From: a bacterium
GTDB taxonomy: Bacteria; Patescibacteriota; Minisyncoccia; Phycocordibacterales; Phycocordibacteraceae
Direction of reading: 5' to 3'
NCBI GenBank assembly: GCA_037200965.1
Contig: JBBCGK010000001.1
Coordinates: 768,001 to 832,000, forward strand
Length of the DNA: 64,000 nt
This document shows positions 1 to 64,000 of this stretch, piece by piece. The first letter of the stretch is position 1; each line of letters opens with the position of its first letter. Below the pieces are notes generated by a model. The model saw nothing but the letters and a program-made list of their open reading frames with translations. It searched no databases and was not told where the DNA came from. The position numbers were made by a program, and so were the translations under genes.

Positions 1-3000
1 GGGGGACTCACCATCACCAACACGGGCATCACGTCCGTCACGCCGCAATTCGGTGCGGCCATCAGTAACGGCGGGCTAACCGTCGCGTCCTCGACGGCGG
101 GCACCGACTTTTCGATAACCGGATCGGGAAGCACGATCACGTTCAATCTTCCGACCGCGTCTGCCGCAAACCGCGGCTTGCTTTCCTCCGCCGACTGGAG
201 CGCCTTCAGCGCCAAGCAGGGCGCGCTTACGTTCGCGTATCCGCTCCAGAATAGCGCGAATACCGTATCGCTCGCCTTCGGGACGACGACCGCGAATACC
301 TGGGGACCGGTGCAAACTTTCACGAACGTTCCCGTGCTCGGCACTCTTTCGGGAATCATTTATGGGAATAACGGATCGCTTGCCGCGACCGCCACTTCGA
401 CGCTTGGCGTCGCGCTTGCGGACACTACGGGCTCGCTCCCGGTCGACCGGGGAGGCACCGGATCGACGACGCTCGGCGGCATTTTGAAGGGAAACGGAAC
501 TTCCGGCATCGCGACCGCCGTCCCCGGCATCGATTATCAGCCCGCCGGGAGCTATCTCACCGGCAACCAGACGGTTACGCTTTCGGGCGACGTCTCGGGA
601 AGCGGCGCCACTTCGATCACGACCGCGATCGGGGCGGGGAAGGTGACGAATGCGATGCTCCTGGGCGCTATTGCCGCCGCGAAGCTCATCGGAACCGATA
701 TCACGACCGTCGGGACGATCGTAAGCGGCGTGTGGCAGGGCTCCGTGATCGGATCAGCCTACGGCGGGGCGGGAGCCGTAAGCGGAATACTCAAAGCGAA
801 CGGTTCCGGCAACGTCTCCGCCGCCTCCGCCGGAACCGACTACGTCGCTCCGAACTCCTCGCCCACATTTGCGGGCCTCACGCTCCTAAGCGCGCTTCCC
901 GTCGCAAGCGGCGGGACGGGCTGGAGCGCGATACAGTCCGGCAGCATCCCGTACGGAAACGGTTCCGGTGCCCTCGCGACTACCTCGAGCGGGGCGGCGG
1001 GGAGCGTGCTCGCGCTTGTCGCCGGAGTTCCGGCCTGGGTCGCGACGACCACGTTCTCCACGGGCCTTACGTATACGGCCGGAAGCGTGACCGTGAACAC
1101 CGCACAGAGCATCGCGAAGCTTTCGAACCTGACAAGCAATGGATTCGTCAAAACTATAAACGGCGACGGCACGCTCTCGGTCGATACGAACACCTACCTC
1201 GCCTCCATTGGTCCCGCAGGACAAAGCCAGAGCGGCCCCGCAATTACGATCGCAACTTCGACCGCGGGAACCGACATATCGGTGACGGCTTCCGGCAATA
1301 CGATCACGTTCAACCTCCCGACCGCATCTGCCGCAAACCGCGGCTTGCTTTCCTCGTCCGATTGGACGACATTCAACGGCAAAGTGTCGACCGGCGCGTT
1401 CACATCCTCCGGCCTCACCCTTTCGACCGGTAAGCTTCTCGGAAGAAGTTTGGACGGTACGGGAGCGGCCGAAGAGATAACGGTCGGGAGCGGCCTCTCT
1501 CTTTCTGGCGGGACTCTCTCCGCGTCTGGGAGCGGCATCAGCGCACTTGGTCCTTCGGGACAAACCCAAAGCGGTGCGACGGTCACCATTGCCACCTCGA
1601 CAAGCCTTGCAAACGGCGTCACGTCCGCGCTTGTGGTCGTGGGTTCTTCGAACACGCTTATGTTCACTCCTTCCGTTTCCGGCGTGCTCACGGTTCCTGG
1701 GGGAGGCACCGGTGCCGGTACGCTCACGGGACTCGTTTCGGGAAACGGCACGAACGCTTTCACCGCGACCGCGAACGGCGCAAACGGCCAGGTGCTTGCT
1801 ATGTCCGCCGGAGCGCCGACCTGGGTCGCAACGACCACGTTCTCGACCGGACTTACGTACACGGCGGGCACGGTGACGGTCAACACGGTGCAAAGCGTCA
1901 CGAAGCTTTCGAATCTCGCCACGAACGGATTCGTGAAAACGATCAACGCCGACGGCACGCTCTCGATCGACACCAACACCTATCTCACCTCTGCCCTCAC
2001 CTCAATAGGTCCCGCCGGTCAGGTACAGAACGGCCCGGCTATCGTTATCGCCACCTCGACGACCGCATTTAACGGCATTACGGTGGGCGACACGATAACC
2101 GGTTCGGGGAACACGCTTACGTGGAAGCCCAGCTGGAGCGGTTCGCTCAGCGTCCCTGGCGGCGGCACGGGGGCGACTTCGTTCGGGCAGGGCTGGATAT
2201 TCTCAAGCGGCGGCACGGGTGCCCTTGCTGCCTCGACAAGCCCGACCGTGAACTATCTTATCGCCACCTCGACGACCGCCGCTTCGATCTTCAATTACCG
2301 CGTCGGCATCGGTACGAACGCCCCCGCAACCGCGCTTGACGTGAACGGCGATATCACGATCGAGACCTTGACCTGCAACACATCGCTCGTCGGACTGGGC
2401 ACCGACGCGAACGGCAAGATCTATTGCAAGAGCGTCGTAGGTTCCGATGAGCGGCTTAAGTCGAATATCGAAAGTCTCGGCGACGAAAATGGCCTTGCTC
2501 TCATAGACTCGCTGCGCCCTGTCTCCTATGACTGGAAGGACCCGAACGTGTATGGCGGCATGTCCGGCCTCCAGTACGGGTTCATCGCGCAGCAGGCGCT
2601 TTCTGCCGCGCCGACTCTCGTCGGCACGACGTCGCCGACAGAACTGACGCCCGACGTCACGTACACGTTCAACTATTTCGGCCTCATCGCGCCCCTCGTG
2701 AAAGCGACACAGCAGCTTGACGCGCGGTTCGGCGCGATTGCTTCAACGAGCGCGGATGCGTCTCCGACGTCTTTTGCTCAGGCATTCTTTGGCCGTCTTC
2801 GGGAATGGTTCGCCGACGCGGCAAACGGAATCGAGGACTTCTATGCGAATCGTGTCCATACTTCGCAACTATGCTTAGCAGTCTCCGGCGGGGAAGAGGA
2901 ATGCTTTACGGGCGACGAGCTGAAAGCCCTTAAGGAGAAAGCCGGACAGCATGACAAGGTTCCGCCGCCCGGCATCGGGCCTGTCATCATCGAGGATGTT

Positions 3001-3105
3001 CCGCCGCCGGACACCACTGCCTCATCGTCCGAGCCGGAATCAGAAGCCGCTGCGGCTATGCCAGTGCCTCCCGATCCCGCTACTGACTTACCCGCGCCCG
3101 AGTAA
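1..3105 (+). CDS. Large repetitive surface / tail-fibre-like protein with C-terminal peptidase S74 intramolecular chaperone domain (5' partial; ORF is open from nt 1).
   Basis: The frame is open from position 1; the track M at 178 is a TTG. Gly/Thr/Ser-rich with recurring GGTG motifs and long internal repeats (for example GSGNTITFNLPTASAANRGLLSS.DW at about nt 100 and 1290, and P.WVATTTFSTGLTYTAG.VTVNT at about 1020 and 1810). The C-terminus carries DERLKSNIESL...LRPVSYDWKD...YGFIAQQ, which is the endosialidase / tail-fibre chaperone (S74) signature, followed by a Pro-rich tail. Confidence 0.75.
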   Translation, partial: GGLTITNTGITSVTPQFGAAISNGGLTVASSTAGTDFSITGSGSTITFNLPTASAANRGLLSSADWSAFSAKQGALTFAYPLQNSANTVSLAFGTTTANTWGPVQTFTNVPVLGTLSGIIYGNNGSLAATATSTLGVALADTTGSLPVDRGGTGSTTLGGILKGNGTSGIATAVPGIDYQPAGSYLTGNQTVTLSGDVSGSGATSITTAIGAGKVTNAMLLGAIAAAKLIGTDITTVGTIVSGVWQGSVIGSAYGGAGAVSGILKANGSGNVSAASAGTDYVAPNSSPTFAGLTLLSALPVASGGTGWSAIQSGSIPYGNGSGALATTSSGAAGSVLALVAGVPAWVATTTFSTGLTYTAGSVTVNTAQSIAKLSNLTSNGFVKTINGDGTLSVDTNTYLASIGPAGQSQSGPAITIATSTAGTDISVTASGNTITFNLPTASAANRGLLSSSDWTTFNGKVSTGAFTSSGLTLSTGKLLGRSLDGTGAAEEITVGSGLSLSGGTLSASGSGISALGPSGQTQSGATVTIATSTSLANGVTSALVVVGSSNTLMFTPSVSGVLTVPGGGTGAGTLTGLVSGNGTNAFTATANGANGQVLAMSAGAPTWVATTTFSTGLTYTAGTVTVNTVQSVTKLSNLATNGFVKTINADGTLSIDTNTYLTSALTSIGPAGQVQNGPAIVIATSTTAFNGITVGDTITGSGNTLTWKPSWSGSLSVPGGGTGATSFGQGWIFSSGGTGALAASTSPTVNYLIATSTTAASIFNYRVGIGTNAPATALDVNGDITIETLTCNTSLVGLGTDANGKIYCKSVVGSDERLKSNIESLGDENGLALIDSLRPVSYDWKDPNVYGGMSGLQYGFIAQQALSAAPTLVGTTSPTELTPDVTYTFNYFGLIAPLVKATQQLDARFGAIASTSADASPTSFAQAFFGRLREWFADAANGIEDFYANRVHTSQLCLAVSGGEEECFTGDELKALKEKAGQHDKVPPPGIGPVIIEDVPPPDTTASSSEPESEAAAAMPVPPDPATDLPAPE

Positions 3106-4162
3106 GGGGGCCGAAGTATCCTGCGGCCGGAGCTATACCGTTTGCGACCTGATATTCCGCAAGCGCGGCCTGCGTGACCGGGCCGAAGTATCCCGTCGCT
3201 CCGGCTGCCGCGAGCGCGCGGGCTCCCGGCCCGCTGTTTTTCCCTATGAGAAATGCCTGAAGCGCGGTCACGTCGCTTCCGCGCGCGCCGACGATCAGGT
3301 CGCGATAGAAAGTTGAGGTGGTCACCGCCGTGTTTCCCGCTGCTTCAAGCGCGTCATCGATCGCGGAGGGAAGGTTCATGCCAAGCGCGAGCGCTCCGAG
3401 GAAGGTTCCGCGATAGTTTCGCACGAGCATTTCGGCATCCTCGTCTTCGTCTTCGTCATCGGCATCCTTAAGCGCGTCTTCGACCGCATCGATGCGCTCG
3501 TCGAGCGTGAATTCGCGGGCTAGGCGAGGGAACGGATCGGTCGCCGTCCTTCCGTGGCGTATCTCGAAATGGAGATGGGTTACTCCGCCTTTCGCGTCCC
3601 CGGTGTCTCCCACATACCCGATGAGGTCGCCTTTCTTGAGCACCGAGCCTCTCTTAAGCCCTTCGGCGAATTTGTCGAGATGCATGTACGCGAATGTCTC
3701 GTCCCCGGGATTCGCCGTATAGACATAGTTTCCGGCGCTCGAGCCCGTGCCCATGCTCGTCACCACCGCGTCGGTGGGGGAGACGATGTAGTCGTCCTTG
3801 GGCGCAAGGATGTCCTCGCCCTCGTGCTTGCGCGCCCCGCCGTCGCGCGGGTCGCCGAAGTTCGGCGTGATGTCCACGAGCGAAACGCCAAGCAGCACGG
3901 GTATCGGAAGGTTCTTGACGGGATCGTCGTCAAGCGCGTCGATGGCCTTCTGCGCCGCGGAAGATATGCCGCGGCGGGACGTCGCGCGTTCGATCGTCTC
4001 CTGGCTCGCGCTCCCTTCCGAGGAATTGCGCCAATAGTCGTATGTTCTCGAATACTGCGGCCGTGTCGCCGCCTGTGCGGCCGGCGGGCAAGCGGCCGCG
4101 AAGACGAACGCGCTGATAAAGGAAACGGCAAGCACCGCCCGTGCCCGGTAAGCGTATGTCAT
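3080..4162 (-). CDS. Secreted M23 family metallopeptidase with C-terminal peptidoglycan-binding (PG_binding_1-like) domain.
   Basis: N-terminal signal peptide. HLDKFAEGLKRGSVLKKGDLIGYVGDTGDAKGGVTHLHFEIRHG matches the M23 LytM-type HxH active-site region. The C-terminal ALQAFLIGKN...GYFGPVTQAALAEYQ resembles a PG-binding repeat. The 3' end overlaps the convergent fibre gene by about 26 nt. Confidence 0.8.
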   Translation of the reverse strand: MTYAYRARAVLAVSFISAFVFAAACPPAAQAATRPQYSRTYDYWRNSSEGSASQETIERATSRRGISSAAQKAIDALDDDPVKNLPIPVLLGVSLVDITPNFGDPRDGGARKHEGEDILAPKDDYIVSPTDAVVTSMGTGSSAGNYVYTANPGDETFAYMHLDKFAEGLKRGSVLKKGDLIGYVGDTGDAKGGVTHLHFEIRHGRTATDPFPRLAREFTLDERIDAVEDALKDADDEDEDEDAEMLVRNYRGTFLGALALGMNLPSAIDDALEAAGNTAVTTSTFYRDLIVGARGSDVTALQAFLIGKNSGPGARALAAAGATGYFGPVTQAALAEYQVANGIAPAAGYFGPLTRARVSQ

Positions 4163-4214
4163 GCGCGAAGTATAGCCCGGATCTCCGTGAGATATGCGTG
4201 AAGAAAAGGGGAGC

Positions 4215-4745
4215 TTACCGCAATTTTTTAAATTCCCGGATTATCGGAGTATGCTCGCCTCGCGTTTCAGCACGTTTCAACTGTTGTAATTCGCCTATAT
4301 CGAAGACGCTGTCGAATCCGTCTTCAACCACAGGAGGAGTACGGATAAGCATATTGTGCATGCGCCTGATCGCGTGTTCGGGAACCATAGGTTCACGTAA
4401 ACGATTACGTTCGAGGGCGACCTCCATGGGAACGGCGGCCACCATGCCTTGCACCTTGCTTGCGCCATGTTCGCGGGCGAAGCGAATAAACTCCTTGCGT
4501 TCGAAGTCTTTGGCGAATGTCGCATCGAATACGACCGTCTCCCCGCGCCGCAACGCATCGGCGGTTCTTCGATGTGCTTCTTCCCACACTTCCTTGTTTT
4601 TTGACTGCTCAGTCGCATCGCCAAGCATTTCGAATCGTATATCATCGGGGGAGATGTAGGTATAGGAATTTTCTTCCGCAAAAGGTTTCAGAATTGTCGT
4701 TTTCCCGGAACCGGGAACGCCGATGCCCATAATAAGCTTTGCCAT
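4215..4745 (-). CDS. P-loop NTPase / predicted kinase (AAA_33 or zeta-toxin-like fold).
   Basis: Walker A GIGVPGSGKTT lies close to the N-terminus, with a DxTF-type segment (VFDATF) downstream. I chose the internal ATG at 4745 (MAKLIMGIG...) over the longer track start at 4823. Confidence 0.6.
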   Translation of the reverse strand: MAKLIMGIGVPGSGKTTILKPFAEENSYTYISPDDIRFEMLGDATEQSKNKEVWEEAHRRTADALRRGETVVFDATFAKDFERKEFIRFAREHGASKVQGMVAAVPMEVALERNRLREPMVPEHAIRRMHNMLIRTPPVVEDGFDSVFDIGELQQLKRAETRGEHTPIIREFKKLR

Positions 4746-4960
4746 GTTCTTAAGTATACCTGTGGTCAAAGTCTTATCCCCACGCGAATCATAGGAGGCC
4801 GCGCGCCTGCGGCTATACTTCAAGTACCACGGTGTTGCGCACCGAGTCTCTCCGGACCCGAAAGGGAGTGGTCCGCGTCATGCGCACCCAAACGCTCAAG
4901 CGATTCAGTCTTTATAAACATATCTCCGCGAAGCGGGGCTAACTTCATATATACCGGCGT

Positions 4961-5500
4961 ATGCGCCGCACTCGTCCTATGGCAGCTAAGAATGAAAAGA
5001 TGGATATAGATGTCTCCGAGCCAGTGCCCGAAGCGCCGTGGCCTCCGGCCGCGCCGGGACCAAGGAACGGGCGCAGGATGCGGCGCGGATGGTCCAAGAT
5101 TCTCGCCGCGCTCATCCTGGTCCTCGTCCTCGCCGCGCTTGCGTACTATTTTGTGCAATACCAGCGCCTCAGCCGCGACCCGGCGGTGGTCGCGCGGGCC
5201 GAAGACGCGAAAGTCATACAGGAACTTTCGAAGGTGATGGTGGTCCCGAACGATCCGAGCCCCGTCATTGCGACCGTGTCCGACAAAAGCAAGCTTGCCG
5301 ACCAGCCTTTCTTCGCGCAGGCGCAAAACGGCGACCAGGTCATCATCTTCCCGGTTTCGATGAAAGCCGTGCTCTATCGTCCGTCGGCCCGAAAAATAAT
5401 CGACATCGCGCCGCTTGCAACCGGTGCCTCGGCGTCTGCCGCCGCCCCGTCTCCCGTACCCGCAAAGGCGAAGGCGGCCGCGACGAGCACGACTCCTTAA
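4961..5500 (+). CDS. Hypothetical membrane-anchored protein (single TM, Ala/Pro-rich tail).
   Basis: Hydrophobic segment ILAALILVLVLAALAYYF and a low-complexity C-terminus. No recognisable domain. Codon bias is consistent with the neighbouring genes. Confidence 0.4.
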   Translation: MRRTRPMAAKNEKMDIDVSEPVPEAPWPPAAPGPRNGRRMRRGWSKILAALILVLVLAALAYYFVQYQRLSRDPAVVARAEDAKVIQELSKVMVVPNDPSPVIATVSDKSKLADQPFFAQAQNGDQVIIFPVSMKAVLYRPSARKIIDIAPLATGASASAAAPSPVPAKAKAAATSTTP

Positions 5501-5504
5501 ACGC

Positions 5505-6689
5505 ATGAATATCCGACTCGGCACCATTTCGCTCGTCGCACTCATTTTCTTTTCCTTCGCGCTTCCCGCGTTCGCGTCGGAAACATCCGGAACGGTGCTC
5601 GATTCGCAGAAGTTCGGATGGGGCGACAAGATCGGGTGGATCAATTTCGCACCGACCGACGGCTCCGAGTACGTCGGCCTCGTGATCACCGACAGCGCGG
5701 TGACGGGCTTCGCGTGGAGCAGGGATTTCGGATGGATACGGTTCGATCCGCCGAATTCCGGACAGGGGGTTACGAACACGCCGGAAGGCGTTCTTGGCGG
5801 TTCCGCATGGGTCGCGTCGCTCGGATGGATATCGATGGAGGGCGTAACGATAAATCAAAACGGCGAGTTCACGGGCATCGCCGGAGTCGCTGGCACCGAT
5901 ACCGCGCGTATTTCCTTCGATTGCTCGCGGTGCGGCGTGCAGACTGACTGGCGCCCGGCATCCGTGCGAGGCGGCGGCGGAAACAACGGGGGAGGCAGCG
6001 GCAACAACGGGCGTTCCGGCAGTTCCGTTCCGGACGCATCCTCGCCAGAACCCTCCTCAAGCGGTGGCGGGATCGGTATCGTGCCGTTCTTTCAGAACTT
6101 ATTTACGGGCATCTTCGGCGCAGCTCCCGGGACGAACGCCGGTACCGCTGGCGCGGCGGGCGCTGCCGTTCCGAACAGCCTGTTCGACATTTCGCTCGCG
6201 CTTGAAAAGAGCGTCGTGCCCGCAGGCGAGCCGCTCGTCGCGCTCGTCTCGTTCGCGAACTTCGGAAAGGTTACTACCGCGGCCGACCTCGCCTTCTCCA
6301 TCGTCAACGGCGAGGGAACCGTATTCGCGACATCGACCGCGCGCACGAGCGTCGAAACCGAGAACCTCGTGCGGCAGACGTTTGCTACGACGGCATTCTC
6401 TCCCGGAACGTACTGGATAAAGCTCAGGGTCACGTACGGTTCGCCCGTCATCACCGAAGACTTCAACCAGCAGTTCACAATCACGGCCGCGCAGACGTTC
6501 GCCGGGCGGTGCGGGTTCCCGTGGCCGCTGTCGTATGCCGTGGATCACATCGCGTTCCTCGCCTGGTTCGGCTGTGTATTCCCGTGGATCATCATTATCG
6601 TCACGATACTGATGATCGTCGCTCTCTTCTATTATCTTGTTCATCCGCGTGGAAAGGACCGGCATGCGGCCCGCGCTTTCTCCCGATGA
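5505..6689 (+). CDS. Secreted protein with three GW(I)xF-type repeats, a Gly/Asn-rich linker, a CARDB-like beta-sandwich region and a C-terminal TM anchor.
   Basis: Signal peptide MNIRLGTISLVALIFFSFALPAFA. Repeats GWGDKIGWINFAP, GFAWSRDFGWIRFDP and SAWVASLGWISMEG. C-terminal hydrophobic stretch FPWIIIIVTILMIVALFYYLV. The stop overlaps the next start (ATGA). Confidence 0.55.
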   Translation: MNIRLGTISLVALIFFSFALPAFASETSGTVLDSQKFGWGDKIGWINFAPTDGSEYVGLVITDSAVTGFAWSRDFGWIRFDPPNSGQGVTNTPEGVLGGSAWVASLGWISMEGVTINQNGEFTGIAGVAGTDTARISFDCSRCGVQTDWRPASVRGGGGNNGGGSGNNGRSGSSVPDASSPEPSSSGGGIGIVPFFQNLFTGIFGAAPGTNAGTAGAAGAAVPNSLFDISLALEKSVVPAGEPLVALVSFANFGKVTTAADLAFSIVNGEGTVFATSTARTSVETENLVRQTFATTAFSPGTYWIKLRVTYGSPVITEDFNQQFTITAAQTFAGRCGFPWPLSYAVDHIAFLAWFGCVFPWIIIIVTILMIVALFYYLVHPRGKDRHAARAFSR

Positions 6690-7693
6690 AGTACCTGCGC
6701 ATCACGATAACGGCAGGACTTCTGTTTCGCGGTCTTGCGCTCCTGCTCGTCATTCTCGCGGTCTCGCTTACGATCCACGAGTGGGCGCTCATGGCCGAGC
6801 GGGACCACCTGTACCAAGCGGCCGCGAACGAAGCCCTCGATGAGCGGCTCGAGTCTGTCGGCGACGGGCTCACGGAGGTTTTCGCGAGCGCTCGTGAAGG
6901 GCTCCGGTCGCTTTCGTCCGTACTCGCGGTCTATTCGGGAGTATCTGACGGCCGCGCGGGCGCCGAACAGGCGCTCCGCATCGCGCGGGACGCCCACCCC
7001 GAGTATTATTTCGTTCGTTATATAGGCGCGGACGGGTCCGCGTTCGTCACGCTTTCGCCGCCCGGCATGTCGGTGGGGGACGAGACGGTATTCGATGCCG
7101 GATTCGACGGCCTCCTGCAGGACGCGCAAAATTCAATCACCGGGGACATTCTCGTGTCGGGGCTCTCGTGGTATCCCGTCATCGGCGGCACGAAGATTCC
7201 GCTCGTGTATGCAATTACGCCGGTTGTGGCGGCAGGGAAAACGTACGGATATCTCGAAGTGGCGCTTGATATACGCAACTCGTTCACGGCGGTGACGCAG
7301 GCGCAGCGCGCCGAAGACGTCCTGTTCCTTCTGGATAGCGAAGGGAAATACCTTGTCGCGCCGCACGGTACGCCAGTTCCGGAAGATACGGTCACGAGCC
7401 GGTATCCAAAAGAGGTGGTTGACCACCTGTACGGGCCGGACACAGTCGGTGCCTTCACGTACGGCGATCGGGTCTTCGCGTATGAGCACTTGCGGACGAC
7501 CGGCGTCGGCATGCGGTCGGGTGATCCCGAATTTTGGGTGCTCGTCAGCGTGTCCGATACCCGCTCCGTCTTCAGCGCGGCGCGGCGCGCGAGAAACGAA
7601 TCGGTCTTTTCCCTGGCCGTGTTCCTTCTGCTTGCGGGTCTCGCCGGCCTCTTGGTGTACCGCCTGCGCATGATGCTGCACACTCATCTATGA
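6686..7693 (+). CDS. Membrane protein with a periplasmic Cache-like sensor domain between two TM helices and no output domain.
   Basis: N-terminal TM (LALLLVILAVSL) and C-terminal TM (VFSLAVFLLLAGLAGLLVY). The roughly 280-aa extracytoplasmic region has a double-Cache-like pattern of alternating predicted strand and helix. The start overlaps the previous stop (ATGA). Confidence 0.5.
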   Translation: MKYLRITITAGLLFRGLALLLVILAVSLTIHEWALMAERDHLYQAAANEALDERLESVGDGLTEVFASAREGLRSLSSVLAVYSGVSDGRAGAEQALRIARDAHPEYYFVRYIGADGSAFVTLSPPGMSVGDETVFDAGFDGLLQDAQNSITGDILVSGLSWYPVIGGTKIPLVYAITPVVAAGKTYGYLEVALDIRNSFTAVTQAQRAEDVLFLLDSEGKYLVAPHGTPVPEDTVTSRYPKEVVDHLYGPDTVGAFTYGDRVFAYEHLRTTGVGMRSGDPEFWVLVSVSDTRSVFSAARRARNESVFSLAVFLLLAGLAGLLVYRLRMMLHTHL

Positions 7694-8187
7694 AGCGGAT
7701 CCTGAAGCTGTCGGCGGGCCTGGGTGCGGTCCTGCTGTGCGCGGGTATCGTTCCAGCATCCGTACATGCGGCGAGCGTGGCGCTTTCCATCCCCGACCGG
7801 TACGCGCAAGTGGATCCCGACGACCGTTTTTACTACCAGCTTAACGTCCTGTATCCGGAAAACGTCCAGCGGAGGGACCTCACCGTCACTTACCGCGTCG
7901 AGGAGGGGCAGGCGACGATCGTCAGCGGCCAGTACCTGCGGGCAGTCGAGACGCAGGCATCCTTCTCCGATTACATCGTCATTCCGACCGACGCCCGGGA
8001 AGGCCTCCATACGATAGAGATCGCGGTCACCGACGGCGACAAGCCGCTCGCGCAGGTGAGCGGAAGCTTCCAGGTCAATCCGCAGGAAGACTGGGTCATG
8101 ATCTACTTCTCGATACTTCTTGCCGCCGTGCTGCTGGTCGGCGTCGGCCTGTTCGTCGAGATCCTTATCGTGTCCCGCCGCGCATGA
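7690..8187 (+). CDS. Small secreted protein: signal peptide + CARDB-like beta-sandwich + C-terminal TM anchor.
   Basis: Start MKRILKLSAGLGAVLLCAGIVPASVHA (signal peptide), found at the 53rd codon of the track ORF. C-terminal hydrophobic WVMIYFSILLAAVLLVGVGLFVEILIV. ATGA overlap with the upstream gene. Confidence 0.5.
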   Translation: MKRILKLSAGLGAVLLCAGIVPASVHAASVALSIPDRYAQVDPDDRFYYQLNVLYPENVQRRDLTVTYRVEEGQATIVSGQYLRAVETQASFSDYIVIPTDAREGLHTIEIAVTDGDKPLAQVSGSFQVNPQEDWVMIYFSILLAAVLLVGVGLFVEILIVSRRA

Positions 8188-8291
8188 CTTGTCCACACCG
8201 CGAATGCTTGAACGGGACAGGTGCTGCTAGACTCAAGAGTGTTCCGGTGTTGCGCACCGCATCTGTCCCGGGGACGATTAATTCTCGTCTC

Positions 8292-11282
8292 ATGCGCACC
8301 ATCTTCACCTCTCCTTTGCTAGCGTTCGCGGGACGCTTCACCGCGGTTTTCTTTTTCGTATTTGCAGCAAACGGTATCGTCGGTTTTCCCGCCGCGCATG
8401 CGGCATGGGACGGTAATCCGTACGAGCCCGAGGAAACACTCGATCCGGAATGCTCGCCGAATCAGGGGCAGTGCCGTATCACGCAGCCCGTCAGCGCCGG
8501 AGAGAGCGTACCGGCAGGCTCGCTTCTCTATACCGACGGTACGGATTCATGGACGACGCTTCCCATCGGCAGCGACGGCAAGGTGCTCAAGATAAGCGGC
8601 GGTTCGGTCGTCTGGGGAGACGATAACGGCGGCATCTCGTACAGCGCATCCGAACAGGGGCTGCACCTTGATGCGGGCACGCACGTGCTCTCTATCACGC
8701 TTGACGGCTCGACGCTCTCCGCGTCCGGAAGCGGACTCCGGCTTGCGGCCGCCTATCCCGGTCAGGCATCCATTACGACGCTCGGTACCATTACGACCGG
8801 CACGTGGCATGGTTCCGCAGTAGCTCCGGCCTATGGCGGTACGGGCGCGTCGTCAGCTCCCGCAAACGGCCAGCTTCTCATCGGCAACGGATCGACGTAT
8901 ACGGTCGCGAACGCGAGCGGCTCGGGCGGCATACAAATCACGAACGGTTCGGGATCGCTTGGCATCGGCCTTTCCATAAGCGGATTGTCGGCAGTCTCAA
9001 GCGCCGCGAACGGCGATTATCTCGCGCTCTACGATGACAGCGCGGGGGCGAACAGGAAGATCAGCATCAGCGACCTGTTCGCGAACGTTATCGGCTCTCT
9101 TAATTTCCAAGGCACGTGGGATGCGGATGCGAACAGCCCGTCCCTTTCCGACGGCATGTGCACGGCAAGCGAAAACGGATACTTCTATATCGTCGGCACG
9201 TCCGGAGCGACGACTCTGGGCGGCGTGTCCTCATGGGACGTGGGCGACTGGCTTATCTGCGACGGCACGGGCTGGGGCAAGGTCGCGGATACGAGCGCCA
9301 TCGCGAGTGTGTTCGGGCGCACCGGCGCGGTCACTGCTCAGAGCGGGGACTATACCGGCGACCAGATCATCAATGTCGCGGCGGGCACGATCGCCTCGAC
9401 GAACGTGCAGGGCGCCATTAACGAGCTCGCAAGCGAGAAAGAAGCGGCGATAGCGTCGGGCCTTACGACCCAGTACTGGCGCGGCGACAAGACGTGGCAG
9501 ACCTTGAATACGCTCGCGGTGGCCGAGAATCCCGCCCACCTCTATTACACCGACGCCCGCGCGAGAAACGCGTTTTCTTCGGGCAGTGCATCGCTTTCGT
9601 ACGATTCCTCGACCGGCGTCATCGCCGTTACGGGCGGATACAGCATTCCGGAATCGGGGACCATCGAAGGGGATACGCTCGTCTGGGACGGATCGAACTG
9701 GGTTCCGACCGAGGGCGCGATGTCGTTCTCTTTGTCCACCGGCCTTCTCTCGATCGATGGCACCGCCTCGTCTACCGACCTTTATATCGCGGATGATGCC
9801 ATCATAGCCTCCGCCGATATCGGATCGCTTTCCGCCGATTCGCTCTCGCTTTCCGCCGCCCTTGGCGCAGGGTCAGGCGGTACCGGCATCACGAGTCCTG
9901 TCTCGGCCGGAATTCTTATCGGTACGCAGGGAGGCGGAGCGTGGCAGCAGGTCGCGACCTCGACGCTCCGCATCGCGCTTGCCGATACGACCGGAACCCT
10001 TTCGGTCGTCAAGGGCGGTCTTGGTCTCACTGCCGCGCCTTCGTTCGGGAATCTCCTCATGGGTAACGGTTCGGGCGGCTATACTTCGGTCGCGACTTCT
10101 TCGCTCGGCCTTACGTTCTCTTCGATCGCGGGGACGCTCGGGGTTTCCGCGGGAGGAACCGGCGTAGTTTCCGCGCCTTCATTCGGGGAGCTCCTGCTTG
10201 GAAACGGCTCAGGAGGATATGCGCTCGCCGCCACCTCGACTCTCGGTCTCAATCTCTCCTCGCTTACCGGAACCCTTGGCGTCGCCGCAGGCGGTACCGG
10301 AGCGGCGAGTCTTGGCCAAGGATGGCTCTATTCGACCGGCGGCGGCATCGCGCTCTCCGCGTCCACGTCGCCGACCGTGAACTACCTTCTCGCCACCTCG
10401 ACGACGCAAGCATCCGCGATTGCCTACCGTCTCGGCGTCGGGAGTACGACGCCGCTTGCGACCCTTGCGGTTAAGGGTGCGGGAACCGGCGCGGGCGTCA
10501 CGCTTCAGACGACCGACAGCGCCGACATCGCGGGCCTTACGGTTCTCGACAAGGGATTCGTCGGCATAGGCACGACATCTCCGGTGGCTGCGCTTGCGGT
10601 GAGCGCGGCGGCCGGCGTCGCGCCGTTCGCGGTGGGTTCGTCGACGGGGGGAATCAAGCTCACCGTCGCCGCGAACGGCTTCGTCGGCGTCGGCACCTCA
10701 AGCCCTACGTATCCGCTCGACGTGCGGGGAGATGTCGGCGGAACGGTCGCGCGTTTCCAGACTACGACAAATTCGCTCTTCTGCCTCCTCTCCTCGATTA
10801 CCGGGCTTTTGAGTTGCGCATCGGACGAGCGGCTCAAGAAGGACATTACGCCGCTTGACGCGTCGACGCTCGACCAGGTCCTCGCGCTCAAGCCGGTTTC
10901 GTACCACTGGAAGACCGATGATTCTTCCGCCGGACTCAAGTATGGATTCATCGCGCAGGATGTCGAGAAGATATTTCCCGAACTCGTTTCCGCCGATCCC
11001 ACCACCGGCTACAAGTCCCTTTCCACCGGCGGCATGATGCCATACGTCGTGAAAGCTCTTCAAGAGCAGCAAGTCGAAATCGAGGATCTCAAGGCGCAGA
11101 TAGCGGTGCTTGCCGCTCATCTTCCGCATGTGTCCGGAGATGACGAAACTCCCGCACCGGTTCCTCCTTCCGGGCCCGAAGAGGAGGAAGGAAGCGTGAC
11201 CCCTCCTGTTCCTGAGGAGGAAGTTCCGGCTCCCGTACCGCCGACCGTGAATACTGACGATGCTCCGGTCGCAACTCCGTAG
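8292..11282 (+). CDS. Large repetitive surface / tail-fibre-like protein with C-terminal peptidase S74 intramolecular chaperone domain (complete, about 996 aa).
   Basis: Signal-peptide-like N-terminus (AVFFFVFAANGIVGFPAAHAA). GGTG-rich repeats, including about three tandem 31-aa repeats (GLGLTAAPSFGNLLMGNGSGGY...). C-terminal DERLKKDITPLD...LKPVSYHWK...YGFIAQDVEKIFPELV matches the S74 chaperone signature, followed by a Pro/Glu-rich tail. The N-terminal AAHAAWDGNPYEPEETLDPECSPNQGQC motif is shared with the gene starting at 63474. Confidence 0.75.
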   Translation: MRTIFTSPLLAFAGRFTAVFFFVFAANGIVGFPAAHAAWDGNPYEPEETLDPECSPNQGQCRITQPVSAGESVPAGSLLYTDGTDSWTTLPIGSDGKVLKISGGSVVWGDDNGGISYSASEQGLHLDAGTHVLSITLDGSTLSASGSGLRLAAAYPGQASITTLGTITTGTWHGSAVAPAYGGTGASSAPANGQLLIGNGSTYTVANASGSGGIQITNGSGSLGIGLSISGLSAVSSAANGDYLALYDDSAGANRKISISDLFANVIGSLNFQGTWDADANSPSLSDGMCTASENGYFYIVGTSGATTLGGVSSWDVGDWLICDGTGWGKVADTSAIASVFGRTGAVTAQSGDYTGDQIINVAAGTIASTNVQGAINELASEKEAAIASGLTTQYWRGDKTWQTLNTLAVAENPAHLYYTDARARNAFSSGSASLSYDSSTGVIAVTGGYSIPESGTIEGDTLVWDGSNWVPTEGAMSFSLSTGLLSIDGTASSTDLYIADDAIIASADIGSLSADSLSLSAALGAGSGGTGITSPVSAGILIGTQGGGAWQQVATSTLRIALADTTGTLSVVKGGLGLTAAPSFGNLLMGNGSGGYTSVATSSLGLTFSSIAGTLGVSAGGTGVVSAPSFGELLLGNGSGGYALAATSTLGLNLSSLTGTLGVAAGGTGAASLGQGWLYSTGGGIALSASTSPTVNYLLATSTTQASAIAYRLGVGSTTPLATLAVKGAGTGAGVTLQTTDSADIAGLTVLDKGFVGIGTTSPVAALAVSAAAGVAPFAVGSSTGGIKLTVAANGFVGVGTSSPTYPLDVRGDVGGTVARFQTTTNSLFCLLSSITGLLSCASDERLKKDITPLDASTLDQVLALKPVSYHWKTDDSSAGLKYGFIAQDVEKIFPELVSADPTTGYKSLSTGGMMPYVVKALQEQQVEIEDLKAQIAVLAAHLPHVSGDDETPAPVPPSGPEEEEGSVTPPVPEEEVPAPVPPTVNTDDAPVATP

Positions 11283-11318
11283 CAGGTCTTGGTTTGGGAG
11301 CAGCGCGCCACGCTATTC

Positions 11319-12122
11319 ATGAGATTGTCGTTCCCCATTCGTTTTTTGTTTGTTCTGCTCGCAGCGGCAGTCCTGTCGGGGCTGTCGGTTCCTATGGAGC
11401 GGGCTTTTGGCGCGAACCAGGAAGACGGTATCCGGGCGACAGCCGCGAGCCTCGTATCCCGCGTGGCGCCCGGCGGGACGCTCTCGTTCTCGCTCACGCT
11501 TCTTAACTTCGGCACGGCGCGCCGGGCCGATGTCGTCATCACATACCGGATACTCGATGCGGCGGGCGCCGAAGCCTATTCGCAGCAGGAGACCGTCGCG
11601 GTCGACACGACCGCGAGCGTTGTGCGGCACGTGGAAGTGCCGGGGACCCTCGCGCCCGGACGCTATACGCTCGAAAGCGAAGCGCGCTATCCCTTTCAGG
11701 AAGCGCCCGCCGTCTCCCGCTTCTCGTTCACCGTCGAGCGCGCGTATCTGGGCGTCTATATCACGGACTGGCTCCGATACGGCGGCCTCGCCCTTCTTCT
11801 GGCGCTCGCGTCGTTTATCGGCGGCCGGCTCCTCATCCGGGCCAGGGCCCGCCGCGCCGTGCTCCATGACTACGCGGACAAGCCCAAAGACGAACGCATC
11901 TATTACGAAATCATAAGCGACACCGTAAGCCAGATGCGCCAGCGGGCGGGCGACCGGGCGCTTGAGATCGCGGCGAAAACGAAGGGTCTTTCCATCGATT
12001 CCGATACCGGCAAAGTTCTCAAAATCACGGAGAACCCCGCGCAAGTCGTCGCGGCGCTCGTGTCCGGGTACGAAGCGGCGCTCGGGAAGAAGGTGAGCTT
12101 CGCGCTCAGAAAGAACGGCTGA
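11319..12122 (+). CDS. Secreted/anchored protein: signal peptide + CARDB-like beta-sandwich + TM + cytoplasmic tail.
   Basis: MRLSFPIRFLFVLLAAAVLSG signal peptide (ATG at 11319; the track begins at a TTG at 11289). A TM helix (GGLALLLALASFIGGRLLI) follows the beta-rich domain. Same architecture as 7690..8187. Confidence 0.5.
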   Translation: MRLSFPIRFLFVLLAAAVLSGLSVPMERAFGANQEDGIRATAASLVSRVAPGGTLSFSLTLLNFGTARRADVVITYRILDAAGAEAYSQQETVAVDTTASVVRHVEVPGTLAPGRYTLESEARYPFQEAPAVSRFSFTVERAYLGVYITDWLRYGGLALLLALASFIGGRLLIRARARRAVLHDYADKPKDERIYYEIISDTVSQMRQRAGDRALEIAAKTKGLSIDSDTGKVLKITENPAQVVAALVSGYEAALGKKVSFALRKNG

Positions 12123-12140
12123 TCACGTAATCCATATTCT

Positions 12141-12524
12141 ATGAACCAAAAAACCATACTCATCGTCGAAGACGAAAAAGATATCAGGGAAGCGCTTCGG
12201 GACATGCTCGCCGACAAGGGATACCGCGTCCTTGAGGCCGGAAACGGGCGGGAAGGCGCGGCAAGCGCTCTTGCCGAGCACCCCGACCTCATCCTTCTCG
12301 ATCTCCTCATGCCCGAAGTGGATGGCATGACAGCGCTCGGACAGATCCGGGAGGATTCGTGGGGGAAGGGCGCATCCGTCATGATCCTCACGAACGTGAA
12401 CGCGAGCAGCGAACAGGTCGTCAAGGATATCGTGACGCACAAGCCGCTTGAATACCTCATCAAGTCGGACTGGAAGATCGCCGATGTCCTGAGGAAAGTC
12501 GAGCGGGTGCTCGCGGGGAAGTAG
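12141..12524 (+). CDS. Single-domain response regulator (CheY-like receiver).
   Basis: ILIVEDE...DLILLDLLMP...MILT matches the REC domain acidic pocket and phospho-acceptor Asp pattern. At 127 aa there is no output domain. Confidence 0.8.
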   Translation: MNQKTILIVEDEKDIREALRDMLADKGYRVLEAGNGREGAASALAEHPDLILLDLLMPEVDGMTALGQIREDSWGKGASVMILTNVNASSEQVVKDIVTHKPLEYLIKSDWKIADVLRKVERVLAGK

Positions 12525-12564
12525 CTTCCGCCATGGCGCCGTTTCTTGCTCGTTTCGGCCGCAC

Positions 12565-12606
12565 CTATACGACAACGGACTCCGTGCGGAGTCCGTTGTC
12601 GTATAG
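12565..12606. repeat. Perfect 19-bp inverted repeat hairpin (4-nt loop GTGC) in the convergent intergenic region.
   Basis: CTATACGACAACGGACTCC-GTGC-GGAGTCCGTTGTCGTATAG. There is no clear U-tract on either strand, so it is not a canonical intrinsic terminator. Confidence 0.5.
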
Positions 12607-12631
12607 AGTCCTCTTAGAGAAAACGATCTGA

Positions 12632-13096
12632 CTATTGATAGTCCGACGCCGTGCGTTGAGGATTCGAGAGCGCCGCGACGCCAAGCGCTACGATCGCGAG
12701 GAGCACGATGAGGGAGAGCCAGAGGAGCGGGGAAGAGAAGTCCCAGAAAGATACCGGAACATTCGCCGCGTTCGTGGTTTCCGGTATCGTCGCGTCGTTC
12801 GTGTATTCGATGACGGCCGGGGCCGCTGCCGCAGGGGCGGTCGTGTCTATCGCTCCTGGAGCCGGATAATCCTCTGCCGCAGTGTCGGCCGCTACGACGT
12901 TTCCGGTCGCGCCGTAATCGGCCGTGAGAGCCCCTCCCGCGCCGGTCGCGAGCCCCTGCGTGTATGCGTATCCCGTCTCATATCCGGTCGTGTCCGCAGC
13001 CGCGGGGCTCGCGAAGAGCAGCCCGCTTACCGCGAGAAGGCCAAGCGCGCTTATCGCCGCGCCGCTTCCGACTGCTATGCGTTTGACTGCTTGCAT
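12632..13096 (-). CDS. Hypothetical secreted low-complexity protein with C-terminal TM anchor.
   Basis: Start taken at MQAVKRIAVGSGAAISALGLLAVSGLLFASPAAA (signal peptide). Ala/Thr/Gly-rich middle region. C-terminal hydrophobic LLWLSLIVLLAIVALGVAAL. Confidence 0.4.
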   Translation of the reverse strand: MQAVKRIAVGSGAAISALGLLAVSGLLFASPAAADTTGYETGYAYTQGLATGAGGALTADYGATGNVVAADTAAEDYPAPGAIDTTAPAAAAPAVIEYTNDATIPETTNAANVPVSFWDFSSPLLWLSLIVLLAIVALGVAALSNPQRTASDYQ

Positions 13097-13221
13097 ATGG
13101 GTGTTAGGCGTTAGGCTTCTAAACCGCTGCCGTGTGGCCCTTATGTGGCCCTGGCTAATCGGTGCGCCTAGTATGCGAAACACGCCATGAACGGTGTGTG
13201 AAAGATGGTTTGTATACTAAT

Positions 13222-14388
13222 CTATACAAACTTCGGGCTGACTGCCCGCCTAAAAAATACAGTGAAAAGCCTGTTCGAGAGGATGCCAAGCGTATTGAAC
13301 ATGCGTTTGGCGAAGGGCCCGTATTCCTTCCTGACGGCATTTGCTCGCGGGAGCGAGTTTTTGATTACCACGTCCTGGAGCGCATAAAGCTGCTCCACTC
13401 TTTTATTGCGTGCCCGGGAAAACTCCTCAAGCAGAATTTCTATGCGCCCGCTCCACGAGTCGCCATCAAGCTGATTCAGGGATCTGGCCAAATAAAAAGC
13501 ATCTTCCGTAGCGAGCGTCGTGCCGACGCCAAGCACCGGCAATCTCCCGTGCGCGGCATCTCCGAGCAGGATCATCCTATTGGCATGAGAGTTCGGGACA
13601 TGCACGTCTTTTAATTCGAATACTCTCGTGGTTCCCCGGTATACCGGCCTGCACTGCGGCCCGTAGATGCGGACAAGCATCTTCTCCAAGCCTTCTCGCA
13701 TCACGTCTCTTTGGGCCGCATACTCCGGTTCTTTCGCGAAAAAGAAATGCGCGATCATGGCGCTCGTCGGCGAGGTCATTAGGACCCCCGTCATGTTATT
13801 GATGCCGAAGACGACGTTTTCTCCCTCGAGCATCGGGATTCGTTCGATTTCCGCATATTCGACCGCGTAATCCGAAGGTGAGATCCCGACGCCCTCGAAA
13901 CAGCCGCTCCGAGTTAGCGAGCTGATGCCTTCGGCCACAACGACCAGGTCGTACGCATCGTTTTGACCGGTGCTGAGTGTCACTATATGCTTTCCGTCCC
14001 TGACCACCGTGGAAGGGATAGCCGTGTCGAGAATCATGCGTCCTTCCATATTCCGCGCTTCGGCGAGGAGCATATCGTGAAACGCTTCCCGATCAACGAT
14101 GTATCCGAGATCCTTCAAGGAATACAAGCTTTCGGGGAAAGTCGACTCGTTGAGCATGAGGGTTCTCTTGAGCTTGATGAAGCGATTCTCATATGCGCCG
14201 CGCCGCATCAGCGTTCTCTTTAGGAGATCATAGCCACAGCTCCAAATCGTGATCGCATATCCAACCGAGCGGAATTGCTCGCCTTTTTCGATCAGTGTCA
14301 TCTCGTATTTACTCCGGTCCAGGTAGATGTAGGTAAGTAATCCGGCTATCCCGGCTCCCGAGATCAGAACTTTCTTCTTAGAAGTCAT
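13222..14388 (-). CDS. FAD-dependent monooxygenase / oxidoreductase (UbiH/GG-reductase-like Rossmann fold).
   Basis: N-terminal dinucleotide-binding motif VLISGAGIAGL. DLVVVAEGISS and GDAAH..P..G.G...A..DA are typical of PF01494-type flavin monooxygenases. Confidence 0.7.
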   Translation of the reverse strand: MTSKKKVLISGAGIAGLLTYIYLDRSKYEMTLIEKGEQFRSVGYAITIWSCGYDLLKRTLMRRGAYENRFIKLKRTLMLNESTFPESLYSLKDLGYIVDREAFHDMLLAEARNMEGRMILDTAIPSTVVRDGKHIVTLSTGQNDAYDLVVVAEGISSLTRSGCFEGVGISPSDYAVEYAEIERIPMLEGENVVFGINNMTGVLMTSPTSAMIAHFFFAKEPEYAAQRDVMREGLEKMLVRIYGPQCRPVYRGTTRVFELKDVHVPNSHANRMILLGDAAHGRLPVLGVGTTLATEDAFYLARSLNQLDGDSWSGRIEILLEEFSRARNKRVEQLYALQDVVIKNSLPRANAVRKEYGPFAKRMFNTLGILSNRLFTVFFRRAVSPKFV

Positions 14389-14461
14389 GCGAACGAAGGA
14401 TAGCACGATCACTCAACTCCAAAGCGGACCCTTGAAAACTTCGCGTATGGATGAGTGTTCA

Positions 14462-15514
14462 CTACTTAAGCGAGCCGTATACACTCGGAATTTCAAGGCC
14501 AAGCGTCCAGAGCGAAACGCCGCGGAGCCCGTGGCTCTTCGCGAGCGCGACCTTCACTGCGACGCTCCGCGCGTTTTCATACCAAATCGTGTACCCGGTG
14601 GGGCCGTTGAAATAATGAAGGTACGGAGCCTGTGCCGTTTCGTCATAGATCATGAACGCGTCGTTCGGGTGATTCTTAAATACGTTCTGTATGCCCTCGT
14701 TCCCCCCGATGCCGACCAGCTTTCCGGTCATGTCGTTCCATTGCCAGTAGTAGAGAGGGATGCCAAGCGAGAGTTTTTCGGGTGGGATATGCGCGAGCGC
14801 GTAGTCAAGGACGCGCGTAAGCCAGGGATAGGGAGCGATAGCGCCTTTCGAGTCCGGCGCGTCATAGGACATGAGGCTTATGAAATCCGCGGAGCGCGCA
14901 AGGGCGTCGTAGTCATAAACGCCGATGAGCTTGTTCCAGAGGTCGTTCTTATAGTCGCTTGGCGTATCGGACACTTTTGAAATGACGGCGACCGAAAGCA
15001 TAAGGCCGTGCGCATGGAGCGCTTTCGCCGTTTTGGCGACGAAGGCGGAAAATCCATCCTTGTCGGCAAGTTCCATCTGCTCGAAATCTATCTGCCAGCC
15101 GATATAGCCCCGATCTTTCGCTTCGGTTATGAGCGCGCTTATGGCGGTGTCCTGCTTTTTTATATCGGTGAGGAGCGCTTTGTACGCGGCGGGGCTGAAG
15201 CTTCCGTTCGTTACGAGCGGCATCACTTGGATATTATTCTTCTTCGCGAAATCGAGTATGTCCTGATCGAGGGTTCCCGAAAGCGTGCCGTCTTCGTTTA
15301 TCGCGTACACTTGCGGCGCGAAAATGTCGATCGAGTCCGCGTGCGCGAAGAAAGACTGTTTCGCGAGCTCGCCGTCGCGATAATAGAAGAGGCGTTCGTA
15401 GTGGGGTGCGGCCGGGGTTGCTGCTAGGGCAGGTAAAGGAAGGTATACCGCTCCAAAAAACGATACAAGCACAAGGAGAACGGCCGTACGCTGCATGAGA
15501 GAGAGGGTAATCAT
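14462..15514 (-). CDS. Secreted glycoside hydrolase family 18-like protein.
   Basis: Signal peptide. GYIGWQIDFEQM resembles the GH18 catalytic D-x-D/E-x-E region, and the (beta/alpha)8-like sequence pattern (SLMSYD..., YYWQW) fits the family. Confidence 0.65.
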   Translation of the reverse strand: MITLSLMQRTAVLLVLVSFFGAVYLPLPALAATPAAPHYERLFYYRDGELAKQSFFAHADSIDIFAPQVYAINEDGTLSGTLDQDILDFAKKNNIQVMPLVTNGSFSPAAYKALLTDIKKQDTAISALITEAKDRGYIGWQIDFEQMELADKDGFSAFVAKTAKALHAHGLMLSVAVISKVSDTPSDYKNDLWNKLIGVYDYDALARSADFISLMSYDAPDSKGAIAPYPWLTRVLDYALAHIPPEKLSLGIPLYYWQWNDMTGKLVGIGGNEGIQNVFKNHPNDAFMIYDETAQAPYLHYFNGPTGYTIWYENARSVAVKVALAKSHGLRGVSLWTLGLEIPSVYGSLK

Positions 15515-15609
15515 ATTTGTAGTATACGCCCTGCATATCTGTTTGTATTGCTTTCGAAATGAATTCCGGATGAGGACGTAGTATTAGTCATACGATTCAC
15601 CCGTTCTTC

Positions 15610-16374
15610 ATGAAGAATTTTGCTCGCTCTCGGAAAAGATTTCATACCATGGCCGCATGTTCGGTCCTCGCCTTCGGGGCTTTTCTTTTTATCCAAAGCT
15701 TCGTTCCTGCGGCATTTGCCGCTCCGCTGGCTGCCCTTAACAGCGCCGCCGGTCCCGGTGTTTCTCATAACTGGGCCGGATACGCGGCGACCGACGGAAC
15801 CTATACTGCCGTGCGTGGGAGCTGGATCGTCCCCGAATCTCGGGCTACGGAGGCCGTTTCCGGCGATTCAACCTGGGTTGGTATCGGCGGGGCCGAATCG
15901 ACGGATCTCATACAAGCCGGGACAGAGGCCATCACCGACTCCAAAGGGAGGATGCGGTATTTCGCGTGGTACGAGCTTTTGCCGGAGACCGCAAAGCGCA
16001 TTTCCTCGCTTTCCGTGCGTCCGGGCGACGAGATCAGCGTATCGGTCGGGAAGCAGTCCGGAAACGACTGGCTCATCCGCATCGAAAACCGTACGACGGG
16101 CGATACGTTCGAGAAAAACGTCTCCTATGAATCCTCGCTATCTTCGGTGGAGTGGATACAGGAACGCCCGACGGGAAAAGATAGGCTTGTGGCACTCAAT
16201 GATTTCGGCGATGTGACTTTCAGCGCCGCAGGAGCCGTAGCGGACGGGGAAGAGGCGACAATAGAGGAAGCGGGCGCCAAACCCCTGTCGCTTATCGGAG
16301 AGCGTAAAGAGTCCCTGGCCATGCCTTCCGCTCTCAGCGCTTCAAAATCGGGGTTTACCGTTTCCCGCCGATAA
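15610..16374 (+). CDS. Peptidase family G1 (eqolisin / scytalidoglutamic peptidase-like) with signal peptide.
   Basis: Hallmark SHNWAGYAA and WVGIGG motifs. Candidate catalytic Gln (DLIQAGTEA) and Glu (VEWIQERP) sit at the expected spacing. Confidence 0.65.
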   Translation: MKNFARSRKRFHTMAACSVLAFGAFLFIQSFVPAAFAAPLAALNSAAGPGVSHNWAGYAATDGTYTAVRGSWIVPESRATEAVSGDSTWVGIGGAESTDLIQAGTEAITDSKGRMRYFAWYELLPETAKRISSLSVRPGDEISVSVGKQSGNDWLIRIENRTTGDTFEKNVSYESSLSSVEWIQERPTGKDRLVALNDFGDVTFSAAGAVADGEEATIEEAGAKPLSLIGERKESLAMPSALSASKSGFTVSRR

Positions 16375-16511
16375 TAAGCGAGGACTAAAGGAACTGCTTG
16401 CGTTACAGACATATATATGTTATAGTCAGGCCTGGTAGGCACGCGGAGGAATTCGTTTGCCGTGAACCGTATAAATAGGCCCCTCGCGGCCTTACGAAAG
16501 GAAAGCGCCTC

Positions 16512-17063
16512 ATGACGCACTGGTATAGCCGGTTCTCCGGCTGGCTGGTCCGCCATCGGGTGCGGATCAAGACAATAGGTACGGGGTTGTTTCTCTATGA
16601 ATCCTACAACGTCCTATACGACTATGGGTTCTATGCGTTCGCGATCCTTCAGTGGGGGCTCGTGATCGGCAGCATCATCGCCACGCTCGGGTCGCTCATT
16701 CAGAACGGACTTATGTTCTGGCTCTATGACCGGCAGGGGATCGACTGGCTCGGGGCTCATATACTCCGCGAACTCGAAGCAAAGGAGAATAAAAATCGCT
16801 TTGAGCGCCTTGCCGTCTGGCTCGGCAAAGCGGAAAAGACGCGAGCGGAGGTGGTTCTCGCTGCTGTCGCGTTCGTCGGCCTCCTCTGGCGCGTCGATCC
16901 ACTTATCGTTGCGGTTCATTTCCGCCGGGAGCATTTCCGAGGGCTCACGGCCAAAGACTGGGGCATTCTTCTGGCAGCAGTCGCCGTGGGGAATGCCTGG
17001 TCAATTCTTGAAATGGGAATCATCGTCGAGACCTTTCGTTTCGGCTGGGAGGCGGTCTTCTGA
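16512..17063 (+). CDS. Hypothetical polytopic membrane protein.
   Basis: Several hydrophobic helices. No recognisable domain. Confidence 0.45.
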   Translation: MTHWYSRFSGWLVRHRVRIKTIGTGLFLYESYNVLYDYGFYAFAILQWGLVIGSIIATLGSLIQNGLMFWLYDRQGIDWLGAHILRELEAKENKNRFERLAVWLGKAEKTRAEVVLAAVAFVGLLWRVDPLIVAVHFRREHFRGLTAKDWGILLAAVAVGNAWSILEMGIIVETFRFGWEAVF

Positions 17064-17064
17064 T

Positions 17065-17100
17065 CGGCGGCAACGCATACGTTGCCGCCGAATTTTTATC
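17065..17100 (+). terminator. Rho-independent terminator after 16512..17063.
   Basis: CGGCGGCAACG-CATA-CGTTGCCGCCG followed by AATTTTTAT. Confidence 0.6.
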
Positions 17101-17131
17101 TTTACTCAAATAAATATGGTATAACTTTTAT

Positions 17132-17500
17132 ATGGAGAATCCCCCGAAGCAGCCTGTTCCTTGGCTTGCGTGGCTGCTTCTTCTTTCAGTGCTCGTGGGC
17201 TTCGGCGTCAGCATCTATAGATACGACATCGCGAAGAATTATTCTCTTTTTGTGGAAGCCCCTTGCGATCCTCTCACTAACGAATGCTATGTCCGGGATT
17301 GTGATAACGACGGTTGTCCGCCAAACGATCTCGCGGTATATCGAACATTTACTTTGCCAGCTCAGGAATTCGCGCATTGCACCGATAATTCGTGTCTCAG
17401 TATTTGTCCGTCGGAAGCGCACTCTTGCACGGAAATTATGTGTTCTGATCAAGACGACGTTTCATGCGAAGGCCCTGGCGCGGTATCTGGTGCCGAATAA
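17132..17500 (+). CDS. Small Cys-rich secreted/anchored protein (hypothetical).
   Basis: N-terminal TM/signal (WLAWLLLLSVLVGFGVSIY) followed by about 12 Cys in CxxC or C-x-C-type spacing. Unknown family. Confidence 0.4.
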   Translation: MENPPKQPVPWLAWLLLLSVLVGFGVSIYRYDIAKNYSLFVEAPCDPLTNECYVRDCDNDGCPPNDLAVYRTFTLPAQEFAHCTDNSCLSICPSEAHSCTEIMCSDQDDVSCEGPGAVSGAE

Positions 17501-17505
17501 TTGAA

Positions 17506-18336
17506 ATGAAAACGAACAAGCAAACGATCGACGACGTGAAGTATTCTATAAACGGGGTCATTCGCTTCGATGCGTTTGATTATTTCCATACCGAACCGCG
17601 CATGGCCTTATGGGAGCTCGCTCAGCGTAGGAAAGAATCAGGACTTAAAGAAAAAGTGCGGCAAACACTTGGCTCTACTGCCGAGACCATATTGAAGAAG
17701 TTTATTCAGCCCCGGGCGGTACTCTTCCGCCAGGTAGCAACGCCGACGCATGAGATCATCCGTTTTTTGCGGCTAGCGAAGCATATGAAGCTCAAGCCGC
17801 TCATACTTGAGTACCATGGCGATAAGTTTGTGAGCTCAGACAACCGCTATAAGCGTTCCTTGGGCAAAATGCCCATCTATGAACATACCGGTTCCGACGG
17901 CCGCGACATGGTTCGATACGAAACAGTATGCGACTTCAATACGTCGACCGGCAAGCCGTTTACCGACATACAGTGCCTTCATGGGGAATCCCTTATCGCA
18001 TTCCATCACCGCCTCTTTCGCGCCATAACGGGTCTTAATCCAAAAACGCATTGTGTCGATGCGACGCATTGGTTCGATGCGAACGGAAGGAAGGCGGTCG
18101 ATTACTACGAACATCTCCTTACCTTATTCGTGCGCGACGGCATTTTGTTCGAAAACTACTTCACTACCAAGAGCGAAGGGCCGTTCGTGACCGAATCGGT
18201 CCTCCCCGCGTTCAAGCGTATTCAGCAAACATACGGATATTCGCCGCTCATTGTCCGGCTGTTGCCAAGCAACGAGGAACTTAGGCTCTTTTGGGATGCG
18301 TATCCGAAGAAGGTACGGCGCGCCCTCGCGCGATAG
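17506..18336 (+). CDS. Hypothetical protein (no recognisable domain); moderately lower GC than its neighbours.
   Basis: An intact 277-aa ORF from the ATG at 17506 with reasonable codon usage. No motif that I recognise. Confidence 0.45.
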   Translation: MKTNKQTIDDVKYSINGVIRFDAFDYFHTEPRMALWELAQRRKESGLKEKVRQTLGSTAETILKKFIQPRAVLFRQVATPTHEIIRFLRLAKHMKLKPLILEYHGDKFVSSDNRYKRSLGKMPIYEHTGSDGRDMVRYETVCDFNTSTGKPFTDIQCLHGESLIAFHHRLFRAITGLNPKTHCVDATHWFDANGRKAVDYYEHLLTLFVRDGILFENYFTTKSEGPFVTESVLPAFKRIQQTYGYSPLIVRLLPSNEELRLFWDAYPKKVRRALAR

Positions 18337-18349
18337 TATACTTATCCGC

Positions 18350-19978
18350 ATGGACATCAATACCTGCTTCGCTACGACAAGCGCATTTCGTGAACTGGCC
18401 CTCTATTCCCACCTCGTTCCAGGGGTTGCGAGCCTTATTCTCGGAGCAGTTGCCTATTTCAATGCGCCGAATAGGTACAAAGCCGTTTTCTTCTTCGGTT
18501 TTACCATTGCGTTCGCTCTCTGGCTCGGCGGAGACTTAATCAATTGGGTGGCGAATGACTATCATCTCGTCGCGGCCACCTGGGCGCCGCTCGACTATAT
18601 CAATATCGTATTTTTCGCGCTCCTCTTCGGTTTTGTCTATACTGACCTGTCTTCGCGCCCGATGCCGGTGTGGCTCTCGGGACTTCTGATTCTCTCCGCC
18701 GTTGTGCCTTTTTTCCTTACGGTAACCGGTCAGGCCGTCTTTCAGCTGAACCAGCCGCAATGCGAAATGGTCGATAACGAATTTCTTGCGAACTACAAGG
18801 CGATATTTGAAGCCCTGATTTTGGGAGCGACGCTCCTGTTCGGTATATATCGAATGATACAGTCATGGAAAAATCGCCGTGAACGGATTCGCGTACTGCT
18901 TGTCGTTGGCTCCATCGTTTTGTTCATGGGCATTTTTGCCGGAGCAGAATACGTGTCGACAGCGACTTCCATATTCGAAATAACCTTGTATTCACTCTTC
19001 GCTCTTCCGTTTTTCATCCTTTTCCTGACTATTGCGATTACCAATTACGAAACATTCAAGATCGGCGATAAGGGAGTCCAGGTACTTTTCTACATATTCA
19101 TTCTGATCGGCGGCGCTGAGTTCTTCTTCGTTCAAAATCCTACCGATCTTCTCCTGACCATTTTAGGATTTGCCGTAACCCTCGGATTCGGTGCACTCCT
19201 TTTTCAGTCGGCCAAGCGAGAGATACGCAACAGGCACGAGATCGAAGAACTGGCTGGGAATTTGGAGGCCGCGAACGCGCGGCTCAAGGAGCTCGACCAG
19301 CTCAAGAGCGAATTCCTTTCGATCGCGTCGCACCAGCTGCGCGCCCCGCTTACCGCTATTCGCGGCTACGCCTCTCTCGTTGTCCAGGGCGACTACGGGA
19401 CTGTTCCGGAGGCCCTCAAAGAGCCGCTGGATCGCATTGCCGAGTCTTCGCGCGTCATGGCGTCCTCTATTGAGGATTATCTGAATATCTCCCGCATCGA
19501 GCAGGGAAGGCTCAAGTACGAAATGGCGCCCGTCGCGCTTGGCGACCTCGCGCGCAAAGTCACCGACGAGCTGCGACCCGTCGCGACGGAACACGGACTT
19601 GCGCTCACTTATCTCGCTCCTCCTCAGGAAGTCACGGTGACGGCGGATGTTGGGAAGGTAAAACAGGTTATCACCAACCTCGTCGACAACGCGATCAAGT
19701 ACACGCCCGCCGGAAGCGTATCGGTCGCCGTTGAAAGGGCTGGTGTCGGCGCCCGCGTCACCGTTTCCGATACGGGCATCGGCATCGGGAAAGATGAGAT
19801 CGGCGGGCTCTTCGAGAAATTCAAGCGCGCCCGCGACGCGAACAAGGTGAACACGACCGGAACCGGGCTCGGGCTCTATGTCGCCAAGCAGCTGGTCGAG
19901 GGTCATAAGGGGAAGATATGGATCGAGTCCGAAGGCACAGGCAAGGGCACGAAGTTTATCGTTGAGCTTCCGGCGTAG
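18350..19978 (+). CDS. Sensor histidine kinase with polytopic (7TM-like) N-terminal membrane domain.
   Basis: About 7 TM helices, then a coiled coil, HisKA (LSIASHQLRAPLTAIRGYASL) and HATPase_c (NLVDNAIKYTP...DTGIGIGKDE...GTGLGLYVAKQLV). Confidence 0.8.
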   Translation: MDINTCFATTSAFRELALYSHLVPGVASLILGAVAYFNAPNRYKAVFFFGFTIAFALWLGGDLINWVANDYHLVAATWAPLDYINIVFFALLFGFVYTDLSSRPMPVWLSGLLILSAVVPFFLTVTGQAVFQLNQPQCEMVDNEFLANYKAIFEALILGATLLFGIYRMIQSWKNRRERIRVLLVVGSIVLFMGIFAGAEYVSTATSIFEITLYSLFALPFFILFLTIAITNYETFKIGDKGVQVLFYIFILIGGAEFFFVQNPTDLLLTILGFAVTLGFGALLFQSAKREIRNRHEIEELAGNLEAANARLKELDQLKSEFLSIASHQLRAPLTAIRGYASLVVQGDYGTVPEALKEPLDRIAESSRVMASSIEDYLNISRIEQGRLKYEMAPVALGDLARKVTDELRPVATEHGLALTYLAPPQEVTVTADVGKVKQVITNLVDNAIKYTPAGSVSVAVERAGVGARVTVSDTGIGIGKDEIGGLFEKFKRARDANKVNTTGTGLGLYVAKQLVEGHKGKIWIESEGTGKGTKFIVELPA

Positions 19979-20060
19979 TGTAATAATCCCCCCCATCTCT
20001 TTTTCTCCAGCTGTGGAGAAAAGTACTTTAGTTATATAGAATCGAGGTTACTATATACCT

Positions 20061-20735
20061 ATGGCTAAGAGCGATAGAAAACAAGAAGCAAGGCGACTTC
20101 GCGCCCGCGGACTTATGTTTGCTGAGATTGCAAAGCGGTTGAATATTTCAAAGTCCACGGCGGGGCTTTGGTGTAAAGATTTGAAGCTCACTTCGATCGC
20201 TTTAGCAAAGCTTGCAAAAAAAGCTGGAGACGGACGCCAAAGAGGAAGGCTACTCGGTTCTCAAGCGATCAAGCGGGCAAGACTCGAAAGAGTGAATCAG
20301 GCAGAAACAGAGGCCAGGAAACTCATTGGAATGATCAATGCCCGCGATTTACTGGTAGCAGGTGCTGCGTTGTATTGGGGTGAAGGAAGTAAAGATAGAA
20401 AGCTAACTTTTACCAACACCAATCCTCACATGTTGCGATTTGTTCTTAAGTGGTTTTTCGATTCCTTGAACGTTGCTCATGAGGACATTCGTGTCTGGAT
20501 ATACATTAATTCTACTCACGCGGATAGAAGCACCCAGATTTTCCGTTTTTGGAGACGCGAACTGGGATTGCCAGCTGCTCAATTTGCCAATCCGGTTTTA
20601 CTTAAAGCAAGACAAGGAAAGGTTTACGAAAAACGCGAAACGTATTATGGTGTAGTATCGCTTCGGATAAAGAAAAGTACCGAATTGCAGTACAAGATTC
20701 TTGGTCTTATAAAAGCGATGCAATTGCCGGCGTAG
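20061..20735 (+). CDS. HTH + LAGLIDADG-like homing-endonuclease-like protein (tentative); low-GC insertion.
   Basis: N-terminal sigma-70 region-4-like HTH (LRARGLMFAEIAKRLNISKSTAGLW). Central LLVAGAALYWGEGSK resembles a LAGLIDADG motif. GC is clearly lower than the flanks. The last 10 nt overlap the 5' acceptor stem of tRNA-Met. Confidence 0.4.
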   Translation: MAKSDRKQEARRLRARGLMFAEIAKRLNISKSTAGLWCKDLKLTSIALAKLAKKAGDGRQRGRLLGSQAIKRARLERVNQAETEARKLIGMINARDLLVAGAALYWGEGSKDRKLTFTNTNPHMLRFVLKWFFDSLNVAHEDIRVWIYINSTHADRSTQIFRFWRRELGLPAAQFANPVLLKARQGKVYEKRETYYGVVSLRIKKSTELQYKILGLIKAMQLPA

Positions 20736-20800
20736 TTCAAGGGTTAGAACGAGACACTCATAAAGTCTAGACGGTGGCTCGACTCCACCCGCCGGCACCA
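20726..20800 (+). tRNA. tRNA-Met (anticodon CAT), CCA encoded.
   Basis: Hand-folded: acceptor GCCGGCG/CGCCGGC; D-arm GTTC-AAGGGTTA-GAAC; anticodon loop CTCATAA with U33 and A37; T-arm GGTGG-CTCGACT-CCACC; discriminator A followed by CCA. Confidence 0.75.
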
Positions 20801-20833
20801 AGATTCGGGCAGGACACGGTATACTGGGGGTGA

Positions 20834-21088
20834 ATGGACATACCTCTCCTCATCATCGGCACGATCGGCGCAGCAGTCCTTCTTGCGGCGTTCGCGCTTG
20901 AGCAAACGGGCGTGATTACTGACAAATCCTATGCCTACGACTGTGCCAATGTCATCGGTTCGGGGCTTTTGGGCTGGTATGCGTTCGTGGGCCACGTCTA
21001 CCCATTCGTCGTGCTTGAGGTGGTATGGGCTACGGTTGCCCTATACTACATCCTCGGCCGTCTTGCCGGGAAGGGCAAAGGCGGGTAA
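20834..21088 (+). CDS. Small membrane protein (2-3 TM), hypothetical.
   Basis: 84 aa, strongly hydrophobic, with good codon usage. Confidence 0.4.
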   Translation: MDIPLLIIGTIGAAVLLAAFALEQTGVITDKSYAYDCANVIGSGLLGWYAFVGHVYPFVVLEVVWATVALYYILGRLAGKGKGG

Positions 21089-21149
21089 AGTATCGAAGCT
21101 GCGAGAACGCGATGCCCGCGTCGTCTCGCGGCATAAGCTGGTTTTCAAT

Positions 21150-21221
21150 TGCGGCTGTAGCTCAACGGTAGAGCGCCGCCCTGTCACGGCGGAGGCCGTG
21201 GGGTCAGCACCCATCAGCCGC
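21150..21221 (+). tRNA. tRNA-Asp (anticodon GTC), no encoded CCA, atypical T-loop.
   Basis: Acceptor GCGGCTG/CAGCCGC; D-arm GCTC-AACGGTA-GAGC; anticodon stem CCGCC/GGCGG with loop CTGTCAC. The T-arm GTGGG-GTCAGCA-CCCAT deviates from the TTCGAAT consensus. Confidence 0.6.
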
Positions 21222-21223
21222 GC

Positions 21224-21260
21224 AAAATGAATGAGCCCCGTACGGGGCTCATTCATTTTG
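21224..21260. terminator. Bidirectional rho-independent terminator.
   Basis: AAAATGAATGAGCCCCG-TAC-CGGGGCTCATTCATTTT, a 17-bp stem flanked by A and T runs, between tRNA-Asp (+) and the convergent gene at 21282 (-). Confidence 0.7.
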
Positions 21261-21281
21261 CGCGGCGCTTAGCAGCAAACG

Positions 21282-21662
21282 CTACGCCCCTCTCCTGTGC
21301 CGCTGTGCGTCGAGTTCCCGGAGTTCCTTGAATTCCTCCTGGAGCACGTCGAGCGCCTTATCCTCAAGATCCTCCGCATCGATAAATGAGTTGCGCGCGG
21401 GCTTGATAGCGCGGATGACCTCGTCAAGCTTCAGGTGTATCGCATGCGCGTCGCGGTTCTGCGTATTTTGGATGAGAAAGACCATGAGGAAGGTGAGGAT
21501 GGTCGTTCCCGTGTTAATGACGAGCTGCCAGGTGTCCGAGAAGCCGAAGACAGGTCCTGTTGCTCCCCAGACGACGATCGCAAGCACGGCGACGACAAAA
21601 GCTCCCGGCGAGCCGGTAGCCTTGCTGGTCCAGTGCGCGATGCGCCTGAAGAGGCTGCTCAT
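21282..21662 (-). CDS. Low-affinity iron permease family protein (small bacterial Fet4-like, PF04120-type).
   Basis: Two TM helices and the conserved TILTFLMVFLIQNTQNRD stretch typical of this family. Assigned from memory. Confidence 0.55.
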   Translation of the reverse strand: MSSLFRRIAHWTSKATGSPGAFVVAVLAIVVWGATGPVFGFSDTWQLVINTGTTILTFLMVFLIQNTQNRDAHAIHLKLDEVIRAIKPARNSFIDAEDLEDKALDVLQEEFKELRELDAQRHRRGA

Positions 21663-21678
21663 GAATATCGCTGGCAGC

Positions 21679-21906
21679 CTACGACCACTTCGCCCCCTGG
21701 TGGTTTTCCTTGCAGCACTTGCAGCCTCCGAGCTTTACGGCGCCGATGACGATGAGAAGGACCGGCCAGATAACGGCAACGGCTCCCATGGTGAGGATAT
21801 CCCAAGTCTGAAGTAGGAATGCGAGACCGATGAGAATGATGGCGACCGGCACGACCTTGTGGTGCGGGCACTTGCAGACTTTCATTTCCATATGATTGTT
21901 TTCCAT
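21679..21906 (-). CDS. Small Cys/His-rich membrane protein (hypothetical).
   Basis: KVCKCPHHK ... TM ... TM ... GGCKCCKENH, which may bind metal. Confidence 0.4.
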   Translation of the reverse strand: MENNHMEMKVCKCPHHKVVPVAIILIGLAFLLQTWDILTMGAVAVIWPVLLIVIGAVKLGGCKCCKENHQGAKWS

Positions 21907-22037
21907 GCGGTACGGTTACGGTTTATAAGCAACGCTTTAAGGATAGCACGTGGGCTTTAGGCGCCAGCGGGCCGGGTGCGTTACTTTGGCTTCACTGCGT
22001 TACGTGCTAGCATCGGCTAGTTCCTTTCGGGGAACAT

Positions 22038-22110
22038 GCCGATGTAGCTCAGCTGGTAGAGCAACTCCATGGTAAGGAGTAGGTCCCCGGTTCAAATCCG
22101 GGCATCGGCT
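22038..22110 (+). tRNA. tRNA-Thr (anticodon GGT).
   Basis: GCCGATG acceptor; D-arm GCTC-AGCTGGTA-GAGC; anticodon stem ACTCC/GGAGT with loop ATGGTAA; T-arm CCCGG-TTCAAAT-CCGGG. Confidence 0.85.
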
Positions 22111-22180
22111 CAGAGGTAAAAAGCACTCGTAGTCCAGCTCACTGTTGTGAGAGTGCGTTCTGTGGTAAAAATCTAGGTAC

Positions 22181-22253
22181 GCCGGAGTAGCTCAGTTGGT
22201 AGAGCACGTCATTCGTAATGACGGGGTCGTCGGTTCAATCCCGACCTCCGGCT
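22181..22253 (+). tRNA. tRNA-Thr (anticodon CGT).
   Basis: GCCGGAG acceptor; D-arm GCTC-AGTTGGTA-GAGC; anticodon stem CGTCA/TGACG with loop TTCGTAA; T-arm GTCGG-TTCAATC-CCGAC. Confidence 0.85.
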
Positions 22254-22260
22254 CAAGCAC

Positions 22261-22292
22261 AAAAGGCGCAGCTCTTTTAGCTGCGCCTTTTG
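22261..22292 (+). terminator. Rho-independent terminator after the tRNA-Thr pair.
   Basis: AAAAGGCGCAGC-TCTTTTA-GCTGCGCCTTTTG. Confidence 0.7.
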
Positions 22293-22305
22293 TTATACTC
22301 GGCAG

Positions 22306-23184
22306 ATGACGGACGGCGAGAAACGGCTTGCGGAACTCGAAGCGCTCATGGCCTCGGGCGATTTCTGGCTTGATAAGGAGAAGGCGCAGGCTTTGGTGCG
22401 CGAATACCAGATTCTTAAGGAAAGCGGCGGAGAAGAGGGGCATGACGGAGGGGGTGCGACCCTTGCGGTTCTTGCGGGCGCCGGGGGCGACGATGCGGAG
22501 GATTTCGCGCGCATGCTTTTGCATATGTATCGCGGATACGCGGCCGCGAAGGACTGGGGCGTAAAGCTTCTCGATGATACTGAAAACGACAATGGCGGAT
22601 ACCGCAGCGCGCTTCTTGAGATAAGCGGCAAGGGCGCATACGGACGCCTCAAGCATGAAGCGGGCGTGCACCGGCTCGTACGGCAGTCCCCGTTCAATTC
22701 CCAGGCAAAGCGGCAGACCAGCTTCGCGCTCGTTGAAGTGCTTCCCAAGCTCGCACCTTCGGAAGGAATAGTCTTTTCTCCGGACGACATCGAAATACAG
22801 TTCGCCAAATCAGGCGGAGCGGGCGGACAAAATGTGAACAAGCGCGAGACCGCGGTGCGCATCCTCCACAAAGCATCAGGTATTTCAGTACATGTTTCAA
22901 GCGAACGCAGCCAGCAGGCAAACCGCGAGAAGGCACTCGAACTCCTGCGCGCCAAACTCTTCACGGCCCAGGAAGAGCAGGCCAAGGCCGAGAAGGAAGG
23001 CCGCTCCATCGCGAAGACGACCGCGAACGAGTGGGGAAGCCAGATACGCTCCTACGTGCTCCATCCGTACAAGCTCGTGAAGGATCACAGGACGAATCAT
23101 GAGTCGCATGATCCCGAGCGGGTACTTGAGGGGGATTTGGACGGATTCATAGACGCGGTTGCGAATCTACAGCCCGGGGAGTAA
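22306..23184 (+). CDS. prfB: Peptide chain release factor 2, short form without programmed frameshift.
   Basis: SPF motif ([16 protein letters not shown]) and GGQ motif ([20 protein letters not shown]). Domain 2 begins at about residue 55, so the N-terminal domain is about 50 aa shorter than in E. coli RF2. Continuous ORF with no +1 frameshift site. Confidence 0.85.
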
Positions 23185-23220
23185 CCTGCGCTGCAGGCGA
23201 ATGATCACAGGAGATGACCC

Positions 23221-23607
23221 GTGGCAACACAAAGCACTGTTTTTACCGTTACCCAGTACGCAAAAAGACCGCGCTTCCGTCAGGGCGAGCTGAATCCCAT
23301 CCATGTCGATTGCCTCCTCCCGTTCGTGCTTGGTGCCGGCGCGCGCGTTCGGATCATCCGGAATCATTTGATGTTCGATACCGGCTCGGTTCGGTGGGAA
23401 GGCGGAATCGGCGGTCGGCGCAACTTTTGCGGGCTGGGCAAGCTCTTCGACGCGCTCCCGGATTCGTGCGCCGTGATCAAAACGACGCGGCTTGCCCCGA
23501 TGCTCGCGGCGGAATGGTTCGAGCCGGATGACGTCGTCAAGCTCGAGATCTCGCCCGCTGCTTTCAGAGCACACTATCACGCGGAGCCCGGGCGTTGGCG
23601 GATGTAG
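23221..23607 (+). CDS. Hypothetical protein (weak call).
   Basis: The ORF has host-like GC3-rich codon usage and an intrinsic terminator immediately after its stop. The overlapping minus-strand ORF 23167..23580 is the alternative. Confidence 0.4.
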   Translation: MATQSTVFTVTQYAKRPRFRQGELNPIHVDCLLPFVLGAGARVRIIRNHLMFDTGSVRWEGGIGGRRNFCGLGKLFDALPDSCAVIKTTRLAPMLAAEWFEPDDVVKLEISPAAFRAHYHAEPGRWRM

Positions 23608-23627
23608 GAGCGCAAACTATTTAACCG

Positions 23628-23658
23628 GCAGGCGGCCTAGTGCCGCCTGCTTTCTTTT
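23628..23658 (+). terminator. Rho-independent terminator.
   Basis: GCAGGCGGC-CTAGT-GCCGCCTGC followed by TTTCTTTT. Confidence 0.6.
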
Positions 23659-23806
23659 GTCGGGTATCCGCGCGACTTTACGTATACGAAGCGCTCAGCG
23701 AAGCCGACAGTCGGGCAACGCTTTCTTTATCCCCACCTCGGCCCGTGCGTTTCCTTCATGTTTCTAGACGAGCGGTTTTCGAATAGGGTACAATGGTACG
23801 AACGGC

Positions 23807-24487
23807 ATGATTTACTTCGACAAGGTCACCAAGATCTATAACGGCAGCGAACCCGCGCTTGAGGACATAACTCTCTCCATCGCCCCCAAGGAATTCGTTT
23901 CCATCGTCGGGCACTCGGGCGCGGGGAAGACAACGCTCCTCAAGATGCTCCTTGCGGAAGAGAAGCCCACCGACGGCTCGATATTCTTCGAATCGATCGA
24001 CGTGCATGCTCTTCCTTCCGCGGCGCTTCACCACTACCGCCGCAAGATCGGCGTCGTATTCCAGGATTTCCGGCTCATCCCGACGAAGACCGCGTACGAG
24101 AACATCGCCTTCGCGATGGAGGCCGCGGGACGCCCCGACGACGAGATCGCCTCCGATGTACCGTATATCCTCGAGCTCGTCGATCTCGCGAATAAAGCGA
24201 ACCATTTCCCTTCGCAGCTCTCGGGCGGCGAGAAGCAGCGCGTGGCGATCGGAAGGGCGATCGTAAACCAGCCAGAGCTTATCGTTGCCGACGAGCCGAC
24301 GGGGAATCTCGATCCGATCAACACCTATGAGATCGTCGAGATACTCAAGAAGATCAACGAGCTTGGCACCACGGTCGTGATCACGACGCACAACAAGGGT
24401 GTCGTCGACGCCGTCGGAAAGCGGGTCGTGACTATGGACCGCGGGAAAGTGGTGCGCGATGATCCGCAAGGCGCCTACGTCTTATAA
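23807..24487 (+). CDS. ftsE: Cell division ATP-binding protein FtsE.
   Basis: Walker [13 protein letters not shown] signature [14 protein letters not shown], Walker [13 protein letters not shown], about 226 aa, immediately followed by ftsX. Confidence 0.9.
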
Positions 24488-24497
24488 CGATATTTCT

Positions 24498-25424
24498 ATG
24501 AACTGGACCAACATCCGCCGCATACTTTCCCAGGGAGCAACTACGTTCGTACGTAGCGGCTCGGTGTCCTTTGCGACCGTGCTCATCATGACGGTGACGC
24601 TCGGCATCATCGCGTTCCTCATTTTCCTCTCGGCGGTACTCAACTTCACGCTCGACTCGATCAAGGACAAGGTGGACGTGAACGTGTATTTCGTCACGAC
24701 CGCGGCCACAAGTGATATCAACGCGCTTAAGGATAAGCTCGAGAAGCTTCCCGAGGTGCGGGAAGTGACCTATACCTCCCGCGAGCAGGCGCTCGCCGAT
24801 TTCACCGCGCGCCACGCAAGCGATCAGCTCACGCTCCAGGCGCTTGATGAGCTTGGCGAGAATCCGCTCGGTGCGAACCTTGCCGTGAAGGCCAAAGATC
24901 CTTCGCAGTACGAGGGGATCGTCAGCTTCCTTGGCGGCCAGCCGGCGCTTTCCTCCGACGGCGCGTCGATCATCGACCGCATCAACTACCAGCAGAATAA
25001 GACCGTGATCGACCGCCTCACGGGCGCCATCGACGCGACGAGGAAGGTCGGCGTCGTGATCGTCCTTCTCTTCGCTCTTGCTTCGATCACGATCGCCTTC
25101 GCTACCATCCGCCTCGCCATCTACACCGCGCGAGACGAGATCGGCGTGATGCGGCTCGTCGGGGCTTCGAACTCCTATATCCGCTATCCGTTTGTCGTCG
25201 CGGGCATGATCGCGGGGCTTCTTGCCGCGCTTATCGTGCTCTTCATCCTCTATCCGGCTACCTGGTACGCCGCGAGCGCAACGACGACATGGCTTGGGGG
25301 CTTCAGCCTCTTCTCGTACTACGCGGGCAACTTCGCCGCGATCTTCTTCGCGCTTGTCGGTTCGGGAGTGATCCTCGGAGGCCTCGCGAGCTTCCTCGCG
25401 GTGCGCCGGTATCTCAAGATCTAG
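24498..25424 (+). CDS. ftsX: Cell division permease FtsX.
   Basis: N-terminal TM, a large periplasmic loop and 3 C-terminal TM helices; sits downstream of ftsE. The ATG at 24498 was chosen (MNWTNIRRIL). Confidence 0.85.
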   Translation: MNWTNIRRILSQGATTFVRSGSVSFATVLIMTVTLGIIAFLIFLSAVLNFTLDSIKDKVDVNVYFVTTAATSDINALKDKLEKLPEVREVTYTSREQALADFTARHASDQLTLQALDELGENPLGANLAVKAKDPSQYEGIVSFLGGQPALSSDGASIIDRINYQQNKTVIDRLTGAIDATRKVGVVIVLLFALASITIAFATIRLAIYTARDEIGVMRLVGASNSYIRYPFVVAGMIAGLLAALIVLFILYPATWYAASATTTWLGGFSLFSYYAGNFAAIFFALVGSGVILGGLASFLAVRRYLKI

Positions 25425-25425
25425 T

Positions 25426-27081
25426 ATGGCAAAGCAGCCGCACAAATACATCTTCGTCGTCGGCGGGGTGATGAGCGGCGTGGGGAAAGGCGTCGCGACC
25501 GCGTCGATCGGGAAGATACTTTCCTCGCGCGGCTTCAAGGTGAACCTCGTCAAGATCGATCCGTACCTCAATGTCGATGCGGGCACGATGAATCCGACCG
25601 AGCACGGCGAAGTGTTCGTGCTCGACTCGGGGCTCGAGACCGACCAGGACATGGGCAACTACGAGCGCTTCCTCGGCCGCGGGCTCGGGCCCGAGGACTA
25701 TATGACTTCCGGGATGGTATACAAGGCGGTCATCGAGCGCGAGCGGGCGCTCGGGTACAAAGGCAAGTTCGTCGAAGCCATCCCGCACGTGCGCGACGAG
25801 ATCATCGAGCGGCTCGAGCGGGCAAGCGAGGCTGCAGGTTCCGATGTATCGGTCATCGAGATCGGCGGCACCGTGGGGGACTTCCAGAACGCCCTTTTCA
25901 TCGAGGCCGGACGCGTCATGCACATGCGGGATCCCCGGGACGTGCTTTTTATCATGGTCTCCTATCTTCCGGTTCCGGGCACCATCGGGGAAATGAAGAC
26001 CAAACCGACCCAAAGCGCGATACGGGATTTGAACCGCTATGGCGTGCAGCCCGAGATCATCATCGCCCGCTCGACGCACGCGCTTGACGCGAAGCGCAAG
26101 GAAAAGCTCGCCGTCTGGTGCAACGTCCTTCCCGAGCGCGTGATCTCCGCGCCGGACGTCAAAAGCGTGTATGACGTGCCGACGAATTTCGAGCGCGACC
26201 GGCTCTCCGATATCCTCCTTAAGATACTCGACCTCAAGACCCGGAAGAGCGCGGACCTCAGGGAATGGGAGCAGTTCGCGAAGCGCGCGCATAACGGCAA
26301 GTCAGCGGTCAAGATCGCGATTGTCGGAAAGTATTTCGATACGGGCGACTTCGTCCTCTCCGACGCCTATCTGTCCGTCATCGAGGCCATCAAGTATTCG
26401 GCGTACGCGCTTGGCGTCCGGCCCGAGCTCCATTGGCTTTCCTCGCACGAGTTCGAGAAGGACCCGAAGGCGGTCGCGAAACTGAAGTCGTACGACGGCA
26501 TCATCGTTCCCGGGGGCTTCGGCGAAAGCGGGATAGAGGGGAAGATACACGTGATCCGCTACGCGCGGGAGAAGAAGATCCCGTATTTCGGCCTCTGCTA
26601 CGGCATGCAGCTCATGACCGTCGAGTTCGCGCGAAACGTCGCGGGCCTCAAGGGCGCGAACACGACCGAGATCAACAAGGATACGCCGCATCCGGTGATC
26701 GATATCCTTCCGGAGCAGAAGGAAAAGCTTGAAAAGAAAGACTATGGCGGCTCCATGCGCCTTGGCGCCTATCCCTGCTACCTGAAGCCCGCAACCATCG
26801 CCCGCGCGGCATACGGGAAGGAAATGGTCGCCGAGCGGCACCGCCACCGCTACGAGGTCAATCCCGACTACGTCTATCGATTGCAGAAGGCGGGCCTCGT
26901 CTTTTCCGGCGTCTCTTCCTTCGCGCACGGGGGCGACCTCATGGAAATCGCGGAGCTTCCGAAATCGAAGCACCCGTTCATGCTCGGCACGCAGTTCCAT
27001 CCCGAATTCAAGGCGCGTCCGCTCTCGCCGCACCCGCTCTTCACCGCGTTCATCAAGGCCGCAAAGGGAAAAAAGAAATAG
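25426..27081 (+). CDS. pyrG: CTP synthase.
   Basis: N-terminal synthetase domain (YIFVVGGVMSGVGKGVATASIG) and a C-terminal class I glutamine amidotransferase domain (GLCYGMQ, H-P-E). Confidence 0.95.
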   Translation: MAKQPHKYIFVVGGVMSGVGKGVATASIGKILSSRGFKVNLVKIDPYLNVDAGTMNPTEHGEVFVLDSGLETDQDMGNYERFLGRGLGPEDYMTSGMVYKAVIERERALGYKGKFVEAIPHVRDEIIERLERASEAAGSDVSVIEIGGTVGDFQNALFIEAGRVMHMRDPRDVLFIMVSYLPVPGTIGEMKTKPTQSAIRDLNRYGVQPEIIIARSTHALDAKRKEKLAVWCNVLPERVISAPDVKSVYDVPTNFERDRLSDILLKILDLKTRKSADLREWEQFAKRAHNGKSAVKIAIVGKYFDTGDFVLSDAYLSVIEAIKYSAYALGVRPELHWLSSHEFEKDPKAVAKLKSYDGIIVPGGFGESGIEGKIHVIRYAREKKIPYFGLCYGMQLMTVEFARNVAGLKGANTTEINKDTPHPVIDILPEQKEKLEKKDYGGSMRLGAYPCYLKPATIARAAYGKEMVAERHRHRYEVNPDYVYRLQKAGLVFSGVSSFAHGGDLMEIAELPKSKHPFMLGTQFHPEFKARPLSPHPLFTAFIKAAKGKKK

Positions 27082-27137
27082 GCTTGCGTGTGTAAAGCGA
27101 AGGGGCGGCACCGGGATGAAACCCGGCGCCGCCCGTT

Positions 27138-27575
27138 TCAGAAGAATATCCTGATGTCGCGTATTGCCTCGTTTGCGTCACGCGGCCGATGCAGCGCGTT
27201 TCGCCAGTATTTCCGCCTGCCGCCGATGATATCGGCGTTCGGAATGCCGAACTGCCGGCGCAGCGTCGATTCATGGCATTTGCCCGGATTGGTTTCTTTT
27301 CCCGCGAGCGCGAAGAAACGACGTATCGCGTCTTTGCCCTCGAGGAGGAGGACCGGAGTCGCATGGCCGAGATAGTGGTCGACAGTCGCTTCCACGATCT
27401 CCTCGGGGCATCGCGGGTACATGCTCTGGATGGTGTTTAGCGCGTTGGCTCGGAAATCCCAGCGATATTCCCGCTGACCCACCACCATAAGTCCGATATT
27501 GGCGATACGGCGCCGTATTTCGGGCGCATACCGCACCGCCTCAGGTTTCAGCAGTGCAACAGTGTGTTCACGCAT
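27138..27575 (-). CDS. Nucleoside diphosphate kinase-like protein (divergent, catalytic His retained).
   Basis: ALLKPEAV aligns with NDK IMIKPDGV. TNPGKCHESTLRRQFG aligns with TNPADSKPGTIRGDF. NALHRPRDANEAIRDIRIFF aligns with NIIHGSDSVESAEKEIALWF. GGAG-type RBS upstream of the ATG at 27575. Confidence 0.6.
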   Translation of the reverse strand: MREHTVALLKPEAVRYAPEIRRRIANIGLMVVGQREYRWDFRANALNTIQSMYPRCPEEIVEATVDHYLGHATPVLLLEGKDAIRRFFALAGKETNPGKCHESTLRRQFGIPNADIIGGRRKYWRNALHRPRDANEAIRDIRIFF

Positions 27576-27663
27576 GGTGTTCTCCCGGAACTGTCTCGGA
27601 TTGCATCGTAACTCGTATGTAAGTTCGTGTCAAGCTCTGCTTCGTGCTGTATACTCGTGCGTA

Positions 27664-28248
27664 ATGGAGGAGATAGAAGCTAAGTTTCTTGGGATAGATA
27701 CCGAGACCATCGAAAAGAGACTTCAGGAGTTAGGGGCGATATTCGAAAAGGAACGCCTCATGTACGCGATATCGTTCGATTTTCCGGGATTTCCGCTCGA
27801 CGCGAACTCCGCGTGGGTCCGGCTCCGCAACGAAGGGGATGTAATCAAAATCGCGTTCAAACAACGGCTTGGGGTAAAGGCCGACGGCGGGAACGACGAC
27901 GGCATGAGAGAAATAGAAACCGAAGCAGGGCACTTTGAGGACATGCGTCAGATATTGCTTGCGATCGGAATGGTGGAGAAGTTCGTTATGGAAAAGAAGC
28001 GCCGTTCCTGGGTTAAGGATGGTATCCGTTACGATATCGATTTCTGGCCGCGGCTCGATCCGTATCTTGAGATCGAGACTGACAGCTGGGACAGGCTCGA
28101 GGAAGCCGCCCGCGAACTGGGCCTCAAGCCCGAAGAGAAGAAGATTTTCTCCGCAAGCCAGATTTATAAAATGGCGGGAATCAACGACACCGACTATGTT
28201 CAGATGACTTTTGCAGAGTGGGTGCCGAGAGATCCGTCCGCTTCGTAA
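27664..28248 (+). CDS. CYTH domain protein (triphosphate tunnel metalloenzyme; CyaB / ThTPase family).
   Basis: N-terminal EIEAKF (ExExK) signature at the ATG at 27664, followed by alternating acidic beta-strand motifs (DIDFWP, LEIETD). About 194 aa. Confidence 0.75.
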   Translation: MEEIEAKFLGIDTETIEKRLQELGAIFEKERLMYAISFDFPGFPLDANSAWVRLRNEGDVIKIAFKQRLGVKADGGNDDGMREIETEAGHFEDMRQILLAIGMVEKFVMEKKRRSWVKDGIRYDIDFWPRLDPYLEIETDSWDRLEEAARELGLKPEEKKIFSASQIYKMAGINDTDYVQMTFAEWVPRDPSAS

Positions 28249-28296
28249 AGCGAAAGGGCGGCACCGGGATGAACCCAGTGCCGCCCCGTAACATCT

Positions 28297-28740
28297 CTAC
28301 GCCCAACATTCGAAGAGCGACGCATCCCAGCGGGCTTCGTCCTGATTTGCCGGACGAAGAACGCCGTTCTTCCAGTATCGCAGGCCATCGCCGAGGTCGT
28401 CAGGGTGATGCACGCCGTACAGATAGCGGAGGGTACGTGTTCCGCATTCGCCAGGGCTCATCTGCGCGCCCGCAAGTTCGCGGAATCTTTCGATCGCATC
28501 GCGCCCGGTGATCAAGAGCATGGAGACGCGATAACCAAGAAAGCTTTGAACCGTCGCCTCGATGACATCGCCCGGGACGCGATACAGCAGATGACCCACG
28601 TATTCTTCGGTCTTCGCGCGGTTGTCGCAGTAAAAACTGGTTTCCCGCGAGATGGTCAGGCCGCTTACCGCGATGTTGCCGCGGATGGCAGGGAGGCGGC
28701 CGATAGCTTCCGGGCGGATAATGGCCACGGTGGATTGCAT
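28297..28740 (-). CDS. Nucleoside diphosphate kinase-like paralog lacking the catalytic histidine.
   Basis: VAIIRPEAIGR ... SPGECGTRTLRYLYG ... YWKNGVLRP aligns with the copy at 27138..27575, but the position of the phospho-His (NALH) is NGVL. GGAGT RBS upstream of the ATG at 28740. Confidence 0.55.
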   Translation of the reverse strand: MQSTVAIIRPEAIGRLPAIRGNIAVSGLTISRETSFYCDNRAKTEEYVGHLLYRVPGDVIEATVQSFLGYRVSMLLITGRDAIERFRELAGAQMSPGECGTRTLRYLYGVHHPDDLGDGLRYWKNGVLRPANQDEARWDASLFECWA

Positions 28741-28872
28741 GGGATACTCCTTACGCAGAGGAACTGTTGCGGTCCGTACCATACACCCCGCAGGAGTGGA
28801 TTGTCGAGCGGACGAAACCGATATCGTTTATGAAAAAAAGGACGGGCCCGAAAGCCCGCCCTCCATCTGCCT

Positions 28873-29508
28873 TTAGACCCTAGCAATCCGCGCCCAGAAC
28901 GTTTCACCGTCCTCCTCCGATCCCAGCTGCAAAGCAAACCCGCAAGCCGCAAGATGCGGAGTGAGGGTCTCCAGCGTCCAGTCGGTAACGAGCATCCTAT
29001 GCTCCGAAGGAATAAGGGGATTGTCGGCGCTCGTCAGTATCCGGTCACCCGTTCCTGACGAACCGATGATAATACCGGATGCCTCTGGCTTGAGGATCCG
29101 GCGGATGCTCGTAAGCGCGGCTTCTATGTTATGGCGCCGGATATGAGCCAACGAGAATGCCGCGACGAATCCGTCGCACCGTTCCGTGACGACCGATGCC
29201 AGATTAAGCACGTTTCCGATCCGGAAGTCGTTTTTCGGATAGCGGAAACGGGCGATAGCGACGAGTTCGGGGCAGGGATCCACCCCTATCGGGTGCCGTA
29301 TTCCGAGTTCGCCGAATGCTTCCATGGCGCCTCCGAACCCGCATCCGATATCCGCAACGACCGGATGCTCGGGTAGGGCATACCGCCAGTGCCATAAAAA
29401 CGAAGTGGCGGTCATGCGGTCGTCGAAGCTTGCGTAGGCAGCGGCCGTGGCGCCGTATGCGGCGAGTGTCGCCCGTTCCATTTCGTCCTGCGGTATGTGC
29501 GCGTTCAA
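28873..29508 (-). CDS. Class I SAM-dependent methyltransferase.
   Basis: Motif I VVADIGCGFGG, motif II-like PIGVDP, and a small Rossmann-fold layout. Confidence 0.7.
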   Translation of the reverse strand: MNAHIPQDEMERATLAAYGATAAAYASFDDRMTATSFLWHWRYALPEHPVVADIGCGFGGAMEAFGELGIRHPIGVDPCPELVAIARFRYPKNDFRIGNVLNLASVVTERCDGFVAAFSLAHIRRHNIEAALTSIRRILKPEASGIIIGSSGTGDRILTSADNPLIPSEHRMLVTDWTLETLTPHLAACGFALQLGSEEDGETFWARIARV

Positions 29509-29587
29509 GGGAACCTCCCCAATGTTTTTCCTGCCTCAATATAACTGTATATCTCTGTATGTCAAATAGCGACTCTTTGTCTGATTT

Positions 29588-30364
29588 CTATTGCCTCAGC
29601 CCAAGTCCTTTCTTTATGAAATACCAGTTGACGGCAAGGAGGATGCCCGCAAGCGCGACCAGAACTCCGGTCGAAGCGAAGATGGAGACGTCGGCAAAGC
29701 CGAGGAAGCCGTACCGGAATCCGTTCACGATATAGAAGATCGGATTGAAAAGCGTCGCTGTCTGCCACCAGTCCGGGAGCGTCCCGATCGAATAGAAGAC
29801 GCCGCCGAGATAGACGAGCGGGGTGAGGACGAAGGTCGGTACGATGGTGATGCCGTCGAAGTTCGTCGCATAGATGCCGTTTATGAGTCCGCCAAGGGCG
29901 AATACGAGGCTTGCGAGCACGAGGAAGAGAAGAACGATGAGCGGATGCGCGATCGAGGGGAGCGCGAAGAAAAGCGAAACCAGAAGCACGAGAATGCCGA
30001 CGAGGACGCCGCGGACGATGCCGCTCGCCACGTACCCGGCGATAAGCGTCACGGGAGAAGTGGGTGAGACAAGCACTTCGTCGATGTTGCGCGAGAAGAA
30101 CTTGGACGTGAAGAAGGTGGTCGCCACGTCGGTATACGCGTTCGTGATCACGGCGAGCATCACGAGTCCCGGGACGACGAAGAGGATATACGGCACGCCC
30201 TCGATGGTGCCGATCCGTGAGCCGAGGATCGCCCCGAAGACCGCGAAATAAAGCACGGACGTGACGAGCGAGGGAAGAAGCGTCTGCGACCAAATGCGGA
30301 TGATGCGCATCACGCCTTTGCGGAGGATCGTATAGAAGGAAACGAGCTGCTGGTCGAAGGGCAT
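29588..30364 (-). CDS. ABC-2 type transporter permease.
   Basis: 6 TM helices with the ABC-2 pattern. The start is adjacent to the upstream ATPase stop. Confidence 0.75.
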   Translation of the reverse strand: MPFDQQLVSFYTILRKGVMRIIRIWSQTLLPSLVTSVLYFAVFGAILGSRIGTIEGVPYILFVVPGLVMLAVITNAYTDVATTFFTSKFFSRNIDEVLVSPTSPVTLIAGYVASGIVRGVLVGILVLLVSLFFALPSIAHPLIVLLFLVLASLVFALGGLINGIYATNFDGITIVPTFVLTPLVYLGGVFYSIGTLPDWWQTATLFNPIFYIVNGFRYGFLGFADVSIFASTGVLVALAGILLAVNWYFIKKGLGLRQ

Positions 30365-30365
30365 A

Positions 30366-31124
30366 TCAGTTCTGGGTGAGCTTCACGAAAATATCCTCGA
30401 GCTTGCCGCCGCCGTAGCCGCTCGCGGGCGCGCTGTCGTCGTGAAGCGCGAGGATTTCCTGCATCGTGCCCTTGGCGACGATCTCGCCCTTGTTGATGAT
30501 CGCCACGTGCTTCGCGAGCCGCTCCGCTTCCTCGAGATAATGGGTCGTGAGGAGGATGGTGATGCCTGCTTTGGTAAGGGTCGTGAGATAGTCCCACATG
30601 CTTCTTCGAAGTTCCACGTCGACGCCTGCCGTCGGCTCGTCGAGGATGAGGAATTTCGGCTCATGGATGAGCGCGCGGGCGATCATGAGCCTTCGCTTCA
30701 TGCCGCCCGAGAGCTTGAAGCCGATCTGGCCGAGCTTATCGGAGAGTCCCATGTCGGCGAGGAGCTTCTCGGCGCGCGGTATCGCGATCTTTCTCGGGAT
30801 ACCGTAGTACCCCGCCTGGTTTACGAGAATATCCAAAGGCTTCTCGAAGGGATTGAAGTTGATCTCCTGCCCGCAGACTCCGATCATGGTACGTGCCTTT
30901 CCTGAATCCGTATCGATATCGTGCCCGAAGACCTTCACGCCGCCGCCTGTCTTGTTCACGAGTCCCGTGACGATGCCGATGATGGTCGTCTTCCCGGCAC
31001 CGTTGGGGCCAAGGAGCGCAAAGAAGTCGCCTGCGGGGACGGTGAGGGAGACGCCCTTGAGGGCTTCGGTGCCGGTATCGTATTTCTTCTTGAGGTCGGT
31101 AAGGACGAGCGCGGGTTCCTGCAT
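30366..31124 (-). CDS. ABC transporter ATP-binding protein (ABC-2 exporter partner).
   Basis: Walker A GPNGAGKTT, signature LSGGMKRRLMIARA, Walker B ILDEPTAGVD. Confidence 0.9.
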   Translation of the reverse strand: MQEPALVLTDLKKKYDTGTEALKGVSLTVPAGDFFALLGPNGAGKTTIIGIVTGLVNKTGGGVKVFGHDIDTDSGKARTMIGVCGQEINFNPFEKPLDILVNQAGYYGIPRKIAIPRAEKLLADMGLSDKLGQIGFKLSGGMKRRLMIARALIHEPKFLILDEPTAGVDVELRRSMWDYLTTLTKAGITILLTTHYLEEAERLAKHVAIINKGEIVAKGTMQEILALHDDSAPASGYGGGKLEDIFVKLTQN

Positions 31125-31309
31125 GAGGTTAGGAGTATAGCATATGCGACTTTTCCGGATTTTCTATGAATCTACGAAACGACCCTTGTTTCATAGGATG
31201 TGGAGAACTTTGCTTTCCGGGACCGGAAGAGTATAATAGAGGTCTAACAGCACCACCTCTGTCCTCACGGGCAGGGGTGGTTCTTTGTCTGGCTGGCTTA
31301 TAATTATCA

Positions 31310-31603
31310 AATGGCGAAAGAACGAGTTGCGGTGTACATCGACGGAGGCAACACCTAGATGTAAAGATCGCCGTGGATGTGGTCATCGGAGCCGCCGACG
31401 ACCTGTACGATACGGCGATTATCGTCAGTTCCGATACGGACCTCATACCGGCAGTTAAATATGTGCGCAACGGGAAGAAGAAGGCGGTCGAATACGTTGG
31501 CTTTGCAGGCTCGCCCTCGCTCGGCATGATCAAGGAGTGTAATCAGCAACGCCTTCCGGCGAAGGAAGACTTGTTGCCCTTTCAATATACAAAAGAGTCG
31601 TAA
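31310..31603 (+). pseudogene. Decayed NYN/LabA-like (PIN-like) nuclease gene: N-terminal MAKERVAVYIDGGN stub, in-frame stops, then a frameshifted C-terminal part.
   Basis: ATG GCG AAA GAA CGA GTT GCG GTG TAC ATC GAC GGA GGC AAC ACC TAG ATG TAA. A different frame then continues LDVKIAVDVVIGAADDLYDTAIIVSSDTDLIPAVKYVRNGKKKAVEYVGFAGS (the NYN D..I.VS.D.D motif). The middle of the domain is missing. Confidence 0.5.
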
Positions 31604-31618
31604 ACGACCGAAGGCGTT

Positions 31619-32344
31619 TTAGAGCGTGCGAAGTTCCTCGGTAAGCCGGTCTACGTAGGAAAAGAATTCCGGAGAGCGCGGATTGCGCGGCCGGGGAAGA
31701 TCGATCGCGATGGTCTTCCGTACCATCCCCGGATGTGCGCCCATGATGAGTATCTCGTCGGAGAGCTCTATCGCGTCCGGAATCAGGTGGTTCACCATCA
31801 GTATCGTCATGCCGTACTGCTTCCAGAGCTTAAGGAGGTCGGCTTTGAGTTCCTCGGCGGTGATGGTATCGAGGTTCGAGAACGGCTCGTCCATAAGGAG
31901 AAGATCGGGCGAGACGGCGAGCGCCCGGGCAAGCCCGACCCTCTGGCGCTGGCCGCCCGAGAGCGCGCCTGGATAGTGGCGCTCGAGGTGCGGAAGACCT
32001 ACCTCCATGAGTTTCTCCCGCGCTATCTTCTCGCGCTCCTTTCGGCCCATGCCTTCCATTTTGAGCCCGTATGCGACGTTTTCGAGGGCCGTGAGCCAGG
32101 GGAAGAGCGCGTAGTTCTGGAATACCATCGCCGGCTTCTTGAAGTCGCGCGCGATCTCGCCTTCGCGTACCGGAATGAGGCCGAGGATGGCGCGAAGCAG
32201 GGTCGATTTGCCCGCGCCCGAAGGCCCCGAGATCGAAACAAAGGAGCCCTTCTTCAAGAAGAATGAGATATTCCTGAGGACATCACCGTGCGCGAGGTCG
32301 TCGTGGAAGCCGATGCTGACGTCTTTGAGCGCGAGGGTGTTCAT
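31619..32344 (-). CDS. ABC transporter ATP-binding protein (SsuB/TauB/NrtD-like).
   Basis: Walker A GPSGAGKST, Q-loop, signature LSGGQRQRVGLARA, Walker B LLMDEPFSNLD. Confidence 0.85.
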   Translation of the reverse strand: MNTLALKDVSIGFHDDLAHGDVLRNISFFLKKGSFVSISGPSGAGKSTLLRAILGLIPVREGEIARDFKKPAMVFQNYALFPWLTALENVAYGLKMEGMGRKEREKIAREKLMEVGLPHLERHYPGALSGGQRQRVGLARALAVSPDLLLMDEPFSNLDTITAEELKADLLKLWKQYGMTILMVNHLIPDAIELSDEILIMGAHPGMVRKTIAIDLPRPRNPRSPEFFSYVDRLTEELRTL

Positions 32345-32345
32345 A

Positions 32346-33095
32346 TCATTCGCTGTAGTGTTTGGAGCTTTCGGCGAGAAGCGGAGCCCAGATAAGGCGG
32401 TTCAGCATGAAGACGAGGACGAGTATCGCGAGCGTTCCGGCGACCGTCGTCTGGCTTATGCCTTCCGTCCCGGCGGTCTTTATGAACGCGCCGAACCCGG
32501 TCGTGTCCGCGATGATCTCGGCACCGATGACCGCCTCCCAGCCGATCGCGATGCCGACGATGGAGCCCGTGAGGATGGCGGGGAAAGAGAGCGGGGCGAG
32601 ATAGTAGCAGATGCGGCGCCAGCCGTTCGCGCCGAAGATGGTCGCGGCGTCGTTTAAGTCGGCGTGTACGGTGCGTATCGCGGTCAGGGTCGAGAAGAGG
32701 ATCGGCCACACGATCGAACTCACGGCGAACAGTATGATCATCTCGTCCGTGAAGCCGAAGAAGTAGATGAAGATGGGGATGAGCGCGAAGGACGGCACAT
32801 TCTGGAGGACGTCGAAGAGGGGAAAGAGGAAGTCACTGAAGCGGCTCCAGCCTACAAGGAGCCCAAGCGCCGCCCCGAGCGCGAGCGCTATGACGTACGC
32901 GAGCGCGAGGCGGTACGTGGATCGTACGAGCGCTATGGCAAGCGTTGCCCAGTCTACGTTTGCGAAGTATCCGAAGACGCCGAATCCGATCGCGACGACC
33001 GCTATCGCGCCCACGATCGCCCATGCATGCCGGGCGTGCTTCGTGTGCGCCCGGTGTATGGCTTTCGTTGCCGGGTGCGCGAGGCTTCGTATCAT
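32346..33095 (-). CDS. ABC transporter permease (SsuC/TauC-like binding-protein-dependent transport family).
   Basis: 6 TM helices with an EAA-like loop, adjacent to the ATPase. No substrate-binding protein gene at this locus. Confidence 0.8.
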   Translation of the reverse strand: MIRSLAHPATKAIHRAHTKHARHAWAIVGAIAVVAIGFGVFGYFANVDWATLAIALVRSTYRLALAYVIALALGAALGLLVGWSRFSDFLFPLFDVLQNVPSFALIPIFIYFFGFTDEMIILFAVSSIVWPILFSTLTAIRTVHADLNDAATIFGANGWRRICYYLAPLSFPAILTGSIVGIAIGWEAVIGAEIIADTTGFGAFIKTAGTEGISQTTVAGTLAILVLVFMLNRLIWAPLLAESSKHYSE

Positions 33096-33168
33096 ACCTC
33101 CAGTTTACCGCGCTTAAGGTTGAATTACCGCCCGTTTTCCAGTATCGTCACCGAGTGCGGTATCATAT

Positions 33169-33242
33169 TGCCAGATCGTCTAAAGGTAGGACTCGAGACT
33201 CTGAATCTCGCTATCTAGGTTCGAATCCTAGTCTGGCAGCCA
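33169..33242 (+). tRNA. tRNA-Gln (anticodon CTG), CCA encoded.
   Basis: Acceptor TGCCAGA/TCTGGCA; anticodon stem CGAGA/TCTCG with loop CTCTGAA; T-arm CTAGG-TTCGAAT-CCTAG; G-CCA 3' end. Confidence 0.75.
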
Positions 33243-33398
33243 ATTTGAACTCTAAGCCTCCAGCCTTCAATATGAATGACGGAAAGCTTCAAACGGTTTT
33301 AAAAGGCGGTGCATCAAGGCAGGACTGAAAAGTCTCTAAAAGAAAACTTTAACGTGCACAACCTCCTCGAAAGAGGACGGAAAAGTAAGGGCAAGGCA

Positions 33399-35291
33399 AT
33401 GAAAATGGATATGAACAAACAAAGCTCAAACAATAAAAAAGTACACCTCACCTCCGCCAATCTCTCCGAGGAGAAGCTGTTTGAGCTACGCCGCATCCTT
33501 CCCGAAGCGTTCAGCGAAAACAAGATTGACTGGGAGAAGCTCCGCACCGTTCTTGGTGACGCAGTAGACGCCCATATCGAGAAGTTCGGCTTTACCTGGG
33601 CAGGAAAAAGCAACGCTATCAAGAATGTTTTGATACCAAGCAAAGCCACACTCAACCCCGCTCCCGACGAGAGCGTGAAGTTCGATGAAAGCGAGAATCT
33701 CTTTATCGAAGGCGACAACCTCGAAGTCTTGAAGCTCTTGCAAAAAGCGTACTTCGAGAAGGTGAAGATGATTTATATAGACCCGCCATACAACACGGGC
33801 GGCGACTTCGTGTATAAGGACAACTTTGCCGCACCGCTCGACAACTATCTCAAGCAGACCGGCCAGAAGAACGGCAACGGCGAGCATCTCACAACCAACA
33901 AGGAGACCAACGGCCGCTTCCACAGCGACTGGCTTTCAATGATGTACCCACGCCTCAAGCTCGCGTGGAATCTTTTGCGTGATGATGGAGTGATATTTGT
34001 TTCGATTGACGATAACGAAGTGCATCATTTGCGAATACTAATGAATGAGATTTTTGGTGAGGAAAACTTCATCACTAATTTTGTTTGGCACTCTAGTACA
34101 GGTGGTGGTATCAGAAGCAAGTTTGCAAACCAGTCTCATCAATACGTTCTATGCTATGCAAAGAGTGTAGAAGACGTTGAGATGTTCTATGCGCCTCTTT
34201 CTGAAGATGCGAAGAAGCAATATAAGAAAGAGGATGAAAAAGGAGTCTATCGGGAGAAGGATTTTGCTTGGAAAAACTCATCGTGGGGAGCAAATCAAAA
34301 ATACTTCATCGAGTGTCCTGATGGTGAAAAAGCGAGACCAAAGGACGGGTATCTTTACCGCTTCATCGAACCAACTTTCAAGGAGAGTCTGGCAAATAAT
34401 ATGGTTGTCTTCAAAGAAGCAAGAAATAGTCCACTGGTAAATGAAAAAGGCGAGCAATCAAAATGGAACATCTATATCAAAAAGTATTTAGGTGATGGGA
34501 CAGGTGCTCCTTCATCAGTCATTCCGCGAGATTTAGTAGGAATCAATAATGAAGGCACTACAGAACTCAATGAACTGTTTGGTTCGAGTTTGTTTGAAAG
34601 CCCGAAGAATGTCCGGCTTTTGACATACCTACTCTCGTTAGCAGATAGCGATGATGGCGACATAATCCTCGATTTCTTTGCTGGCTCTGGTAGCACCTCT
34701 CACGCAGTGATGGCTCTGAACCAAAAGGATGGAATCAATAGAAAGTGGATTGTGGTTCAACTTCCAGAAAAGACTGACACGGATAGTGCCGCGTACAAAG
34801 CTGGATACAAAACCATTGCTGAACTTTCTGTAGAACGCATACGTCGCGCCGCGAAAAAGCTGGATGTCCAAGACGGCTTCAAGGTATTTAGACTGGCAGC
34901 ATCAAACTACCCAGAGAATACTTTTGAGTTCGACCCAGACAAGGCCGAGGAAGAGAACAAGGCGGCCTTCGAGGATTATTTGAAGCAAGCAAAGCGCGCC
35001 AAGCTTATTGACGACCTAGACGAGACGAGCGTCATCTACGAAAACATCGTCAAGGAAGGATTCTCGCTCAACTCCAAGATTCAGGAAGGCGTGCCAGGAA
35101 ACAACAAGGTCTACACCATCACCGACGGCGACCGGCAGTTTTCTATCTGCCTCGACCGTTCGATTGATGACACGACCGTAAAGAACATCACGGAGTGGGC
35201 TAAAGGAGCGACCTTTATCTGCTTCGATAATGCGCTCTCTGACAGCCAGAAAGCAAACCTCGGCCTCCACGTGGAGCTGAAAACGATATAA
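33399..35291 (+). CDS. mod: Type III restriction-modification system methyltransferase subunit (Mod; N6-adenine MTase).
   Basis: DPPY catalytic motif (IYIDPPYNTGGDFVYKDNF) and SAM-binding FxGSG (DFFAGSGST). Directly upstream of, and 3 nt from, a res-like helicase/endonuclease gene. Start taken at MKMDMNK (33399). GC is lower than the host. Confidence 0.85.
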   Translation: MKMDMNKQSSNNKKVHLTSANLSEEKLFELRRILPEAFSENKIDWEKLRTVLGDAVDAHIEKFGFTWAGKSNAIKNVLIPSKATLNPAPDESVKFDESENLFIEGDNLEVLKLLQKAYFEKVKMIYIDPPYNTGGDFVYKDNFAAPLDNYLKQTGQKNGNGEHLTTNKETNGRFHSDWLSMMYPRLKLAWNLLRDDGVIFVSIDDNEVHHLRILMNEIFGEENFITNFVWHSSTGGGIRSKFANQSHQYVLCYAKSVEDVEMFYAPLSEDAKKQYKKEDEKGVYREKDFAWKNSSWGANQKYFIECPDGEKARPKDGYLYRFIEPTFKESLANNMVVFKEARNSPLVNEKGEQSKWNIYIKKYLGDGTGAPSSVIPRDLVGINNEGTTELNELFGSSLFESPKNVRLLTYLLSLADSDDGDIILDFFAGSGSTSHAVMALNQKDGINRKWIVVQLPEKTDTDSAAYKAGYKTIAELSVERIRRAAKKLDVQDGFKVFRLAASNYPENTFEFDPDKAEEENKAAFEDYLKQAKRAKLIDDLDETSVIYENIVKEGFSLNSKIQEGVPGNNKVYTITDGDRQFSICLDRSIDDTTVKNITEWAKGATFICFDNALSDSQKANLGLHVELKTI

Positions 35292-35293
35292 CT

Positions 35294-37924
35294 ATGAAGT
35301 TCAAGTTTGACGCAAACCAAGATTTTCAAATAAACGCAGTCAACGCCATCGTTGGCGTCTTTGAAGGTCAGCCGAAGCGTCAAAGTGTGGTAGTAAATGT
35401 GCCCGCACTTTCCGTTTCCGGCTCATTGCCGCTCCAAACTACATACGGCATCTATCCGAACGAGCTGACGCTTTCCGACGAGGAGGTGTTTGCCAACGTC
35501 TGGAAGATTCAAGAGCAAAACAAAATCGGCAATGGCGGCACGGTTGAGGAGTACGACTTTTCTATCGAGATGGAGACGGGTACGGGTAAGACGTATGTGT
35601 ACCTTCGTACCGTCTTTGAACTCAACAAGCAATACGGATGGAAGAAGTTTATCGTTCTCGTGCCGTCCGTCGCCATCCGCGAGGGCGTCATCAAGACGCT
35701 CCAAATCACCAAAGACCACTTCGCCGAGCTGTACGACAACGTGCCGTACCGCTTCTACGAGTACCAGTCCAAGAACATCTCGCAGGTGAAGCGCTTTGCG
35801 GAATCCAGCAACCTGGAGATTATGGTGATGACGGTAGGTGCGTTCAACAAGGACGCGAACGTGCTCTATGCCGCCCGCGACCAGATGCAGGGCGAGCAGC
35901 CTATCAGCTACATCCAGCGCAGCAACCCCGTCCTCATCCTCGACGAGCCGCAGAATATGGAAGGTGAAGCGACGAAGGAGGCGCTCAAGAACTTCAACGC
36001 GCTTGCACGCCTGCGATACTCCGCGACGCATCGCAATCCGTACAACCTCATGTACCAGCTCACGCCGTTCGATGCGTATCAGCTCGGCCTCGTAAAGAAG
36101 ATTGAGGTGTATTCCGTTACGGATGACGACACCGGCATCTCGCGCCCGTCGCTCAACCTCATCTCCGTTGAATCCGGCAAGGCGCTCAAGGCAAAGTTAG
36201 AGGCCATCGTGAAAGATGCCGACGGCGCATTGAAGCGCAAGAAGCTCACCGTCAAACAGAACGACGACCTCGCGCAGAAGACCGGCAACGACGTATACGC
36301 CGGCTATATCGTGGACGAGCTTGACGCCGATGCGCCAGACCTCGGGCAGATTGGTAGGATTCGCTTTCGCAACAACGTGGAGATTCGCCAGGGTGAAGGC
36401 GTAGCAAACAACAACGAGCAAGTGATGCGCGAGCAGATTGAGCAGACCATCCGCCGCCACTTCGAGAAACGCAACCAGCTCCGCGATATGGGCATCAAGG
36501 TGCTCTCCCTCTTTTTCATAGACAAGGTAGACAACTACGTTCAATCAGACGGGTTTATCCGCTCTGCGTTCATAGCCGAGTTCAATCGCCTCAAGAAAGA
36601 CTATGGCGCTGACGGCATGGACGTGGATACCGTCCACAAGGGATATTTCGCCAAGCGCGGCGAGGAGTATTTGGAGCGAGAGTCCAGCATCGCCGAGAAC
36701 CAGGAAGCATACGAGCTGATTATGAAGGACAAGGAGCGCCTGCTTTCCTTCGATGAGCCGACGGAGTTCATCTTCTCGCACTCCGCACTCAAGGAAGGAT
36801 GGGACAACCCAAACATTTTCAATATCTGCACCCTGCGCGAGACCGTTTCAGTCATCCGCAAGCGCCAGGAGATTGGCCGAGGTATGCGCCTCTGCGTCAA
36901 TCAGGACGGAGAGCGTATTTTCTTGCGCAGCGTCAACCTGCTCTCCGTGATTGCAAACGAGAGCTATACGGAATACGTCTCATCGCTCCAGGGCGAATAC
37001 GAGGAGGACGGTATCTACAAGTCTGCGCCGTTGCCGAACAATGCCAAGCGAAAGACCACGGTGAAGCTCAAGAAAGATTTTGATAAGGACACGGACTTTG
37101 CTGGTATCTGGGAACGCATCTCGAAGAAGACCCGCTATGTCGTGCAGGTTGATAGCGAGCGCGTCATCGAAGCGTCCGCAAAGCAGATTGCGAAGCTCCA
37201 TCTCGCAAAGCCCAAGATGCGCGTCGAGCGCGCGGGCGTGAACATCGCGGCCGAAGGCATCACCGCAAACATCGTAGGCACCCGTGCCGAGGATTTGAGC
37301 CAGACCAAACGCACCATTGACCCTATCGAACTCATCAAAAACGAGACCAAGCTGACGCGCCACACGGTCGCGGAGATTTTGGCGAAAGCGGACAATACCG
37401 ACTCCTTCCTCAAGAATCCCGAACGCTTCTGCTTCGAGGCAACGCGCATCATCAAGGCCGAGCTGGTGAAGGATTACGTTTCCCAGATTCGCTATGAGGT
37501 ACTGCCGGAGCAGTATGACCTCAAGCAGTTCGAGGACATCCCGAGCTACAAGGACGCGACGCACAAGGTGAACAACTCCATCTACGACGCCATCGTGTAT
37601 GACTCCGACGTGGAGAAGAACTTTGCCGTCGCCCTCGATGCCGACGAGCGCGTGAAGCTCTTTATCAAGATGCCCAACTGGTTCAAGGTGAACACGCCTA
37701 TCGGCGGCTACAACCCCGACTGGGCAATCGTTACGGCCAAGCGAGACCTCCAGGGCAATGAGGAGAAGGAGCGCGTGTATTTCGTGATTGAGACGAAGGG
37801 CGACATCTCCAACATGCGCGAGAGCGAAGGACAAAAGATTGCTTCCGCCAAAAAGCACTTTGAAGTCATCGAGGTGAACTACAAGGAGGTCGAGAATTAT
37901 GGACAGTTTGCTGAACAACTATGA
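35294..37924 (+). CDS. res: Type III restriction enzyme Res subunit (SF2 helicase + endonuclease).
   Basis: Helicase motif I METGTGKTYV and motif II ILDEPQN, further SF2 motifs, and a C-terminal nuclease region. About 876 aa. Confidence 0.85.
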   Translation: MKFKFDANQDFQINAVNAIVGVFEGQPKRQSVVVNVPALSVSGSLPLQTTYGIYPNELTLSDEEVFANVWKIQEQNKIGNGGTVEEYDFSIEMETGTGKTYVYLRTVFELNKQYGWKKFIVLVPSVAIREGVIKTLQITKDHFAELYDNVPYRFYEYQSKNISQVKRFAESSNLEIMVMTVGAFNKDANVLYAARDQMQGEQPISYIQRSNPVLILDEPQNMEGEATKEALKNFNALARLRYSATHRNPYNLMYQLTPFDAYQLGLVKKIEVYSVTDDDTGISRPSLNLISVESGKALKAKLEAIVKDADGALKRKKLTVKQNDDLAQKTGNDVYAGYIVDELDADAPDLGQIGRIRFRNNVEIRQGEGVANNNEQVMREQIEQTIRRHFEKRNQLRDMGIKVLSLFFIDKVDNYVQSDGFIRSAFIAEFNRLKKDYGADGMDVDTVHKGYFAKRGEEYLERESSIAENQEAYELIMKDKERLLSFDEPTEFIFSHSALKEGWDNPNIFNICTLRETVSVIRKRQEIGRGMRLCVNQDGERIFLRSVNLLSVIANESYTEYVSSLQGEYEEDGIYKSAPLPNNAKRKTTVKLKKDFDKDTDFAGIWERISKKTRYVVQVDSERVIEASAKQIAKLHLAKPKMRVERAGVNIAAEGITANIVGTRAEDLSQTKRTIDPIELIKNETKLTRHTVAEILAKADNTDSFLKNPERFCFEATRIIKAELVKDYVSQIRYEVLPEQYDLKQFEDIPSYKDATHKVNNSIYDAIVYDSDVEKNFAVALDADERVKLFIKMPNWFKVNTPIGGYNPDWAIVTAKRDLQGNEEKERVYFVIETKGDISNMRESEGQKIASAKKHFEVIEVNYKEVENYGQFAEQL

Positions 37925-38169
37925 ACTTCTATGGAGTCTTTATCGGGATAGACAGATACGCCTCTCCAAGTATCAACATGTTCGTGGACGAAGTGGCGGC
38001 AAACCGGAAGCTCGACACCGACAAGGTTGCGGCGCTCGCTGATGGCCGCACCTACGTTGGCACGGATGCCGTGAGCAACGGGCTGATTGACGGCATCGGC
38101 AGCATCCCCGAAGCGTCCGACTATCTCACTCAACAGATTGGTGAGCAGGCGTCTGTGTGTTGGTACTAA
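37921..38169 (+). pseudogene. Possible 3' remnant of a signal peptide peptidase A (S49, sppA) gene.
   Basis: ADGRTYVGTDAVSNGLIDGIGSIPEASDYL resembles the SppA C-terminal G-R-V-W-T-G..A...GL-V-D..G motif. Only 82 codons, beginning exactly at the res stop. Confidence 0.3.
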
Positions 38170-38174
38170 AAATT

Positions 38175-38699
38175 ATGAACCTCTACGTCATCGCAGCAAT
38201 CATCATCGCCCTCGTCATCGTACTCGCTATACTCAAGGCGGTTGTTGAAGGCAGTGGTGGAGACAAGGAAAAGTCGAAGTACCGCTACACTCGCAAACAG
38301 TTTTTCCTTACCCGCGCCGAGCACGAGTGCTATGACGCCCTCGTTGCAGCGGTTGGCGATAAGTATTACGTCTTCGCGCAGGTACACCTTCCGACCATTC
38401 TCGATAACAAGGTGAAGGGGCAAGATTGGCGTGCCGCGCTTGCGCACGTCAGCCGCAAGTCCGTTGACTTCGTGCTCTGCGACAAGGCATACATTTCGCC
38501 GAAGCTCGCCATTGAGCTGGACGACAAGAGCCACGAGCGACCCGACCGGCAAGAACGGGACCGAGAAGTTGAGCGTATCTTGAGTGATGCAGGACTACCG
38601 CTTCTTCGACTGGAGAATCGCGGGGCGTTCAATACTGCGGAGCTGCTACAGAGGATTGATGATGCAGTGAAAGGTTTTGGTGAAAAAACCTCCTCCTAG
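38175..38699 (+). CDS. DUF2726-like (restriction-endonuclease-fold / NERD-like) protein with N-terminal TM.
   Basis: LTRAEHECYDAL ... YYVFAQVHL ... VDFVLCDK ... AIELDDKSH ... E..RD pattern, recalled from DUF2726 proteins found in defence islands. Confidence 0.55.
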   Translation: MNLYVIAAIIIALVIVLAILKAVVEGSGGDKEKSKYRYTRKQFFLTRAEHECYDALVAAVGDKYYVFAQVHLPTILDNKVKGQDWRAALAHVSRKSVDFVLCDKAYISPKLAIELDDKSHERPDRQERDREVERILSDAGLPLLRLENRGAFNTAELLQRIDDAVKGFGEKTSS

Positions 38700-39100
38700 A
38701 GAGGGCATCCCCCGCCGAAAGGTCGGAAGCAAAAAGGAAACTACCACCACCCAGATTCCATATTTTCGTAGAAAACATTGAAGATGCACGGGGTATACCC
38801 CTCTGATGTACCTCTGCGTGTCTTCTGCTACAGAATAAGCACTAGAAAGCACACAGTGCCGGATAAAGGGAACACTGGTAAAGCAAGGCCAGGCGCGCGA
38901 CAGTGCTCCTGGCCTTGTGCGGCAGTGGGGTGGCTATGCGGCTACTACCGAGAGTAATTGCTGCATCTGCTGGAGAGAAACGGTAGGATATGGGAACATC
39001 CAGCCAGTTGATAGTTCGTAGTTCCTCCCTCCAAGCCAGCCAACTTGAGGCAGGTTCGGTAGTCCGAGGTGCATCAAAATCGTCTGTTACAATTTTCGTA

Positions 39101-39634
39101 ATGAAAACCATCCTTGTCATTCGACATTCTCATTGGGATGGGCAAACAGATACTCTCAGCCTGGAAGGTATAGCTGATTGCGAAGCAAAGAAGACCACTC
39201 TTGGATCTTTTACTACAGTTATTGCCTCTCCCTTCAATCGCACGGTAGAAGCGGCTCGGCTCCTAAGTGGTAATGATCCAGTTGTCGATGACCGAGCATC
39301 TATGCTCGCCTTAACACCGGAAGAGGCTGCCTGGCTGAAGGAGGCTCGCAAGAACTCTCCGCTCGGAGTGGCGGGGGTTATTTTCGGTCGACCAGATTTT
39401 CTAGAACCAGTAAAAGTCGCTGGAGAAAAGTGTCTTTCGCTTATAGAAGAGACGCTCGAAAAGTTACCTCTTGATGGGAGAGCACTTATTGTCTCGCATG
39501 ACGGGACTATGGTTGCAGTCGAGAAGTTACTCAAAAATGAACCGTTTTCTGGTCCGTTAGACCATACCTACGGAAACCTTGAAGGATTTGAGGTTGATGC
39601 TAACCTTAAATTCACTAAGCTCGCCTTCACATGA
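39101..39634 (+). CDS. Histidine phosphatase superfamily (phosphoglycerate-mutase-like) protein.
   Basis: ILVIRHSHWDG aligns with the RHG catalytic motif; about 178 aa. Confidence 0.5.
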   Translation: MKTILVIRHSHWDGQTDTLSLEGIADCEAKKTTLGSFTTVIASPFNRTVEAARLLSGNDPVVDDRASMLALTPEEAAWLKEARKNSPLGVAGVIFGRPDFLEPVKVAGEKCLSLIEETLEKLPLDGRALIVSHDGTMVAVEKLLKNEPFSGPLDHTYGNLEGFEVDANLKFTKLAFT

Positions 39635-40608
39635 TCGTCCCTGCAAAAGAACTCCTAGATTTTGCCTACAAGAAATTCTCTGTGGGTGCCTATAACATCC
39701 ACAACCTCGAGCAGTTGATGGGACTCCTCTATGGAAGCCAAAAATCAAACGCGCCCTTTATCGTTCAGGCGTACCCGAGCACCCTCAACTACACGGACGC
39801 TAGCATGCTCGAAGCCCTTTTCCATGAGGCAGACAAGCTTTTTCCTGACCTGATTTTTGCCGTCAGTATTGATCATGGCGATGAAGCTACATGTATGAGA
39901 GCTATTGATTCGGGAGCGTACTCACACGTGATGATAGACGCTTCAATGGAAACCTTTGAGAAGAATATCGAGATTACGAAACGTGTCGTCGATCATGCGC
40001 ATTCTCGCGGCGTATCCGTGGAAGGTATGGTAGGAAAACTCGGTGGTCTGGAAAAGCACATGAAAGTTCTCGACGTATCCGAAGTGCAATTGACCACCGT
40101 TGAACAGGCACGAGAGTTTGCGGAGAGAACTGGCTGCGACAGTCTTGCTGTGTCTATCGGTACACTACATGGTGCTAACAAGGCTCCAGACGGCATACCT
40201 CGAAAGGTAGACCTCGATCGTCTCAAGGAAATAGGTGAAGCGCTCGAAGGTACTCCACTTGTTATGCACGGTTCGTCCTGCCTGCCACAGGAGGAAGTAA
40301 GACGGGTAGACGCCGCAGGAGGAAAGCTTGAACGCGTCGGAGGAATGGATGAAACACAGCAAAGTGAGGTACATAAACTTGGAGTTGCTCAGATAAATGT
40401 AAACAGCGATGGCCTTCTTATCTGGACGCGCTCGATCAGAGAATATCTGAGGGACTATCCAGGCGTGATTGATTTACGTGAGTCGGGCAAGGCTTTTATG
40501 CAGGAGTATGCGAGTTTCATAGCTCACAAGAATGATGTGTTCGGCTCATCCGGCAAACTTGATGCGTTGACAGAACACTACGAAACCCCATGGACATTAA
40601 TGAACTAG
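39631..40608 (+). CDS. fba: Class II fructose-bisphosphate aldolase family protein.
   Basis: VSIDHGDE (zinc-binding His), HGSS, and a GTLHG motif. About 325 aa. Confidence 0.85.
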   Translation: MIVPAKELLDFAYKKFSVGAYNIHNLEQLMGLLYGSQKSNAPFIVQAYPSTLNYTDASMLEALFHEADKLFPDLIFAVSIDHGDEATCMRAIDSGAYSHVMIDASMETFEKNIEITKRVVDHAHSRGVSVEGMVGKLGGLEKHMKVLDVSEVQLTTVEQAREFAERTGCDSLAVSIGTLHGANKAPDGIPRKVDLDRLKEIGEALEGTPLVMHGSSCLPQEEVRRVDAAGGKLERVGGMDETQQSEVHKLGVAQINVNSDGLLIWTRSIREYLRDYPGVIDLRESGKAFMQEYASFIAHKNDVFGSSGKLDALTEHYETPWTLMN

Positions 40609-41348
40609 AAAAAATCGATACGACCGTTATCAGCGACCTAATCGTCTCGCGTCTTCCATTGCCACTGCAAACATCACAAAAAGAGAATTTACTCTCGCCC
40701 AAGCCTCAAGCGTTACAAGACGTCATTGCTGATATCGAAAAGATAGAACATGAATGGAAGCTTGATACTGCTGACGAAGGTCACACTTACGGACGTAAGC
40801 ATGCTGGTGAGACTATTCAACTTTGGTCTGTGCCGCCTAAGAGTGCGCAAGTACTGGAGAATCTCGTTGTACTTACGGGCGCTAAGACCATTCTTGAAAT
40901 AGGAACCTCAGCAGGATACGCTGCGCTTTTCTTAGCTCATGGTGCCAAAGCAAATGGCGGACATGTTTATACGATCGAGCTTCTTAAGGAGAAAGCTGAC
41001 CTTGCTCGGGGTAATTTTGATAAGTCTGGCCTTGATAACATCACGCTTATAGAAGATGAGGCGTCAAAAGTCTTGAGCGCTTGGGATAATGGGAAAATAG
41101 ACTTTGTTTTTCTCGATGCCGATAAGGAAAACTACGGAAAATATTTTGACCAACTTGTACCACTTATGAATATTAGTGGTCTTATCGTAGCTGATAACGT
41201 GAATGACTACGGTCACATGATGGAAGATTATTTGCAGAAGGTAAGTGGTACGCATCTTCCAAAGACGAGAACTGATCACAGGGTTAAGAGCTATTACCTA
41301 GCAATGCTTGAAAATGGGTTGATGGTTACTCAGAAGATATCTGAATAG
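40590..41348 (+). CDS. Class I SAM-dependent O-methyltransferase (catechol-OMT-like, family 3).
   Basis: ILEIGTSAGYAALFLA, DFVFLDADKENY and the LIVADNV motif. Confidence 0.8.
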   Translation: MDINELEKIDTTVISDLIVSRLPLPLQTSQKENLLSPKPQALQDVIADIEKIEHEWKLDTADEGHTYGRKHAGETIQLWSVPPKSAQVLENLVVLTGAKTILEIGTSAGYAALFLAHGAKANGGHVYTIELLKEKADLARGNFDKSGLDNITLIEDEASKVLSAWDNGKIDFVFLDADKENYGKYFDQLVPLMNISGLIVADNVNDYGHMMEDYLQKVSGTHLPKTRTDHRVKSYYLAMLENGLMVTQKISE

Positions 41349-41526
41349 TTTTATTATTGAGAATTATTTTACTTTTCAAGCATCCTGAGAAATTAGGTCC
41401 AGAAGTACATATTTGGACTTCTCAAAAGGTAGTTTGGGCTCATATCTGCGACAGCCGACCTCAGCGAGAGCAGGACTAGCGTTCCAACACCGTCCCAGAC
41501 TCCCGCTCGATAAGCTTACTTTCTTC

Positions 41527-42126
41527 ATGGAGAAAATAGAGCAGCTGCGGGATGAGGTGCACAATCTATATGCCCAAAAACTTCCTGGCCGTGCTGACTG
41601 GGCTGACTGGATCTATGATAAGCATGTCGTTCTTGTTGGCAATGAAGCAAGGAAGATAGCCGAAATGTACGGAGGAAGTCCGGAGCTTGCAGAGGCTGCT
41701 GGACTTTTGCACGATGTGGCCGACGCAGTAATGAAGCGGCAGGATCCGAATCATGAAAAGGAAAGCCTGCGTATTGCACGGGAGATGCTGCAGAAGACCG
41801 GATTTGGCGACAAGGAGATAGCCATAGTGGTAGACGATGCGATCGCGAAGCATAGTTGCCATGGAGAGACTCGGCCCGTCTCTGCAGAGGGGAAGGCAAT
41901 GGCAGCGGGAGACGGTGTCGTTCATCTCACAAGTGATTTTTATAAGATTGCCGAGGCGGGGAAACTTGGTCATAAATCACCACGAGAGGTTGCAGAGTGG
42001 GCCCTGCCAAAACTAGAACGCGATTTCACCAATAAGATTGCCTATGATGATTTAAGGGAGGAGATACGGCCAGATTACGAACAACTTAGGAAACACTTTC
42101 AGGATCTAGCCTCGGCCGGGGTGTAG
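41527..42126 (+). CDS. HD domain phosphohydrolase.
   Basis: H...LLHDVAD motif. Start at MEKIEQL (ATG 41527). Confidence 0.7.
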   Translation: MEKIEQLRDEVHNLYAQKLPGRADWADWIYDKHVVLVGNEARKIAEMYGGSPELAEAAGLLHDVADAVMKRQDPNHEKESLRIAREMLQKTGFGDKEIAIVVDDAIAKHSCHGETRPVSAEGKAMAAGDGVVHLTSDFYKIAEAGKLGHKSPREVAEWALPKLERDFTNKIAYDDLREEIRPDYEQLRKHFQDLASAGV

Positions 42127-42179
42127 AGGTCCAACTTCGTACCGGACAGCCAGCCGACAGTTTCGCCCGCTTGCCATCC

Positions 42180-43300
42180 TGCACAAGTTCAGATACATAT
42201 GGCACTCCTCCTAACTGAGGAGCGATGCGTCAATTCAACATACTGAAGGATACCGAGGGCTGGTTGTATATGCGCGAGCGGAGCATACGCTTCCTGCATA
42301 TGAGGAACAACGACGAGGTGCGGCATCGGGTCAAGGTGCTGGACTTCTGGAAAACGCACGGGGAGCGTGCGGCCAGGGACGCCTTCAGCGTCTCTCGCCG
42401 CACGCTCTTCCGTTGGCAGGCGAAGCTCGACCGCGCGCACGGGAGACTCGACGCGCTCGATCCCAAGTCGACGGCACCGAAGAATCGGAGGAGACGCATC
42501 GTCCTCCCCGAGGTCGAGACGTTCATCCTGAAGGAGCGCGCGGAGCATCCGAGGCTCGGCAAGGCGAAGCTCGCAGCCCTGCTGCGGGAGGACGGGTACC
42601 GGGTATCCGAATCGTATGTCGGGAGGGTCGTCGCGGACCTCAAGAGGAGAGGGCTGCTGCTCCCGCACAAGCCGCTCTCATACTATGCGCGAAGCGGCAC
42701 GTATCGGGAGAAGCCCGTATCGAAGCGCACGAAGCTGCGCAGGCGGCACAAGCGGGGCATGGAGCTCGACACCGTCGTCCGCTTCATCGACGGCGTGAAG
42801 CGGTACGTCCTGACCGCCATCGATGTCGAGAAGAAGTTCGCCTTCGCCGGCGCGTATACCGTCCACTCCTCCGCGTCCGCCGCCGATTTCCTCGCGCGCG
42901 TCATCGCGGTGTGCCCCTTCGACATCACGGAGCTCCAGACCGACAACGGCCCGGAGTTCGCCAAGAACTTCGAGGCGGGGTGCCGCGCCCTCGGCCTCAC
43001 CCACTTCAATACGTTTCCCCGCAGCCCGAAGATGAACGCGTTCGTCGAGCGGTTCAACCGGACGATCTCGGAGGACTGCATCATGCTCAATCGGCCGCTC
43101 CTGCGGGACGACGTCGCGGCATTCAACCTGAAGCTGGTCGACTGGCTGCTCTGGTACAACGCCCGGCGTCCGCACGAGTCCCTGGGACAGGTGCCGCCGC
43201 TCCGGTATATACTCTCCTCATTAACGGCCGAGGAGTGCCAGAGGTACTGGACGCGTACACATCCTTGACAGAATTTAGACCAGGCTGCATTGTGGCGTCG
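42180..43300 (+). mobile_element. IS481-family insertion sequence (boundaries approximate; terminal inverted repeats not resolved).
   Basis: A single transposase ORF whose GC content differs from the left flank. I could not confidently pair terminal IRs by eye. Confidence 0.5.
42225..43268 (+). CDS. IS481-family DDE transposase (integrase core).
   Basis: N-terminal HTH, then an rve-type core with TDNGPEF and a downstream catalytic Glu (FNRTISED). High GC, unlike the lower-GC island to its left. Confidence 0.85.
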   Translation: MRQFNILKDTEGWLYMRERSIRFLHMRNNDEVRHRVKVLDFWKTHGERAARDAFSVSRRTLFRWQAKLDRAHGRLDALDPKSTAPKNRRRRIVLPEVETFILKERAEHPRLGKAKLAALLREDGYRVSESYVGRVVADLKRRGLLLPHKPLSYYARSGTYREKPVSKRTKLRRRHKRGMELDTVVRFIDGVKRYVLTAIDVEKKFAFAGAYTVHSSASAADFLARVIAVCPFDITELQTDNGPEFAKNFEAGCRALGLTHFNTFPRSPKMNAFVERFNRTISEDCIMLNRPLLRDDVAAFNLKLVDWLLWYNARRPHESLGQVPPLRYILSSLTAEECQRYWTRTHP

Positions 43301-43355
43301 GCAAGCCCTCTTGAGGCCTGTCCCTTGACAGTCGAAAAGAAAGGAGAAATCGAAT

Positions 43356-43616
43356 GTGAAGGACCCCCCTTGTTACAGGGGTATTGTCAGGAACATTCTT
43401 CCTGGCAACGACCCGTACGCCGTCGTTGAATGCGACGGCGTGCCTGACCTCGTTACCGTTTCTCTGGGCGCACAAAGAGGCGTTTGGGAAGACTCAAGCC
43501 TGCCAGTGGTAGGCTCTGCAGTGATCCTCAGCGACGTTCAGTGCGTTCATGGGAAGTGGCGGGCCTACAACGCCCGGTTGTTCAAACCATCAGATGGAAG
43601 AGGAGTCCATGGCTAA
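43356..43616 (+). CDS. Small hypothetical protein (GTG start with AAAGGAG RBS).
   Basis: AAAGGAGAAATCGAAT-GTG spacing is ideal. 86 aa, no known motif. Confidence 0.35.
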   Translation: MKDPPCYRGIVRNILPGNDPYAVVECDGVPDLVTVSLGAQRGVWEDSSLPVVGSAVILSDVQCVHGKWRAYNARLFKPSDGRGVHG

Positions 43617-44262
43617 CAAAGGAGTCATGGGGATTCTTGAAAGTATCGGGGCAGTCGAAGTCGTGAATGACGGAGACCCACCCCCACCACCTTCAAGTTT
43701 CCCACCCACCGCAGCGCCAACACCGGTCCTGCAGCCAAGTGTGGCTGTACCGGCTGCCGGCACGGCCGACCAGGGTATGGTCGGTAAAATCCGTGGGGCT
43801 GTCACCAGCCGCACGCATTCGCCTGGATTTGCGATTTTTCTGGCAAATTTCGAGAAGGCAAAACAAGCCTTCCCGAACGACCCTCGAAATGCCGCAGCCG
43901 CAGCGCTTGTCTTTTCTTCGCAGACCTCGCAAGAGATCGGCGCAGAACTGAGTCGCTCTGTGGCGGCATCTCTGGCCGAAGCCGGATCGCAGATCAATGT
44001 CGACATCGCGCAACAGCGCGAGAGGTTGGCAGGCCAGCTCGATGGCGAAGAAAGCAGTCTCGACGGTGAGATTCACCGATTCGAGGCGGATCTCGCCGCC
44101 ATCCAGAAAAAGCTCGACGATGCGAAAGGCGCGAAAGCGCAGATCGCGAGTCGTCGTGCTGATGGCAGGGCAGCCATCGACTCTCGTCTCGCAACGGCAC
44201 TCGCCAGTCTGGCAGTCGTTCGTGACGAGATCGCAACCATCAAATCAATATTGCCGTCGTAA
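43609..44262 (+). CDS. Hypothetical protein: Pro-rich N-terminus + coiled-coil.
   Basis: ATG at 43609 (MANKGVMGIL). The C-terminal half has heptad-like periodicity (LDGEIHRFEADLAAIQKKLDDAKGAKAQIASRRADGRAAIDSRLATALASL). Confidence 0.45.
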   Translation: MANKGVMGILESIGAVEVVNDGDPPPPPSSFPPTAAPTPVLQPSVAVPAAGTADQGMVGKIRGAVTSRTHSPGFAIFLANFEKAKQAFPNDPRNAAAAALVFSSQTSQEIGAELSRSVAASLAEAGSQINVDIAQQRERLAGQLDGEESSLDGEIHRFEADLAAIQKKLDDAKGAKAQIASRRADGRAAIDSRLATALASLAVVRDEIATIKSILPS

Positions 44263-44294
44263 CCCGGCGGCTAGGAGAAAAGGATCAAAGGAAA

Positions 44295-45326
44295 ATGGCT
44301 CAACAGTCGAACATGAATGACTTCTTCGACCAGCTCCCGACTCCCCCACGGGAGAAGGCGATACGCTGGGGGTTCTATGCCGGTGTGAGCTTGCTCGCGC
44401 TTGGCGTGGGACTCAAGATCATGCCTCCTGTCAACAATCTGCTCGACATGATGCTTCATGGCGCGTGGACTCTCGGCGAGATCGGTCTGGTCGGCGCCAG
44501 CATCGCAGTCGGCACAGTGGCTTTTACCAGCCTCTGGCCGTCGTACCGTCGCTTCATGGAAAGTGTCGCGCGGCGCACAACCGTCGCGATCTATGGCGAC
44601 GATCCGATCACGCCGCTCCACATGTGGCTCGCGGAAGTGAGCTCGGATTGCGAACAGATCGAAGCAGCGCAAAGTGAAGTCAGCGGCATCATCGAGGAGA
44701 ACAAGAAGGCCGCCTCTGACAATCTGACGCTGCTTGCGCAATCCGATGCCAGGTTTGCTTTCGCGGTACGGAAGCACGGCGAAGAGAGTGACCAAGCCAG
44801 AAACGCCTCCGCGGAATCTGGTGGCTACAAAGATCGGGCCGAAAATGCAGACCGCATCAACGTCCCGCTCATTGAGCTTTATGAACTGCTTGATGAGATC
44901 GCGAAAGCGAATCGTCATGTCGAGCATGAAGCCAAAATCGCCATCGAGACAGCGGAGCAGGAATGGCGTGCCGCCCTCAAGGCAGAGATTGCCATGGGCG
45001 CGGCGACTCGCACTCTCAACAAGCGCAGTGAGCGGTATGTCAACGCCACCCTGGCGTTCGGCATCATCCGCCAGAAGTACGCCGGCAACTTCGGCAAGCT
45101 TCGTTCGCTGCGTCGCCTATCGGAGCAGGCCATCAATTCGGCGGCTCTGGAAGGAGGTGTCAAACTGCAGGAATCGCTTGCCCGCCTCCGTGCGGAAAGC
45201 AAGTCGCTTCTCGGTCACGCCCCCGCGCTTGCCGTCCCGGATTTCTCCGGAAAGGGCAGGCAGAAGGTTCCGGTTCCAGCTGGTTCCGGGCCCGCGTCCC
45301 TTCGTCTGTTCGACGAAGAGAAGTGA
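44295..45326 (+). CDS. Hypothetical membrane protein (2 TM) with long cytoplasmic coiled-coil.
   Basis: TM helices at about residues 25-45 and 60-80, then a helical Glu/Ala/Arg-rich region. Resembles TelA / toxic-anion-resistance-like architecture only loosely. Confidence 0.45.
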   Translation: MAQQSNMNDFFDQLPTPPREKAIRWGFYAGVSLLALGVGLKIMPPVNNLLDMMLHGAWTLGEIGLVGASIAVGTVAFTSLWPSYRRFMESVARRTTVAIYGDDPITPLHMWLAEVSSDCEQIEAAQSEVSGIIEENKKAASDNLTLLAQSDARFAFAVRKHGEESDQARNASAESGGYKDRAENADRINVPLIELYELLDEIAKANRHVEHEAKIAIETAEQEWRAALKAEIAMGAATRTLNKRSERYVNATLAFGIIRQKYAGNFGKLRSLRRLSEQAINSAALEGGVKLQESLARLRAESKSLLGHAPALAVPDFSGKGRQKVPVPAGSGPASLRLFDEEK

Positions 45327-45369
45327 AATAACGCGTAACTCAGGAAAACAGTAACCAAGGAGAAAAGAA

Positions 45370-46926
45370 GTGGAACACCAGATTACCCTCAAAGGAAGAA
45401 TCTACCTCGGACTCGGAATCGCTGCGCTAGCGGTAATTCTGATCTGGGTCCTTCAGAACTTCATCCCGACCTCGTGGAAGGATGCAGTCACCGAGACAGT
45501 CGCGCCGGGCGGAAGCCCGACGACGCTTTCCAGTGACGGTTCGGACGTGATCAACGTCTGTGTCGTCACCTGGGGTGGCTACGTGGGTGGCGAGTACTTC
45601 AACGGCGGCTTCAAGCCGTCGGAGCAGTCCCGCTACTACAAGCAATACGGCCTGAAGGTCAAGTTCCAGATCATGGACGAGTTCGTTCCCTCGCGGGATG
45701 CGTGGAAGTCCGACAAGTGTCATCTTCTCTGGGCGACCGTCGACGCCTTCACCACGGAGGCGGCGAACCTCCAGAGAGCGGGGTACGACCCCCGGTTTGT
45801 CTTCCAGGCGGACTGGTCGCGCGGCGGCGATGCTATCGTCGTCGGCCCCGGCATCAATTCGATGCGGGACCTGCGTGGCAGGACGATTGCGGTGGCCTAC
45901 GGGACACCGTCACACACGTTCTTGCTGCGCATGCTCGAATCGGCAAACATGCAGAAAGGAGACGTCACCCTTATCGATACCGGAAGCGCTATCGATGCGG
46001 CCAAGGCGTTCCAGACGCGCAGCGCAGATGCGGCTGTGGTCTGGTCTCCGGATGACGTGGCCAGTGTCAGGGCGATTCCTGGCGCCAAGGTCCTCGTCAG
46101 TTCCAAGCAGGCATCGCACATCATCGCCGATGGCTTCTTCGCGAAGGAGGAATACATCGCGGCACACCGTGAACAACTCCAGCACCTCATCGAAGGCTGG
46201 ATGATCGGTGCCGCCGAGATCAACTCCGATCCCGCGGCGAAGCAGAAGGCTGCAACCATCCTGGCCGACGGTCTCAATCTGTCGGTCGACGATGCTCTGG
46301 CAGCCATCAACAACGTCCGGCTCACCACGTTCGGTGACAACCTGGCGTTCTTCGGCCTCGACAGCAGCTATACCGGCATGACTGGTGAACGGCTCTTCCG
46401 CGACAGCGGCGCGCTGTACCAGAAGAACGGGTACGCAAATCTGGTGCCGAGCGTGCCGGACTGGCGTACGGTCATCGACCTGAGCCTGCTGCGTAACATC
46501 AGCCTGACGGGCCCGGAACATGCGGCCGAAAGCACGGTTCGTTTTGCCGTGCCGACGACCGCAGATGTCAAGGCCAATGCCTTCTCGTCGAAGGCGCTGT
46601 CGGTCCAGTTCTCAATCGGGTCCGCAGTGCTGACTGACGAGGCGAAGGCGAACATCGCGACCAACTTCGTGCCGACGGCACAGTCGTTCGCGAATGCGCG
46701 CATTCGTATCGAAGGCAACACCGACAGCACGGGCAGCCGTGCGATCAATGTCGATCTGTCCCGCCGGCGTGCCCAGGCAGTCGCAGACTACCTGGGCAGC
46801 TTCGGTTTCGATCCCAACCGCTTCATCGTGGCGGGGAACGGGCCGGACAAGCCAGCATGTGGTACGAGCGATGCCGGGTGCCTGGCACAGAATCGTCGTA
46901 CCGACTTCGAGCTGCTGAACAACTAG
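45370..46926 (+). CDS. Fusion protein: ABC substrate-binding protein (NMT1/SsuA-like) + C-terminal OmpA-like peptidoglycan-binding domain.
   Basis: N-terminal TM/signal, then an SBP-like domain (VCVVTWGGYVGGEYF ... RGRTIAVAYGTPSHTFLL ... VVWSPD). C-terminal NTDSTGSRAINVDLSRRRAQAVADYL...RRTDFELL matches the OmpA C-terminal motif (NxxLSxxRA). Immediately upstream of the cognate permease and ATPase. Confidence 0.65.
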   Translation: MEHQITLKGRIYLGLGIAALAVILIWVLQNFIPTSWKDAVTETVAPGGSPTTLSSDGSDVINVCVVTWGGYVGGEYFNGGFKPSEQSRYYKQYGLKVKFQIMDEFVPSRDAWKSDKCHLLWATVDAFTTEAANLQRAGYDPRFVFQADWSRGGDAIVVGPGINSMRDLRGRTIAVAYGTPSHTFLLRMLESANMQKGDVTLIDTGSAIDAAKAFQTRSADAAVVWSPDDVASVRAIPGAKVLVSSKQASHIIADGFFAKEEYIAAHREQLQHLIEGWMIGAAEINSDPAAKQKAATILADGLNLSVDDALAAINNVRLTTFGDNLAFFGLDSSYTGMTGERLFRDSGALYQKNGYANLVPSVPDWRTVIDLSLLRNISLTGPEHAAESTVRFAVPTTADVKANAFSSKALSVQFSIGSAVLTDEAKANIATNFVPTAQSFANARIRIEGNTDSTGSRAINVDLSRRRAQAVADYLGSFGFDPNRFIVAGNGPDKPACGTSDAGCLAQNRRTDFELLNN

Positions 46927-47004
46927 ACGCAGCTTGAATAGCTTGAGCCTTGGGGGAGGTGGTCGAGAGATCACCTCCCCTTTCTGTTAGAGGAGACAAA
47001 GGGT

Positions 47005-47811
47005 ATGCAAGAGAGGCTGACGAATTTGTTCGAGTTGCGCGGTAACGCGTCGGCTCGGCAAAATACGTTGCTTGGCATCGTGGGAGTGTCCCTCTGGTTG
47101 TTCTCATGGTGGCTCTTCGCCACCCTCGGGATTCTGCCGCGGCAGATTGCTCCCGGACCGTTTGAGGTCCTCGGGGTGGTACCGGACATGCACTTCCATG
47201 ACATGCTTGTGCGCAATGTCTGGTTTAGCTTCGAGATGAATCTCCTGGCGACCTTCATTGCGATCGTGATCAGTGTACCCATGGGGCTGGCGCTGGGCCT
47301 GCTGCCGTTCTTCCGCGGCATGTCCACGCCATTCTTCGTCGGGCTGCGCTTTCTGCCGCTGCCAGTGGCCACGATCCTGTTCATGGCGTGGCTGGGTATC
47401 GGCTACACCATGAAAACGGCCTTCCTCACGGTGGCCATTGCCGTCTATCTGGTGCCAACCGTGATCCAGCGGGTCGACGAAGTGCGTCAAGTCTATGTCG
47501 ACACGGTGCGGACACTCGGCGCGAATGAATGGCAGCTGGTCCGCTACGTCTATCTTCCCGATGTGTTCTCGCGCGTCTGGGACGATATCGTGATCCTGGT
47601 CGGTCTCTCGTGGACCTACATCAGTTTCATCGAGCTCATCAACAAAGGCGAGGGCGGCATCGGCGCGCTGATCTATTCGGCTCAACGCACCCATAGCATG
47701 GAGAAGTACTATGCACTCCTGCTGATCATTATGTTCGTGGCGTTCATCCAGACAGCCATCTTCAAACTGATCGGCCGGGTGCTCTTCCCCTATAAGCGCA
47801 TCGGAGGCTAG
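47005..47811 (+). CDS. ABC transporter permease (SsuC/TauC-like).
   Basis: 6 TM helices, a conserved EAA-like loop, and operon context. Confidence 0.8.
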
Positions 47812-47813
47812 CC

Positions 47814-48617
47814 ATGACTGGTGTGGAATTCGTCAACACCGACCTCCCCGATATCATCGAATTGCGGGGGGTTACCCAGCGCTATGGGCAGAGGACGGTT
47901 CTGGACGGACTCAACCTGCTCATTGAAGACAAACCCGATCAGGGCCAGTTCGTAGTCCTGCTCGGCATCTCCGGCTCCGGCAAGTCAACGATCTTCCGCT
48001 ATCTCAATGGTCTGCAGACGCCGACCAGCGGGGCGGTGCTGATCAAGGGCAAGCCGGTGTCAGAGTATGGTGCGGTCAGTACGGTATTCCAGGACTATTC
48101 GTCCTTGCCGTGGCGGACCGTGCTTCAAAACGTCGAACTTCCGCTCGTCTTCAAAAGCGTGAAGAAGAGGGAACGGCGTGAGCGGGCGCTCGAGATAATC
48201 GCCCGTGTGGGACTTAAGGGTCACGAGCATAAATACGCTCGTACCCCGACGCTCTCCGGCGGCCAGCTGCAGCGGGTCGCTATCGCGAGAAGCTTGATTG
48301 CAAATCCGGAGATCATCCTGATGGATGAACCTTTCGGCGCGCTTGACGGCATCACCCGCTTCGAAATGCAGCAGCTGCTCGCTGATCTGTGGAAGACTTC
48401 GCAGTCGACCATCGTCTTCGTCACGCATGACCAGCAAGAAGCGGTCTTCCTGGGCGACGACATCTATGTGCTGGATCCGCGGATCGGCAAGATCGGTTCG
48501 CGTATCCGTGTGGATCTTCCGCTCGTGCGGGACCTTTCCACCAAACGTGACCCGCGCTTCATGCAGCTGGTCACCGAGGTAGATATGGCTCTGATGGAGA
48601 CCAGTCTGCCGCGCTAA
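47814..48617 (+). CDS. ABC transporter ATP-binding protein (SsuB/TauB-like).
   Basis: Walker [10 protein letters not shown], signature [14 protein letters not shown], Walker [12 protein letters not shown]. Confidence 0.9.
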
Positions 48618-48646
48618 GAATTGTTATTTCTACTGCACCTTCAGAA

Positions 48647-48678
48647 GGCGGAGCCGCAAGCTCCGCTTTTCTTTTTAT
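48647..48678 (+). terminator. Rho-independent terminator after the ABC operon.
   Basis: GGCGGAGC-CGCAA-GCTCCGC followed by TTTTCTTTTTAT. Confidence 0.65.
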
Positions 48679-48882
48679 ATTGTTCCCTAACTTTCCTGCA
48701 CACAGCCGAGAGGACCTCGTTCCTTGGAGGCGGGTATTGGGGTTTGGGTCCCTGTCGGGCAGCCAAATCATGCGAGGTTGCTGCGCTCGAGACGCGCTGT
48801 TTTTAGCTAATTCGATTTGCCAAATAAAGTAAGAAAAGGTCTGGGAGCTTTTAGTTCTAACAAGAAATGGTAATCCAAACTC

Positions 48883-49212
48883 TTATACGGACAGGAATTT
48901 TGCTATATTAAATTTCTCATTCTGATTAAGCGCTGAGTCCAGGAAAGTAAAGGCTTCGTTATGCTTTATAATCGCCGCTGCAATTACCTTCTGTAATTCA
49001 TTAAGAATTTCTGCTGGCAAGTGTCCAATCTTACGATATTTTTCTAGAAGCTGCTTTTCGCTTACATATGCTCGTGTAGGATTATAAAACCAGCCACGAT
49101 TATCTGTATATTCTATATAATAACAACCACCAGTACTATCCTTTGTCGTGATTATACGGGACTCGCCAAACTCACTTCGAACCACATCTCCTACCAAAAG
49201 TTCTTTCTTCAT
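48883..49212 (-). CDS. Hypothetical protein (AT-rich orphan).
   Basis: 109-aa ORF in a distinctly AT-rich segment. No known motif. Confidence 0.4.
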   Translation of the reverse strand: MKKELLVGDVVRSEFGESRIITTKDSTGGCYYIEYTDNRGWFYNPTRAYVSEKQLLEKYRKIGHLPAEILNELQKVIAAAIIKHNEAFTFLDSALNQNEKFNIAKFLSV

Positions 49213-49411
49213 ATGATTATCTTGATTAGAATTCTATTCCTTTAAATTCTCTTTGCAATGGCTCTGGATAGTGCACGAGACGCGTCGTTTGGATAGTGTA
49301 AATGGAGTCAATCCGACTAAACGGGGCTTAACCATCCACGGTTCTAACACGAGACGGCCAGTCCGTAACTTCTAAGGCCCGTTCACAGTTAGATGTACTA
49401 TAACCGCAACT

Positions 49412-49669
49412 ATGCCTTTCAAATCAAAATGGGGCTCATACCTTGCCTTGGGCGTAACCGCTCTCCTGCTGTCTCGCGGAATGTTTGCCGCTTTCAACGA
49501 TCCTGAGGGCCCGAATCTGCTTATTGTCGTAGGGATGGCAGCGATCATATATTCCTTATCGCTCACGGTATACGCGTTCGGCTCTCCTGCTGCTGATCTC
49601 AAGAAACTCCTGTCAGCGGTTCTTATTCAAATGCTTCTGGTTATAAGTCTCTATGTTCTGTTGGGCTAG
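49412..49669 (+). CDS. Small membrane protein (3 TM), hypothetical.
   Basis: 85 aa, hydrophobic. Confidence 0.35.
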   Translation: MPFKSKWGSYLALGVTALLLSRGMFAAFNDPEGPNLLIVVGMAAIIYSLSLTVYAFGSPAADLKKLLSAVLIQMLLVISLYVLLG

Positions 49670-49719
49670 AGTCCTGACATTGTTCCAAACAGCCGCCTAA
49701 GCCATTTCTCCCGCTTACC

Positions 49720-50181
49720 ATGCAACTTACTTTCGAAAGGTTCGACATGGCAACCGAGGAAAACGAATACCTGGAGCTTATCGACGACAACCTACGCGTC
49801 ATCCGGGGAACGTTCGTACACTTCTTTTTGAGGAACGGCGAGAAAAAGCGGCTCCGGAAGTTCCTGCGAGGCTCCGCGCTGCTCACTATCAAGGTGAATG
49901 GGGAATTGGCTGGATTCATCGCGTACACCCTTATCAACAACGGGTCAACGGCATACATCGAACGGTTCAACCTGAAAGCGCGGTTTAGAGGACAGGGTTT
50001 CGGAACCCGAACGCTTGAATTCGTGGAAACTAAAGCGAGAGAGTCCGGATGCTCAAGACTGGAGCTCGCCGTGCAAGCCAGCAATCCGGCGCTTCGGTTA
50101 TATAAGAGATTCGGCTTTAAGGAAACCGGATTTTTCCGCGGGGTGTGCTGGTGGATATACAATATGAGAAAGGAGCTTTGA
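49720..50181 (+). CDS. GNAT family N-acetyltransferase.
   Basis: Motif A region RFRGQGFGTRTL and the C-terminal LYKRFGF. The start may instead be the ATG at 49750. Confidence 0.75.
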   Translation: MQLTFERFDMATEENEYLELIDDNLRVIRGTFVHFFLRNGEKKRLRKFLRGSALLTIKVNGELAGFIAYTLINNGSTAYIERFNLKARFRGQGFGTRTLEFVETKARESGCSRLELAVQASNPALRLYKRFGFKETGFFRGVCWWIYNMRKEL

Positions 50182-50271
50182 TCAGGCGATCTCACGCTAT
50201 CAGCACCGGAAAACAAAAACAGTGCAGGTCCGGGCTGGACCTGCACTGCTCTGCACTTGCGCGGAGGATGT

Positions 50272-50736
50272 TTACGGTTTGATCATTTCGTACAGTTCCA
50301 TGACTTGCCGATGGCGTTGCGGCGTGCCGTCGTCAAGCAGCAAGCGCGGACCTCTCCATGGGTCTCCGCCACCGTTGTCGAGTTGGATAGCGTTCATCAG
50401 GCCGACTGGCTCAAAGAGCGGCAACACCAAGATCATGCTGCTGCCTCCGAACGGGCTTCCGACCGTGGCTACCGCCATAGGCTGCCACTCCCTGAGAGGA
50501 AAGGGGAACCACCCGATGGCGGTGATATCCAGAAAATGCCGGGTTTTCCAGCCGTTGACGACCGCCTTCACGTCCAGGTATTTCCCGAGCGGAAGCGCGT
50601 TTTCGACAAGCTCCCGATCCGCCGCGGAAGGGTTGGCATGCATTCGTTTGGTGGCTGCGGCAACGGCCTCGCTATGAGCAGCCATCAATTCGTAGGCCCG
50701 CGGGCCGAACGGGTCGGCCGGATATGAAGTTTTCAT
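50272..50736 (-). CDS. Hypothetical protein.
   Basis: 154-aa ORF with host-like codon usage; unknown family. Confidence 0.4.
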   Translation of the reverse strand: MKTSYPADPFGPRAYELMAAHSEAVAAATKRMHANPSAADRELVENALPLGKYLDVKAVVNGWKTRHFLDITAIGWFPFPLREWQPMAVATVGSPFGGSSMILVLPLFEPVGLMNAIQLDNGGGDPWRGPRLLLDDGTPQRHRQVMELYEMIKP

Positions 50737-50961
50737 GGGAACAGTTCCTTCTAGGGTGCCGAACCGCAGGATACCTTATTTTATTGCGTAATCAAATTCT
50801 ACCGAGCCCGCTTATGCACCCGCTAAAGACGCATGACGTACTAAAAGGCTATTTGCCGGATTCGATATCCCGAACGGCACCACTTTAACTTTCCTTTAAG
50901 TCGCCCCTGCTATAAGGGAAGGGCCTCTTAAAGACGCCGTTATCCCTAATCCTCCTGGCAC

Positions 50962-51540
50962 ATGGAATCAAAAACGACTCCGGATTTCCGCAGCATATTC
51001 GAATCCCTCCCCGAAAACTATCTCATCCTGCTGCCCGACACGCCCCATTTCACCATCGTCGCGGTAAGCGACGCGTACGCGAAAGCCACAAAGACGGTGC
51101 GCGAGCAGATTCTGGGGAAGGGCCTGTTTGAGGTTTTTCCGGATAATCCGAACGACCCGAAAGCGACCGGCGTCGCGAACCTCACGGCCTCCCTCAACCG
51201 CGTGCTCGTCAACAGGACGATCGATTTCATGGCGATACAGAAATACGACATTCCGCGCCCGGAACGGGGGCCGGGAGTCTTCGAGGAGCGCTATTGGAGT
51301 CCTGATAATTCCCCCATATGCGGCGAGGACGGCTCCGTCACGTATATCATCCATCACGTCACTGACGTCACGGAGCAGGAAATGCTCCTTCGCATGTACG
51401 GAGGGAGCCAGACCGACGGGAAAGAGGCGGGCGCGGGACATATCACGCAGGTGAAGAGGATGGAAAAGATCATGATCGAGCGCGAGGTGAAAATGTCGGA
51501 ACTCAAGAAAGAGATCGAGGCGCTCAAAGGAAAGCAATGA
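50962..51540 (+). CDS. Stand-alone PAS domain protein with C-terminal coiled-coil.
   Basis: PAS-like fold pattern (FRSIFESLPENYLILLPD ... RYWSPDNSPICGEDGSVTYIIHHVTDVTEQ), then a helical tail. The stop overlaps the next start (ATGA). Confidence 0.6.
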   Translation: MESKTTPDFRSIFESLPENYLILLPDTPHFTIVAVSDAYAKATKTVREQILGKGLFEVFPDNPNDPKATGVANLTASLNRVLVNRTIDFMAIQKYDIPRPERGPGVFEERYWSPDNSPICGEDGSVTYIIHHVTDVTEQEMLLRMYGGSQTDGKEAGAGHITQVKRMEKIMIEREVKMSELKKEIEALKGKQ

Positions 51541-53051
51541 CGGGGAACGAGCCGCGGATCGACTACCGCTCCCTCTTCGATCATATGATCGAGGGATGCC
51601 AGATCATCGACCCCGGTTTCCGGTATCTCTACGTGAACGAGGCGGTCGCGCGGCAGGGCAGGCACACGAAGGAAGAGCTCGTGGGGCGCACCATGATGGA
51701 AATGTACCCGGGCATCGAACGGACGGAGATGTTCTCGCATTTGCGAACCTGCATGGAGAGGCATACGCCGCAGCGCCTGGAGAACGAGTTCGTGTTTCCC
51801 GACGGAAACAAAGGATGGTTCGCGCTTCTCATAGAGCCGATACCGGAAGGCGCGTTCATCTTTTCCCTGGACATCACTGAACGCAAGCTCATCGAGCACG
51901 ACCTTGAGGACGCGAAAATAGCGGCCCGGAACATCATTGACGATCTCGCGCAGGAAAAAGAGCGGGCGCAAGGAATCGCGGAAGAACTCGAGAAGTTCAA
52001 GCTGGCGGTCGACGGGGTATCGGAACATATCGTCATCACCGACCCCGAAGGGATCATCCTGTTTGCGAACCCCGCAGCGGAACGCATCACCGGATTTACC
52101 CGAGCGGAAATCCTCGGAAAGAAATCGGGGAGCCGAGAGCTCTGGGGAGGGCTCATGGACACCGACTTCTATCGCACCCTCTGGCAGACGATAAAGGTCG
52201 AGAAGAAGACCTTCTCGGGCGAAATCAAAAACCACCGCAAAAGCGGGGAAGAATACGACGCCCACACGGTCATTTCACCTATTCTCGATGACGAAGGCGG
52301 GGTGGAGTTCTTCGTGGCCATCGAGCGGGACATCACGAAGGAGAAGGAGGTCGACAAAGCGAAGAGCGAATTCGTCTCGCTCGCCTCGCATCAGCTCCGG
52401 ACCCCGCTCACGAGCATCAACTGGTACAGCGAGATGCTCCTTGGGGACGAAGTCGCCAAGACCGCCAGGCGGCAGGATGAGTATCTGGCAAAGATCCATG
52501 CGGGAAGCCAGAGGATGGTCGTGCTCGTCGATGCGCTTCTCGACGTATCCCGCATCGAACTCGGGACGCTCCAGACCGAGCTCAAGCCGGTTTCGGTGAC
52601 CGGGCTTCTCGGGGACGTGATCGGCGAGCAGAAGCCCCAGATAGACGCCAAGCGCATCACGGTCGCCACCGATTTCCCCAAGCAGGTGCCCGTCCTTGAG
52701 ACCGATCCGAGCCGCGTCCGCATGATATTCCAAAACCTCCTTTCGAACGGGATAAAATACACTCCCTCCGGCGGACGGATCAGTATTTCGGTGTCTTTGG
52801 AGGATAGCCGCAATGTGCGGGTCGTCTTCTCCGATACCGGATACGGCATACCAAAAAAAGACCAGGACAAGATATTCACGAAAATGTTCCGCGCGGACAA
52901 TATAAAAACGAAGGGCGAGGACGGAACGGGCCTCGGACTCTATATCGTCAAATCGGTGCTTACGGCCCTTGGCGGTTCGGTCAGGTTCGAGTCCGAAGAA
53001 AACAAGGGAACGACCTTTTATGTCACGCTCCCGCTTGCGGTGCGGCAATGA
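51537..53051 (+). CDS. Cytoplasmic PAS/PAC sensor histidine kinase (two PAS + HisKA + HATPase_c).
   Basis: Two PAS segments, HisKA H-box SLASHQLRTPLTSI, and HATPase_c (NLLSNGIKYTP ... DTGYGIP ... GTGLGLYIVKSV). Confidence 0.85.
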   Translation: MTGNEPRIDYRSLFDHMIEGCQIIDPGFRYLYVNEAVARQGRHTKEELVGRTMMEMYPGIERTEMFSHLRTCMERHTPQRLENEFVFPDGNKGWFALLIEPIPEGAFIFSLDITERKLIEHDLEDAKIAARNIIDDLAQEKERAQGIAEELEKFKLAVDGVSEHIVITDPEGIILFANPAAERITGFTRAEILGKKSGSRELWGGLMDTDFYRTLWQTIKVEKKTFSGEIKNHRKSGEEYDAHTVISPILDDEGGVEFFVAIERDITKEKEVDKAKSEFVSLASHQLRTPLTSINWYSEMLLGDEVAKTARRQDEYLAKIHAGSQRMVVLVDALLDVSRIELGTLQTELKPVSVTGLLGDVIGEQKPQIDAKRITVATDFPKQVPVLETDPSRVRMIFQNLLSNGIKYTPSGGRISISVSLEDSRNVRVVFSDTGYGIPKKDQDKIFTKMFRADNIKTKGEDGTGLGLYIVKSVLTALGGSVRFESEENKGTTFYVTLPLAVRQ

Positions 53052-53117
53052 GCCTGGAAGGCATGCCACCAAGAGCCTAAGAAGGCTGCAGCAAGACCGA
53101 ATAAAAAGAAAAGGAGG

Positions 53118-53564
53118 TCATACAAGACCTCCAGTTCGCGTTAACAGCCGATTGATCGCTTCGCCCGCGCGCTCTTCGGCATCCGGATCCTCTTCTTCCA
53201 TCCGTTCGTGCTCGAGCAATGCGAGAAAGCCCCTGAACCCGCCTTCCGGGTCACCGGACGTTATGGCTTCTTTAAGCAGGTCGCCGATGTCCCCAACCGA
53301 TTCTTGTCGTCGTTTTTCGCTTTGTACCGCGAACTCGACAATATCGTCCGGGACCTCTGTTTCGCCGACGAGCTGATAGTTCTGCTCCAGATGCTGGATG
53401 GTTGGAATGAAACCTCCATTCACCTGGTAATACCCGTCAGTGCGAAATGCCGCCACAACCCACTTCTCGGCCCCGTTTTTCATGACGAAGACTTGAATAT
53501 GAACTGCCGGAACATAGAGACACCGACGTCCGGTCGCCGTCTCAATCAAGATTTGCGCACGCAT
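53118..53564 (-). CDS. Hypothetical acidic protein.
   Basis: 148 aa, Glu/Asp-rich C-terminus, followed on the minus strand by a hairpin and T-run. Confidence 0.4.
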   Translation of the reverse strand: MRAQILIETATGRRCLYVPAVHIQVFVMKNGAEKWVVAAFRTDGYYQVNGGFIPTIQHLEQNYQLVGETEVPDDIVEFAVQSEKRRQESVGDIGDLLKEAITSGDPEGGFRGFLALLEHERMEEEDPDAEERAGEAINRLLTRTGGLV

Positions 53565-53677
53565 GATGACGCTCCCACAGTTGCCGCCGATCGGACTGTA
53601 TCATATCTAACCCGCTTTAGGCTACCCTGATCCTATTCAAAGTATTTACCGCTCGAGAATCGTGTTACACTTTTAAT

Positions 53678-53968
53678 ATGAAAACAGCTTTGATCGCGCT
53701 TATAGCGCTCGTTATTATCGGAGGCGGCTATTATTGGTATTCTCACGCAACTACCGCCGAAACATCGTACCCTTCGGATGAAAACGGTGCGCCAGCGCAG
53801 GGCAAGCTCAATATCAATGTCGTGTGCGAAGGAGCGCTCGCATACATGACATTCCCCGACGGGGAAAGCGCACAGAAGTTCGTTGCGGAATGCAAGGCGG
53901 GAGAGCATCCGGAAGTCATCGAGCGCTACAAAGCCGAGATGCATCTCGGGGAAGGGGCGGCGATATAA
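53678..53968 (+). CDS. Small signal-anchored hypothetical protein.
   Basis: N-terminal TM (LIALIALVIIGGGYYWY); 96 aa. Confidence 0.4.
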   Translation: MKTALIALIALVIIGGGYYWYSHATTAETSYPSDENGAPAQGKLNINVVCEGALAYMTFPDGESAQKFVAECKAGEHPEVIERYKAEMHLGEGAAI

Positions 53969-54039
53969 CCCGGTGCTATACATACGCGGCTTCTTGGGGC
54001 TGGCCGGCTAGGGTGCGATAAGCGTCCTGTCCCGGTGTT

Positions 54040-54429
54040 ATGCTTATGACCATGAGCACCGACATGCGGATAAACGTGCTCCTGCTCACGTCGTTCGTCC
54101 TCGCCCTCCTGCTTTTGTTGTGGGGCGGTTTCAAGGAGACCGAGACGATGCAGATCGTGAGTCTCGTGACGACCCTTTCCGTCACGATGGCCGGTTTCGG
54201 CATAGTGGCGTTCCAAATCGGGAAGTCATCGAACGAGCTGCGAAGCGATTTCATCGAGACCAGCACCCTGCTTCTTCTGAGCACGCTTTCCGGCTTCTTC
54301 TATCTCGTCTATCCGGACAAGACGGTCTTTTCCTTCAATTTCGGGGAGGCCAGCATATTCATATTCTTTTGGGCGTTCATCCTGTTTCTCATCATTTTAG
54401 TGGACCGGAGATTCAACCTATTAACCTAA
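54040..54429 (+). CDS. Hypothetical 4-TM membrane protein.
   Basis: Four hydrophobic helices. Confidence 0.4.
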   Translation: MLMTMSTDMRINVLLLTSFVLALLLLLWGGFKETETMQIVSLVTTLSVTMAGFGIVAFQIGKSSNELRSDFIETSTLLLLSTLSGFFYLVYPDKTVFSFNFGEASIFIFFWAFILFLIILVDRRFNLLT

Positions 54430-54453
54430 TTAGCCCCAGGCGTGCCGCCGTAT

Positions 54454-54873
54454 ATGAAAATAAAGCCGCTGATACCTGCTCTTCTCATATCGGTTATTGC
54501 GATCGGTGCCGGGGTATACGGATACCGCTCGTCTTTGCCGCGCGTGTGGGAAACGCCCACGCCGGTGACTCCTGGAGCGACGGTATCGATTTGGGGCGAA
54601 GGGTTTAGTCCGGACGATAATACGGTCACGATAGGGCGGACCGCCATTCAAGAGTTGCCGTCTCGTCCCGCGGTATTTGGCGGCAAGGAAAGTCCGGAGT
54701 ATGCGAAAGGGTCTGTTATCAGCTTTACGGTACCGTCGTTGCCGGATGGCACCTATGCTCTTTTTGTGACAACCAGCAAAGGCAAAAGCAATACCGAATG
54801 GATAGTTATCGCGGGCGTCCCGCCGCCATCCGTGCTGCCCGGGCAATCGTCTCCGGAAATCCGCGCGGATTGA
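54454..54873 (+). CDS. Secreted protein with Ig-like (IPT/TIG-like) beta domain, hypothetical.
   Basis: Signal/anchor MKIKPLIPALLISVIAIGAGVYGY, and beta-rich motifs (ATVSIWGEGFSPDDNTVTIG, TYALFVTTS). Confidence 0.4.
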   Translation: MKIKPLIPALLISVIAIGAGVYGYRSSLPRVWETPTPVTPGATVSIWGEGFSPDDNTVTIGRTAIQELPSRPAVFGGKESPEYAKGSVISFTVPSLPDGTYALFVTTSKGKSNTEWIVIAGVPPPSVLPGQSSPEIRAD

Positions 54874-55064
54874 CGGGGTCATAGCCGATAGCGCCGCGCT
54901 CGCGCTGGTTATGCCCGTGGTTTTGACGATATAAAACACGGAAGTTGAAAAGACGAGATGAATCGGCCCCTTCCGGTTGTCTTGTCCCGGACATTCTCCT
55001 CCTTGGCGCGCGAGCATCGCGCTGGCGGTTTGAGGGGATATGTGTATCGCGTATACTATCCTGC

Positions 55065-55676
55065 ATGGACGCTGTCAGCAGGGTAAACCGCGCATACTAC
55101 GATGCGCATGCCAAGAAATGGTCGGAGTCCCATAACAATTCTTTTTGGCACGAGGAAGCGTTTCGATCGTTCATGCGCTACCTGCCAGCCGGGGCGTCGG
55201 TGCTCGATATCGGCGCGGCGTCCGGCATTCATGTGCCGCTGTTTCTCGGCATGGGCCGGATGCTCAAATATTTCGGTATCGATATCAGCAGGAATTTCCT
55301 CAAAATCGCCAAGCGGCGCTATCCGCAGATGCGGTTCGCATACGGGGACATTTTAGACGCAGAGACGCTTCCAAAAAAGAAATTCGATGCGTTTTGGGCG
55401 GCTGCGGTGCTTCAGCATATTCCGCTTGCGCAGTGGCCGGAAGCGCTCTCCAATATCGAGCGCCATATGACACGCGGCGCTATCGGCTATCTTACGGTTC
55501 CGGAAGAGCGACCGAGCCCGGCCTCGGAAAAAGATCGGCGCTATTTCGAGCTGTTCGATGATAAGAAATTCCGCGCGGTACTTGTACCGAGGAAATGGCG
55601 GATACTCAAGGCAGGGGCAAGGAAAGGAAAGACCGGAGGGGTGGTATGGCGGTGGTATATCGTGAAGCTGCCGTAG
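55065..55676 (+). CDS. Class I SAM-dependent methyltransferase.
   Basis: Motif I VLDIGAASG and a post-I acidic residue (GIDIS). ATG at 55065. Confidence 0.65.
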   Translation: MDAVSRVNRAYYDAHAKKWSESHNNSFWHEEAFRSFMRYLPAGASVLDIGAASGIHVPLFLGMGRMLKYFGIDISRNFLKIAKRRYPQMRFAYGDILDAETLPKKKFDAFWAAAVLQHIPLAQWPEALSNIERHMTRGAIGYLTVPEERPSPASEKDRRYFELFDDKKFRAVLVPRKWRILKAGARKGKTGGVVWRWYIVKLP

Positions 55677-55712
55677 CCACACGACTGGTCGGATCCGTAC
55701 TACAATCGTAAC

Positions 55713-56273
55713 GTGATAAAAGTCTTTATCGTTCATGGATTTCAAGGAGCGCCCAATAGCGGGTGGAAGCCGTGGCTTATGGAAGAGTGCGCCAAACAAG
55801 GTATCTACGCCTGCGCGCTTTCGATGCCAAGCCCCGGCAGCCCGGTTCCTTCTGAGTGGGTCGAAGAAATCTCCCGACACGTCGATGCAAACAAAAAGGA
55901 CCCGATATACCTTATCGGACACAGCCTCGGCGCCACCGCTATCCTGCGATATCTTGAAACAACAAAAGCAAAGAATATACAGGGTGCAGTCTTTGTTTCC
56001 GCGCCTGTCTTCAAAAGCACAAAGCGAAAGGTGCAAGCTTTCCTTAAAAAACCTTTCGACTACGAAGCTATCAGAGCAAGGGTGCCGAAGATGGTCGTTA
56101 TCCATGGCGATAACGACAAGAGCGTGTCCGCGGACCAGGGAAAGACTTTGGCCAGGGAATTGGGAGCGAAACTGGTGCTTATCAAGAACGGCGGGCACCT
56201 GAACGGCTCCGCAGGCTGGCACAAGCTCCCGCAGTGCCGGGATGCTTTGCTGGGAATGATAAATGGCGGTTAG
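55713..56273 (+). CDS. Alpha/beta hydrolase, serine hydrolase family (RBBP9/YdeN-like).
   Basis: GHSLG nucleophile elbow, a C-terminal HGDNDKSV (Asp), and GGHLN (His). Confidence 0.7.
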   Translation: MIKVFIVHGFQGAPNSGWKPWLMEECAKQGIYACALSMPSPGSPVPSEWVEEISRHVDANKKDPIYLIGHSLGATAILRYLETTKAKNIQGAVFVSAPVFKSTKRKVQAFLKKPFDYEAIRARVPKMVVIHGDNDKSVSADQGKTLARELGAKLVLIKNGGHLNGSAGWHKLPQCRDALLGMINGG

Positions 56274-56282
56274 AGGGCTTTT

Positions 56283-56984
56283 ATGCAAAAGAACATTCTC
56301 ATCACCGGCAGGCCAGGGAGCGGGAAGTCGACGCTCCTGCGGAAACTAATCGGTCGTATTCCGGCAAAGGAAGGGTTTGTCACGAACGAAATCCTTGGCG
56401 AACACGGGCGGCTAGGTTTTGAGGTAGAAACCCGTTCCGGAAGCAAGGCGGTCTTGGCGCACATCAATTTCAACACCCCGCGCAAGGTTTCCAAGTATTT
56501 CGTCGATATCGGCAGCCTCGAGTCGATGCTTCCCGCAGTTTCCGACTTCAAGGACGGCGGTATCCTTTATCTAGACGAGATCGGGCAGATGCAGCTTTTT
56601 TCGGAACGCTTCAAAGATCTGGTCTTGCGGTACCTGGACGCCCGGAATACCTGTATCGCTACCCTTTCCTCTGTATTCGAGGATGGCTTTACAGATGCCA
56701 TCAGGAAGCGGGACGACATAGTCCTGGTCGAGATTTCGGCAGCAAACAGGGAAGAGCAGGAGGTGTTTATAACTCAGCTTCTGAAGAAGATCGAAAAAGC
56801 GAGAAAGTACAGTTCCGAACCCGAGCGGTTCACCCGCACGGAATCGGGAATAGAACTGCACTCGGAGCATGGCACGAGAACGCTGGTTCATACGGAAGGA
56901 AAGTGGCACTGCGATTGCGAATTCTTCAAACGATACGGGATCTGCAGCCATGCTATAGCTGCCGGGGAATTTGCTAGGATGTAG
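56283..56984 (+). CDS. P-loop NTPase (THEP1 / NTPase_1-like) fused to a C-terminal SWIM zinc finger.
   Basis: Walker A ITGRPGSGKSTL, Walker B ILYLDEIG, and a C-terminal CDCEFFKRYGICSHAIA (a CxC...CxH SWIM pattern). Confidence 0.6.
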   Translation: MQKNILITGRPGSGKSTLLRKLIGRIPAKEGFVTNEILGEHGRLGFEVETRSGSKAVLAHINFNTPRKVSKYFVDIGSLESMLPAVSDFKDGGILYLDEIGQMQLFSERFKDLVLRYLDARNTCIATLSSVFEDGFTDAIRKRDDIVLVEISAANREEQEVFITQLLKKIEKARKYSSEPERFTRTESGIELHSEHGTRTLVHTEGKWHCDCEFFKRYGICSHAIAAGEFARM

Positions 56985-56986
56985 TC

Positions 56987-57442
56987 ATGGACGCGCTCAA
57001 AAAGTTCTTGAAATCACAACGCCTTTTAGCTCTCGCCGTGCACGGTGAAAATGGACCATGGATAGCTAACGTCTATTTTGGCAGCGACGATGTGAACCGC
57101 CTCTACTTCATAAGTTCCGACACCAACATCCACAGTCTGATGATCCTGAAGGATCCGCGTGTGGCGTTCTCGACGGCATGGTTCGATCCCACAAACCACG
57201 GGGATCGAAAAGGGGTACAAGGGAAGGGTGTCTGCCGTCCGGCGAAAAACGACGAAGAAATCGCTGTGGGCGTCCGGTTGCATAACGAGAATTTCCCTGA
57301 GTTTAAGAAGAAAGTTACGACAGACTGGATCCGCACGAACGCAGGGGGCTCCACGGTCTGGGTGGTCGAGCCGAGCTATATGAAATACTGGGATGATGCG
57401 GTGTATGGAGACGACGAAAGCGAGGAATTCGCTATCGGCTAG
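56987..57442 (+). CDS. Pyridoxamine 5'-phosphate oxidase-like FMN-binding split-barrel protein.
   Basis: PNPOx-like pattern (LALAVHGENGPWIANVYF ... RVAFS ... VVEPSYMKYWD). Starts 3 nt after the upstream stop. Confidence 0.65.
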   Translation: MDALKKFLKSQRLLALAVHGENGPWIANVYFGSDDVNRLYFISSDTNIHSLMILKDPRVAFSTAWFDPTNHGDRKGVQGKGVCRPAKNDEEIAVGVRLHNENFPEFKKKVTTDWIRTNAGGSTVWVVEPSYMKYWDDAVYGDDESEEFAIG

Positions 57443-57452
57443 TACATAACGG

Positions 57453-58046
57453 ATGGAAACCGAAATAGAAGCCAAGTTCGCGGACATACATACTGAAACG
57501 CTTCGCGCCAGGCTCAAGGAGATCGGCGCGGTTCTTGAATACCCCGAAACGCTGATGCGGCGCAGGAATTTCGACTATCCCGACGGCCGTCTTAATACGA
57601 TCGGCGGGTGGATCCGCATCCGGGATGAGGGGAACAAAGTCACCTTAAGCTATAAGCAGCTTAACGACCGGACGCTCCACGGAACGAAGGAGGTGTCGGT
57701 GGACGTAAGCGATTTTGACAAGGCCGCGGATTTCCTGACTTCGATCGGGCTCGAGGCGAAATCCTATCAAGAGACGAAACGGGAGAAATGGATGTATCAA
57801 GACATGGAAATCACCATCGATACCTGGCCCTGGATTCCGCCGTTCATGGAGCTTGAAGGATCGAGCGAAGAAGCGCTTAAAGATGCCGCAGCCGCACTTG
57901 GTCTCGACTGGTCCCGCGCCATGCACGGAAGCGTTGAGACGGTATATCAGATGCACTACGATTTCCCCGAATCGGAAATCGATGCGTGGGGAAGCATCAC
58001 GTTCGTCCCGGAGCCGGACTGGCTCCTTACACGGAAGAAGGCATAG
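57453..58046 (+). CDS. CYTH domain protein (second paralog).
   Basis: N-terminal METEIEAKF (ExExK), with DTWPW and MELEGS acidic strands. Clear paralog of 27664..28248. Confidence 0.75.
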   Translation: METEIEAKFADIHTETLRARLKEIGAVLEYPETLMRRRNFDYPDGRLNTIGGWIRIRDEGNKVTLSYKQLNDRTLHGTKEVSVDVSDFDKAADFLTSIGLEAKSYQETKREKWMYQDMEITIDTWPWIPPFMELEGSSEEALKDAAAALGLDWSRAMHGSVETVYQMHYDFPESEIDAWGSITFVPEPDWLLTRKKA

Positions 58047-58062
58047 CGAGCTGATCCCCGTC

Positions 58063-58503
58063 ATGATCTATCTTGAGCGGCCGGAAGATTTCAATCCGAA
58101 ATTCGAGATCGGGAGCTGTTTTCTTAAGCGGGACGGAAAGTTCCTCCTGCTGTTGCGGCAGGATCATAAGCCGGAAGGGAATACCTGGGGCGTCCCGGCA
58201 GGGAAGATAGATGCGGGAGAGACTCCTGCGCAGGCCACAGCGAGAGAAATGGCGGAAGAAACGGGATACTCGGCAGCCCCGAAAGACCTGCGGTTTTTCA
58301 GGACAGGATATTCCCGCTTTCCCGAGTACGACTTTATCTATCACATGTTCTTCTTGAATCTGGCACGTGATCACGAAGTAGTGATTGACCCAGCTTCGCA
58401 CAAGGATTTCAGATGGGTAACCCCTGCGGAAGCGTTTGCGATGCCGCTTATCGGGGATCTCGAGGACTATATCAAGCTGTTTTACGAAGCTGATACACTT
58501 TAA
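58063..58503 (+). CDS. NUDIX hydrolase.
   Basis: Nudix box GKIDAGETPAQATAREMAEETGY (GX5EX7REUXEEXGU). ATG near 58062-58064. Confidence 0.8.
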   Translation: MIYLERPEDFNPKFEIGSCFLKRDGKFLLLLRQDHKPEGNTWGVPAGKIDAGETPAQATAREMAEETGYSAAPKDLRFFRTGYSRFPEYDFIYHMFFLNLARDHEVVIDPASHKDFRWVTPAEAFAMPLIGDLEDYIKLFYEADTL

Positions 58504-58505
58504 GG

Positions 58506-59024
58506 ATGCTCGGAGTAAAGCGAGGGACGGTAGTATTGGTTCCGCATAATCCGGAGTGGCCCCCGCTGTTCGATAAAGAGAAAAAACTACTTCTTGAAGC
58601 ATTCGGAGACAGAATAAAAGCCATAGAGCATATCGGAAGCACCGCGATTCCCGGTATGCCCGCAAAGCCGATCATAGATATCAATGTGGCCGTCAAATCG
58701 CTTGATGATATCGGTGATTTCATCCAGATACTTCCCGGGCTTGGATATGAATATATTCCGGAGAGACGTTTTGCTGACCGTCAGTTCTTTCCCAAGGGTC
58801 CGCCGGAATATAGAACCCATCATTTGAATCTCGTGGAAATAACCAGCAAGACCGGATGGATGAATGCTCTTGCATTCCGGAACTATCTGCGGAAGAATTC
58901 TTTAGCTAGGGAAGAATATCGGAAACTGAAGGAATCGTTGGCAGACCAGTATGCTGATAATCGTGAGGAGTATACCGAGCGCAAGAGCGCCTTCGTACAT
59001 GAAATACTGAAGAAAGCCCAGTGA
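58506..59024 (+). CDS. GrpB family protein (UPF0157; nucleotidyltransferase-fold).
   Basis: HIGSTAIPGMPAKPIIDINV signature. About 172 aa. Confidence 0.7.
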   Translation: MLGVKRGTVVLVPHNPEWPPLFDKEKKLLLEAFGDRIKAIEHIGSTAIPGMPAKPIIDINVAVKSLDDIGDFIQILPGLGYEYIPERRFADRQFFPKGPPEYRTHHLNLVEITSKTGWMNALAFRNYLRKNSLAREEYRKLKESLADQYADNREEYTERKSAFVHEILKKAQ

Positions 59025-59096
59025 CCGCTATCGGCAACAAAGTCCGAGTCGATAGAGTTTGTTATACTTCAACCATTAGCGGCTAAAACGATCCTT

Positions 59097-59534
59097 ATGG
59101 CGCGGACGAGCACCTATCTCAATTTCACGAACAAGAGCGAAGAGGCGTTTACTTTCTATAAATCAGTCTTCGGCGGCGAATTCACGGGAGGCATACACCG
59201 GATGGGCGATGTCCCGCCGCAGGAAGGCGTCCCGGCGCTTGCGGAGGCCGATAGGAATCTCGTAATGCATATCGAGCTCTCGATACTCGGCGGGCACGTT
59301 CTCATGGGAACCGATGCACCGGAATCGATGGGCTTCAAGCTCGTCGAGGGCAATAACGTGCACGTCAATCTCGAGCCGGATACGAAAGAAGAAGCCGAGC
59401 GACTTTTCACGGCCCTTTCGGAAGGAGGGAAAGTATCGATGCCGCTCCAAATGATGTTCTGGGGCGCGTACTTCGGGTCGTTCTCCGACAAGTACGGAAT
59501 CAACTGGATGGTGAACTATAGCTCAAAGGATTAG
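59097..59534 (+). CDS. VOC superfamily / PhnB-like (3-demethylubiquinone-9 3-methyltransferase-domain) protein.
   Basis: YLNF ... EEAFTFYKSVFG ... GHVLMGTDAP ... MFWGAYFGSFSDKYGINWMV pattern. Confidence 0.65.
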   Translation: MARTSTYLNFTNKSEEAFTFYKSVFGGEFTGGIHRMGDVPPQEGVPALAEADRNLVMHIELSILGGHVLMGTDAPESMGFKLVEGNNVHVNLEPDTKEEAERLFTALSEGGKVSMPLQMMFWGAYFGSFSDKYGINWMVNYSSKD

Positions 59535-59538
59535 CCCC

Positions 59539-60285
59539 ATGGCCAAGCCGACAACGAATGAGTTTTTCGATCTCAATAAATTTCCGAAGGAGCCTGGCAT
59601 CGTGTATTTCGCGCTCTCGATGCCGCTTCTGAATAACACTCAGAGCCCGCAGAACTGCTACGGCGCGGACGAGCACCTCATATCCAAGATTCAGGTCTCG
59701 AATGTCGGGGCGCAGGTCGTCTATACCGACAGCTTGTATCTCTACAGCGGCGAGCCCGCGATGGAACTGAAGCTCAAGCATCAGAAGCTTATCGAAGAGC
59801 ACAAGCAGGGATGGCTCAACCTCATCAAGAAGAATATTTATATCGTCCCGAGCGGCTTTACTTTCATGACCTGGAGCCAGCTTCTCCTCGACTGCCCGAA
59901 GTTCTCCTCGTACCTTGTCGAATTCCGCCGCATCTTTGAAAATGATGCGCAGCTCCGCGGGTATGTCACGCTCGATATCCAAGGAACCGGAAGGGAAGTG
60001 AATGAATACAGTATCGGCTACATGCTCGAAGAAATACTGACGGATTACCTGGTCGCCAAGGGCCACATGCGTCTCCAGAACGATTACACCAAGGACAAGG
60101 AGCAGTGGATACTCAACTGCTACCACGGAAAACCCCATCGCTCCCATATCTATCTGCACCAGCGGAATTTCTTTAAGCTCGACAATGCGAAGAACGTATA
60201 CCAGAACGCGTGGTATGACCTGGTGGCCAAAAAGCTCTACGAATTCGACCGGCTCGATATTGATACGTTCGACTTCGGGAAGTGA
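59539..60285 (+). CDS. Hypothetical protein (last gene of the 56283..60285 operon).
   Basis: 248-aa ORF starting 5 nt after the upstream stop. No known motif. Confidence 0.45.
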   Translation: MAKPTTNEFFDLNKFPKEPGIVYFALSMPLLNNTQSPQNCYGADEHLISKIQVSNVGAQVVYTDSLYLYSGEPAMELKLKHQKLIEEHKQGWLNLIKKNIYIVPSGFTFMTWSQLLLDCPKFSSYLVEFRRIFENDAQLRGYVTLDIQGTGREVNEYSIGYMLEEILTDYLVAKGHMRLQNDYTKDKEQWILNCYHGKPHRSHIYLHQRNFFKLDNAKNVYQNAWYDLVAKKLYEFDRLDIDTFDFGK

Positions 60286-60390
60286 GATACTCACCTCATT
60301 GCCTCTTCATTGGCATTTGATATACTAGCCTCGTGCCTGTGGGGCGTCAGCCCTATTTCGGCTAATACATAAGCCGAAGGCAGGCATAGC

Positions 60391-60420
60391 AAAAATACCG
60401 ACATCAAGTCGGTATTTTTG
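60391..60420 (+). terminator. Rho-independent terminator.
   Basis: AAAAATACCGAC-ATCAA-GTCGGTATTTTTG. Confidence 0.65.
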
Positions 60421-60516
60421 CTATTTAGTCCGCCTCCGGATCGACTTTCATCGTGCTGAAGAGTTTCATGTCGCGGTATTTGTTCGTCTCCCTTGGATGG
60501 CGCATACTACGAGGGA

Positions 60517-61341
60517 ATGAAAACGAAACCCGACGGGCGCGAACTCAAGGGGTGGCGGCTTACGCTGCACCGCGTCATCTTCGAGTCGGATACGCCCGCC
60601 GGACGTTTCTTCGACACGGCGCTCCTGTGGATCATCGTGCTTTCGGTGCTCGTCGTAGTGCTCGACAGCGTCGAATCGTTCCACGCCCCGTTCGGTGCGT
60701 TCTTCCGTTATGCGGAATGGACGTTCACCATCCTCTTTACTATCGAGTACGTGCTTCGCCTTGTCTCGGTGCGCCGCCCCGCGCTCTATGCTACGAGCTT
60801 CTTCGGCATCATCGACCTCCTGGCGATCGTTCCGGCCTATGCCGCGGTACTTATCCCGGGCTTCCAGGCGGCCATGATTCTCCGCGTATTCCGGCTTTTG
60901 AGGGTCTTCCGGATACTGAAGCTCGCGCGGTTCGTCGTCGAGGGCGATACCCTGATGCAGGCGCTTCGCGCGAGCAAGGAGAAGATCGCCATTTTCATTC
61001 TCTTCGTCGCCTTTTCCGTTATATCGATGGGAAGCCTTATGTATCTCGTCGAAGGCCCCGAGCACGGGTTCACGAATATTCCCACGGGCATCTATTGGGC
61101 CATTGTGACGCTTTCGACCGTGGGCTTCGGCGATATAACGCCCGAGACCCCGCTTGGCCAGGCGATCGCGAGCTTCGTGATGCTTCTTGGCTACGGATTT
61201 ATCGCGGTGCCGACCGGGATCGTAACGTCGGAAATGGCGCGGGCAAAACACGGGGTCAACCGGCACGCGTGCGACGACTGCGGGAACACCGCTAATGATC
61301 CCGATGCGAGGTTCTGCAAGGTCTGCGGCGGAGCCTTATAG
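60517..61341 (+). CDS. Voltage-gated potassium channel (6TM Kv-like) with C-terminal zinc ribbon.
   Basis: S4 with a regular Arg repeat (RVFRLLRVFRILKLARF), K+ selectivity filter TLSTVGFGD, and C-terminal CDDCGN...CKVCGG. ATG at 60517 chosen. Confidence 0.8.
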   Translation: MKTKPDGRELKGWRLTLHRVIFESDTPAGRFFDTALLWIIVLSVLVVVLDSVESFHAPFGAFFRYAEWTFTILFTIEYVLRLVSVRRPALYATSFFGIIDLLAIVPAYAAVLIPGFQAAMILRVFRLLRVFRILKLARFVVEGDTLMQALRASKEKIAIFILFVAFSVISMGSLMYLVEGPEHGFTNIPTGIYWAIVTLSTVGFGDITPETPLGQAIASFVMLLGYGFIAVPTGIVTSEMARAKHGVNRHACDDCGNTANDPDARFCKVCGGAL

Positions 61342-61430
61342 CTATCCAAGCGCCCAGGGAGCTTATCCCCACCTGAAAGGAAAAACCGCGCTCGCTATAC
61401 TAAAGGGCATAGCCATAACGACGCATCACT

Positions 61431-62039
61431 ATGAGACTGTACTACTCCCCGGGCGCCTGCTCTCTTTCCCCGCATATCGTCGCCCGCGAAGCGGGGCTTC
61501 CGGTCGAACTTGATAAAGTCGATTTTAACGACGGACGGAAAACCGAGGACGGCTCGACGCTCGGGGAGGTGAACCCGAAGGGATATATCCCCGCACTGCG
61601 GCTCGATGACGGTCCGGTCCTTACCGAAGGAGTGGCGATCGTCCAGTACCTCGCCGATCAGGCGCCCGAAAAGAAGCTCATGCCGGAGCGGGGAACCACG
61701 GACTACTATCGCGCGCTCGAATGGCTTACGTTTATAAGCTCGGAGCTCCACAAGGGCTTCAGCCCCCTCTATAACCCCGCGATCGCGGAAGATGCGAAGA
61801 AAGCGGCAATTGAGAAAATCGGGAAGCGCGTAAGCTACGTGGAAGGAATGCTCGCGGGGAAGCAGTACCTTCTCGGAGACTCCTTCATGATTCCCGATGC
61901 CTATCTCTATACGATTCTGCGCTGGGCAAAGCGCTTCGAGATCGACCTGTCGGTATATCCGAACGTTACGGCGTTCATGGAACGGATGAGGGCGCGCCCG
62001 GGAGTTTCCGCGGCGCTTGCGGAAGAGGGCCTCGAATAA
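61431..62039 (+). CDS. Glutathione S-transferase (beta/GstB-like).
   Basis: N-terminal thioredoxin-like [16 protein letters not shown], a C-terminal helical domain, 202 aa. Confidence 0.85.
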
Positions 62040-62529
62040 CATGCAGAAAATCACCCCCTTTCTCTGGTTTAACGATACGGCGGAAGAGGCCGCGAACTTC
62101 TACGTATCCGTATTCAAGAACTCGAAGCTCGGCCGTATTGCCCGCTATCAGGGGAAGGAAGCGGAGCAAGTCTCGGGACGGCCGGAAGGTTCGGTGATGA
62201 CGGTCGGGTTCGAACTTGACGGTCAGGCGTTCACGGCGCTCAACGGCGGCCCCTTTTTCAAGTTTACGGAAGCGATCTCGTTCGTCGTGAACTGCGAAGG
62301 GCAGGAGGAGGTGGACGAGTTCTGGGACAAGCTCTCGGAAGGCGGGGAGAAGGGCCGGTGCGGATGGCTTAAGGATAAGTTCGGCGTATCCTGGCAGATC
62401 GTTCCTGTGGCGCTTGCGAGGCTCATGAGCGATCCTGATCCGGAGAAGTCAAAGCACGTAACGGCGGCGATGCTCCGGATGACCAAGCTCGACGTAGCGA
62501 CGCTTGAAGCGGCGTACGAAGAGGGATAA
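62017..62529 (+). CDS. VOC superfamily / PhnB-like protein (second paralog).
   Basis: [22 protein letters not shown] ... [14 protein letters not shown] pattern. Overlaps the GST stop by 23 nt. Confidence 0.65.
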
Positions 62530-62572
62530 CGCTCCGATTTCCCAAAACCGGTTTTTATGCGATTATCCGCCC

Positions 62573-63403
62573 ATGGCTGAAAAGCGCCTGGAATCCGTCC
62601 ATGTCGTCCCGGGATATACCTTCTTCTATTGGGGGTTTACGCTTCCCAAGAAGGACTACGGTTCGTTTACGAAGCACTTCCGCCTCAAAGCCGGAAGCCT
62701 TACCACCCGCATCAGGCTCCTGATCGCGGGCAAGACATATCCCGCCAGGATCCGGCTTACCCGCATCACGACGAAGAACTCGCCGAACCGGGAAGTGGTG
62801 CAGATCTACTATGAGCGCGATTACGACACGCTGAAAGCGCTTCGGAAGTTCTTCATCTACAGCTACGCCTCCACGATCCGCAAGAGCAAGCCCAAGCTCA
62901 AGGAACTCATGGAGCTTGAACACATGGGCGGCGATTTGTTTAAGGTAGTCGCGCTCTCGAAGCAGGAAACGGACTTCGACGCGATGTTCCGTTTTATGGA
63001 GGAGAAGAACCTGTTCGAATTCTGGAGGGACGCGAAGAAGGGCAAGCGCGAATCTTTCTTTCTCGATTTCGCGCGGCACTGGATACCGGCGAAAGATCTC
63101 AGCAAGTATCGCGAGCGCGTGAACGTGATCTACGTCCTCTACAGTGAAAAGGATAAGCACCTGTATGTCGGCAAGGCGAACCGTTTCGGCGCGCGCCTTA
63201 AGGAAGGGCAGGGGCGTATCGGCCTTAAGAGCTGGGACAAGTTCATGTATTTCGAAATCGATCCTAAGTACGCGCACGCGCTCGAGGAAATCGAGGCGTA
63301 TACGATCAGGGTGCTCGCGTCGCTTTTCGACAACGACGTCAGGATGGCACCGCTCGGGCGGAAGGTGGAGCGGCTGGTGAACCGGCAGCTGAGGAGAAAA
63401 TAG
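62573..63403 (+). CDS. Hypothetical protein with C-terminal GIY-YIG-like motif.
   Basis: VIYVLYSEKDKHLYVGKANRFGARL resembles the GIY...YIG...R core. The N-terminal region is unknown. ATG at 62573. Confidence 0.4.
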   Translation: MAEKRLESVHVVPGYTFFYWGFTLPKKDYGSFTKHFRLKAGSLTTRIRLLIAGKTYPARIRLTRITTKNSPNREVVQIYYERDYDTLKALRKFFIYSYASTIRKSKPKLKELMELEHMGGDLFKVVALSKQETDFDAMFRFMEEKNLFEFWRDAKKGKRESFFLDFARHWIPAKDLSKYRERVNVIYVLYSEKDKHLYVGKANRFGARLKEGQGRIGLKSWDKFMYFEIDPKYAHALEEIEAYTIRVLASLFDNDVRMAPLGRKVERLVNRQLRRK

Positions 63404-63473
63404 GGATTCCGTTGTCCACACGTTTTATCGCTTCTTTATCTGCATTTTAAGAGCGGTTCAATGGCGTATGCAT

Positions 63474-64000
63474 ATGGTTCCAAGGAACCATATTGCCGTG
63501 GCCATAACTACTTCGCTAAAGACCGGTTTCCTCCTCCTCGTCCTTGCAGGGTTGCTGGTTGCGGGCACGGCGGCGCACGCGGCTCCGCGCGTCTCTCCGT
63601 ACGGACCGGGCGAAACGCTCGCGCCCGACTGCCTTCCGGGCGAGGCGAACTGCAGCGTGCACGTGTCGACGAGCGATATCGCCGAAGGGGCGAATGCTTA
63701 TTACAGCGACGCGCGCGTGCTCTCGTATCTCGATTCTCTCGACGCCAGCCGGTTCTTTTCGACGACCTCGGCCGAGTACCTCCTTTCGCAGGGCGGCAGC
63801 GCCTCGTTCTCAAATGCGAGCATCACGAATGCCACGACGACGAACCTGTTTGCTTCGAACCTGACGCTTGGCACGCTCACGGGGTTTCTGAGGGCGACTG
63901 CGGGGGTGGTTGCGACGGCGCTCGTGAACCTGGCGTCGGACGTAACGGGCATATTGCCGATCGCAAACGGCGGCACGGGCAATCCGGCGGGCGGAACAAC
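63474..64000 (+). CDS. Third large surface / fibre-like protein paralog (N-terminal part; continues beyond the window).
   Basis: Signal peptide (LKTGFLLLVLAGLLVAGTAAHAAP). AAHAAPRVSPYGPGETLAPDCLPGEANCSV is paralogous to AAHAAWDGNPYEPEETLDPECSPNQGQCRI of 8292..11282, followed by LPIANGGTG-type repeats. The frame is open to the window end. Confidence 0.6.
   Translation, partial: MVPRNHIAVAITTSLKTGFLLLVLAGLLVAGTAAHAAPRVSPYGPGETLAPDCLPGEANCSVHVSTSDIAEGANAYYSDARVLSYLDSLDASRFFSTTSAEYLLSQGGSASFSNASITNATTTNLFASNLTLGTLTGFLRATAGVVATALVNLASDVTGILPIANGGTGNPAGGT

Follow-up and report, generated by a model that had tools for sequence, protein, structure and literature searches.

Exported tail-fibre-like proteins beside a GW-barrel membrane protein on the chromosome of a probable member of the Patescibacteria

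Results and discussion

The window, a stretch of 64 kb analysed over its whole length, carries three genes for phage-tail-fibre-like proteins with a Peptidase_S74 domain, among genes of a cellular genome (Table 1). Fibre genes of this kind are accompanied, throughout the Patescibacteria, by genes for uncharacterised membrane proteins. With moderate confidence, we favour the reading that these chromosomal genes of a probable patescibacterium encode Sec-exported surface fibres which derive from phage tail fibres, are held at the membrane and bind another cell.

Table 1 Positions of the genes, domains and DNA elements in the window.
Feature	Position (nt)	Strand	Description
Fibre 1	1..3105	+	5' end cut; 1034 aa visible
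Fibre 1, S74 domain	2443-2622		PF13884 at aa 815-874, E 3.3e-14, 53.3 bits
M23 peptidase	3080..4162	-	Secreted, with PG_binding_1; Pfam M23 E 3e-18, PG_binding_1 E 7e-7
Kinase-like P-loop protein	4215..4748	-	AAA_33 type; Pfam AAA_33 E 2e-23; gene call of 176 aa
DNA element, copy 1	4808..4845	+	Upstream of p173; TATACT box, then CGGTGTTGCGCACCG
p173	4979..5500	+	Cytoplasmic N-terminus, one TM helix at aa 41-59 (TM scan)
p394	5505..6689	+	Signal peptide, GW barrel, linker, beta-sandwich, C-terminal TM helix
p394, GW-repeat domain	5568-5972		Modelled as one barrel
p394, beta-sandwich	6177-6494		Ig-like/CARDB-like
p394/p335 overlap	6686-6689		ATGA
p335	6686..7693	+	dCache_1-like extracytoplasmic domain between two TM helices (12-30, 306-324)
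p335/p165 overlap	7690-7693		ATGA
p165	7690..8187	+	Signal peptide, beta-sandwich, C-terminal TM helix (TM scan)
DNA element, copy 2	8223..8260	+	Upstream of fibre 2; TAGACT box, then CGGTGTTGCGCACCG
Fibre 2	8292..11282	+	996 aa
Fibre 2, N-terminal Cys motif	8403-8480		WDGNPYEPEETLDPECSPNQGQC
Fibre 2, S74 domain	10821-10988		PF13884 at aa 844-899, E 1.3e-19, 70.7 bits
p267	11319..12122	+	Signal peptide, beta-sandwich, TM helix at aa 155-173, conserved cytoplasmic domain of about 90 aa
CheY-like receiver	12141..12524	+	Stand-alone; Pfam Response_reg (PF00072) E 1.5e-19, 70.6 bits (cut-off 30.2)
Fibre 3	63468..64000	+	5' part in window; signal peptide, N-terminal Cys motif (public gene calls, locus L008)
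Fibre 3, S74 domain			PF13884 at aa 485-544, E 2.7e-16, 60 bits

Fibre proteins

The gene boundaries agreed with the gene calls on the public contigs. A sequence-only reading of the window had placed the third fibre gene at 63474; the gene is there, with its start two codons earlier. It extends past the window end and encodes 666 aa in full. Fibres 1 and 2 contained 14% Gly, 10–14% Thr and 12% Ser. The shaft of fibre 1 was Gly/Thr/Ser/Ala-rich with large internal duplications, and that of fibre 2 showed a 46-aa GGTG periodicity.

The S74 domain that the sequence-only reading had recognized in these large Gly/Thr/Ser-rich proteins was recovered by profile search in all three, well above the PF13884 gathering cut-off of 22 bits. 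The Ser/Lys dyad (S-x-x-x-x-K) was intact in each fibre, as SDERLK in fibre 1 (aa 815) and fibre 2 (aa 844) and as SDKRLK in fibre 3. The motif of fibre 2 aligned with SDERLK of PDB 8jov and SDRRIK of 6f45. By inspection of the sequences, about 37 of 39 patescibacterial fibres retained the Ser...Lys spacing. Trimerisation and self-cleavage of the window's fibres would be expected by homology. The proteins were first thought to end at the S74 motif; about 150–220 residues follow it. This C-terminal part, about 150–260 residues counted past the catalytic Ser, includes a Pro/Glu-rich tail, preceded in fibre 2 by a coiled-coil-like stretch. No TM helix was found C-terminal to S74 by TM scan and sequence inspection.

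At the other end, fibre 2 has a signal peptide (aa 1–37, site ..AHA/AW). A hydrophobic N-terminal segment followed by an A-x-A site was common to fibres 2 and 3 and to 44 fibre N-termini of other loci. Directly after the signal peptide comes the motif Y-x-PGETL-x-P-x-C-x-P-x-D-x-x-C. The three fibres are paralogous, as proposed before, only in this motif and the S74 region; the shafts differ.

Fibre 2 shared 60% identity with the fibre of locus L019 over the N-terminal half, and the C-terminal halves diverged, a combination known from tail fibres. The C-terminal region of fibre 1 was 44% identical to the fibre of L014, which sits before p173, GW, Cache and p165 genes. Fibre 2 also matched PHROG tail-fibre families, for example phrog_1980 over aa 558–943. 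Such matches of the fibres reached E 3.6e-22, and the homology went past the S74 domain. They indicate shared ancestry and are not proof of virion membership.

Conserved membrane-protein partners

The gene for p173 belongs to the cluster, although the sequence-only reading missed it. The extracytoplasmic domain of p173 (about 70–95 aa) is conserved, with the motif ATVxDKxKL..QPFF.NA.NGD...IYP...KA.LYRPS..KII..AP. No relative of p173 was found in Pfam, NCBIfam, PHROG or PDB. Homologues adjoin fibres in L012, L013, L014 and L019, and were present in 23 of the 80 patescibacterial loci.

For p394, taken initially for a secreted GW-repeat protein, the signal peptide and the GW repeats were borne out. 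Rather than an array, the repeats are predicted to make up a single 8-stranded beta-barrel, which was modelled confidently. After it come a disordered Gly/Ser/Pro linker of 66 aa (aa 157–222), the beta-sandwich, and a C-terminal TM helix (aa 357–375) with a short basic tail. With this helix p394 is membrane-anchored, not simply secreted, and its topology as a whole fits an anchor. The sandwich model (aa 225–330, pLDDT about 90) matched CARDB 3idu (E 1e-5, TMt 0.61–0.68), and also RbmA and TRAP-beta. A CARDB or DUF11 domain had been suspected here; the fold resemblance of p394 stands, and no Pfam model, that of CARDB included, matched p394, p165 or p267. The GW-barrel family comprised 5,548 clusters, almost entirely patescibacterial, and has no Pfam or NCBIfam model.

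Fibre and GW genes across the Patescibacteria

We found the GW domain in >560 reference-genome loci, nearly all labelled Patescibacteria. This family distribution makes a patescibacterium (CPR) the probable source organism. Relatives carry cytochrome oxidase and haem-synthesis genes, which are unusual for CPR.

The loci were surveyed with custom-built fibre HMMs. In 51 of 79 loci, the GW gene had a neighbouring fibre ORF in the same orientation, and no adjacent fibre was detected in the other 28. The density of fibre ORFs was 0.234 per kb within 1.6 kb of the GW gene versus 0.008 per kb beyond 4 kb, an about 30-fold difference. Locus L010 had three tandem fibres and no GW gene within 8 kb.

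The phylum-wide conserved unit is fibre, then p173, then GW-barrel membrane protein. It replaces the order of anchor, Cache and fibre suggested earlier, in which the Cache gene, like p165, proved to be clade-specific. The arrangement occurs twice at this locus: as fibre 1, an insertion, p173 and p394, and as fibre 3 and p250. The latter gene lies directly 3' of fibre 3 in the source contig and encodes a GW barrel and a TM helix; p250 matched p394 (blastp 2e-20), and the custom HMMs agreed on the barrel. By conserved gene order, fibre 1, which lies upstream, has as good a claim to p173 and p394 as fibre 2 has.

The adjacency shows a functional link between these proteins and the fibre, not its kind. 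It fits equally a role of the GW-barrel protein and p173 in assembly, export or maturation, much as tail-fibre assembly proteins have in phages, and the two could also be merely co-regulated envelope proteins, the fibre being retained otherwise or released. We assign this alternative a limited but appreciable probability. In its favour, many small barrels like the GW domain bind ligands (hemophilin, HpuA, TbpB), and GW domains elsewhere are fused to unrelated modules (PG_binding_1, dockerin, CarboxypepD_reg, TspO). The likeness to Slam-type surface lipoprotein/haemophore barrels (hemophilin, HpuA, TbpB, NHBA) is at the fold level only, with 7–15% identity. The GW-barrel protein differs in that it has no lipobox, its barrel is N-terminal and its tether is a C-terminal TM helix; nor can a haem or ligand site be assigned to it. 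Against an assembly factor, the S74 domain already provides the folding function, and the display of the GW domain at the end of a long linker, with a TM helix at the C-terminus, is more in keeping with a tether than with a chaperone. The invariant fibre N-terminus, moreover, implies one common binding partner. Anchoring of the fibre by the GW-barrel protein and p173 is the reading that we prefer.

Clade-specific genes

This clade alone has added the Cache-like p335, p165, p267 and the receiver. For p335, dCache_1 (PF02743) gave E 5e-4 and 20.1 bits, versus a cut-off of 45, with an alignment over model positions 7–239 of 240. Five of the six members of its family matched dCache_1 (best E 3.8e-10), and the family profile matched the PctA ligand-binding domain (E 4.7e-5). 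The protein stops 11 residues past TM2, with no cytoplasmic output domain. It has the two-TM plan read from the sequence, with a domain that is Cache-like, and may serve in sensing. In dCache_1 sensors (chemoreceptors and histidine kinases, e.g., PctA), as in p335, two TM helices flank a periplasmic domain, which in p335 is dCache-like. Unlike these sensors, p335 has no cytoplasmic signalling domain, and its gene is translationally coupled to genes for beta-sandwich/TM proteins.

Two small proteins with signal peptide, beta-sandwich and TM helix had been described, and both have this plan, p267 with the cytoplasmic domain in addition. The p165 family is rare, with only 9 clusters among 5.8 billion proteins, and its gene was always 3' of the Cache-like gene in the loci examined. 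In L018, Cache and p165 were found without any fibre gene on a contig of 10.9 kb. The custom p165 HMM matched p267 at E 3.3e-7, marking the two as weak paralogues; their link to the p394-type sandwich is by weak sequence similarity only. The cytoplasmic tail of the p267 type was fused to a GW barrel and sandwich in P0148, and in L037 a gene with such a tail was located after the GW gene. The lone CheY-like receiver was likewise recognized correctly before. A receiver gene 35% identical to it lies near the L014 cluster too.

With respect to translational coupling, two ATGA overlaps were verified (Table 1). A third (8184–8187) requires a long fibre 2 start, and the public gene calls start at 8292. 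A DNA element precedes both p173 and fibre 2, consisting of a TATACT or TAGACT box and an invariant inverted repeat. Its exact 14-mer had two occurrences in the window. Homologues of p173 and fibre 2 have the element upstream as well, in L012, L014, L019 (twice) and L020, and an Rfam search gave no match. It is a putative shared promoter or operator, and suggests co-regulation of two transcription units.

Comparison with known fibre systems

The closest characterised analogue of the window's fibres is the family of mosaic adhesive trimeric (MAT) fibres of Bdellovibrio bacteriovorus. For their S74 subgroup, e.g., Bd3182, self-cleavage and surface location are proven (PMC10769870). Both kinds of fibre are cellular, have a signal peptide with a conserved element directly after it, and occur as several paralogues per genome. 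They share a long shaft of the trimeric-fibre type with loops of the type V-G-x-G-T-x-x-P-x-x-x-L, distal parts that are mosaic and variable and, for the S74 subgroup, a C-terminal S74 with SDxxxK; other MAT fibres bear an alternative tip instead. They differ in phylum and envelope type. As described, the N-terminal elements differ too: the one common to all MAT fibres is a beta-rich domain of about 130 aa (PMC10769870), and that of the window's fibres is a short Cys-pair motif. Past the catalytic Ser, the long C-terminal part with its Pro/Glu-rich tail also distinguishes the window's fibres. The N-terminus of MAT fibres is presumed to attach to some element of the cell surface, which PMC10769870 does not name; the window's fibres have conserved genomic partners (p173 and the GW-barrel protein), a set that the paper does not mention.

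Phage tail fibres and tailspikes (K1F endosialidase, T5 pb1, PDB 8jov, 6f45) have S74, its Ser/Lys dyad and shaft modules in common with the window's fibres, and in both the N-terminal end, which serves for attachment, is conserved while the distal end varies. In contrast to them, the window's fibres have a Sec signal peptide, no nearby virion genes, and an N-terminal motif that none of the examined viral relatives has. Where phage fibres have a baseplate, these have membrane-protein partners. Another non-viral S74 protein that trimerises and self-cleaves is MYRF, a eukaryotic membrane-bound transcription factor with S74/ICA (as cited in PMC10769870). In MYRF the membrane anchor is C-terminal to S74 and the transcription factor is released, whereas in the window's fibres no TM helix follows S74.

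The fibres might instead be structural components of an envelope or matrix (an S-layer-like coat, cell-cell or biofilm fibres), not adhesins for host recognition. The presence of several paralogues in a genome, at times in tandem arrays, would agree with this, as would the fact that no lectin or toxin tip domain was recognized in the window's fibres by Pfam search. We think it unlikely: conserved N-terminal halves joined to mosaic, fast-diverging distal halves are typical of receptor-binding proteins, and the same architecture serves prey recognition in the Bdellovibrio analogue (PMC10769870).

The M23 peptidase raises the idea of an attack device, in which released fibres target other cells together with this peptidoglycan hydrolase, secreted, equipped with PG_binding_1 and located between fibre 1 and p173. 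The M23 and kinase genes are an insertion outside the conserved cassette, missing at the matching position in the syntenic L014 and L019. Since the M23 gene is also on the opposite strand, it does not count among the system's conserved components, and the fibres carry no toxin domain; we judge this idea very improbable.

A cellular or a viral context

The window and the 8 kb past its 3' end hold housekeeping, tRNA and transport genes, and in neither was there a gene for a capsid, terminase, portal, tail tube, sheath or baseplate. Homologues in five other genomes were also among housekeeping genes, with no phage structural gene around them. Internal fibre modules recurred in viral contigs. None of the 80 viral loci sharing such modules had the Cys motif, a GW domain, p173, p165 or the Cache protein, and the GW domain had no relative in IMG/VR. 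As the sequence-only reading had maintained, these are probably cellular genes and not a prophage, forming a cell-surface attachment apparatus. Prophage remnants, or fibres belonging to a tailocin or contractile injection system whose other genes lie elsewhere in the genome, could account for the PHROG and S74 matches, the modules shared with viral contigs and an rve transposase plus restriction-modification island at 33–43 kb, but they are a very improbable explanation, given the lack of phage structural genes in all these loci, and the N-terminal motif and partner genes that are missing from the viral contigs. The fibres also have Sec signal peptides, and those of virions and tailocins are assembled in the cytoplasm.

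Proposed mechanism and significance

We propose that, once exported, the fibre loses its signal peptide, which would expose the conserved N-terminal disulfide-type motif. The S74 domain would act as an intramolecular chaperone driving trimerisation, and then cut itself at the conserved Ser of S-D-E-R-L-K, releasing the chaperone and the Pro/Glu-rich tail. The invariant N-terminus may be held near the cell by the neighbour-encoded p173 and GW-barrel protein, the latter with an anchor plan of barrel, long flexible linker, an Ig-like domain in some cases, and C-terminal TM helix. The mosaic, variable distal part would serve in adhesion by binding a ligand on a second cell, for which the host of an episymbiont is the most plausible candidate. 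In this clade, the co-translated Cache-like two-TM protein with p165, together with p267 and the receiver, could form a putative sensing or regulatory layer.

More tentatively, and as a possibility that we would not yet favour, this may be an undescribed surface-fibre apparatus of the whole Patescibacteria. A domesticated tail fibre with an invariant disulfide motif would plug into a purpose-built GW-barrel anchor, usually with p173, and would be a principal determinant of host-cell choice by the episymbiont; the window's clade would have wired it to a Cache-type sensor.

To our knowledge, host recognition and attachment by ultra-small CPR/Patescibacteria are little understood beyond type IV pili. 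The locus is a concrete and widely conserved candidate for this attachment, with exported tail-fibre-like proteins whose distal ends are swappable. It also brings forward a family of partner domains, about 5,500 clusters in size, for which there is no curated model. As for what holds MAT-like fibres on the cell, the GW-barrel protein and p173 offer a candidate answer.

Gene organization of the fibre cluster

Gene boundaries were taken from gene calls on public contigs with identical proteins. The ATGA overlaps claimed between neighbouring genes were present at 6686 and 7690, but the one at 8184 exists only with an upstream start of fibre 2 not chosen by gene callers. An M23 peptidase and a kinase-like gene separated fibre 1 from p173 and lay on the opposite strand, the 3' end of the peptidase gene overlapping that of fibre 1 by 26 nt. 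This pair was missing from the syntenic loci L014 and L019. It is an insertion specific to the window genome, because the gene orders of the closest relatives (L019, L014 and L012) lack it.

The gene directly after the receiver encoded an Ala/Thr-rich protein of 154 aa that had no family match. This protein combined a signal peptide with a C-terminal TM helix, and its position was kept in the identical contigs. Just downstream of the cluster (13222-16374) were a FAD-binding monooxygenase-like, a GH18 chitinase-like and a Peptidase_A4 gene, functions unusual for a reduced genome. The gene directly upstream of fibre 3 encoded 276 aa, in which a GIY-YIG nuclease domain was recognized (E 4e-5). 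In L012 and L014, which come from close relatives of the window organism, a cytochrome oxidase operon of the ubiquinol-oxidase type adjoined the fibre cluster (L012 6474-12994, L014 1-2293). Its genes were COX2 with COX_ARM, COX1, COX3, COX4_pro and UbiA, and L012 also had the haem-synthesis genes HemC, HemD and a Chlor_dismutase/HemQ-like gene.

Table. Features of the fibre cluster and of the conserved upstream DNA element (window positions unless a locus is named).
Feature	Position	Strand	Remarks
Fibre 1	1-3105	+	cut at 5' end
M23 peptidase with PG_binding_1	3080-4162	-	secreted
AAA_33 kinase-like protein	4215-4748	-	
DNA element, first copy	4808-4845		CGGTGTTGCGCACCG; upstream of p173
p173	4979-5500		
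p394	5505-6689		
p335	6686-7693		
p165	7690-8187		
DNA element, second copy	8223-8260		CGGTGTTGCGCACCG; upstream of fibre 2
Fibre 2	8292-11282		996 aa
p267	11319-12122		
Receiver	12141-12524		
Ala/Thr-rich protein	12632-13096	-	
GH18 chitinase-like gene	14462-15514	-	
Peptidase_A4 gene	15610-16374		
GIY-YIG protein	62573-63403		
Fibre 3	from 63468		666 aa in full; p250 (250 aa) next, outside window
Element core in relatives	L012 1746-1758; L014 7136-7148; L019 1479-1491, 4922-4934; L020 9356-9368		CGGTGTTGCGCACC

A conserved unit of fibre, p173 and GW protein

The N-terminal half of the membrane protein p394, here called the GW domain, recurred as the N-terminal half of p250, which is encoded after fibre 3 (blastp 2e-20). 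It had no match in Pfam or NCBIfam. In a scan of one genome per species we found it in >560 loci, nearly all in patescibacterial-labelled MAGs (Patescibacteria, Paceibacterota, Kaiser-, Adler-, Nomura-, Magasanik-, Staskawicz- and Shapirobacteria). From the distribution of these families, the window organism is itself probably patescibacterial. When 1.84 billion cluster representatives were searched with a profile of the GW domain, 5,548 relatives were found at E <= 1e-3. Among the 150 best of these 5,548 that were listed, most had the domain starting <=~40 residues from the N-terminus, which is consistent with a place directly after a signal peptide. Many reference MAGs with GW/fibre cassettes (L026, L027, L029, L046, L080 and others) carried the labels Gammaproteobacteria, Alphaproteobacteria, Acidobacteriaceae or Saccharibacteria, and one of them was a single 1.09 Mb contig. 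These labels look unreliable, and for several GTDB records with GW loci under the first three names we suspect mislabelling.

Custom HMMs for the S74 region, the fibre N-terminal motif, p173, p165, the Cache-like protein, the p267 tail and the GW domain were run on six-frame ORFs of 80 loci, the best-scoring subset of the >560. A same-strand fibre ORF directly adjoined the GW gene in 51 of the 79 evaluable loci (upstream in 37, downstream in 13), and p173 separated the two genes in 11 of the loci with the fibre upstream; about a third of the GW loci had no adjacent fibre. With the same loci serving as their own control, fibre ORFs numbered 0.234 per kb out to 1.6 kb from the GW gene, compared with 0.008 per kb beyond 4 kb.

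The sequence-only reading had proposed checking whether relatives keep the order of anchor, Cache and fibre genes. L019 had fibre, p173, p394, Cache-like, p165 and fibre exactly as in the window, L014 had fibre, p173, p394, dCache and p165 with a receiver nearby, and L012 had Cache-like, p165, fibre and p173. Among the GW loci, Cache was found in only 2/80, p165 in 3/80 and the p267 tail in 1/80. Given this rarity and the adjacency counts, what is shared across the phylum is fibre, (p173), GW protein. The window holds this unit twice, as fibre 1 with p173-p394 and as fibre 3-p250. The observation behind the sequence-only reading was borne out, and its interpretation in part, the conserved unit being refined to fibre, p173 and GW protein.

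In another genome (L010, 8001-17559; 37% GC), three S74 fibre genes (1024, 1010 and 1120 aa) stood in tandem, with fmt/def on one side and a ribosome hibernation factor gene on the other. Their surroundings, out to 8 kb, held no gene for a GW protein, p173 or Cache.

Fibre proteins

All three fibres had a Peptidase_S74 domain well above the Pfam threshold. The S-D-x-x-x-K dyad was kept in each and aligned with the same motif in chaperone domains of phage tail fibres whose structures are solved (8jov and 6f45). Fibres 1 and 2 were rich in Gly (14%), Thr (10-14%) and Ser (12%), as described from the sequence, and the predicted signal peptides and TM helices were supported by a simple hydropathy scan. 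The proposed paralogy held at the two ends but not elsewhere: BLAST linked the fibres through the S74 region (35-48% identity) and a 30-residue N-terminal stretch. DNA tandem repeats were rejected as the origin of the repetitive proteins, with just one trivial 21-bp array found; the repeats are at the protein level.

Directly after the signal peptide, 44 fibre ORFs from across the phylum had the motif Y-x-PGETL(N/D)P-x-C-x-P(T/G)D-x-x-C, which the custom HMMs also recognized in fibres 2 and 3. The N-terminal half of fibre 2 was ~60% identical to its relatives, while their C-terminal halves had diverged, as is usual in fibres whose attachment end is fixed and whose binding end can be exchanged. 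Just before the S74 domain of fibre 2 (aa 787-826; 10650-10770) there was a repeated G-F-V-G-(I/V)-G-T-x-x-P-x-x-x-L-x-V motif. It weakly matched PDB 8ojn, a "Cell wall surface anchor family protein" (E 0.005), and resembled the capping-loop consensus reported for MYRF and for the mosaic adhesive trimeric (MAT) fibres of Bdellovibrio bacteriovorus.

Accessory proteins

None of the accessory proteins had a match in NCBIfam or PHROGs, and p173, p394, p165, p267 and p250 had none in Pfam. In the p394 model, a disordered Gly/Ser/Pro linker (residues 157-222) lay between two confidently predicted domains, and a TM helix came last. Against the PDB, the full-length model gave only generic Ig-like matches, which masked the N-terminal domain, and this was modelled separately. 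In this model the "GW repeats" formed one closed 8-stranded barrel, not the beta-trefoil or choline-binding-type hairpin solenoid that had been expected. The C-terminal domain was an Ig-like sandwich in the model, with CARDB 3idu, RbmA and TRAP-beta as the nearest solved folds. The suggested CARDB relationship thus held for p394 at the fold level only, and not in Pfam for p394, p165 or p267.

The proteins p394, p250, p165 and p267 appear to be modular variants of one design, because a fusion protein of 435 aa (P0148, alignment A1) joins the GW barrel, the sandwich, a TM helix and a p267-type cytoplasmic tail. In L037 the order was fibre-p173-GW-p267, with a p267-like gene after the GW gene. 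For p173 we found one TM helix and a conserved ectodomain of ~70-95 aa, with no relative in Pfam, NCBIfam, PHROGs or PDB, the PDB profile search giving TM-helix noise only. One p173 homologue had an extra LytR_C domain.

The Cache-like p335 scored 20.1 bits against Pfam dCache_1 (threshold 45), in an alignment spanning almost the whole model. Five of the six members of its family matched dCache_1 (best E 3.8e-10), and the family profile matched the ligand-binding domain of PctA. In line with the "Cache-only" description, the protein stops just after the second TM helix and so has no output domain. Among 5.8 billion proteins, p165 was very rare, forming only 9 clusters. In a 29% GC organism (L018, 1-8196), its homologue was the last, overlapping gene of an operon with an ABC substrate-binding protein, two dCache_1 proteins and two solute-binding proteins. 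Because no fibre gene was found on this 10.9 kb contig, the Cache/p165 pair is a separable module, independent of fibres.

Upstream DNA element

A conserved DNA element preceded both p173 and fibre 2. It consisted of a TATACT-like box and then an invariant CGGTGTTGCGCACC(G/A), the latter containing the inverted repeat CGGTG-N5-CACCG. The core was also found upstream of p173/fibre 2 homologues in four other genomes, twice in L019, although these proteins were just 45-60% identical. The element matched no Rfam family, and a known RNA was rejected; two covarying pairs and a positive covariation term came from three sequences, too few for a structure. A role as promoter or operator common to both genes is possible, and would define two co-regulated units.

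Genomic context and phages

A prophage or tailocin was rejected on the signal peptides of the fibres and on the gene content of the window, the 8 kb past its 3' end and five homologous loci, where there were no phage structural genes; the sequence-only reading had likewise argued against a prophage. No capsid, terminase, portal or tail family was among the Pfam families listed for the called window genes or for the fibre-homologue neighbourhoods in five other genomes. Otherwise, the window together with the 8 kb past its 3' end encoded CTP synthase, FtsX, NDK, fructose-bisphosphate aldolase, RF-1, ABC transporters, PAS histidine kinases, five tRNAs, a restriction-modification pair and one rve transposase.

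Viral contigs had in common with fibre 2 internal modules only, mainly residues ~360-455 and the S74 region. Of 80 viral loci sharing such modules, 22 carried the S74 domain and none the N-terminal Cys motif, the GW domain, p173, p165 or the Cache protein. The GW domain also had no match when 2.9 million viral contigs were scanned with it directly.

A low-GC stretch (0.47-0.55) at 33309-43268 held the restriction-modification pair (an N6_N4 methyltransferase and a DEAD/ResIII/RE_endonuc protein), together with DUF2726 and the rve-family transposase (42225-43268). It is probably a horizontally acquired island.

Relation to known fibres and proposed mechanism

Among characterised systems, the MAT fibres of Bdellovibrio (e.g., Bd3182) come closest. 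In these, a signal peptide and a conserved N-terminal domain are combined with mosaic tips, and 13 of 21 end in an S74 domain with SDxxxK; they are located at the cell surface, and self-cleavage was shown by experiment (PMC10769870). According to the same authors, the surface element that binds the N-terminus awaits identification (PMC10769870). The MAT paper names neither Patescibacteria nor partner genes, whereas the fibres here have a partner cassette. Full-text literature searches of a limited collection found no description of such fibres in Patescibacteria. Cellular S74 fibres are thus already known, and the phylum-wide partner cassette appears undescribed.

In the best-supported model, the fibre would be exported by Sec, with removal of its signal peptide, and the S74 domain would drive trimerisation, followed by self-cleavage. 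These steps follow from the sequence features and from what is established for S74 domains. The further steps are inferred from the neighbouring genes, from topology and by analogy: the adjacent membrane proteins would retain the invariant N-terminal end of the fibre, the variable distal end may bind another cell, and sensing would be a clade-specific add-on.

Follow-up and report, generated by a model that had tools for sequence, protein, structure and literature searches.

A free-standing LAGLIDADG-like gene ending inside a tRNA-Met gene represents a large Patescibacteria family of putative tRNA-associated homing endonucleases

Why would a protein-coding gene end inside a tRNA gene? In the 64,000-nt stretch of Patescibacteria DNA analysed here (the window), an open reading frame (ORF) of low GC content runs into the 5′ end of a tRNA-Met gene. 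The original prediction, made from the letters alone, had described a 224-codon ORF sharing its last 10 nt with the tRNA, and both the frame and the overlap were confirmed, with ARAGORN and Rfam (60.7 bits, E = 7e-12) making the same tRNA call (Table 1). The terminal codons CCG GCG TAG are tRNA positions 2–10, the stop codon (20733–20735) being the near-universal U8-A9-G10. The deviant base composition is likewise real: GC content is 0.45 in the ORF against 0.563 across the window, and GC3 is 0.42, whereas the kinase gene upstream reaches 0.66 and the gene for an 84-amino-acid protein downstream 0.68.

Table 1. Features at and around the ORF/tRNA-Met junction (window coordinates).
Feature	Position	Strand	Basis or remark
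Segment absent from the empty site L098, ~750 nt (82-nt upstream region plus ORF to tRNA +1)	19979..20725	+	Synteny; boundaries approximate
Terminator-like hairpin TTTTTCTCCAGCTGTGGAGAAAAG, following closely on the stop codon (19976-19978) of the histidine-kinase gene	20000..20023	.	Terminator-like site; 10-bp stem in MFE fold
Sigma-70-like promoter match TGGAGA-17-TAGAAT, 9 of 12	20014..20042	+	Consensus match; 1.2 expected by chance in region
ORF, 224 codons, ATG..TAG	20061..20735	+	N-terminal HTH, long helical linker, single LAGLIDADG-like domain
HTH domain, N-terminal, residues 1-40	20061..20180	+	Helices 2-15, 20-27, 31-37; W37 invariant
Helical linker, residues 41-90	20181..20330	+	Helices 45-56, 58-89; AlphaFold model secondary structure, pLDDT 70-91
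LAGLIDADG-like nuclease domain, residues 91-220	20331..20720	+	
LAGLIDADG-equivalent helix and putative active-site motif A-R-D-L-L-V-A-G-A-A-L-Y-W-G-E108-G-S-K111	20340..20393	+	Family conservation; I-DmoI alignment
TATAAA, -10-like hexamer in codons of conserved C-terminal L-I-K	20708..20713	+	Sequence reading; ends 12 nt before tRNA +1
tRNA-Met(CAT), elongator-type (G1-C72), CCA end encoded	20726..20800	+	ARAGORN; Rfam RF00005
ORF/tRNA overlap, exactly 10 nt	20726..20735	+	P-A-stop codons = tRNA positions 2-10

What does this ORF encode? The motif LLVAGAALYWGEGSK is the best-conserved part of the protein family, and its counterpart by alignment in I-DmoI is the second LAGLIDADG motif, a match that upholds the LAGLIDADG-like motif proposed at the outset. 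Among 130 family members, position 108 is a glutamate in 127 and an aspartate in two more, leaving an acid in 129; G109 is found in 129, and Y105, N119 and a lysine or arginine at K111 in 126 each. Retention of G109, K111 and N119 is at least 91% at each position. As for the N-terminal domain, Pfam returned for the window protein nothing but HTH families at residues 2–37 (HTH_7, HTH_23, HTH_38), all below cut-offs, with E-values of ~5e-3 for HTH_7 and HTH_23 and of 0.1 for Sigma70_r4, while HTH_23 reaches 1.7e-6 in other family members. PHROGs matches were to generic DNA-binding families, and the domain resembles the HTH domains of resolvase, Tc3, Sleeping Beauty and DeoR. The predicted HTH therefore stands, but the sigma-region-4 label attached to it is weakly supported, and the domain is better described as resolvase/homeodomain/transposase-type.

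The nuclease half is far from known models. At E ≤ 10, no LAGLIDADG model in Pfam (PF00961, PF03161, PF14528) matched the window protein, nor did these models appear among the top families for 18 family members; no nuclease model in Pfam, NCBIfam or PHROGs matched, and a PDB search with the single sequence likewise gave only sub-threshold HTH matches. Of the profile searches proposed originally, those for HTH families hence succeeded below threshold and those for LAGLIDADG_1/2/3 in Pfam failed, and it is the profile of the family itself that finds I-DmoI (E = 1.2e-4). With 18 sequences, this enzyme already ranked first in the PDB (E ~0.02), and with 130 sequences the top nine matches were all I-DmoI, at E-values from 1.2e-4 to 5e-3. 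The alignment spans the LAGLIDADG helix, the catalytic glutamate, the lysine three residues on, the next strand and the next helix, pairing LYVAEGDK of I-DmoI (E117/K120) with LYWGEGSK of the family. AlphaFold predicts the full-length protein with a pLDDT of 86.9 and the C-terminal domain with a pLDDT of 88.7 and a pTM of 0.80; the C-terminal half of the model adopts a LAGLIDADG-like fold with the alpha-beta-beta-alpha-beta-beta-alpha core present, albeit with modest structural scores. A Foldseek comparison of the full-length model with the PDB gave no LAGLIDADG match, only weak generic alpha/beta sandwiches (IspF, YfiB; TM ~0.25).

Variation in architecture within the family is informative, too. 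The window protein has one LAGLIDADG-like domain, some members stack two to four HTH modules, and natural tandem fusions contain the complete module twice, with a YWCEGxK motif in each copy. Such fusions fit, and suggest, a single-domain form that would work as a dimer with two active sites. We conclude that the ORF encodes a divergent LAGLIDADG protein of the single-domain kind, with an intact catalytic motif and fused to an N-terminal HTH; judged by its motif, it would be an active nuclease.

The family is large, unannotated and mostly confined to Patescibacteria. A word-indexed database held 18 homologs, all unnamed or generically named, and an exhaustive profile search recovered 1,577 cluster representatives at E ≤ 1e-30 and ~5,000 at E ≤ 1e-10, nearly all of them 215–240 amino acids long and matched over their full length. 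Scanning species-representative genomes with the narrower of two family alignments (A2, the other, A1, being too diverse) yielded 81 copies at 80 loci, almost all from Patescibacteria and a few from Acidimicrobiia and Omnitrophota. Our searches of the accessible literature found no description of the family.

Is the neighbouring tRNA gene a coincidence? In 75 of these 81 copies, a co-oriented tRNA begins no more than ~50 nt from the ORF end, and because this geometry recurs in homologous loci, the overlap in the window is not due to chance. Two of the remaining copies run off their contigs and four are true exceptions, among them L078 and L086, where a divergent tRNA abuts the ORF start with its 5′ end, and L085, which adjoins a group I intron. 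Copies divergent to the tRNA include L078, L086, L147 and L150. When 78 non-redundant ORFs with an adjacent tRNA were considered, 49 overlapped it, 22 ended 0–20 nt and seven 21–50 nt before it. The commonest overlaps measure 10, 15, 23 or 39 nt, and the 10-nt geometry of the window is shared by 19 other family loci. L001 and L005 reach 39 and 37 nt into tRNA-Met, respectively, and use the TAA of the anticodon loop (tCATAA) as stop, and L004 stops 4 nt before its tRNA. The tRNAs themselves are ordinary, intron-less and of normal score.

The choice of tRNA goes with the clade of the protein. In 76 of 78 cases the tRNA is the one to be expected from the protein clade, namely Met(CAT) in 56/56, Lys(CTT) in 10/10, Gln(TTG) in 6/6, Arg(TCG) in 2/2 and Val(TAC) in 2/2, the sole misses being singleton tRNA types; a single genome (that of L079) harbours two paralogs, one on tRNA-Arg and one on tRNA-Gly. 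Relatives on viral contigs, several of them 100–500 kb in size, lie inside tRNA arrays in 11 of 11 cases. The one-off landing that the original prediction implied is consequently too narrow a description: the association is family-wide, with each clade on one tRNA species. An initiator-like tRNA-Met (C1/A72) is often found upstream of the family ORF, though none is present in the window. We considered whether the element creates a full or partial copy of the tRNA and rejected the idea, as this upstream tRNA-Met is a different species and no such copy.

If the gene were mobile, related genomes should differ in carrying it, and this is what we find. A metagenome scan for the tRNA-Met allele of the window returned 54 loci; where enough upstream sequence was available, ~11–14 of them were filled and ~26–30 empty, that is, the same allele carries the ORF in about one third and lacks it in about two thirds. 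One of the latter, L098, is a syntenic empty site: its kinase gene, which is 70% identical to window positions 19260–19971 over 721 nt and up to the last codons, is followed after the stop codon by 22 nt and then by tRNA-Met (kinase 3′ end, ATTTGCTAGGGTGCTATATATT, tRNA-Met), whereas at the equivalent place in the window 82 nt plus the 675-nt ORF lie between the kinase stop and the tRNA region. A second comparison sets L122 and L130 (filled) against L119 (empty). Since the best filled and empty pairs are just 67–70% identical in their flanks, the boundaries of the insertion are approximate. The ORF is present on every contig with an identical downstream 84-amino-acid protein, contigs that represent the window's own strain, and the lack of polymorphism at this strain level is a point against a homing element.

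The gene also looks foreign in composition across most of the family: in 79 of 82 loci, the AT content of the ORF exceeds that of its flanks, with a mean difference of -5.7 GC points. At the same time, related copies have dN/dS values of 0.06–0.32; the protein is therefore maintained by purifying selection. A search upstream of 34 empty tRNA-Met sites found no decayed ORF remnants: what matched was the tRNA-encoded tail of one query, and the few short extensions upstream of it were not significant. Absence of remnants together with purifying selection fits an ongoing homing cycle, and equally a function that benefits the host. Polymorphism at the locus, foreign composition and the L098 empty site lend support to the initial suggestion of a free-standing, homing-endonuclease-like selfish element upstream of the tRNA. 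The observations that would have spoken against it were not made: the family profile did not lead to a different fold, the gene is not universally conserved upstream of this tRNA, and its composition is not host-like.

Taken as a whole, the evidence makes a free-standing homing endonuclease gene of the LAGLIDADG class the likely identity of the ORF; its target would be a specific tRNA gene or its 5′ junction. In the proposed mechanism, the protein would form a dimer through its LAGLIDADG helix, with E108 at work in each of two active sites. It would recognise, at the DNA level, a particular tRNA gene, its 5′ junction, or both (in this case those of the elongator tRNA-Met), and the HTH would contribute extra binding energy. 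Alleles without the gene would be cut, and recombinational repair would insert a copy, with the highly conserved tRNA gene serving as homology arm on the downstream side. If a tRNA gene serves both as conserved recognition sequence and as arm, this would explain why the ORF is pressed against or into the tRNA 5′ end and how clades could radiate onto different tRNAs; and because the tRNA is left intact, the cost to the host should be little. A weak point of the homing reading is that it does not explain self-immunity, given that the tRNA beside the gene is intact. Moreover, sequences upstream of empty sites are not conserved, so a recognition site spanning the junction would need to tolerate one degenerate half.

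How are the two genes expressed? A hairpin separates the kinase from the ORF/tRNA unit, and there is a single plus-strand promoter match upstream of the ORF (Table 1). This promoter-like site would drive the ORF and, via read-through, tRNA-Met. The TATAAA within the C-terminal codons, which recurs in L001, is a possible internal tRNA promoter, a suggestion in which we place low confidence; having no -35 match, it did not appear in the promoter scan. TATAAA apart, there is no room for a separate tRNA promoter, and ORF and tRNA-Met are therefore probably made as one transcript. On such a transcript, RNase P cutting at tRNA +1 would remove the last two codons and the stop of the ORF, and protein synthesis and tRNA maturation from the same RNA molecule would be mutually exclusive. 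Empty sites have an extended -10-like box (TGCTAGnGT or TAGTAAGGT) 10–20 nt before the tRNA, and several filled sites retain this box between the ORF stop and the tRNA. For the family at large, obligatory co-transcription was hence rejected, both on account of these boxes and because the divergent copies rule it out. The alternative raised originally, in which the ORF is co-transcribed with the tRNA and released by tRNA processing, is thus compatible with the anatomy of the window but not obligatory in the family, and it is no rival to the homing-endonuclease reading.

Could the protein be a regulator instead? A domesticated LAGLIDADG-plus-HTH protein like WhiA would bind the promoter or 5′ region of the neighbouring tRNA and control the tRNA or itself without cutting; this is the main rival, which we consider unlikely. 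WhiA (DUF199) does combine a LAGLIDADG fold with an HTH DNA-binding domain, purifying selection on the gene and the lack of decayed copies would suit such a role, and a GAAC/GTTC inverted repeat around a TATAAT box upstream of many copies could be an operator. Yet WhiA is a conserved housekeeping regulator with two degenerate LAGLIDADG domains that have lost the catalytic acids and with a C-terminal HTH, whereas the present family has one domain, an N-terminal HTH and a patchy distribution, and keeps Glu or Asp in 129 of 130 members along with a lysine three residues on; PF14527/WhiA gave no match in the Pfam search with the window protein. Two thirds of the related genomes manage without the gene, and its patchiness at one tRNA allele, foreign composition, presence in viral tRNA arrays and clade-per-tRNA radiation are typical of a selfish element.

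A factor acting at the RNA level on the co-transcribed tRNA precursor, be it maturase-like or in processing or quality control, would account for an ORF that keeps so close to a specific tRNA, reads in the same direction and in many cases runs into it. LAGLIDADG maturases do exist among the proteins of fungal mitochondrial group I introns, for example I-AniI, and one family member, L085, sits beside a group I intron. The neighbouring tRNAs, however, contain no intron to be spliced and score normally, in most related genomes the same tRNA matures in the absence of the protein, divergently oriented copies exist, and the N-terminal domain matches DNA-binding HTH families; we regard such a factor as very improbable. 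Still harder to credit is a mobile element of a different sort, whether an integrative element that targets tRNA genes or the remnant of an IS630/Tc1-type transposase, with the HTH as transposase DNA-binding domain and the tRNA as attachment site. tRNA genes are classical integration sites, and the HTH alone has weak matches to Sleeping Beauty and Tc3 DNA-binding domains and, in NCBIfam, to IS630 transposase (E = 7e-4, 19 bits where the cut-off is 100, protein residues 7–71 on model positions 2–62 of 299). But the DDE/DDD catalytic domain that follows the paired HTH in IS630/Tc1-mariner elements is absent from the window protein, no DDE, integrase or recombinase domain was found in the protein or adjoining it, and neither terminal repeats nor a tRNA-fragment duplication were found at the window locus. 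The element also sits at the tRNA 5′ end, whereas integrases typically target 3′ ends. Lacking a recombinase domain and inserting, by comparison with the empty site, a single gene of ~750 nt, it was rejected as an integrative element or transposase.

Which known systems come closest? As enzymes, these are I-DmoI, I-CreI-type proteins and the single-domain LAGLIDADG proteins of rRNA genes in the candidate phyla radiation (CPR), and as a system it is SegB of phage T4. With the I-DmoI and I-CreI types, the family shares a signature helix ending in an acid plus glycine, with a lysine three residues on, and its single-domain architecture would imply a homodimer like I-CreI. It differs in being too divergent for the Pfam LAGLIDADG_1/2/3 models, in its N-terminal HTH and ~50-residue helical linker, and in being free-standing, outside any intron or intein and beside rather than inside the presumed target gene. 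The CPR rRNA enzymes have in common with it the host phylum, the single domain and, as target, a highly conserved structural-RNA gene; one of them, I-ShaI, has been shown biochemically to be a homodimer that cleaves its insertion site specifically (PMC11270868). These enzymes reside inside intervening sequences of rRNA genes that are removed from the RNA, and the report makes no mention of tRNA loci (PMC11270868). The present family, by contrast, occupies intergenic positions 5′ of tRNA genes and has an HTH in addition. A survey of Patescibacteria tRNA introns, most of which lack endonuclease genes, leaves the intergenic family unmentioned (PMC13011429).

T4 SegB is a free-standing homing endonuclease encoded in a tRNA gene cluster, and its 27-bp recognition site within tRNA genes, which includes the T-psi-C motif, drives preferential inheritance of the tRNA region (PMC2330249). 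Like SegB, our family is embedded among tRNA genes, and some of its members, too, lie inside the tRNA arrays of viral contigs. The likeness is confined to function and position: the catalytic domain of SegB is of the GIY-YIG type, for which the window protein gave no match in Pfam, PHROGs or the PDB, while the family is of the LAGLIDADG class. SegB is relaxed, acting on many tRNA genes and cutting at their 3′ ends, whereas each clade of the family occupies the 5′ end of a single tRNA species; and SegB is restricted to phage, while the family is mainly chromosomal in Patescibacteria.

The LAGLIDADG enzyme class and the occurrence of endonuclease genes among tRNA genes are thus already known. 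What appears to be new is the family itself, the HTH fusion, the strict position at the tRNA 5′ edge with stop codons supplied by the tRNA, and the specificity of one clade per tRNA. If active, the family would form a large, so far unnamed branch of LAGLIDADG meganucleases, and because genomic position points to the probable targets, namely specific tRNA genes, target prediction and engineering would be unusually tractable. If true, the very small genomes of Patescibacteria would also offer homing endonuclease genes a third niche, in addition to rRNA insertion sequences and tRNA introns, and Patescibacteria chromosomes and phage tRNA arrays would be a shared habitat of one selfish gene. Several thousand proteins now annotated as 'hypothetical proteins', 'XRE-family regulators' or 'transposase-like proteins' could be given a new name. 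Stop codons inside the tRNA, as in 49 of 78 copies, raise the prospect of an interplay of translation, RNase P and tmRNA rescue on one transcript.

A more ambitious synthesis can be sketched, although we hold it to be rather doubtful as a whole. The family would be a natural panel of tRNA-gene-specific meganucleases for which tRNA processing replaces self-splicing as the route to harmlessness. The gene would lie in the tRNA 5′ leader, and invariant nucleotides of the tRNA, either U8-A9-G10 or UAA in the anticodon loop (CAU-A-A), would supply its stop codon; it would be excised by RNase P, translation and maturation would compete, and stop-less mRNAs would pass to tmRNA. The clades would each read a different tRNA DNA, and the family would have spread in this way across Patescibacteria and phage tRNA arrays.

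A further pattern concerns the start of the gene. In 14 of 76 loci, against 2.7 expected, an inverted repeat of the form GAAC-N..TATAAT..N-GTTC ends 0–4 nt before the ATG, of which the window has only a weak, AT-rich version. In phage T4, the promoter of an intron endonuclease gene is said to lie within a hairpin that masks the start site, a layout that reportedly blocks translation from read-through transcripts and is attributed to Gott et al. (Genes Dev, 1988). The TATAAT inverted repeat in this subset of the family has the same layout and may, by analogy, serve the same control, and the conserved GAAC and GTTC ends could equally well be explained as the mark of a protein-binding site.

Upstream of a subset of the family ORFs, we find an inverted repeat whose outer GAAC/GTTC ends are conserved; it surrounds a TATAAT box and ends 0–4 nt 5′ of the ATG. 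Of 76 loci, 14 carry it, where 2.7 would be expected (L018, L019, L020, L037, L045, L054, L064–L068, L087 and L089, among others). Such an element could be either an operator or a hairpin that masks translation and contains a promoter.

Promoter-like elements were also seen at empty sites, i.e. tRNA-Met loci that carry no family ORF. Here, the tRNA-Met +1 position is preceded, at a distance of only 10–20 nt, by an extended −10-like box with the sequence TGCTAGnGT or TAGTAAGGT (L095, L098, L108, L114, L119, L120, L121, L126 and L137), which implies that the 5′ leaders of these tRNAs are very short. At L098, the empty site syntenic with the window, a different ORF follows directly 3′ of the tRNA-Met and runs off the contig (Table). 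This downstream ORF carries a textbook LAGLIDADG motif. LAGLIDADG genes seem to use both flanks of this tRNA-Met as a habitat.

The tRNA order of the window, Met-Asp-Thr(GGT)-Thr(CGT), recurs in several Patescibacteria loci (L013, L016, L025, L027). In many loci the ORF is additionally preceded, at a distance of 60–180 nt, by a second, initiator-like tRNA-Met (C1/A72) encoded on either strand; this tRNA is absent from the window. At L005, a second copy of the 5′-terminal 12 nt of the upstream initiator-like tRNA-Met (TGCGGGGTAGTG) occurs ~115 nt further upstream, and inverted-repeat arms (CGCAAAATT / AATTTTGCG) flank the duplication. These features may have been left by another insertion at the 5′ end of a tRNA.

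Coordinates of features at individual loci
Locus	Feature	Position	Strand
Window	tRNA-Met-Asp-Thr(GGT)-Thr(CGT)	20726-22254	
L005	12-nt duplicate	~5553-5564	
L005	12-nt duplicate	~5668-5679	
L079	Family paralog	2956-3654	
L079	Family paralog	5012-5698	
L085	Group I intron	2682-2880	-
L085	Family ORF	2944-3660	
L098 (re-oriented)	ORF 3′ of tRNA-Met	~2520-2824	reverse

At L079, two family paralogs fall within a single 6.6-kb stretch; one lies 18 nt before tRNA-Arg(TCG), the other 6 nt before tRNA-Gly(GCC). More distant paralogs (E 1e-23 to 1e-26) are encoded elsewhere on the tRNA-Met contigs of L102/L130, L117 and L120, in the case of L102/L130 ~1.26 kb downstream of the tRNA-Met. Natural tandem fusions of 400–576 aa comprise two full HTH-LAGLIDADG modules, each with its own YWCEGxK motif, and separate variants stack two to four N-terminal HTH modules (fusions and stacked variants: P0025, P0032, P0033, P0036, P0040, P0055, P0108; also P0075, P0116, P0120, P0123, P0124, P0140, P0153).

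The family ORF of L085 has no detectable tRNA beside it, and Rfam places a group I intron (RF00028, 52.8 bits, E 1e-10) immediately upstream. This intron may mark an intron-split tRNA invisible to ARAGORN. On viral contigs (L146–L156, several of them 100–500 kb), all 11 family relatives are wedged within dense arrays of tRNA genes, in either orientation to those genes. The ORF of L146, for example, has a tRNA-Val gene on each side and shares 10 nt with the downstream one.

Follow-up and report, generated by a model that had tools for sequence, protein, structure and literature searches.

The window analysed here is a 64,000-nucleotide stretch of a Patescibacteriota contig (JBBCGK010000001.1). 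Three open reading frames on alternating strands were confirmed in it: 27138..27575 (-), encoding a nucleoside diphosphate kinase (NDK)-like protein of 145 aa (paralog A); 27664..28248 (+), encoding a CYTH protein (triphosphate tunnel metalloenzyme, TTM) of 194 aa; and 28297..28740 (-), encoding a second NDK-like protein of 147 aa (paralog B) and convergent with the CYTH gene across a 48-bp gap. When profile HMMs of both families were run, the CYTH protein scored 56.6 bits with Pfam PF01928 (cut-off 23.2 bits) and paralog A 44.2 bits (E 2e-11) with the Pfam NDK profile PF00334 (gathering score 27 bits); paralog B fell just under the latter threshold (24.8 bits, E 2e-5). A and B aligned gap-free over 142 aa with 37% identity (E 4e-35). 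Their AF2 models (pLDDT 96.3 for A and 94.7 for B) had the NDK fold, and the top Foldseek matches in the PDB were all NDKs, with TM ~0.8 for A and a range of 0.72-0.81 over both paralogs. Thus the middle gene is the second CYTH of the window and its two neighbours are NDK-fold paralogs, as the first-pass annotation had read them. In NCBI, A is labelled nucleoside-diphosphate kinase (MEJ0053973.1) and B hypothetical. The genes around the three are of the housekeeping type (ftsEX, pyrG, an ABC transporter) and GC content is normal; pyrG lies immediately downstream of A, convergent with it.

A GGGAG Shine-Dalgarno-like sequence was found 6 nt upstream of the ATG of A, and AAGGAG upstream of the ATG of B at 28740. 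A consensus scan detected promoter-like sites on both strands of the divergent A/CYTH intergenic region (27605..27655), with overlapping -35 hexamers (TTGACA on the - strand, GTGTCA on the + strand), at the level of pattern. The CYTH -10 box, likewise a pattern-level match, ends only 8 nt before the CYTH ATG, a spacing that could make the CYTH mRNA leaderless. For B, the same kind of pattern-level scan gave TCGACA-18-TATGGT at 28778..28807 (-); this site lies downstream of an alternative ATG at 28782, which favours the start at 28740. Terminator-like GC-rich hairpins were found right after the stop of A (27103..27134, -; 13 bp, -33.3 kcal/mol, z -5.2) and after the stop of B, within the CYTH/B gap (28255..28287, -; 14 bp, -33.2 kcal/mol, z -4.9), and the two are near-identical (42 of 46 nt, including the tail of the B hairpin). 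Since each gene has its own promoter-like and terminator-like site, the predicted arrangement here is probably three separate transcripts, not an operon. An Rfam search of 26800..29800 gave no match even at E ≤ 1, and thus no known riboswitch in that interval.

The NDK-like paralogs and their clade

In paralog A the nucleophile is kept in N126-A-L-H129-R-P-R, where H129 aligned with His118 of NDK in pairwise, family and canonical-NDK alignments. K10, Y53, R106, N126 and H129 are conserved; by sequence alignment A retains the equivalents of K12, Y52, T94, R105 and N115, with R88 and F60 replaced by Phe and Val, respectively. In paralog B, Leu128 (N-G-V-L128-R-P) occupies the nucleophile position in all alignments. 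The presence of the catalytic His in the first copy (NALH) and its absence from the second (NGVL), both proposed earlier, were therefore confirmed. The canonical NDK active site follows N-x-x-H-[GA]-S-D (a PROSITE-type pattern), which neither paralog matches (A reads NALHRPR and B NGVLRPA), so the HGSD that had been assigned to their C-terminal region does not stand.

Paralog B has further changes by alignment (Lys12 to Arg, Thr94 to Met, a shifted Tyr) and keeps Arg at the R88 position. A displaced active-site His was looked for among its remaining histidines in the family alignment and was not found: H111/H112 fall in a column whose most frequent residue family-wide is His, including in members with the catalytic His, and H50 lies in a variable one. 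The family invariants P11, G92, P97, Cys, R106, N126, R130 and E136 are kept, and among near-invariant positions only the nucleophile and K12 are missing. An identical B protein occurs on contigs of three independent assemblies, so an assembly error does not explain Leu128. A word-indexed protein search recovered no ortholog of B. Its nearest relative shows 43% identity, against 40% for that of A, which argues that B is no runaway branch. The loss of the nucleophile together with Lys12 to Arg bears out the earlier reading of the second copy as a likely pseudo-kinase; B is a probable non-catalytic paralog, judged from its residues, and NTP sensing by it is possible.

When A, B and a profile of 125 family sequences were used as queries in word-indexed searches, the only matches besides the queries were four members of the family and canonical NDKs; pattern scans therefore supplied the family context. 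Out of 1.84 billion proteins, 406 cluster representatives belong to the clade, and all named genomes carrying members were Patescibacteria. A narrow clade pattern, made from an 8-sequence alignment and covering 12% of the family (so that locus counts are lower bounds), matched in only 4 of 185,579 GTDB species genomes. Conservation in the clade is high at K12 (91%), Y52 (91%), R105 (100%), N115 (98%) and H118 (95%). The equivalents of R88 and F60 are replaced, and HGSD becomes HRP[K/R] (G119 to R in 85%, S120 to P in 62%, D121 to K/R). The Kpn loop has gained a Cys that is invariant in the clade, V112 is replaced by Tyr, a beta-hairpin of ~10 residues is inserted before NxxH, and E129 is mostly Asp. 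The resulting signature is KPE..YP..G..P..C...T[IL]R..[FY]G..hairpin..Y[YWF]xN[AG][IV]HRP. Both paralogs carry its residues Cys100, R106, Y123, N126, R130 and E136, and the His and Lys are absent from B; the placement of Cys100, R130 and Y123 relative to H129 comes from alignment. Against the clade HMM, A scored 151 bits and B 132 bits. With the NCBIfam equivalog NF001908 (cut-off 155 bits) they scored far lower, 36.6 and 20.2 bits. In a neighbour-joining tree A and B fell into one 11-member subclade sharing a 5-residue insertion. The nucleophile His was lost in 7 of 139 clade members, mostly to Tyr, and in 3 of the 11 of this subclade. A scan of viral contigs gave zero clade relatives, and literature searches found no account of the clade or of an NDK-CYTH association.

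By sequence, A and B are thus not canonical NDKs but members of a small, rare and uncharacterised Patescibacteria clade. Its nucleotide pocket appears remodelled, and the specificity of A may differ from that of the housekeeping NDK. A is probably an active phosphohistidine transferase, to judge from the residues kept; as R88, F60 and the HGSD motif are absent from it, NDP-kinase activity would not be guaranteed, and despite its NCBI name it is unlikely to be a standard NDK.

The CYTH protein and the conserved neighbourhood

The CYTH protein at 27664..28248 contains EIEAK (ExExK), WVRLR, K66, E83, R113, D126 and LEIET (ExE). The EIEAK-, WVRLR- and LEIET-type motifs are invariant across NDK-linked CYTHs, with Phe replacing Trp in other loci. 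A profile of the protein and its relatives matched SaTTM best (7ns8, E 4e-14), followed by PH1819 and 1yem, and no thiamine triphosphatase (ThTPase) chain at E ≤ 0.01. The WxRxR motif is present in it, and the aromatic residue of W/YxRxR is a stacking determinant of thiamine triphosphatases (Vogt 2021, PMC8233210). Class IV adenylate cyclases (CyaB) have HFxxxxExExK, a small residue for the first Arg of RxR and Ala for the second Glu of ExE (Vogt 2021, PMC8233210). These determinants are absent here: both Arg of RxR and both Glu of ExE are kept, the N-terminus (M-E-E-I-E-A-K) is too short for the HF motif, and the class IV adenylate cyclase model TIGR00318 (cut-off 57.95) gave 32.9 bits. The protein is thus predicted to be catalytically intact and of the triphosphatase type. 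With ExExK, RxR and ExE intact, hydrolysis of the gamma-phosphate of PPPi or an NTP is expected, and not cyclisation.

The other CYTH of the window (57453..58046; 34% identity, E 1e-31) lies in a tightly packed cluster (56283..60285) of THEP1-type NTPase, PNPOx-like, CYTH, NUDIX, GrpB and glyoxalase-like genes, of which the THEP1-type NTPase and NUDIX handle NTPs. It likewise has no class IV adenylate cyclase determinants, and its NCBI label of class IV adenylate cyclase is probably wrong. Identity to NDK-linked CYTHs elsewhere was 28-31% for the flanked CYTH and 32-36% for this one. A functional tie between the two loci had been suggested; CYTH paralogy is its sole basis and the cluster is separate, so the suggestion was not upheld.

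As the first-pass annotation had advised, co-occurrence was checked across genomes, and NDK-like and CYTH genes were recurrently adjacent, in 7 of ~14 informative and deeply diverged loci (the window, L005, L006, L012, L013, L014 and L019). L006 has the same arrangement as the window, with two NDK-like paralogs and a convergent CYTH. Across the adjacent loci the NDK-like partners share 26-50% identity and the CYTHs 28-61%, the flanking genes differ, and between pairs of loci the two partners diverge in step (r 0.86 with the window left out). Under a rough model, adjacency by chance in 7 of 14 loci would have P ~5e-14; in phylogenetic terms the loci are not independent samples. No CYTH neighbours the clade member in roughly half of the informative loci (L004, L007, L010/L015, L016, L021 and L022); in L011 the flanking radical-SAM-like gene is kept and the CYTH is absent. 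The NDK-like and CYTH genes are co-inherited in many lineages, which makes it probable that their products share one triphosphate pool. The earlier idea that NDK-like and CYTH genes form a module thus gains real support from an adjacency conserved at 26-50% identity, whereas co-transcription of the three genes here is not supported.

Other neighbours of clade members include secY and adk, between which the L004 member lies, and a Ham1 gene in L012. Two members are fused to HD hydrolases (P0125 and P0139) whose HD domain fitted no known subfamily closely enough for assignment, and P0067 (L021) is in an operon with RelA_SpoT, SpoT-like HD_4 (a RelA/SpoT-type small alarmone hydrolase) and TIR-NUDIX genes. 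The HD, HD_4 and Ham1 partners are nucleotide phosphohydrolases and speak for the module proposed below. A methyltransferase was considered as a second conserved partner (upstream of B, and downstream of P0128 in L022) and was rejected, the two proteins being not detectably related. A 177-aa protein translationally coupled to P0067 was also rejected as a hidden CYTH (hhalign probability 0.4%).

A candidate module and its alternatives

The reading that we prefer, and hold with middling confidence, is that the three genes form an accessory module acting on terminal (gamma) phosphates and found in a minority of Patescibacteria. We infer the following activities, roles and coupling. Paralog A would most likely work by the NDK ping-pong mechanism, H129 being autophosphorylated from an NTP and the phosphate then passing to a diphosphate acceptor. 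Paralog B, an old paralog that has lost the nucleophile while retaining the fold and the majority of its binding residues, would perform no ping-pong transfer and would most likely serve as a non-catalytic nucleotide-binding protein or as a hetero-oligomer partner of A. The CYTH protein would take the terminal phosphate off PPPi or off an organic, NTP-like triphosphate, so that, in a shared triphosphate pool, one partner loads the terminal phosphate and the other removes it. If both partners had the same substrate, putting on and taking off one gamma-phosphate would amount to a futile cycle. The loci that have no CYTH, the separate promoter-like and terminator-like sites in this window and the slightly lower similarity of the flanked CYTH to NDK-linked CYTHs also weigh against the module. 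The dedicated NTP supply proposed in the first-pass annotation was not established, the clade consisting of other than ordinary NDKs and its nucleotide pocket being remodelled (R88 and F60 lost, HRP for HGSD).

The genes could also be ordinary housekeeping ones, A being a divergent NDK that makes CTP, GTP and UTP, B a redundant duplicate, and the CYTH protein an unrelated neighbour, a house-cleaning PPPase. A does pass the Pfam NDK threshold, bears the NDK name at NCBI and retains the catalytic K, Y, R105, N and H; pyrG is next to it, the L004 member lies between secY and adk, and there is no canonical NDK within the 64-kb window. However, the rarity of the clade (406 in 1.84 billion proteins; its 12%-coverage pattern in 4 of 185,579 GTDB species genomes) means that it cannot be the general NDK of Patescibacteria, A scores 36.6 against 155 bits at the NCBIfam equivalog, and the CYTH adjacency survives 26-50% protein identity and changed flanking genes, so we judge this account unlikely. 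Decay of B alone, as a functionless pseudogene in the making whose pairing with A is incidental, would agree with its score just under the Pfam cut-off, its loss of the nucleophile, K12 and T94, its hypothetical status at NCBI and the failure to recover a B ortholog. That is quite improbable given an intact ORF preceded by a promoter-like site and a good Shine-Dalgarno-like sequence and followed by a conserved hairpin, a confidently predicted fold with most invariants kept (132 bits with the family HMM), the recurrence of His loss in the clade (7/139, and 3/11 in the subclade) and the two paralogs beside a CYTH in L006.

A different substrate would turn the pair into a make-and-break system for a small-molecule signal, in which the NDK-like protein phosphorylates thiamine diphosphate (ThDP), pyrophosphate or an alarmone of the ppGpp/ppApp type and the TTM hydrolyses the product. 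A pocket without R88 and F60, the basic HRP[K/R] patch beside the His, the Tyr at V112 and the invariant Cys are compatible with this, as are the aromatic W/F before RxR in the CYTHs, the ThTPase stacking determinant of Vogt 2021, the P0067 operon with RelA_SpoT, SpoT-like HD_4 and TIR-NUDIX, and the HD fusions. All of this is circumstantial, though: the CYTH profile matches archaeal TTMs and not ThTPases, Tyr for Phe and R130 for R88 may compensate and preserve nucleotide binding, and no NDK-fold activity of such a kind is known. We regard it as unlikely. It is quite unlikely in its strictest form, in which the clade would be not an NDP kinase but a phosphohistidine synthase of a non-standard triphosphate (ThTP, PPPi or a hyperphosphorylated alarmone), with the TTM as dedicated hydrolase and B as regulator or sensor subunit. 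The RelA_SpoT and TIR-NUDIX genes of the P0067 operon also match PADLOC candidate defence models (PDC-S33, PDC-S07 and TIR classes), as would suit a part in an anti-phage or toxin-type nucleotide-depletion system; but A, B and the CYTH protein have no PADLOC matches, the viral-contig scan found no relatives, and the module stands in a housekeeping neighbourhood (ftsEX, pyrG, ABC transporter) of normal GC, which makes such a part highly improbable.

The accessory module would matter in several ways. What prokaryotic CYTH/TTM enzymes do physiologically is still described as largely elusive (PMC8233210), and a conserved, co-inherited partner gives a concrete hypothesis for it. The nucleophile-bearing and nucleophile-less copies are a natural system for how a bacterial pseudo-kinase arises and acts. 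Annotations may be corrected, A probably being no standard NDK and the second CYTH probably no adenylate cyclase. If the substrate is not an NDP, one of the most conserved enzyme folds would have a new reaction; and if the reading with a non-standard triphosphate is true, Patescibacteria would have a previously unknown synthase/hydrolase signalling pair.

Comparison with known systems

With canonical NDK (Ndk/NME1-type, EC 2.7.4.6, PF00334) the paralogs share the fold (TM ~0.8) and a similar size (~145 aa), and A keeps the nucleophile His and the equivalents of K12, Y52, R105 and N115. They differ in the replacement of R88 and F60, the change of NxxHGSD to NxxHRP[K/R], the mostly Asp residue at E129, the invariant Kpn-loop Cys, the Tyr at V112 and the ~10-residue beta-hairpin before NxxH. 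NDK is universal, whereas the clade is rare and patchy; A and B are far below the NCBIfam equivalog cut-offs, and B also lacks the His. Eukaryotic group II NME proteins and the C-terminal NDK-like domain of RP2 have lost catalytic residues and have binding or structural roles, often beside active paralogs, and are mostly ciliary or multidomain. B resembles them as an NDK-fold protein without the catalytic residue alongside an active-looking paralog, but it is free-standing and bacterial, has His replaced by Leu, and is encoded beside the active-looking copy and a TTM. We know of no described bacterial counterpart of B, and literature searches found none.

The best solved relatives of the CYTH protein are SaTTM (Saci_0718) and the Pyrococcus CYTHs, the 'cluster 3' TTMs (Vogt et al. 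2021, PMC8233210). Like SaTTM it is a single-domain protein of ~190 aa with ExExK, RxR and ExE intact; unlike SaTTM it has Trp (Phe in other loci) at the position of Ala54, a ThTPase-type W/YxRxR feature, and it is bacterial (Patescibacteria), an NDK-like neighbour being unreported for the archaeal enzymes. Among known pairings, CYTH-CHAD adjoins ppk (PMC6416229), plant TTM1/2 are kinase-CYTH fusions (PMC8233210) and h-Prune pairs with NM23-H1 (PMC3440374). Although their kinases are PPK1 or P-loop uridine-kinase-like, or their phosphatase is DHH and not CYTH, and none is an NDK-fold/CYTH gene pair, they resemble the present locus in linking a phosphotransferase, through gene order, fusion or binding, with a cleaver of short phosphate chains.

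Two NDK-like paralogs and the CYTH gene between them

The three ORFs of the first-pass annotation were all present: A (27138..27575, minus strand, 145 aa), B (28297..28740, minus strand, 147 aa) and, between them, a gene for a CYTH protein (triphosphate tunnel metalloenzyme; 27664..28248, plus strand, 194 aa). In profile-HMM searches, A matched Pfam NDK (nucleoside diphosphate kinase) at 44.2 bits and B at 24.8 bits, just under the cut-off of 27, and the middle gene matched Pfam CYTH at 56.6 bits. The latter was 34% identical to the CYTH protein at 57453..58046, upholding its identification as a further CYTH copy. A and B, described earlier as mutually paralogous and NDK-like, indeed aligned gap-free over 142 residues at 37% identity (E 4e-35). 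AlphaFold models from a 21-sequence alignment had pLDDT values of 96.3 (A) and 94.7 (B), and their top Foldseek matches in the PDB were all NDKs (TM about 0.8), making the modelled NDK fold a secure assignment for both copies.

A, CYTH and B are probably separate transcripts, to judge from sequence patterns. The spacer between the divergent A and CYTH genes measures 88 bp and holds back-to-back promoter-like sites (27605-27664, both strands; pattern-level) with overlapping -35 hexamers; that between the convergent CYTH and B genes measures 48 bp and is taken up by the hairpin of B. At the pattern level, a promoter-like site precedes each of A and B, and a strong GC-rich hairpin with a ~11-nt tail follows each stop codon (minus strand, 27103-27134 after A and 28255-28287 after B). 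With its pattern-level -10 box ending 8 nt before the ATG, and no recognisable Shine-Dalgarno-like sequence there, CYTH may be transcribed as a leaderless mRNA. The two hairpins with their tails (TTCGCTTTAC) were identical at 42 of 46 nt, compared with about half for the coding DNA and 37% for the proteins, and both stem differences preserved pairing. A 5′-UTR box (CCG..ACAGTTCC), ahead of both Shine-Dalgarno-like sequences, was also common to A and B. The hairpin occurred twice within the window and in none of the loci from other organisms; its conservation suggests shared cis-regulation or gene conversion. Elsewhere in the window, G+C fell to 0.47-0.50 at 34001-36000, 40001-42000 and 48001-50000, against about 0.58 otherwise, and these stretches may be acquired segments.

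Residue roles in A and B were taken from sequence alignment. In pairwise, family-wide and canonical-NDK alignments, His129 of A (N-A-L-H) aligned to the NDK nucleophile His118, and B had Leu128 (N-G-V-L) at that position, as first reported. The “HGSD” motif of that report was found in neither copy (NALHRPR in A, NGVLRPA in B). Further substitutions in B were Arg for Lys12 and Met for Thr94. No other histidine of B resembled a relocated nucleophile: at H111/H112 His is the commonest residue family-wide, including members with the catalytic His, and the position of H50 is variable. An assembly error at Leu128 was excluded because three independent assemblies encode the identical B protein. The nucleophile was absent from three of 11 members of the A/B subclade (Leu, Tyr, Tyr) and from 7/139 of the wider family, mostly with Tyr instead; such recurrent loss points to a His-independent role rather than random decay. 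Tyr also replaced the nucleophile (NAVYTS) in P0165 and P0166 (130 aa), from a divergent short NDK group outside the clade.

Rarity and gene neighbourhoods of the NDK-like clade

Word-indexed searches of 5.8 billion proteins with A and B returned nothing beyond the proteins themselves. When 1.84 billion cluster representatives were scanned exhaustively in HMMER with a profile built from A and B, 406 proteins matched at E<=1e-3 (136 at E<=1e-10); the best 150 of these, mostly 135-160 aa long, had a clear common signature. A peptide pattern with 12% coverage of the family matched only four of 185,579 GTDB species genomes (Zambryskibacteria, a Parcubacteria-group bacterium, Saccharibacteria and an unclassified MAG) and 13 metagenome contigs, and had no match in the viral contigs scanned. 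The clade is rare. The affiliations of relatives, together with a contig size of ~1 Mb, were the basis for placing the window in Patescibacteria. A rough neighbour-joining tree put A and B in an 11-member subclade with a common 5-residue insertion.

All fetched loci (about 16 distinct; L008, L009 and L020 were near-duplicates of L005) were scanned with clade and CYTH profiles, and their ORFs were read. The co-occurrence of the two families recurred across genomes: CYTH directly adjoined the NDK-like gene in the window, L005, L006, L012, L013, L014 and L019, i.e. seven of about 14 informative loci (chance P about 5e-14 by a rough model, the loci being not fully independent). In four of these loci the pair was co-directional, with 64-115 bp between the genes; in L013 their order was reversed, with a 1-bp gap; and L006 had two NDK-like genes and a convergent CYTH about 50 bp off, closely resembling the B/CYTH layout. 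Identities across these loci were only 26-50% for the NDK-like proteins and 28-61% for the CYTHs, and the two divergences correlated (r 0.86 when the window was left out). The association runs deep and occurs amid differing flanking genes.

The tandem paralogs of L006 (5968-7096, a Parcubacteria-group genome) read HRP in one and HCP in the other from the histidine onwards, and family representatives P0011 and P0022 form a similar pair of types, suggesting stable paralog pairs in that lineage. In several loci (minus strand; L005 7094-8311, L012 6138-7361, L014 1946-3166), the gene for a ~406-aa radical-SAM-like protein with a CxxxCxxC motif (CKWQCAYC) and no Pfam match faced the NDK-like/CYTH pair in convergent orientation; in L011 (5518-5793, also minus strand) its gene directly followed the NDK-like gene, with no CYTH between.

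Loci with no CYTH beside the NDK-like gene included L004, L007, L010/L015, L016, L021 and L022. In L004 (1079-2329, P0009) an N-terminal TauD/TfdA-type dioxygenase domain was fused to the NDK-like domain, in a gene between secY and adk, and in L022 a methyltransferase gene followed. P0067 was encoded by gene 4 of an operon (L021 1604-6095) with RelA_SpoT (362 aa), TIR+NUDIX (630 aa) and SpoT-like HD_4 (178 aa) proteins. A C-terminal HD phosphohydrolase domain was fused to the NDK-like domain in P0125 and P0139 (343-345 aa), and a Ham1 NTP pyrophosphatase gene lay just upstream in L012. Coupling of an NDK-like protein to a hydrolase of phosphorylated nucleotides is the recurring theme. In L021, the gene after that of P0067, translationally coupled to it, encoded a 177-aa protein without a family match, and the first two genes of the operon matched PADLOC candidate defence models.

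A putative module acting on terminal phosphates

Our reading of A, B and CYTH is that they form an accessory module directed at terminal phosphates. A would most likely autophosphorylate on His129 and then transfer the phosphate to a diphosphate acceptor, and its specificity may differ from that of the housekeeping NDK. CYTH is a predicted gamma-phosphate hydrolase, and the conserved pairing suggests that both activities would bear on the same triphosphate pool; if they shared one substrate, a phosphate would be put on only to be taken off again, a futile cycle. B, predicted to be incapable of ping-pong transfer, fits its earlier description as a likely pseudo-kinase, with the nucleophile replaced and the NDK fold retained. 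It could be a dead duplicate, but the retention of the fold, of most clade invariants and of separate expression signals favours a non-catalytic partner, for nucleotide binding or in a hetero-oligomer, over a decaying relic.

That A is a plain housekeeping NDK with coincidental neighbours is weakened by the rarity of the clade and by the depth of the NDK-like/CYTH linkage. A synthase/hydrolase pair for a non-standard triphosphate is attractive, but circumstantial. As for a defence module, L021 was the sole locus of defence-like appearance, and PADLOC was negative for A, B and CYTH. Neither an NDK-CYTH gene link nor the NDK-like clade was found in searchable papers.

A functional link to the 56283..60285 cluster, also proposed earlier, was not borne out, CYTH paralogy being the sole shared feature. 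This tight one-strand cluster encodes THEP1-type NTPase, PNPOx-like, CYTH (57453-58046, plus strand), NUDIX, GrpB and glyoxalase-like proteins, and its content makes clear that each CYTH copy has nucleotide-handling genes for neighbours. The CYTH of this cluster was 32-36% identical to NDK-linked CYTHs elsewhere, and the flanked copy 28-31%.

Comparison with canonical NDKs and known CYTH enzymes

With the NCBIfam NDK equivalog model (cut-off 155), A scored only 36.6 bits, whereas A and B scored 151 and 132 bits with the clade profile; the clade is thus a distinct branch of the NDK superfamily. Its signature comprises KPE ... YP ... G..P..C...T[IL]R..[FY]G, a ~10-residue extra hairpin and Y[YWF]xN[AG][IV]HRP[KR]..EA.RD..F. 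Residues shared with canonical NDKs are K12 (91%), Y52 (91%), R105 (100%), N115 (98%) and H118 (95%). Unlike canonical NDKs, the clade has hydrophobic residues for R88, no conserved aromatic at F60, R-P-K/R for G119-S120-D121, mostly Asp for E129, Tyr at the V112 position and a 99% conserved Cys in the Kpn-loop. R130 and Tyr123 may compensate for the lost R88 and F60 in A.

In the NDK-linked CYTHs, all catalytic motifs were present and invariant (ExExK as EIEAK, RxR, K66, E83, R113, D126 and the last-strand ExE). By the determinants of class IV adenylate cyclases (Vogt et al. 2021, PMC8233210), the flanked CYTH is not such a cyclase, since it lacks the HF motif and retains both Arg and the second Glu. 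The copy at 57453-58046, named “class IV adenylate cyclase” by NCBI, likewise lacks HF and retains both RxR arginines and the ExE glutamates; by these published determinants it should be a triphosphatase. A profile of the NDK-linked CYTHs matched no thiamine triphosphatase (ThTPase) sequences; its best match was the archaeal triphosphatase SaTTM (E 4e-14), ahead of structures of Pyrococcus CYTH proteins. SaTTM cleaves the terminal phosphate from PPPi and, less efficiently, from ATP or GTP (PMC8233210). In contrast to SaTTM, the NDK-linked CYTHs carry Trp (Phe in other loci) immediately before RxR, a stacking feature tied to thiamine triphosphatases by Vogt et al. 2021 (PMC8233210), which suggests an organic rather than a purely inorganic triphosphate as the substrate.
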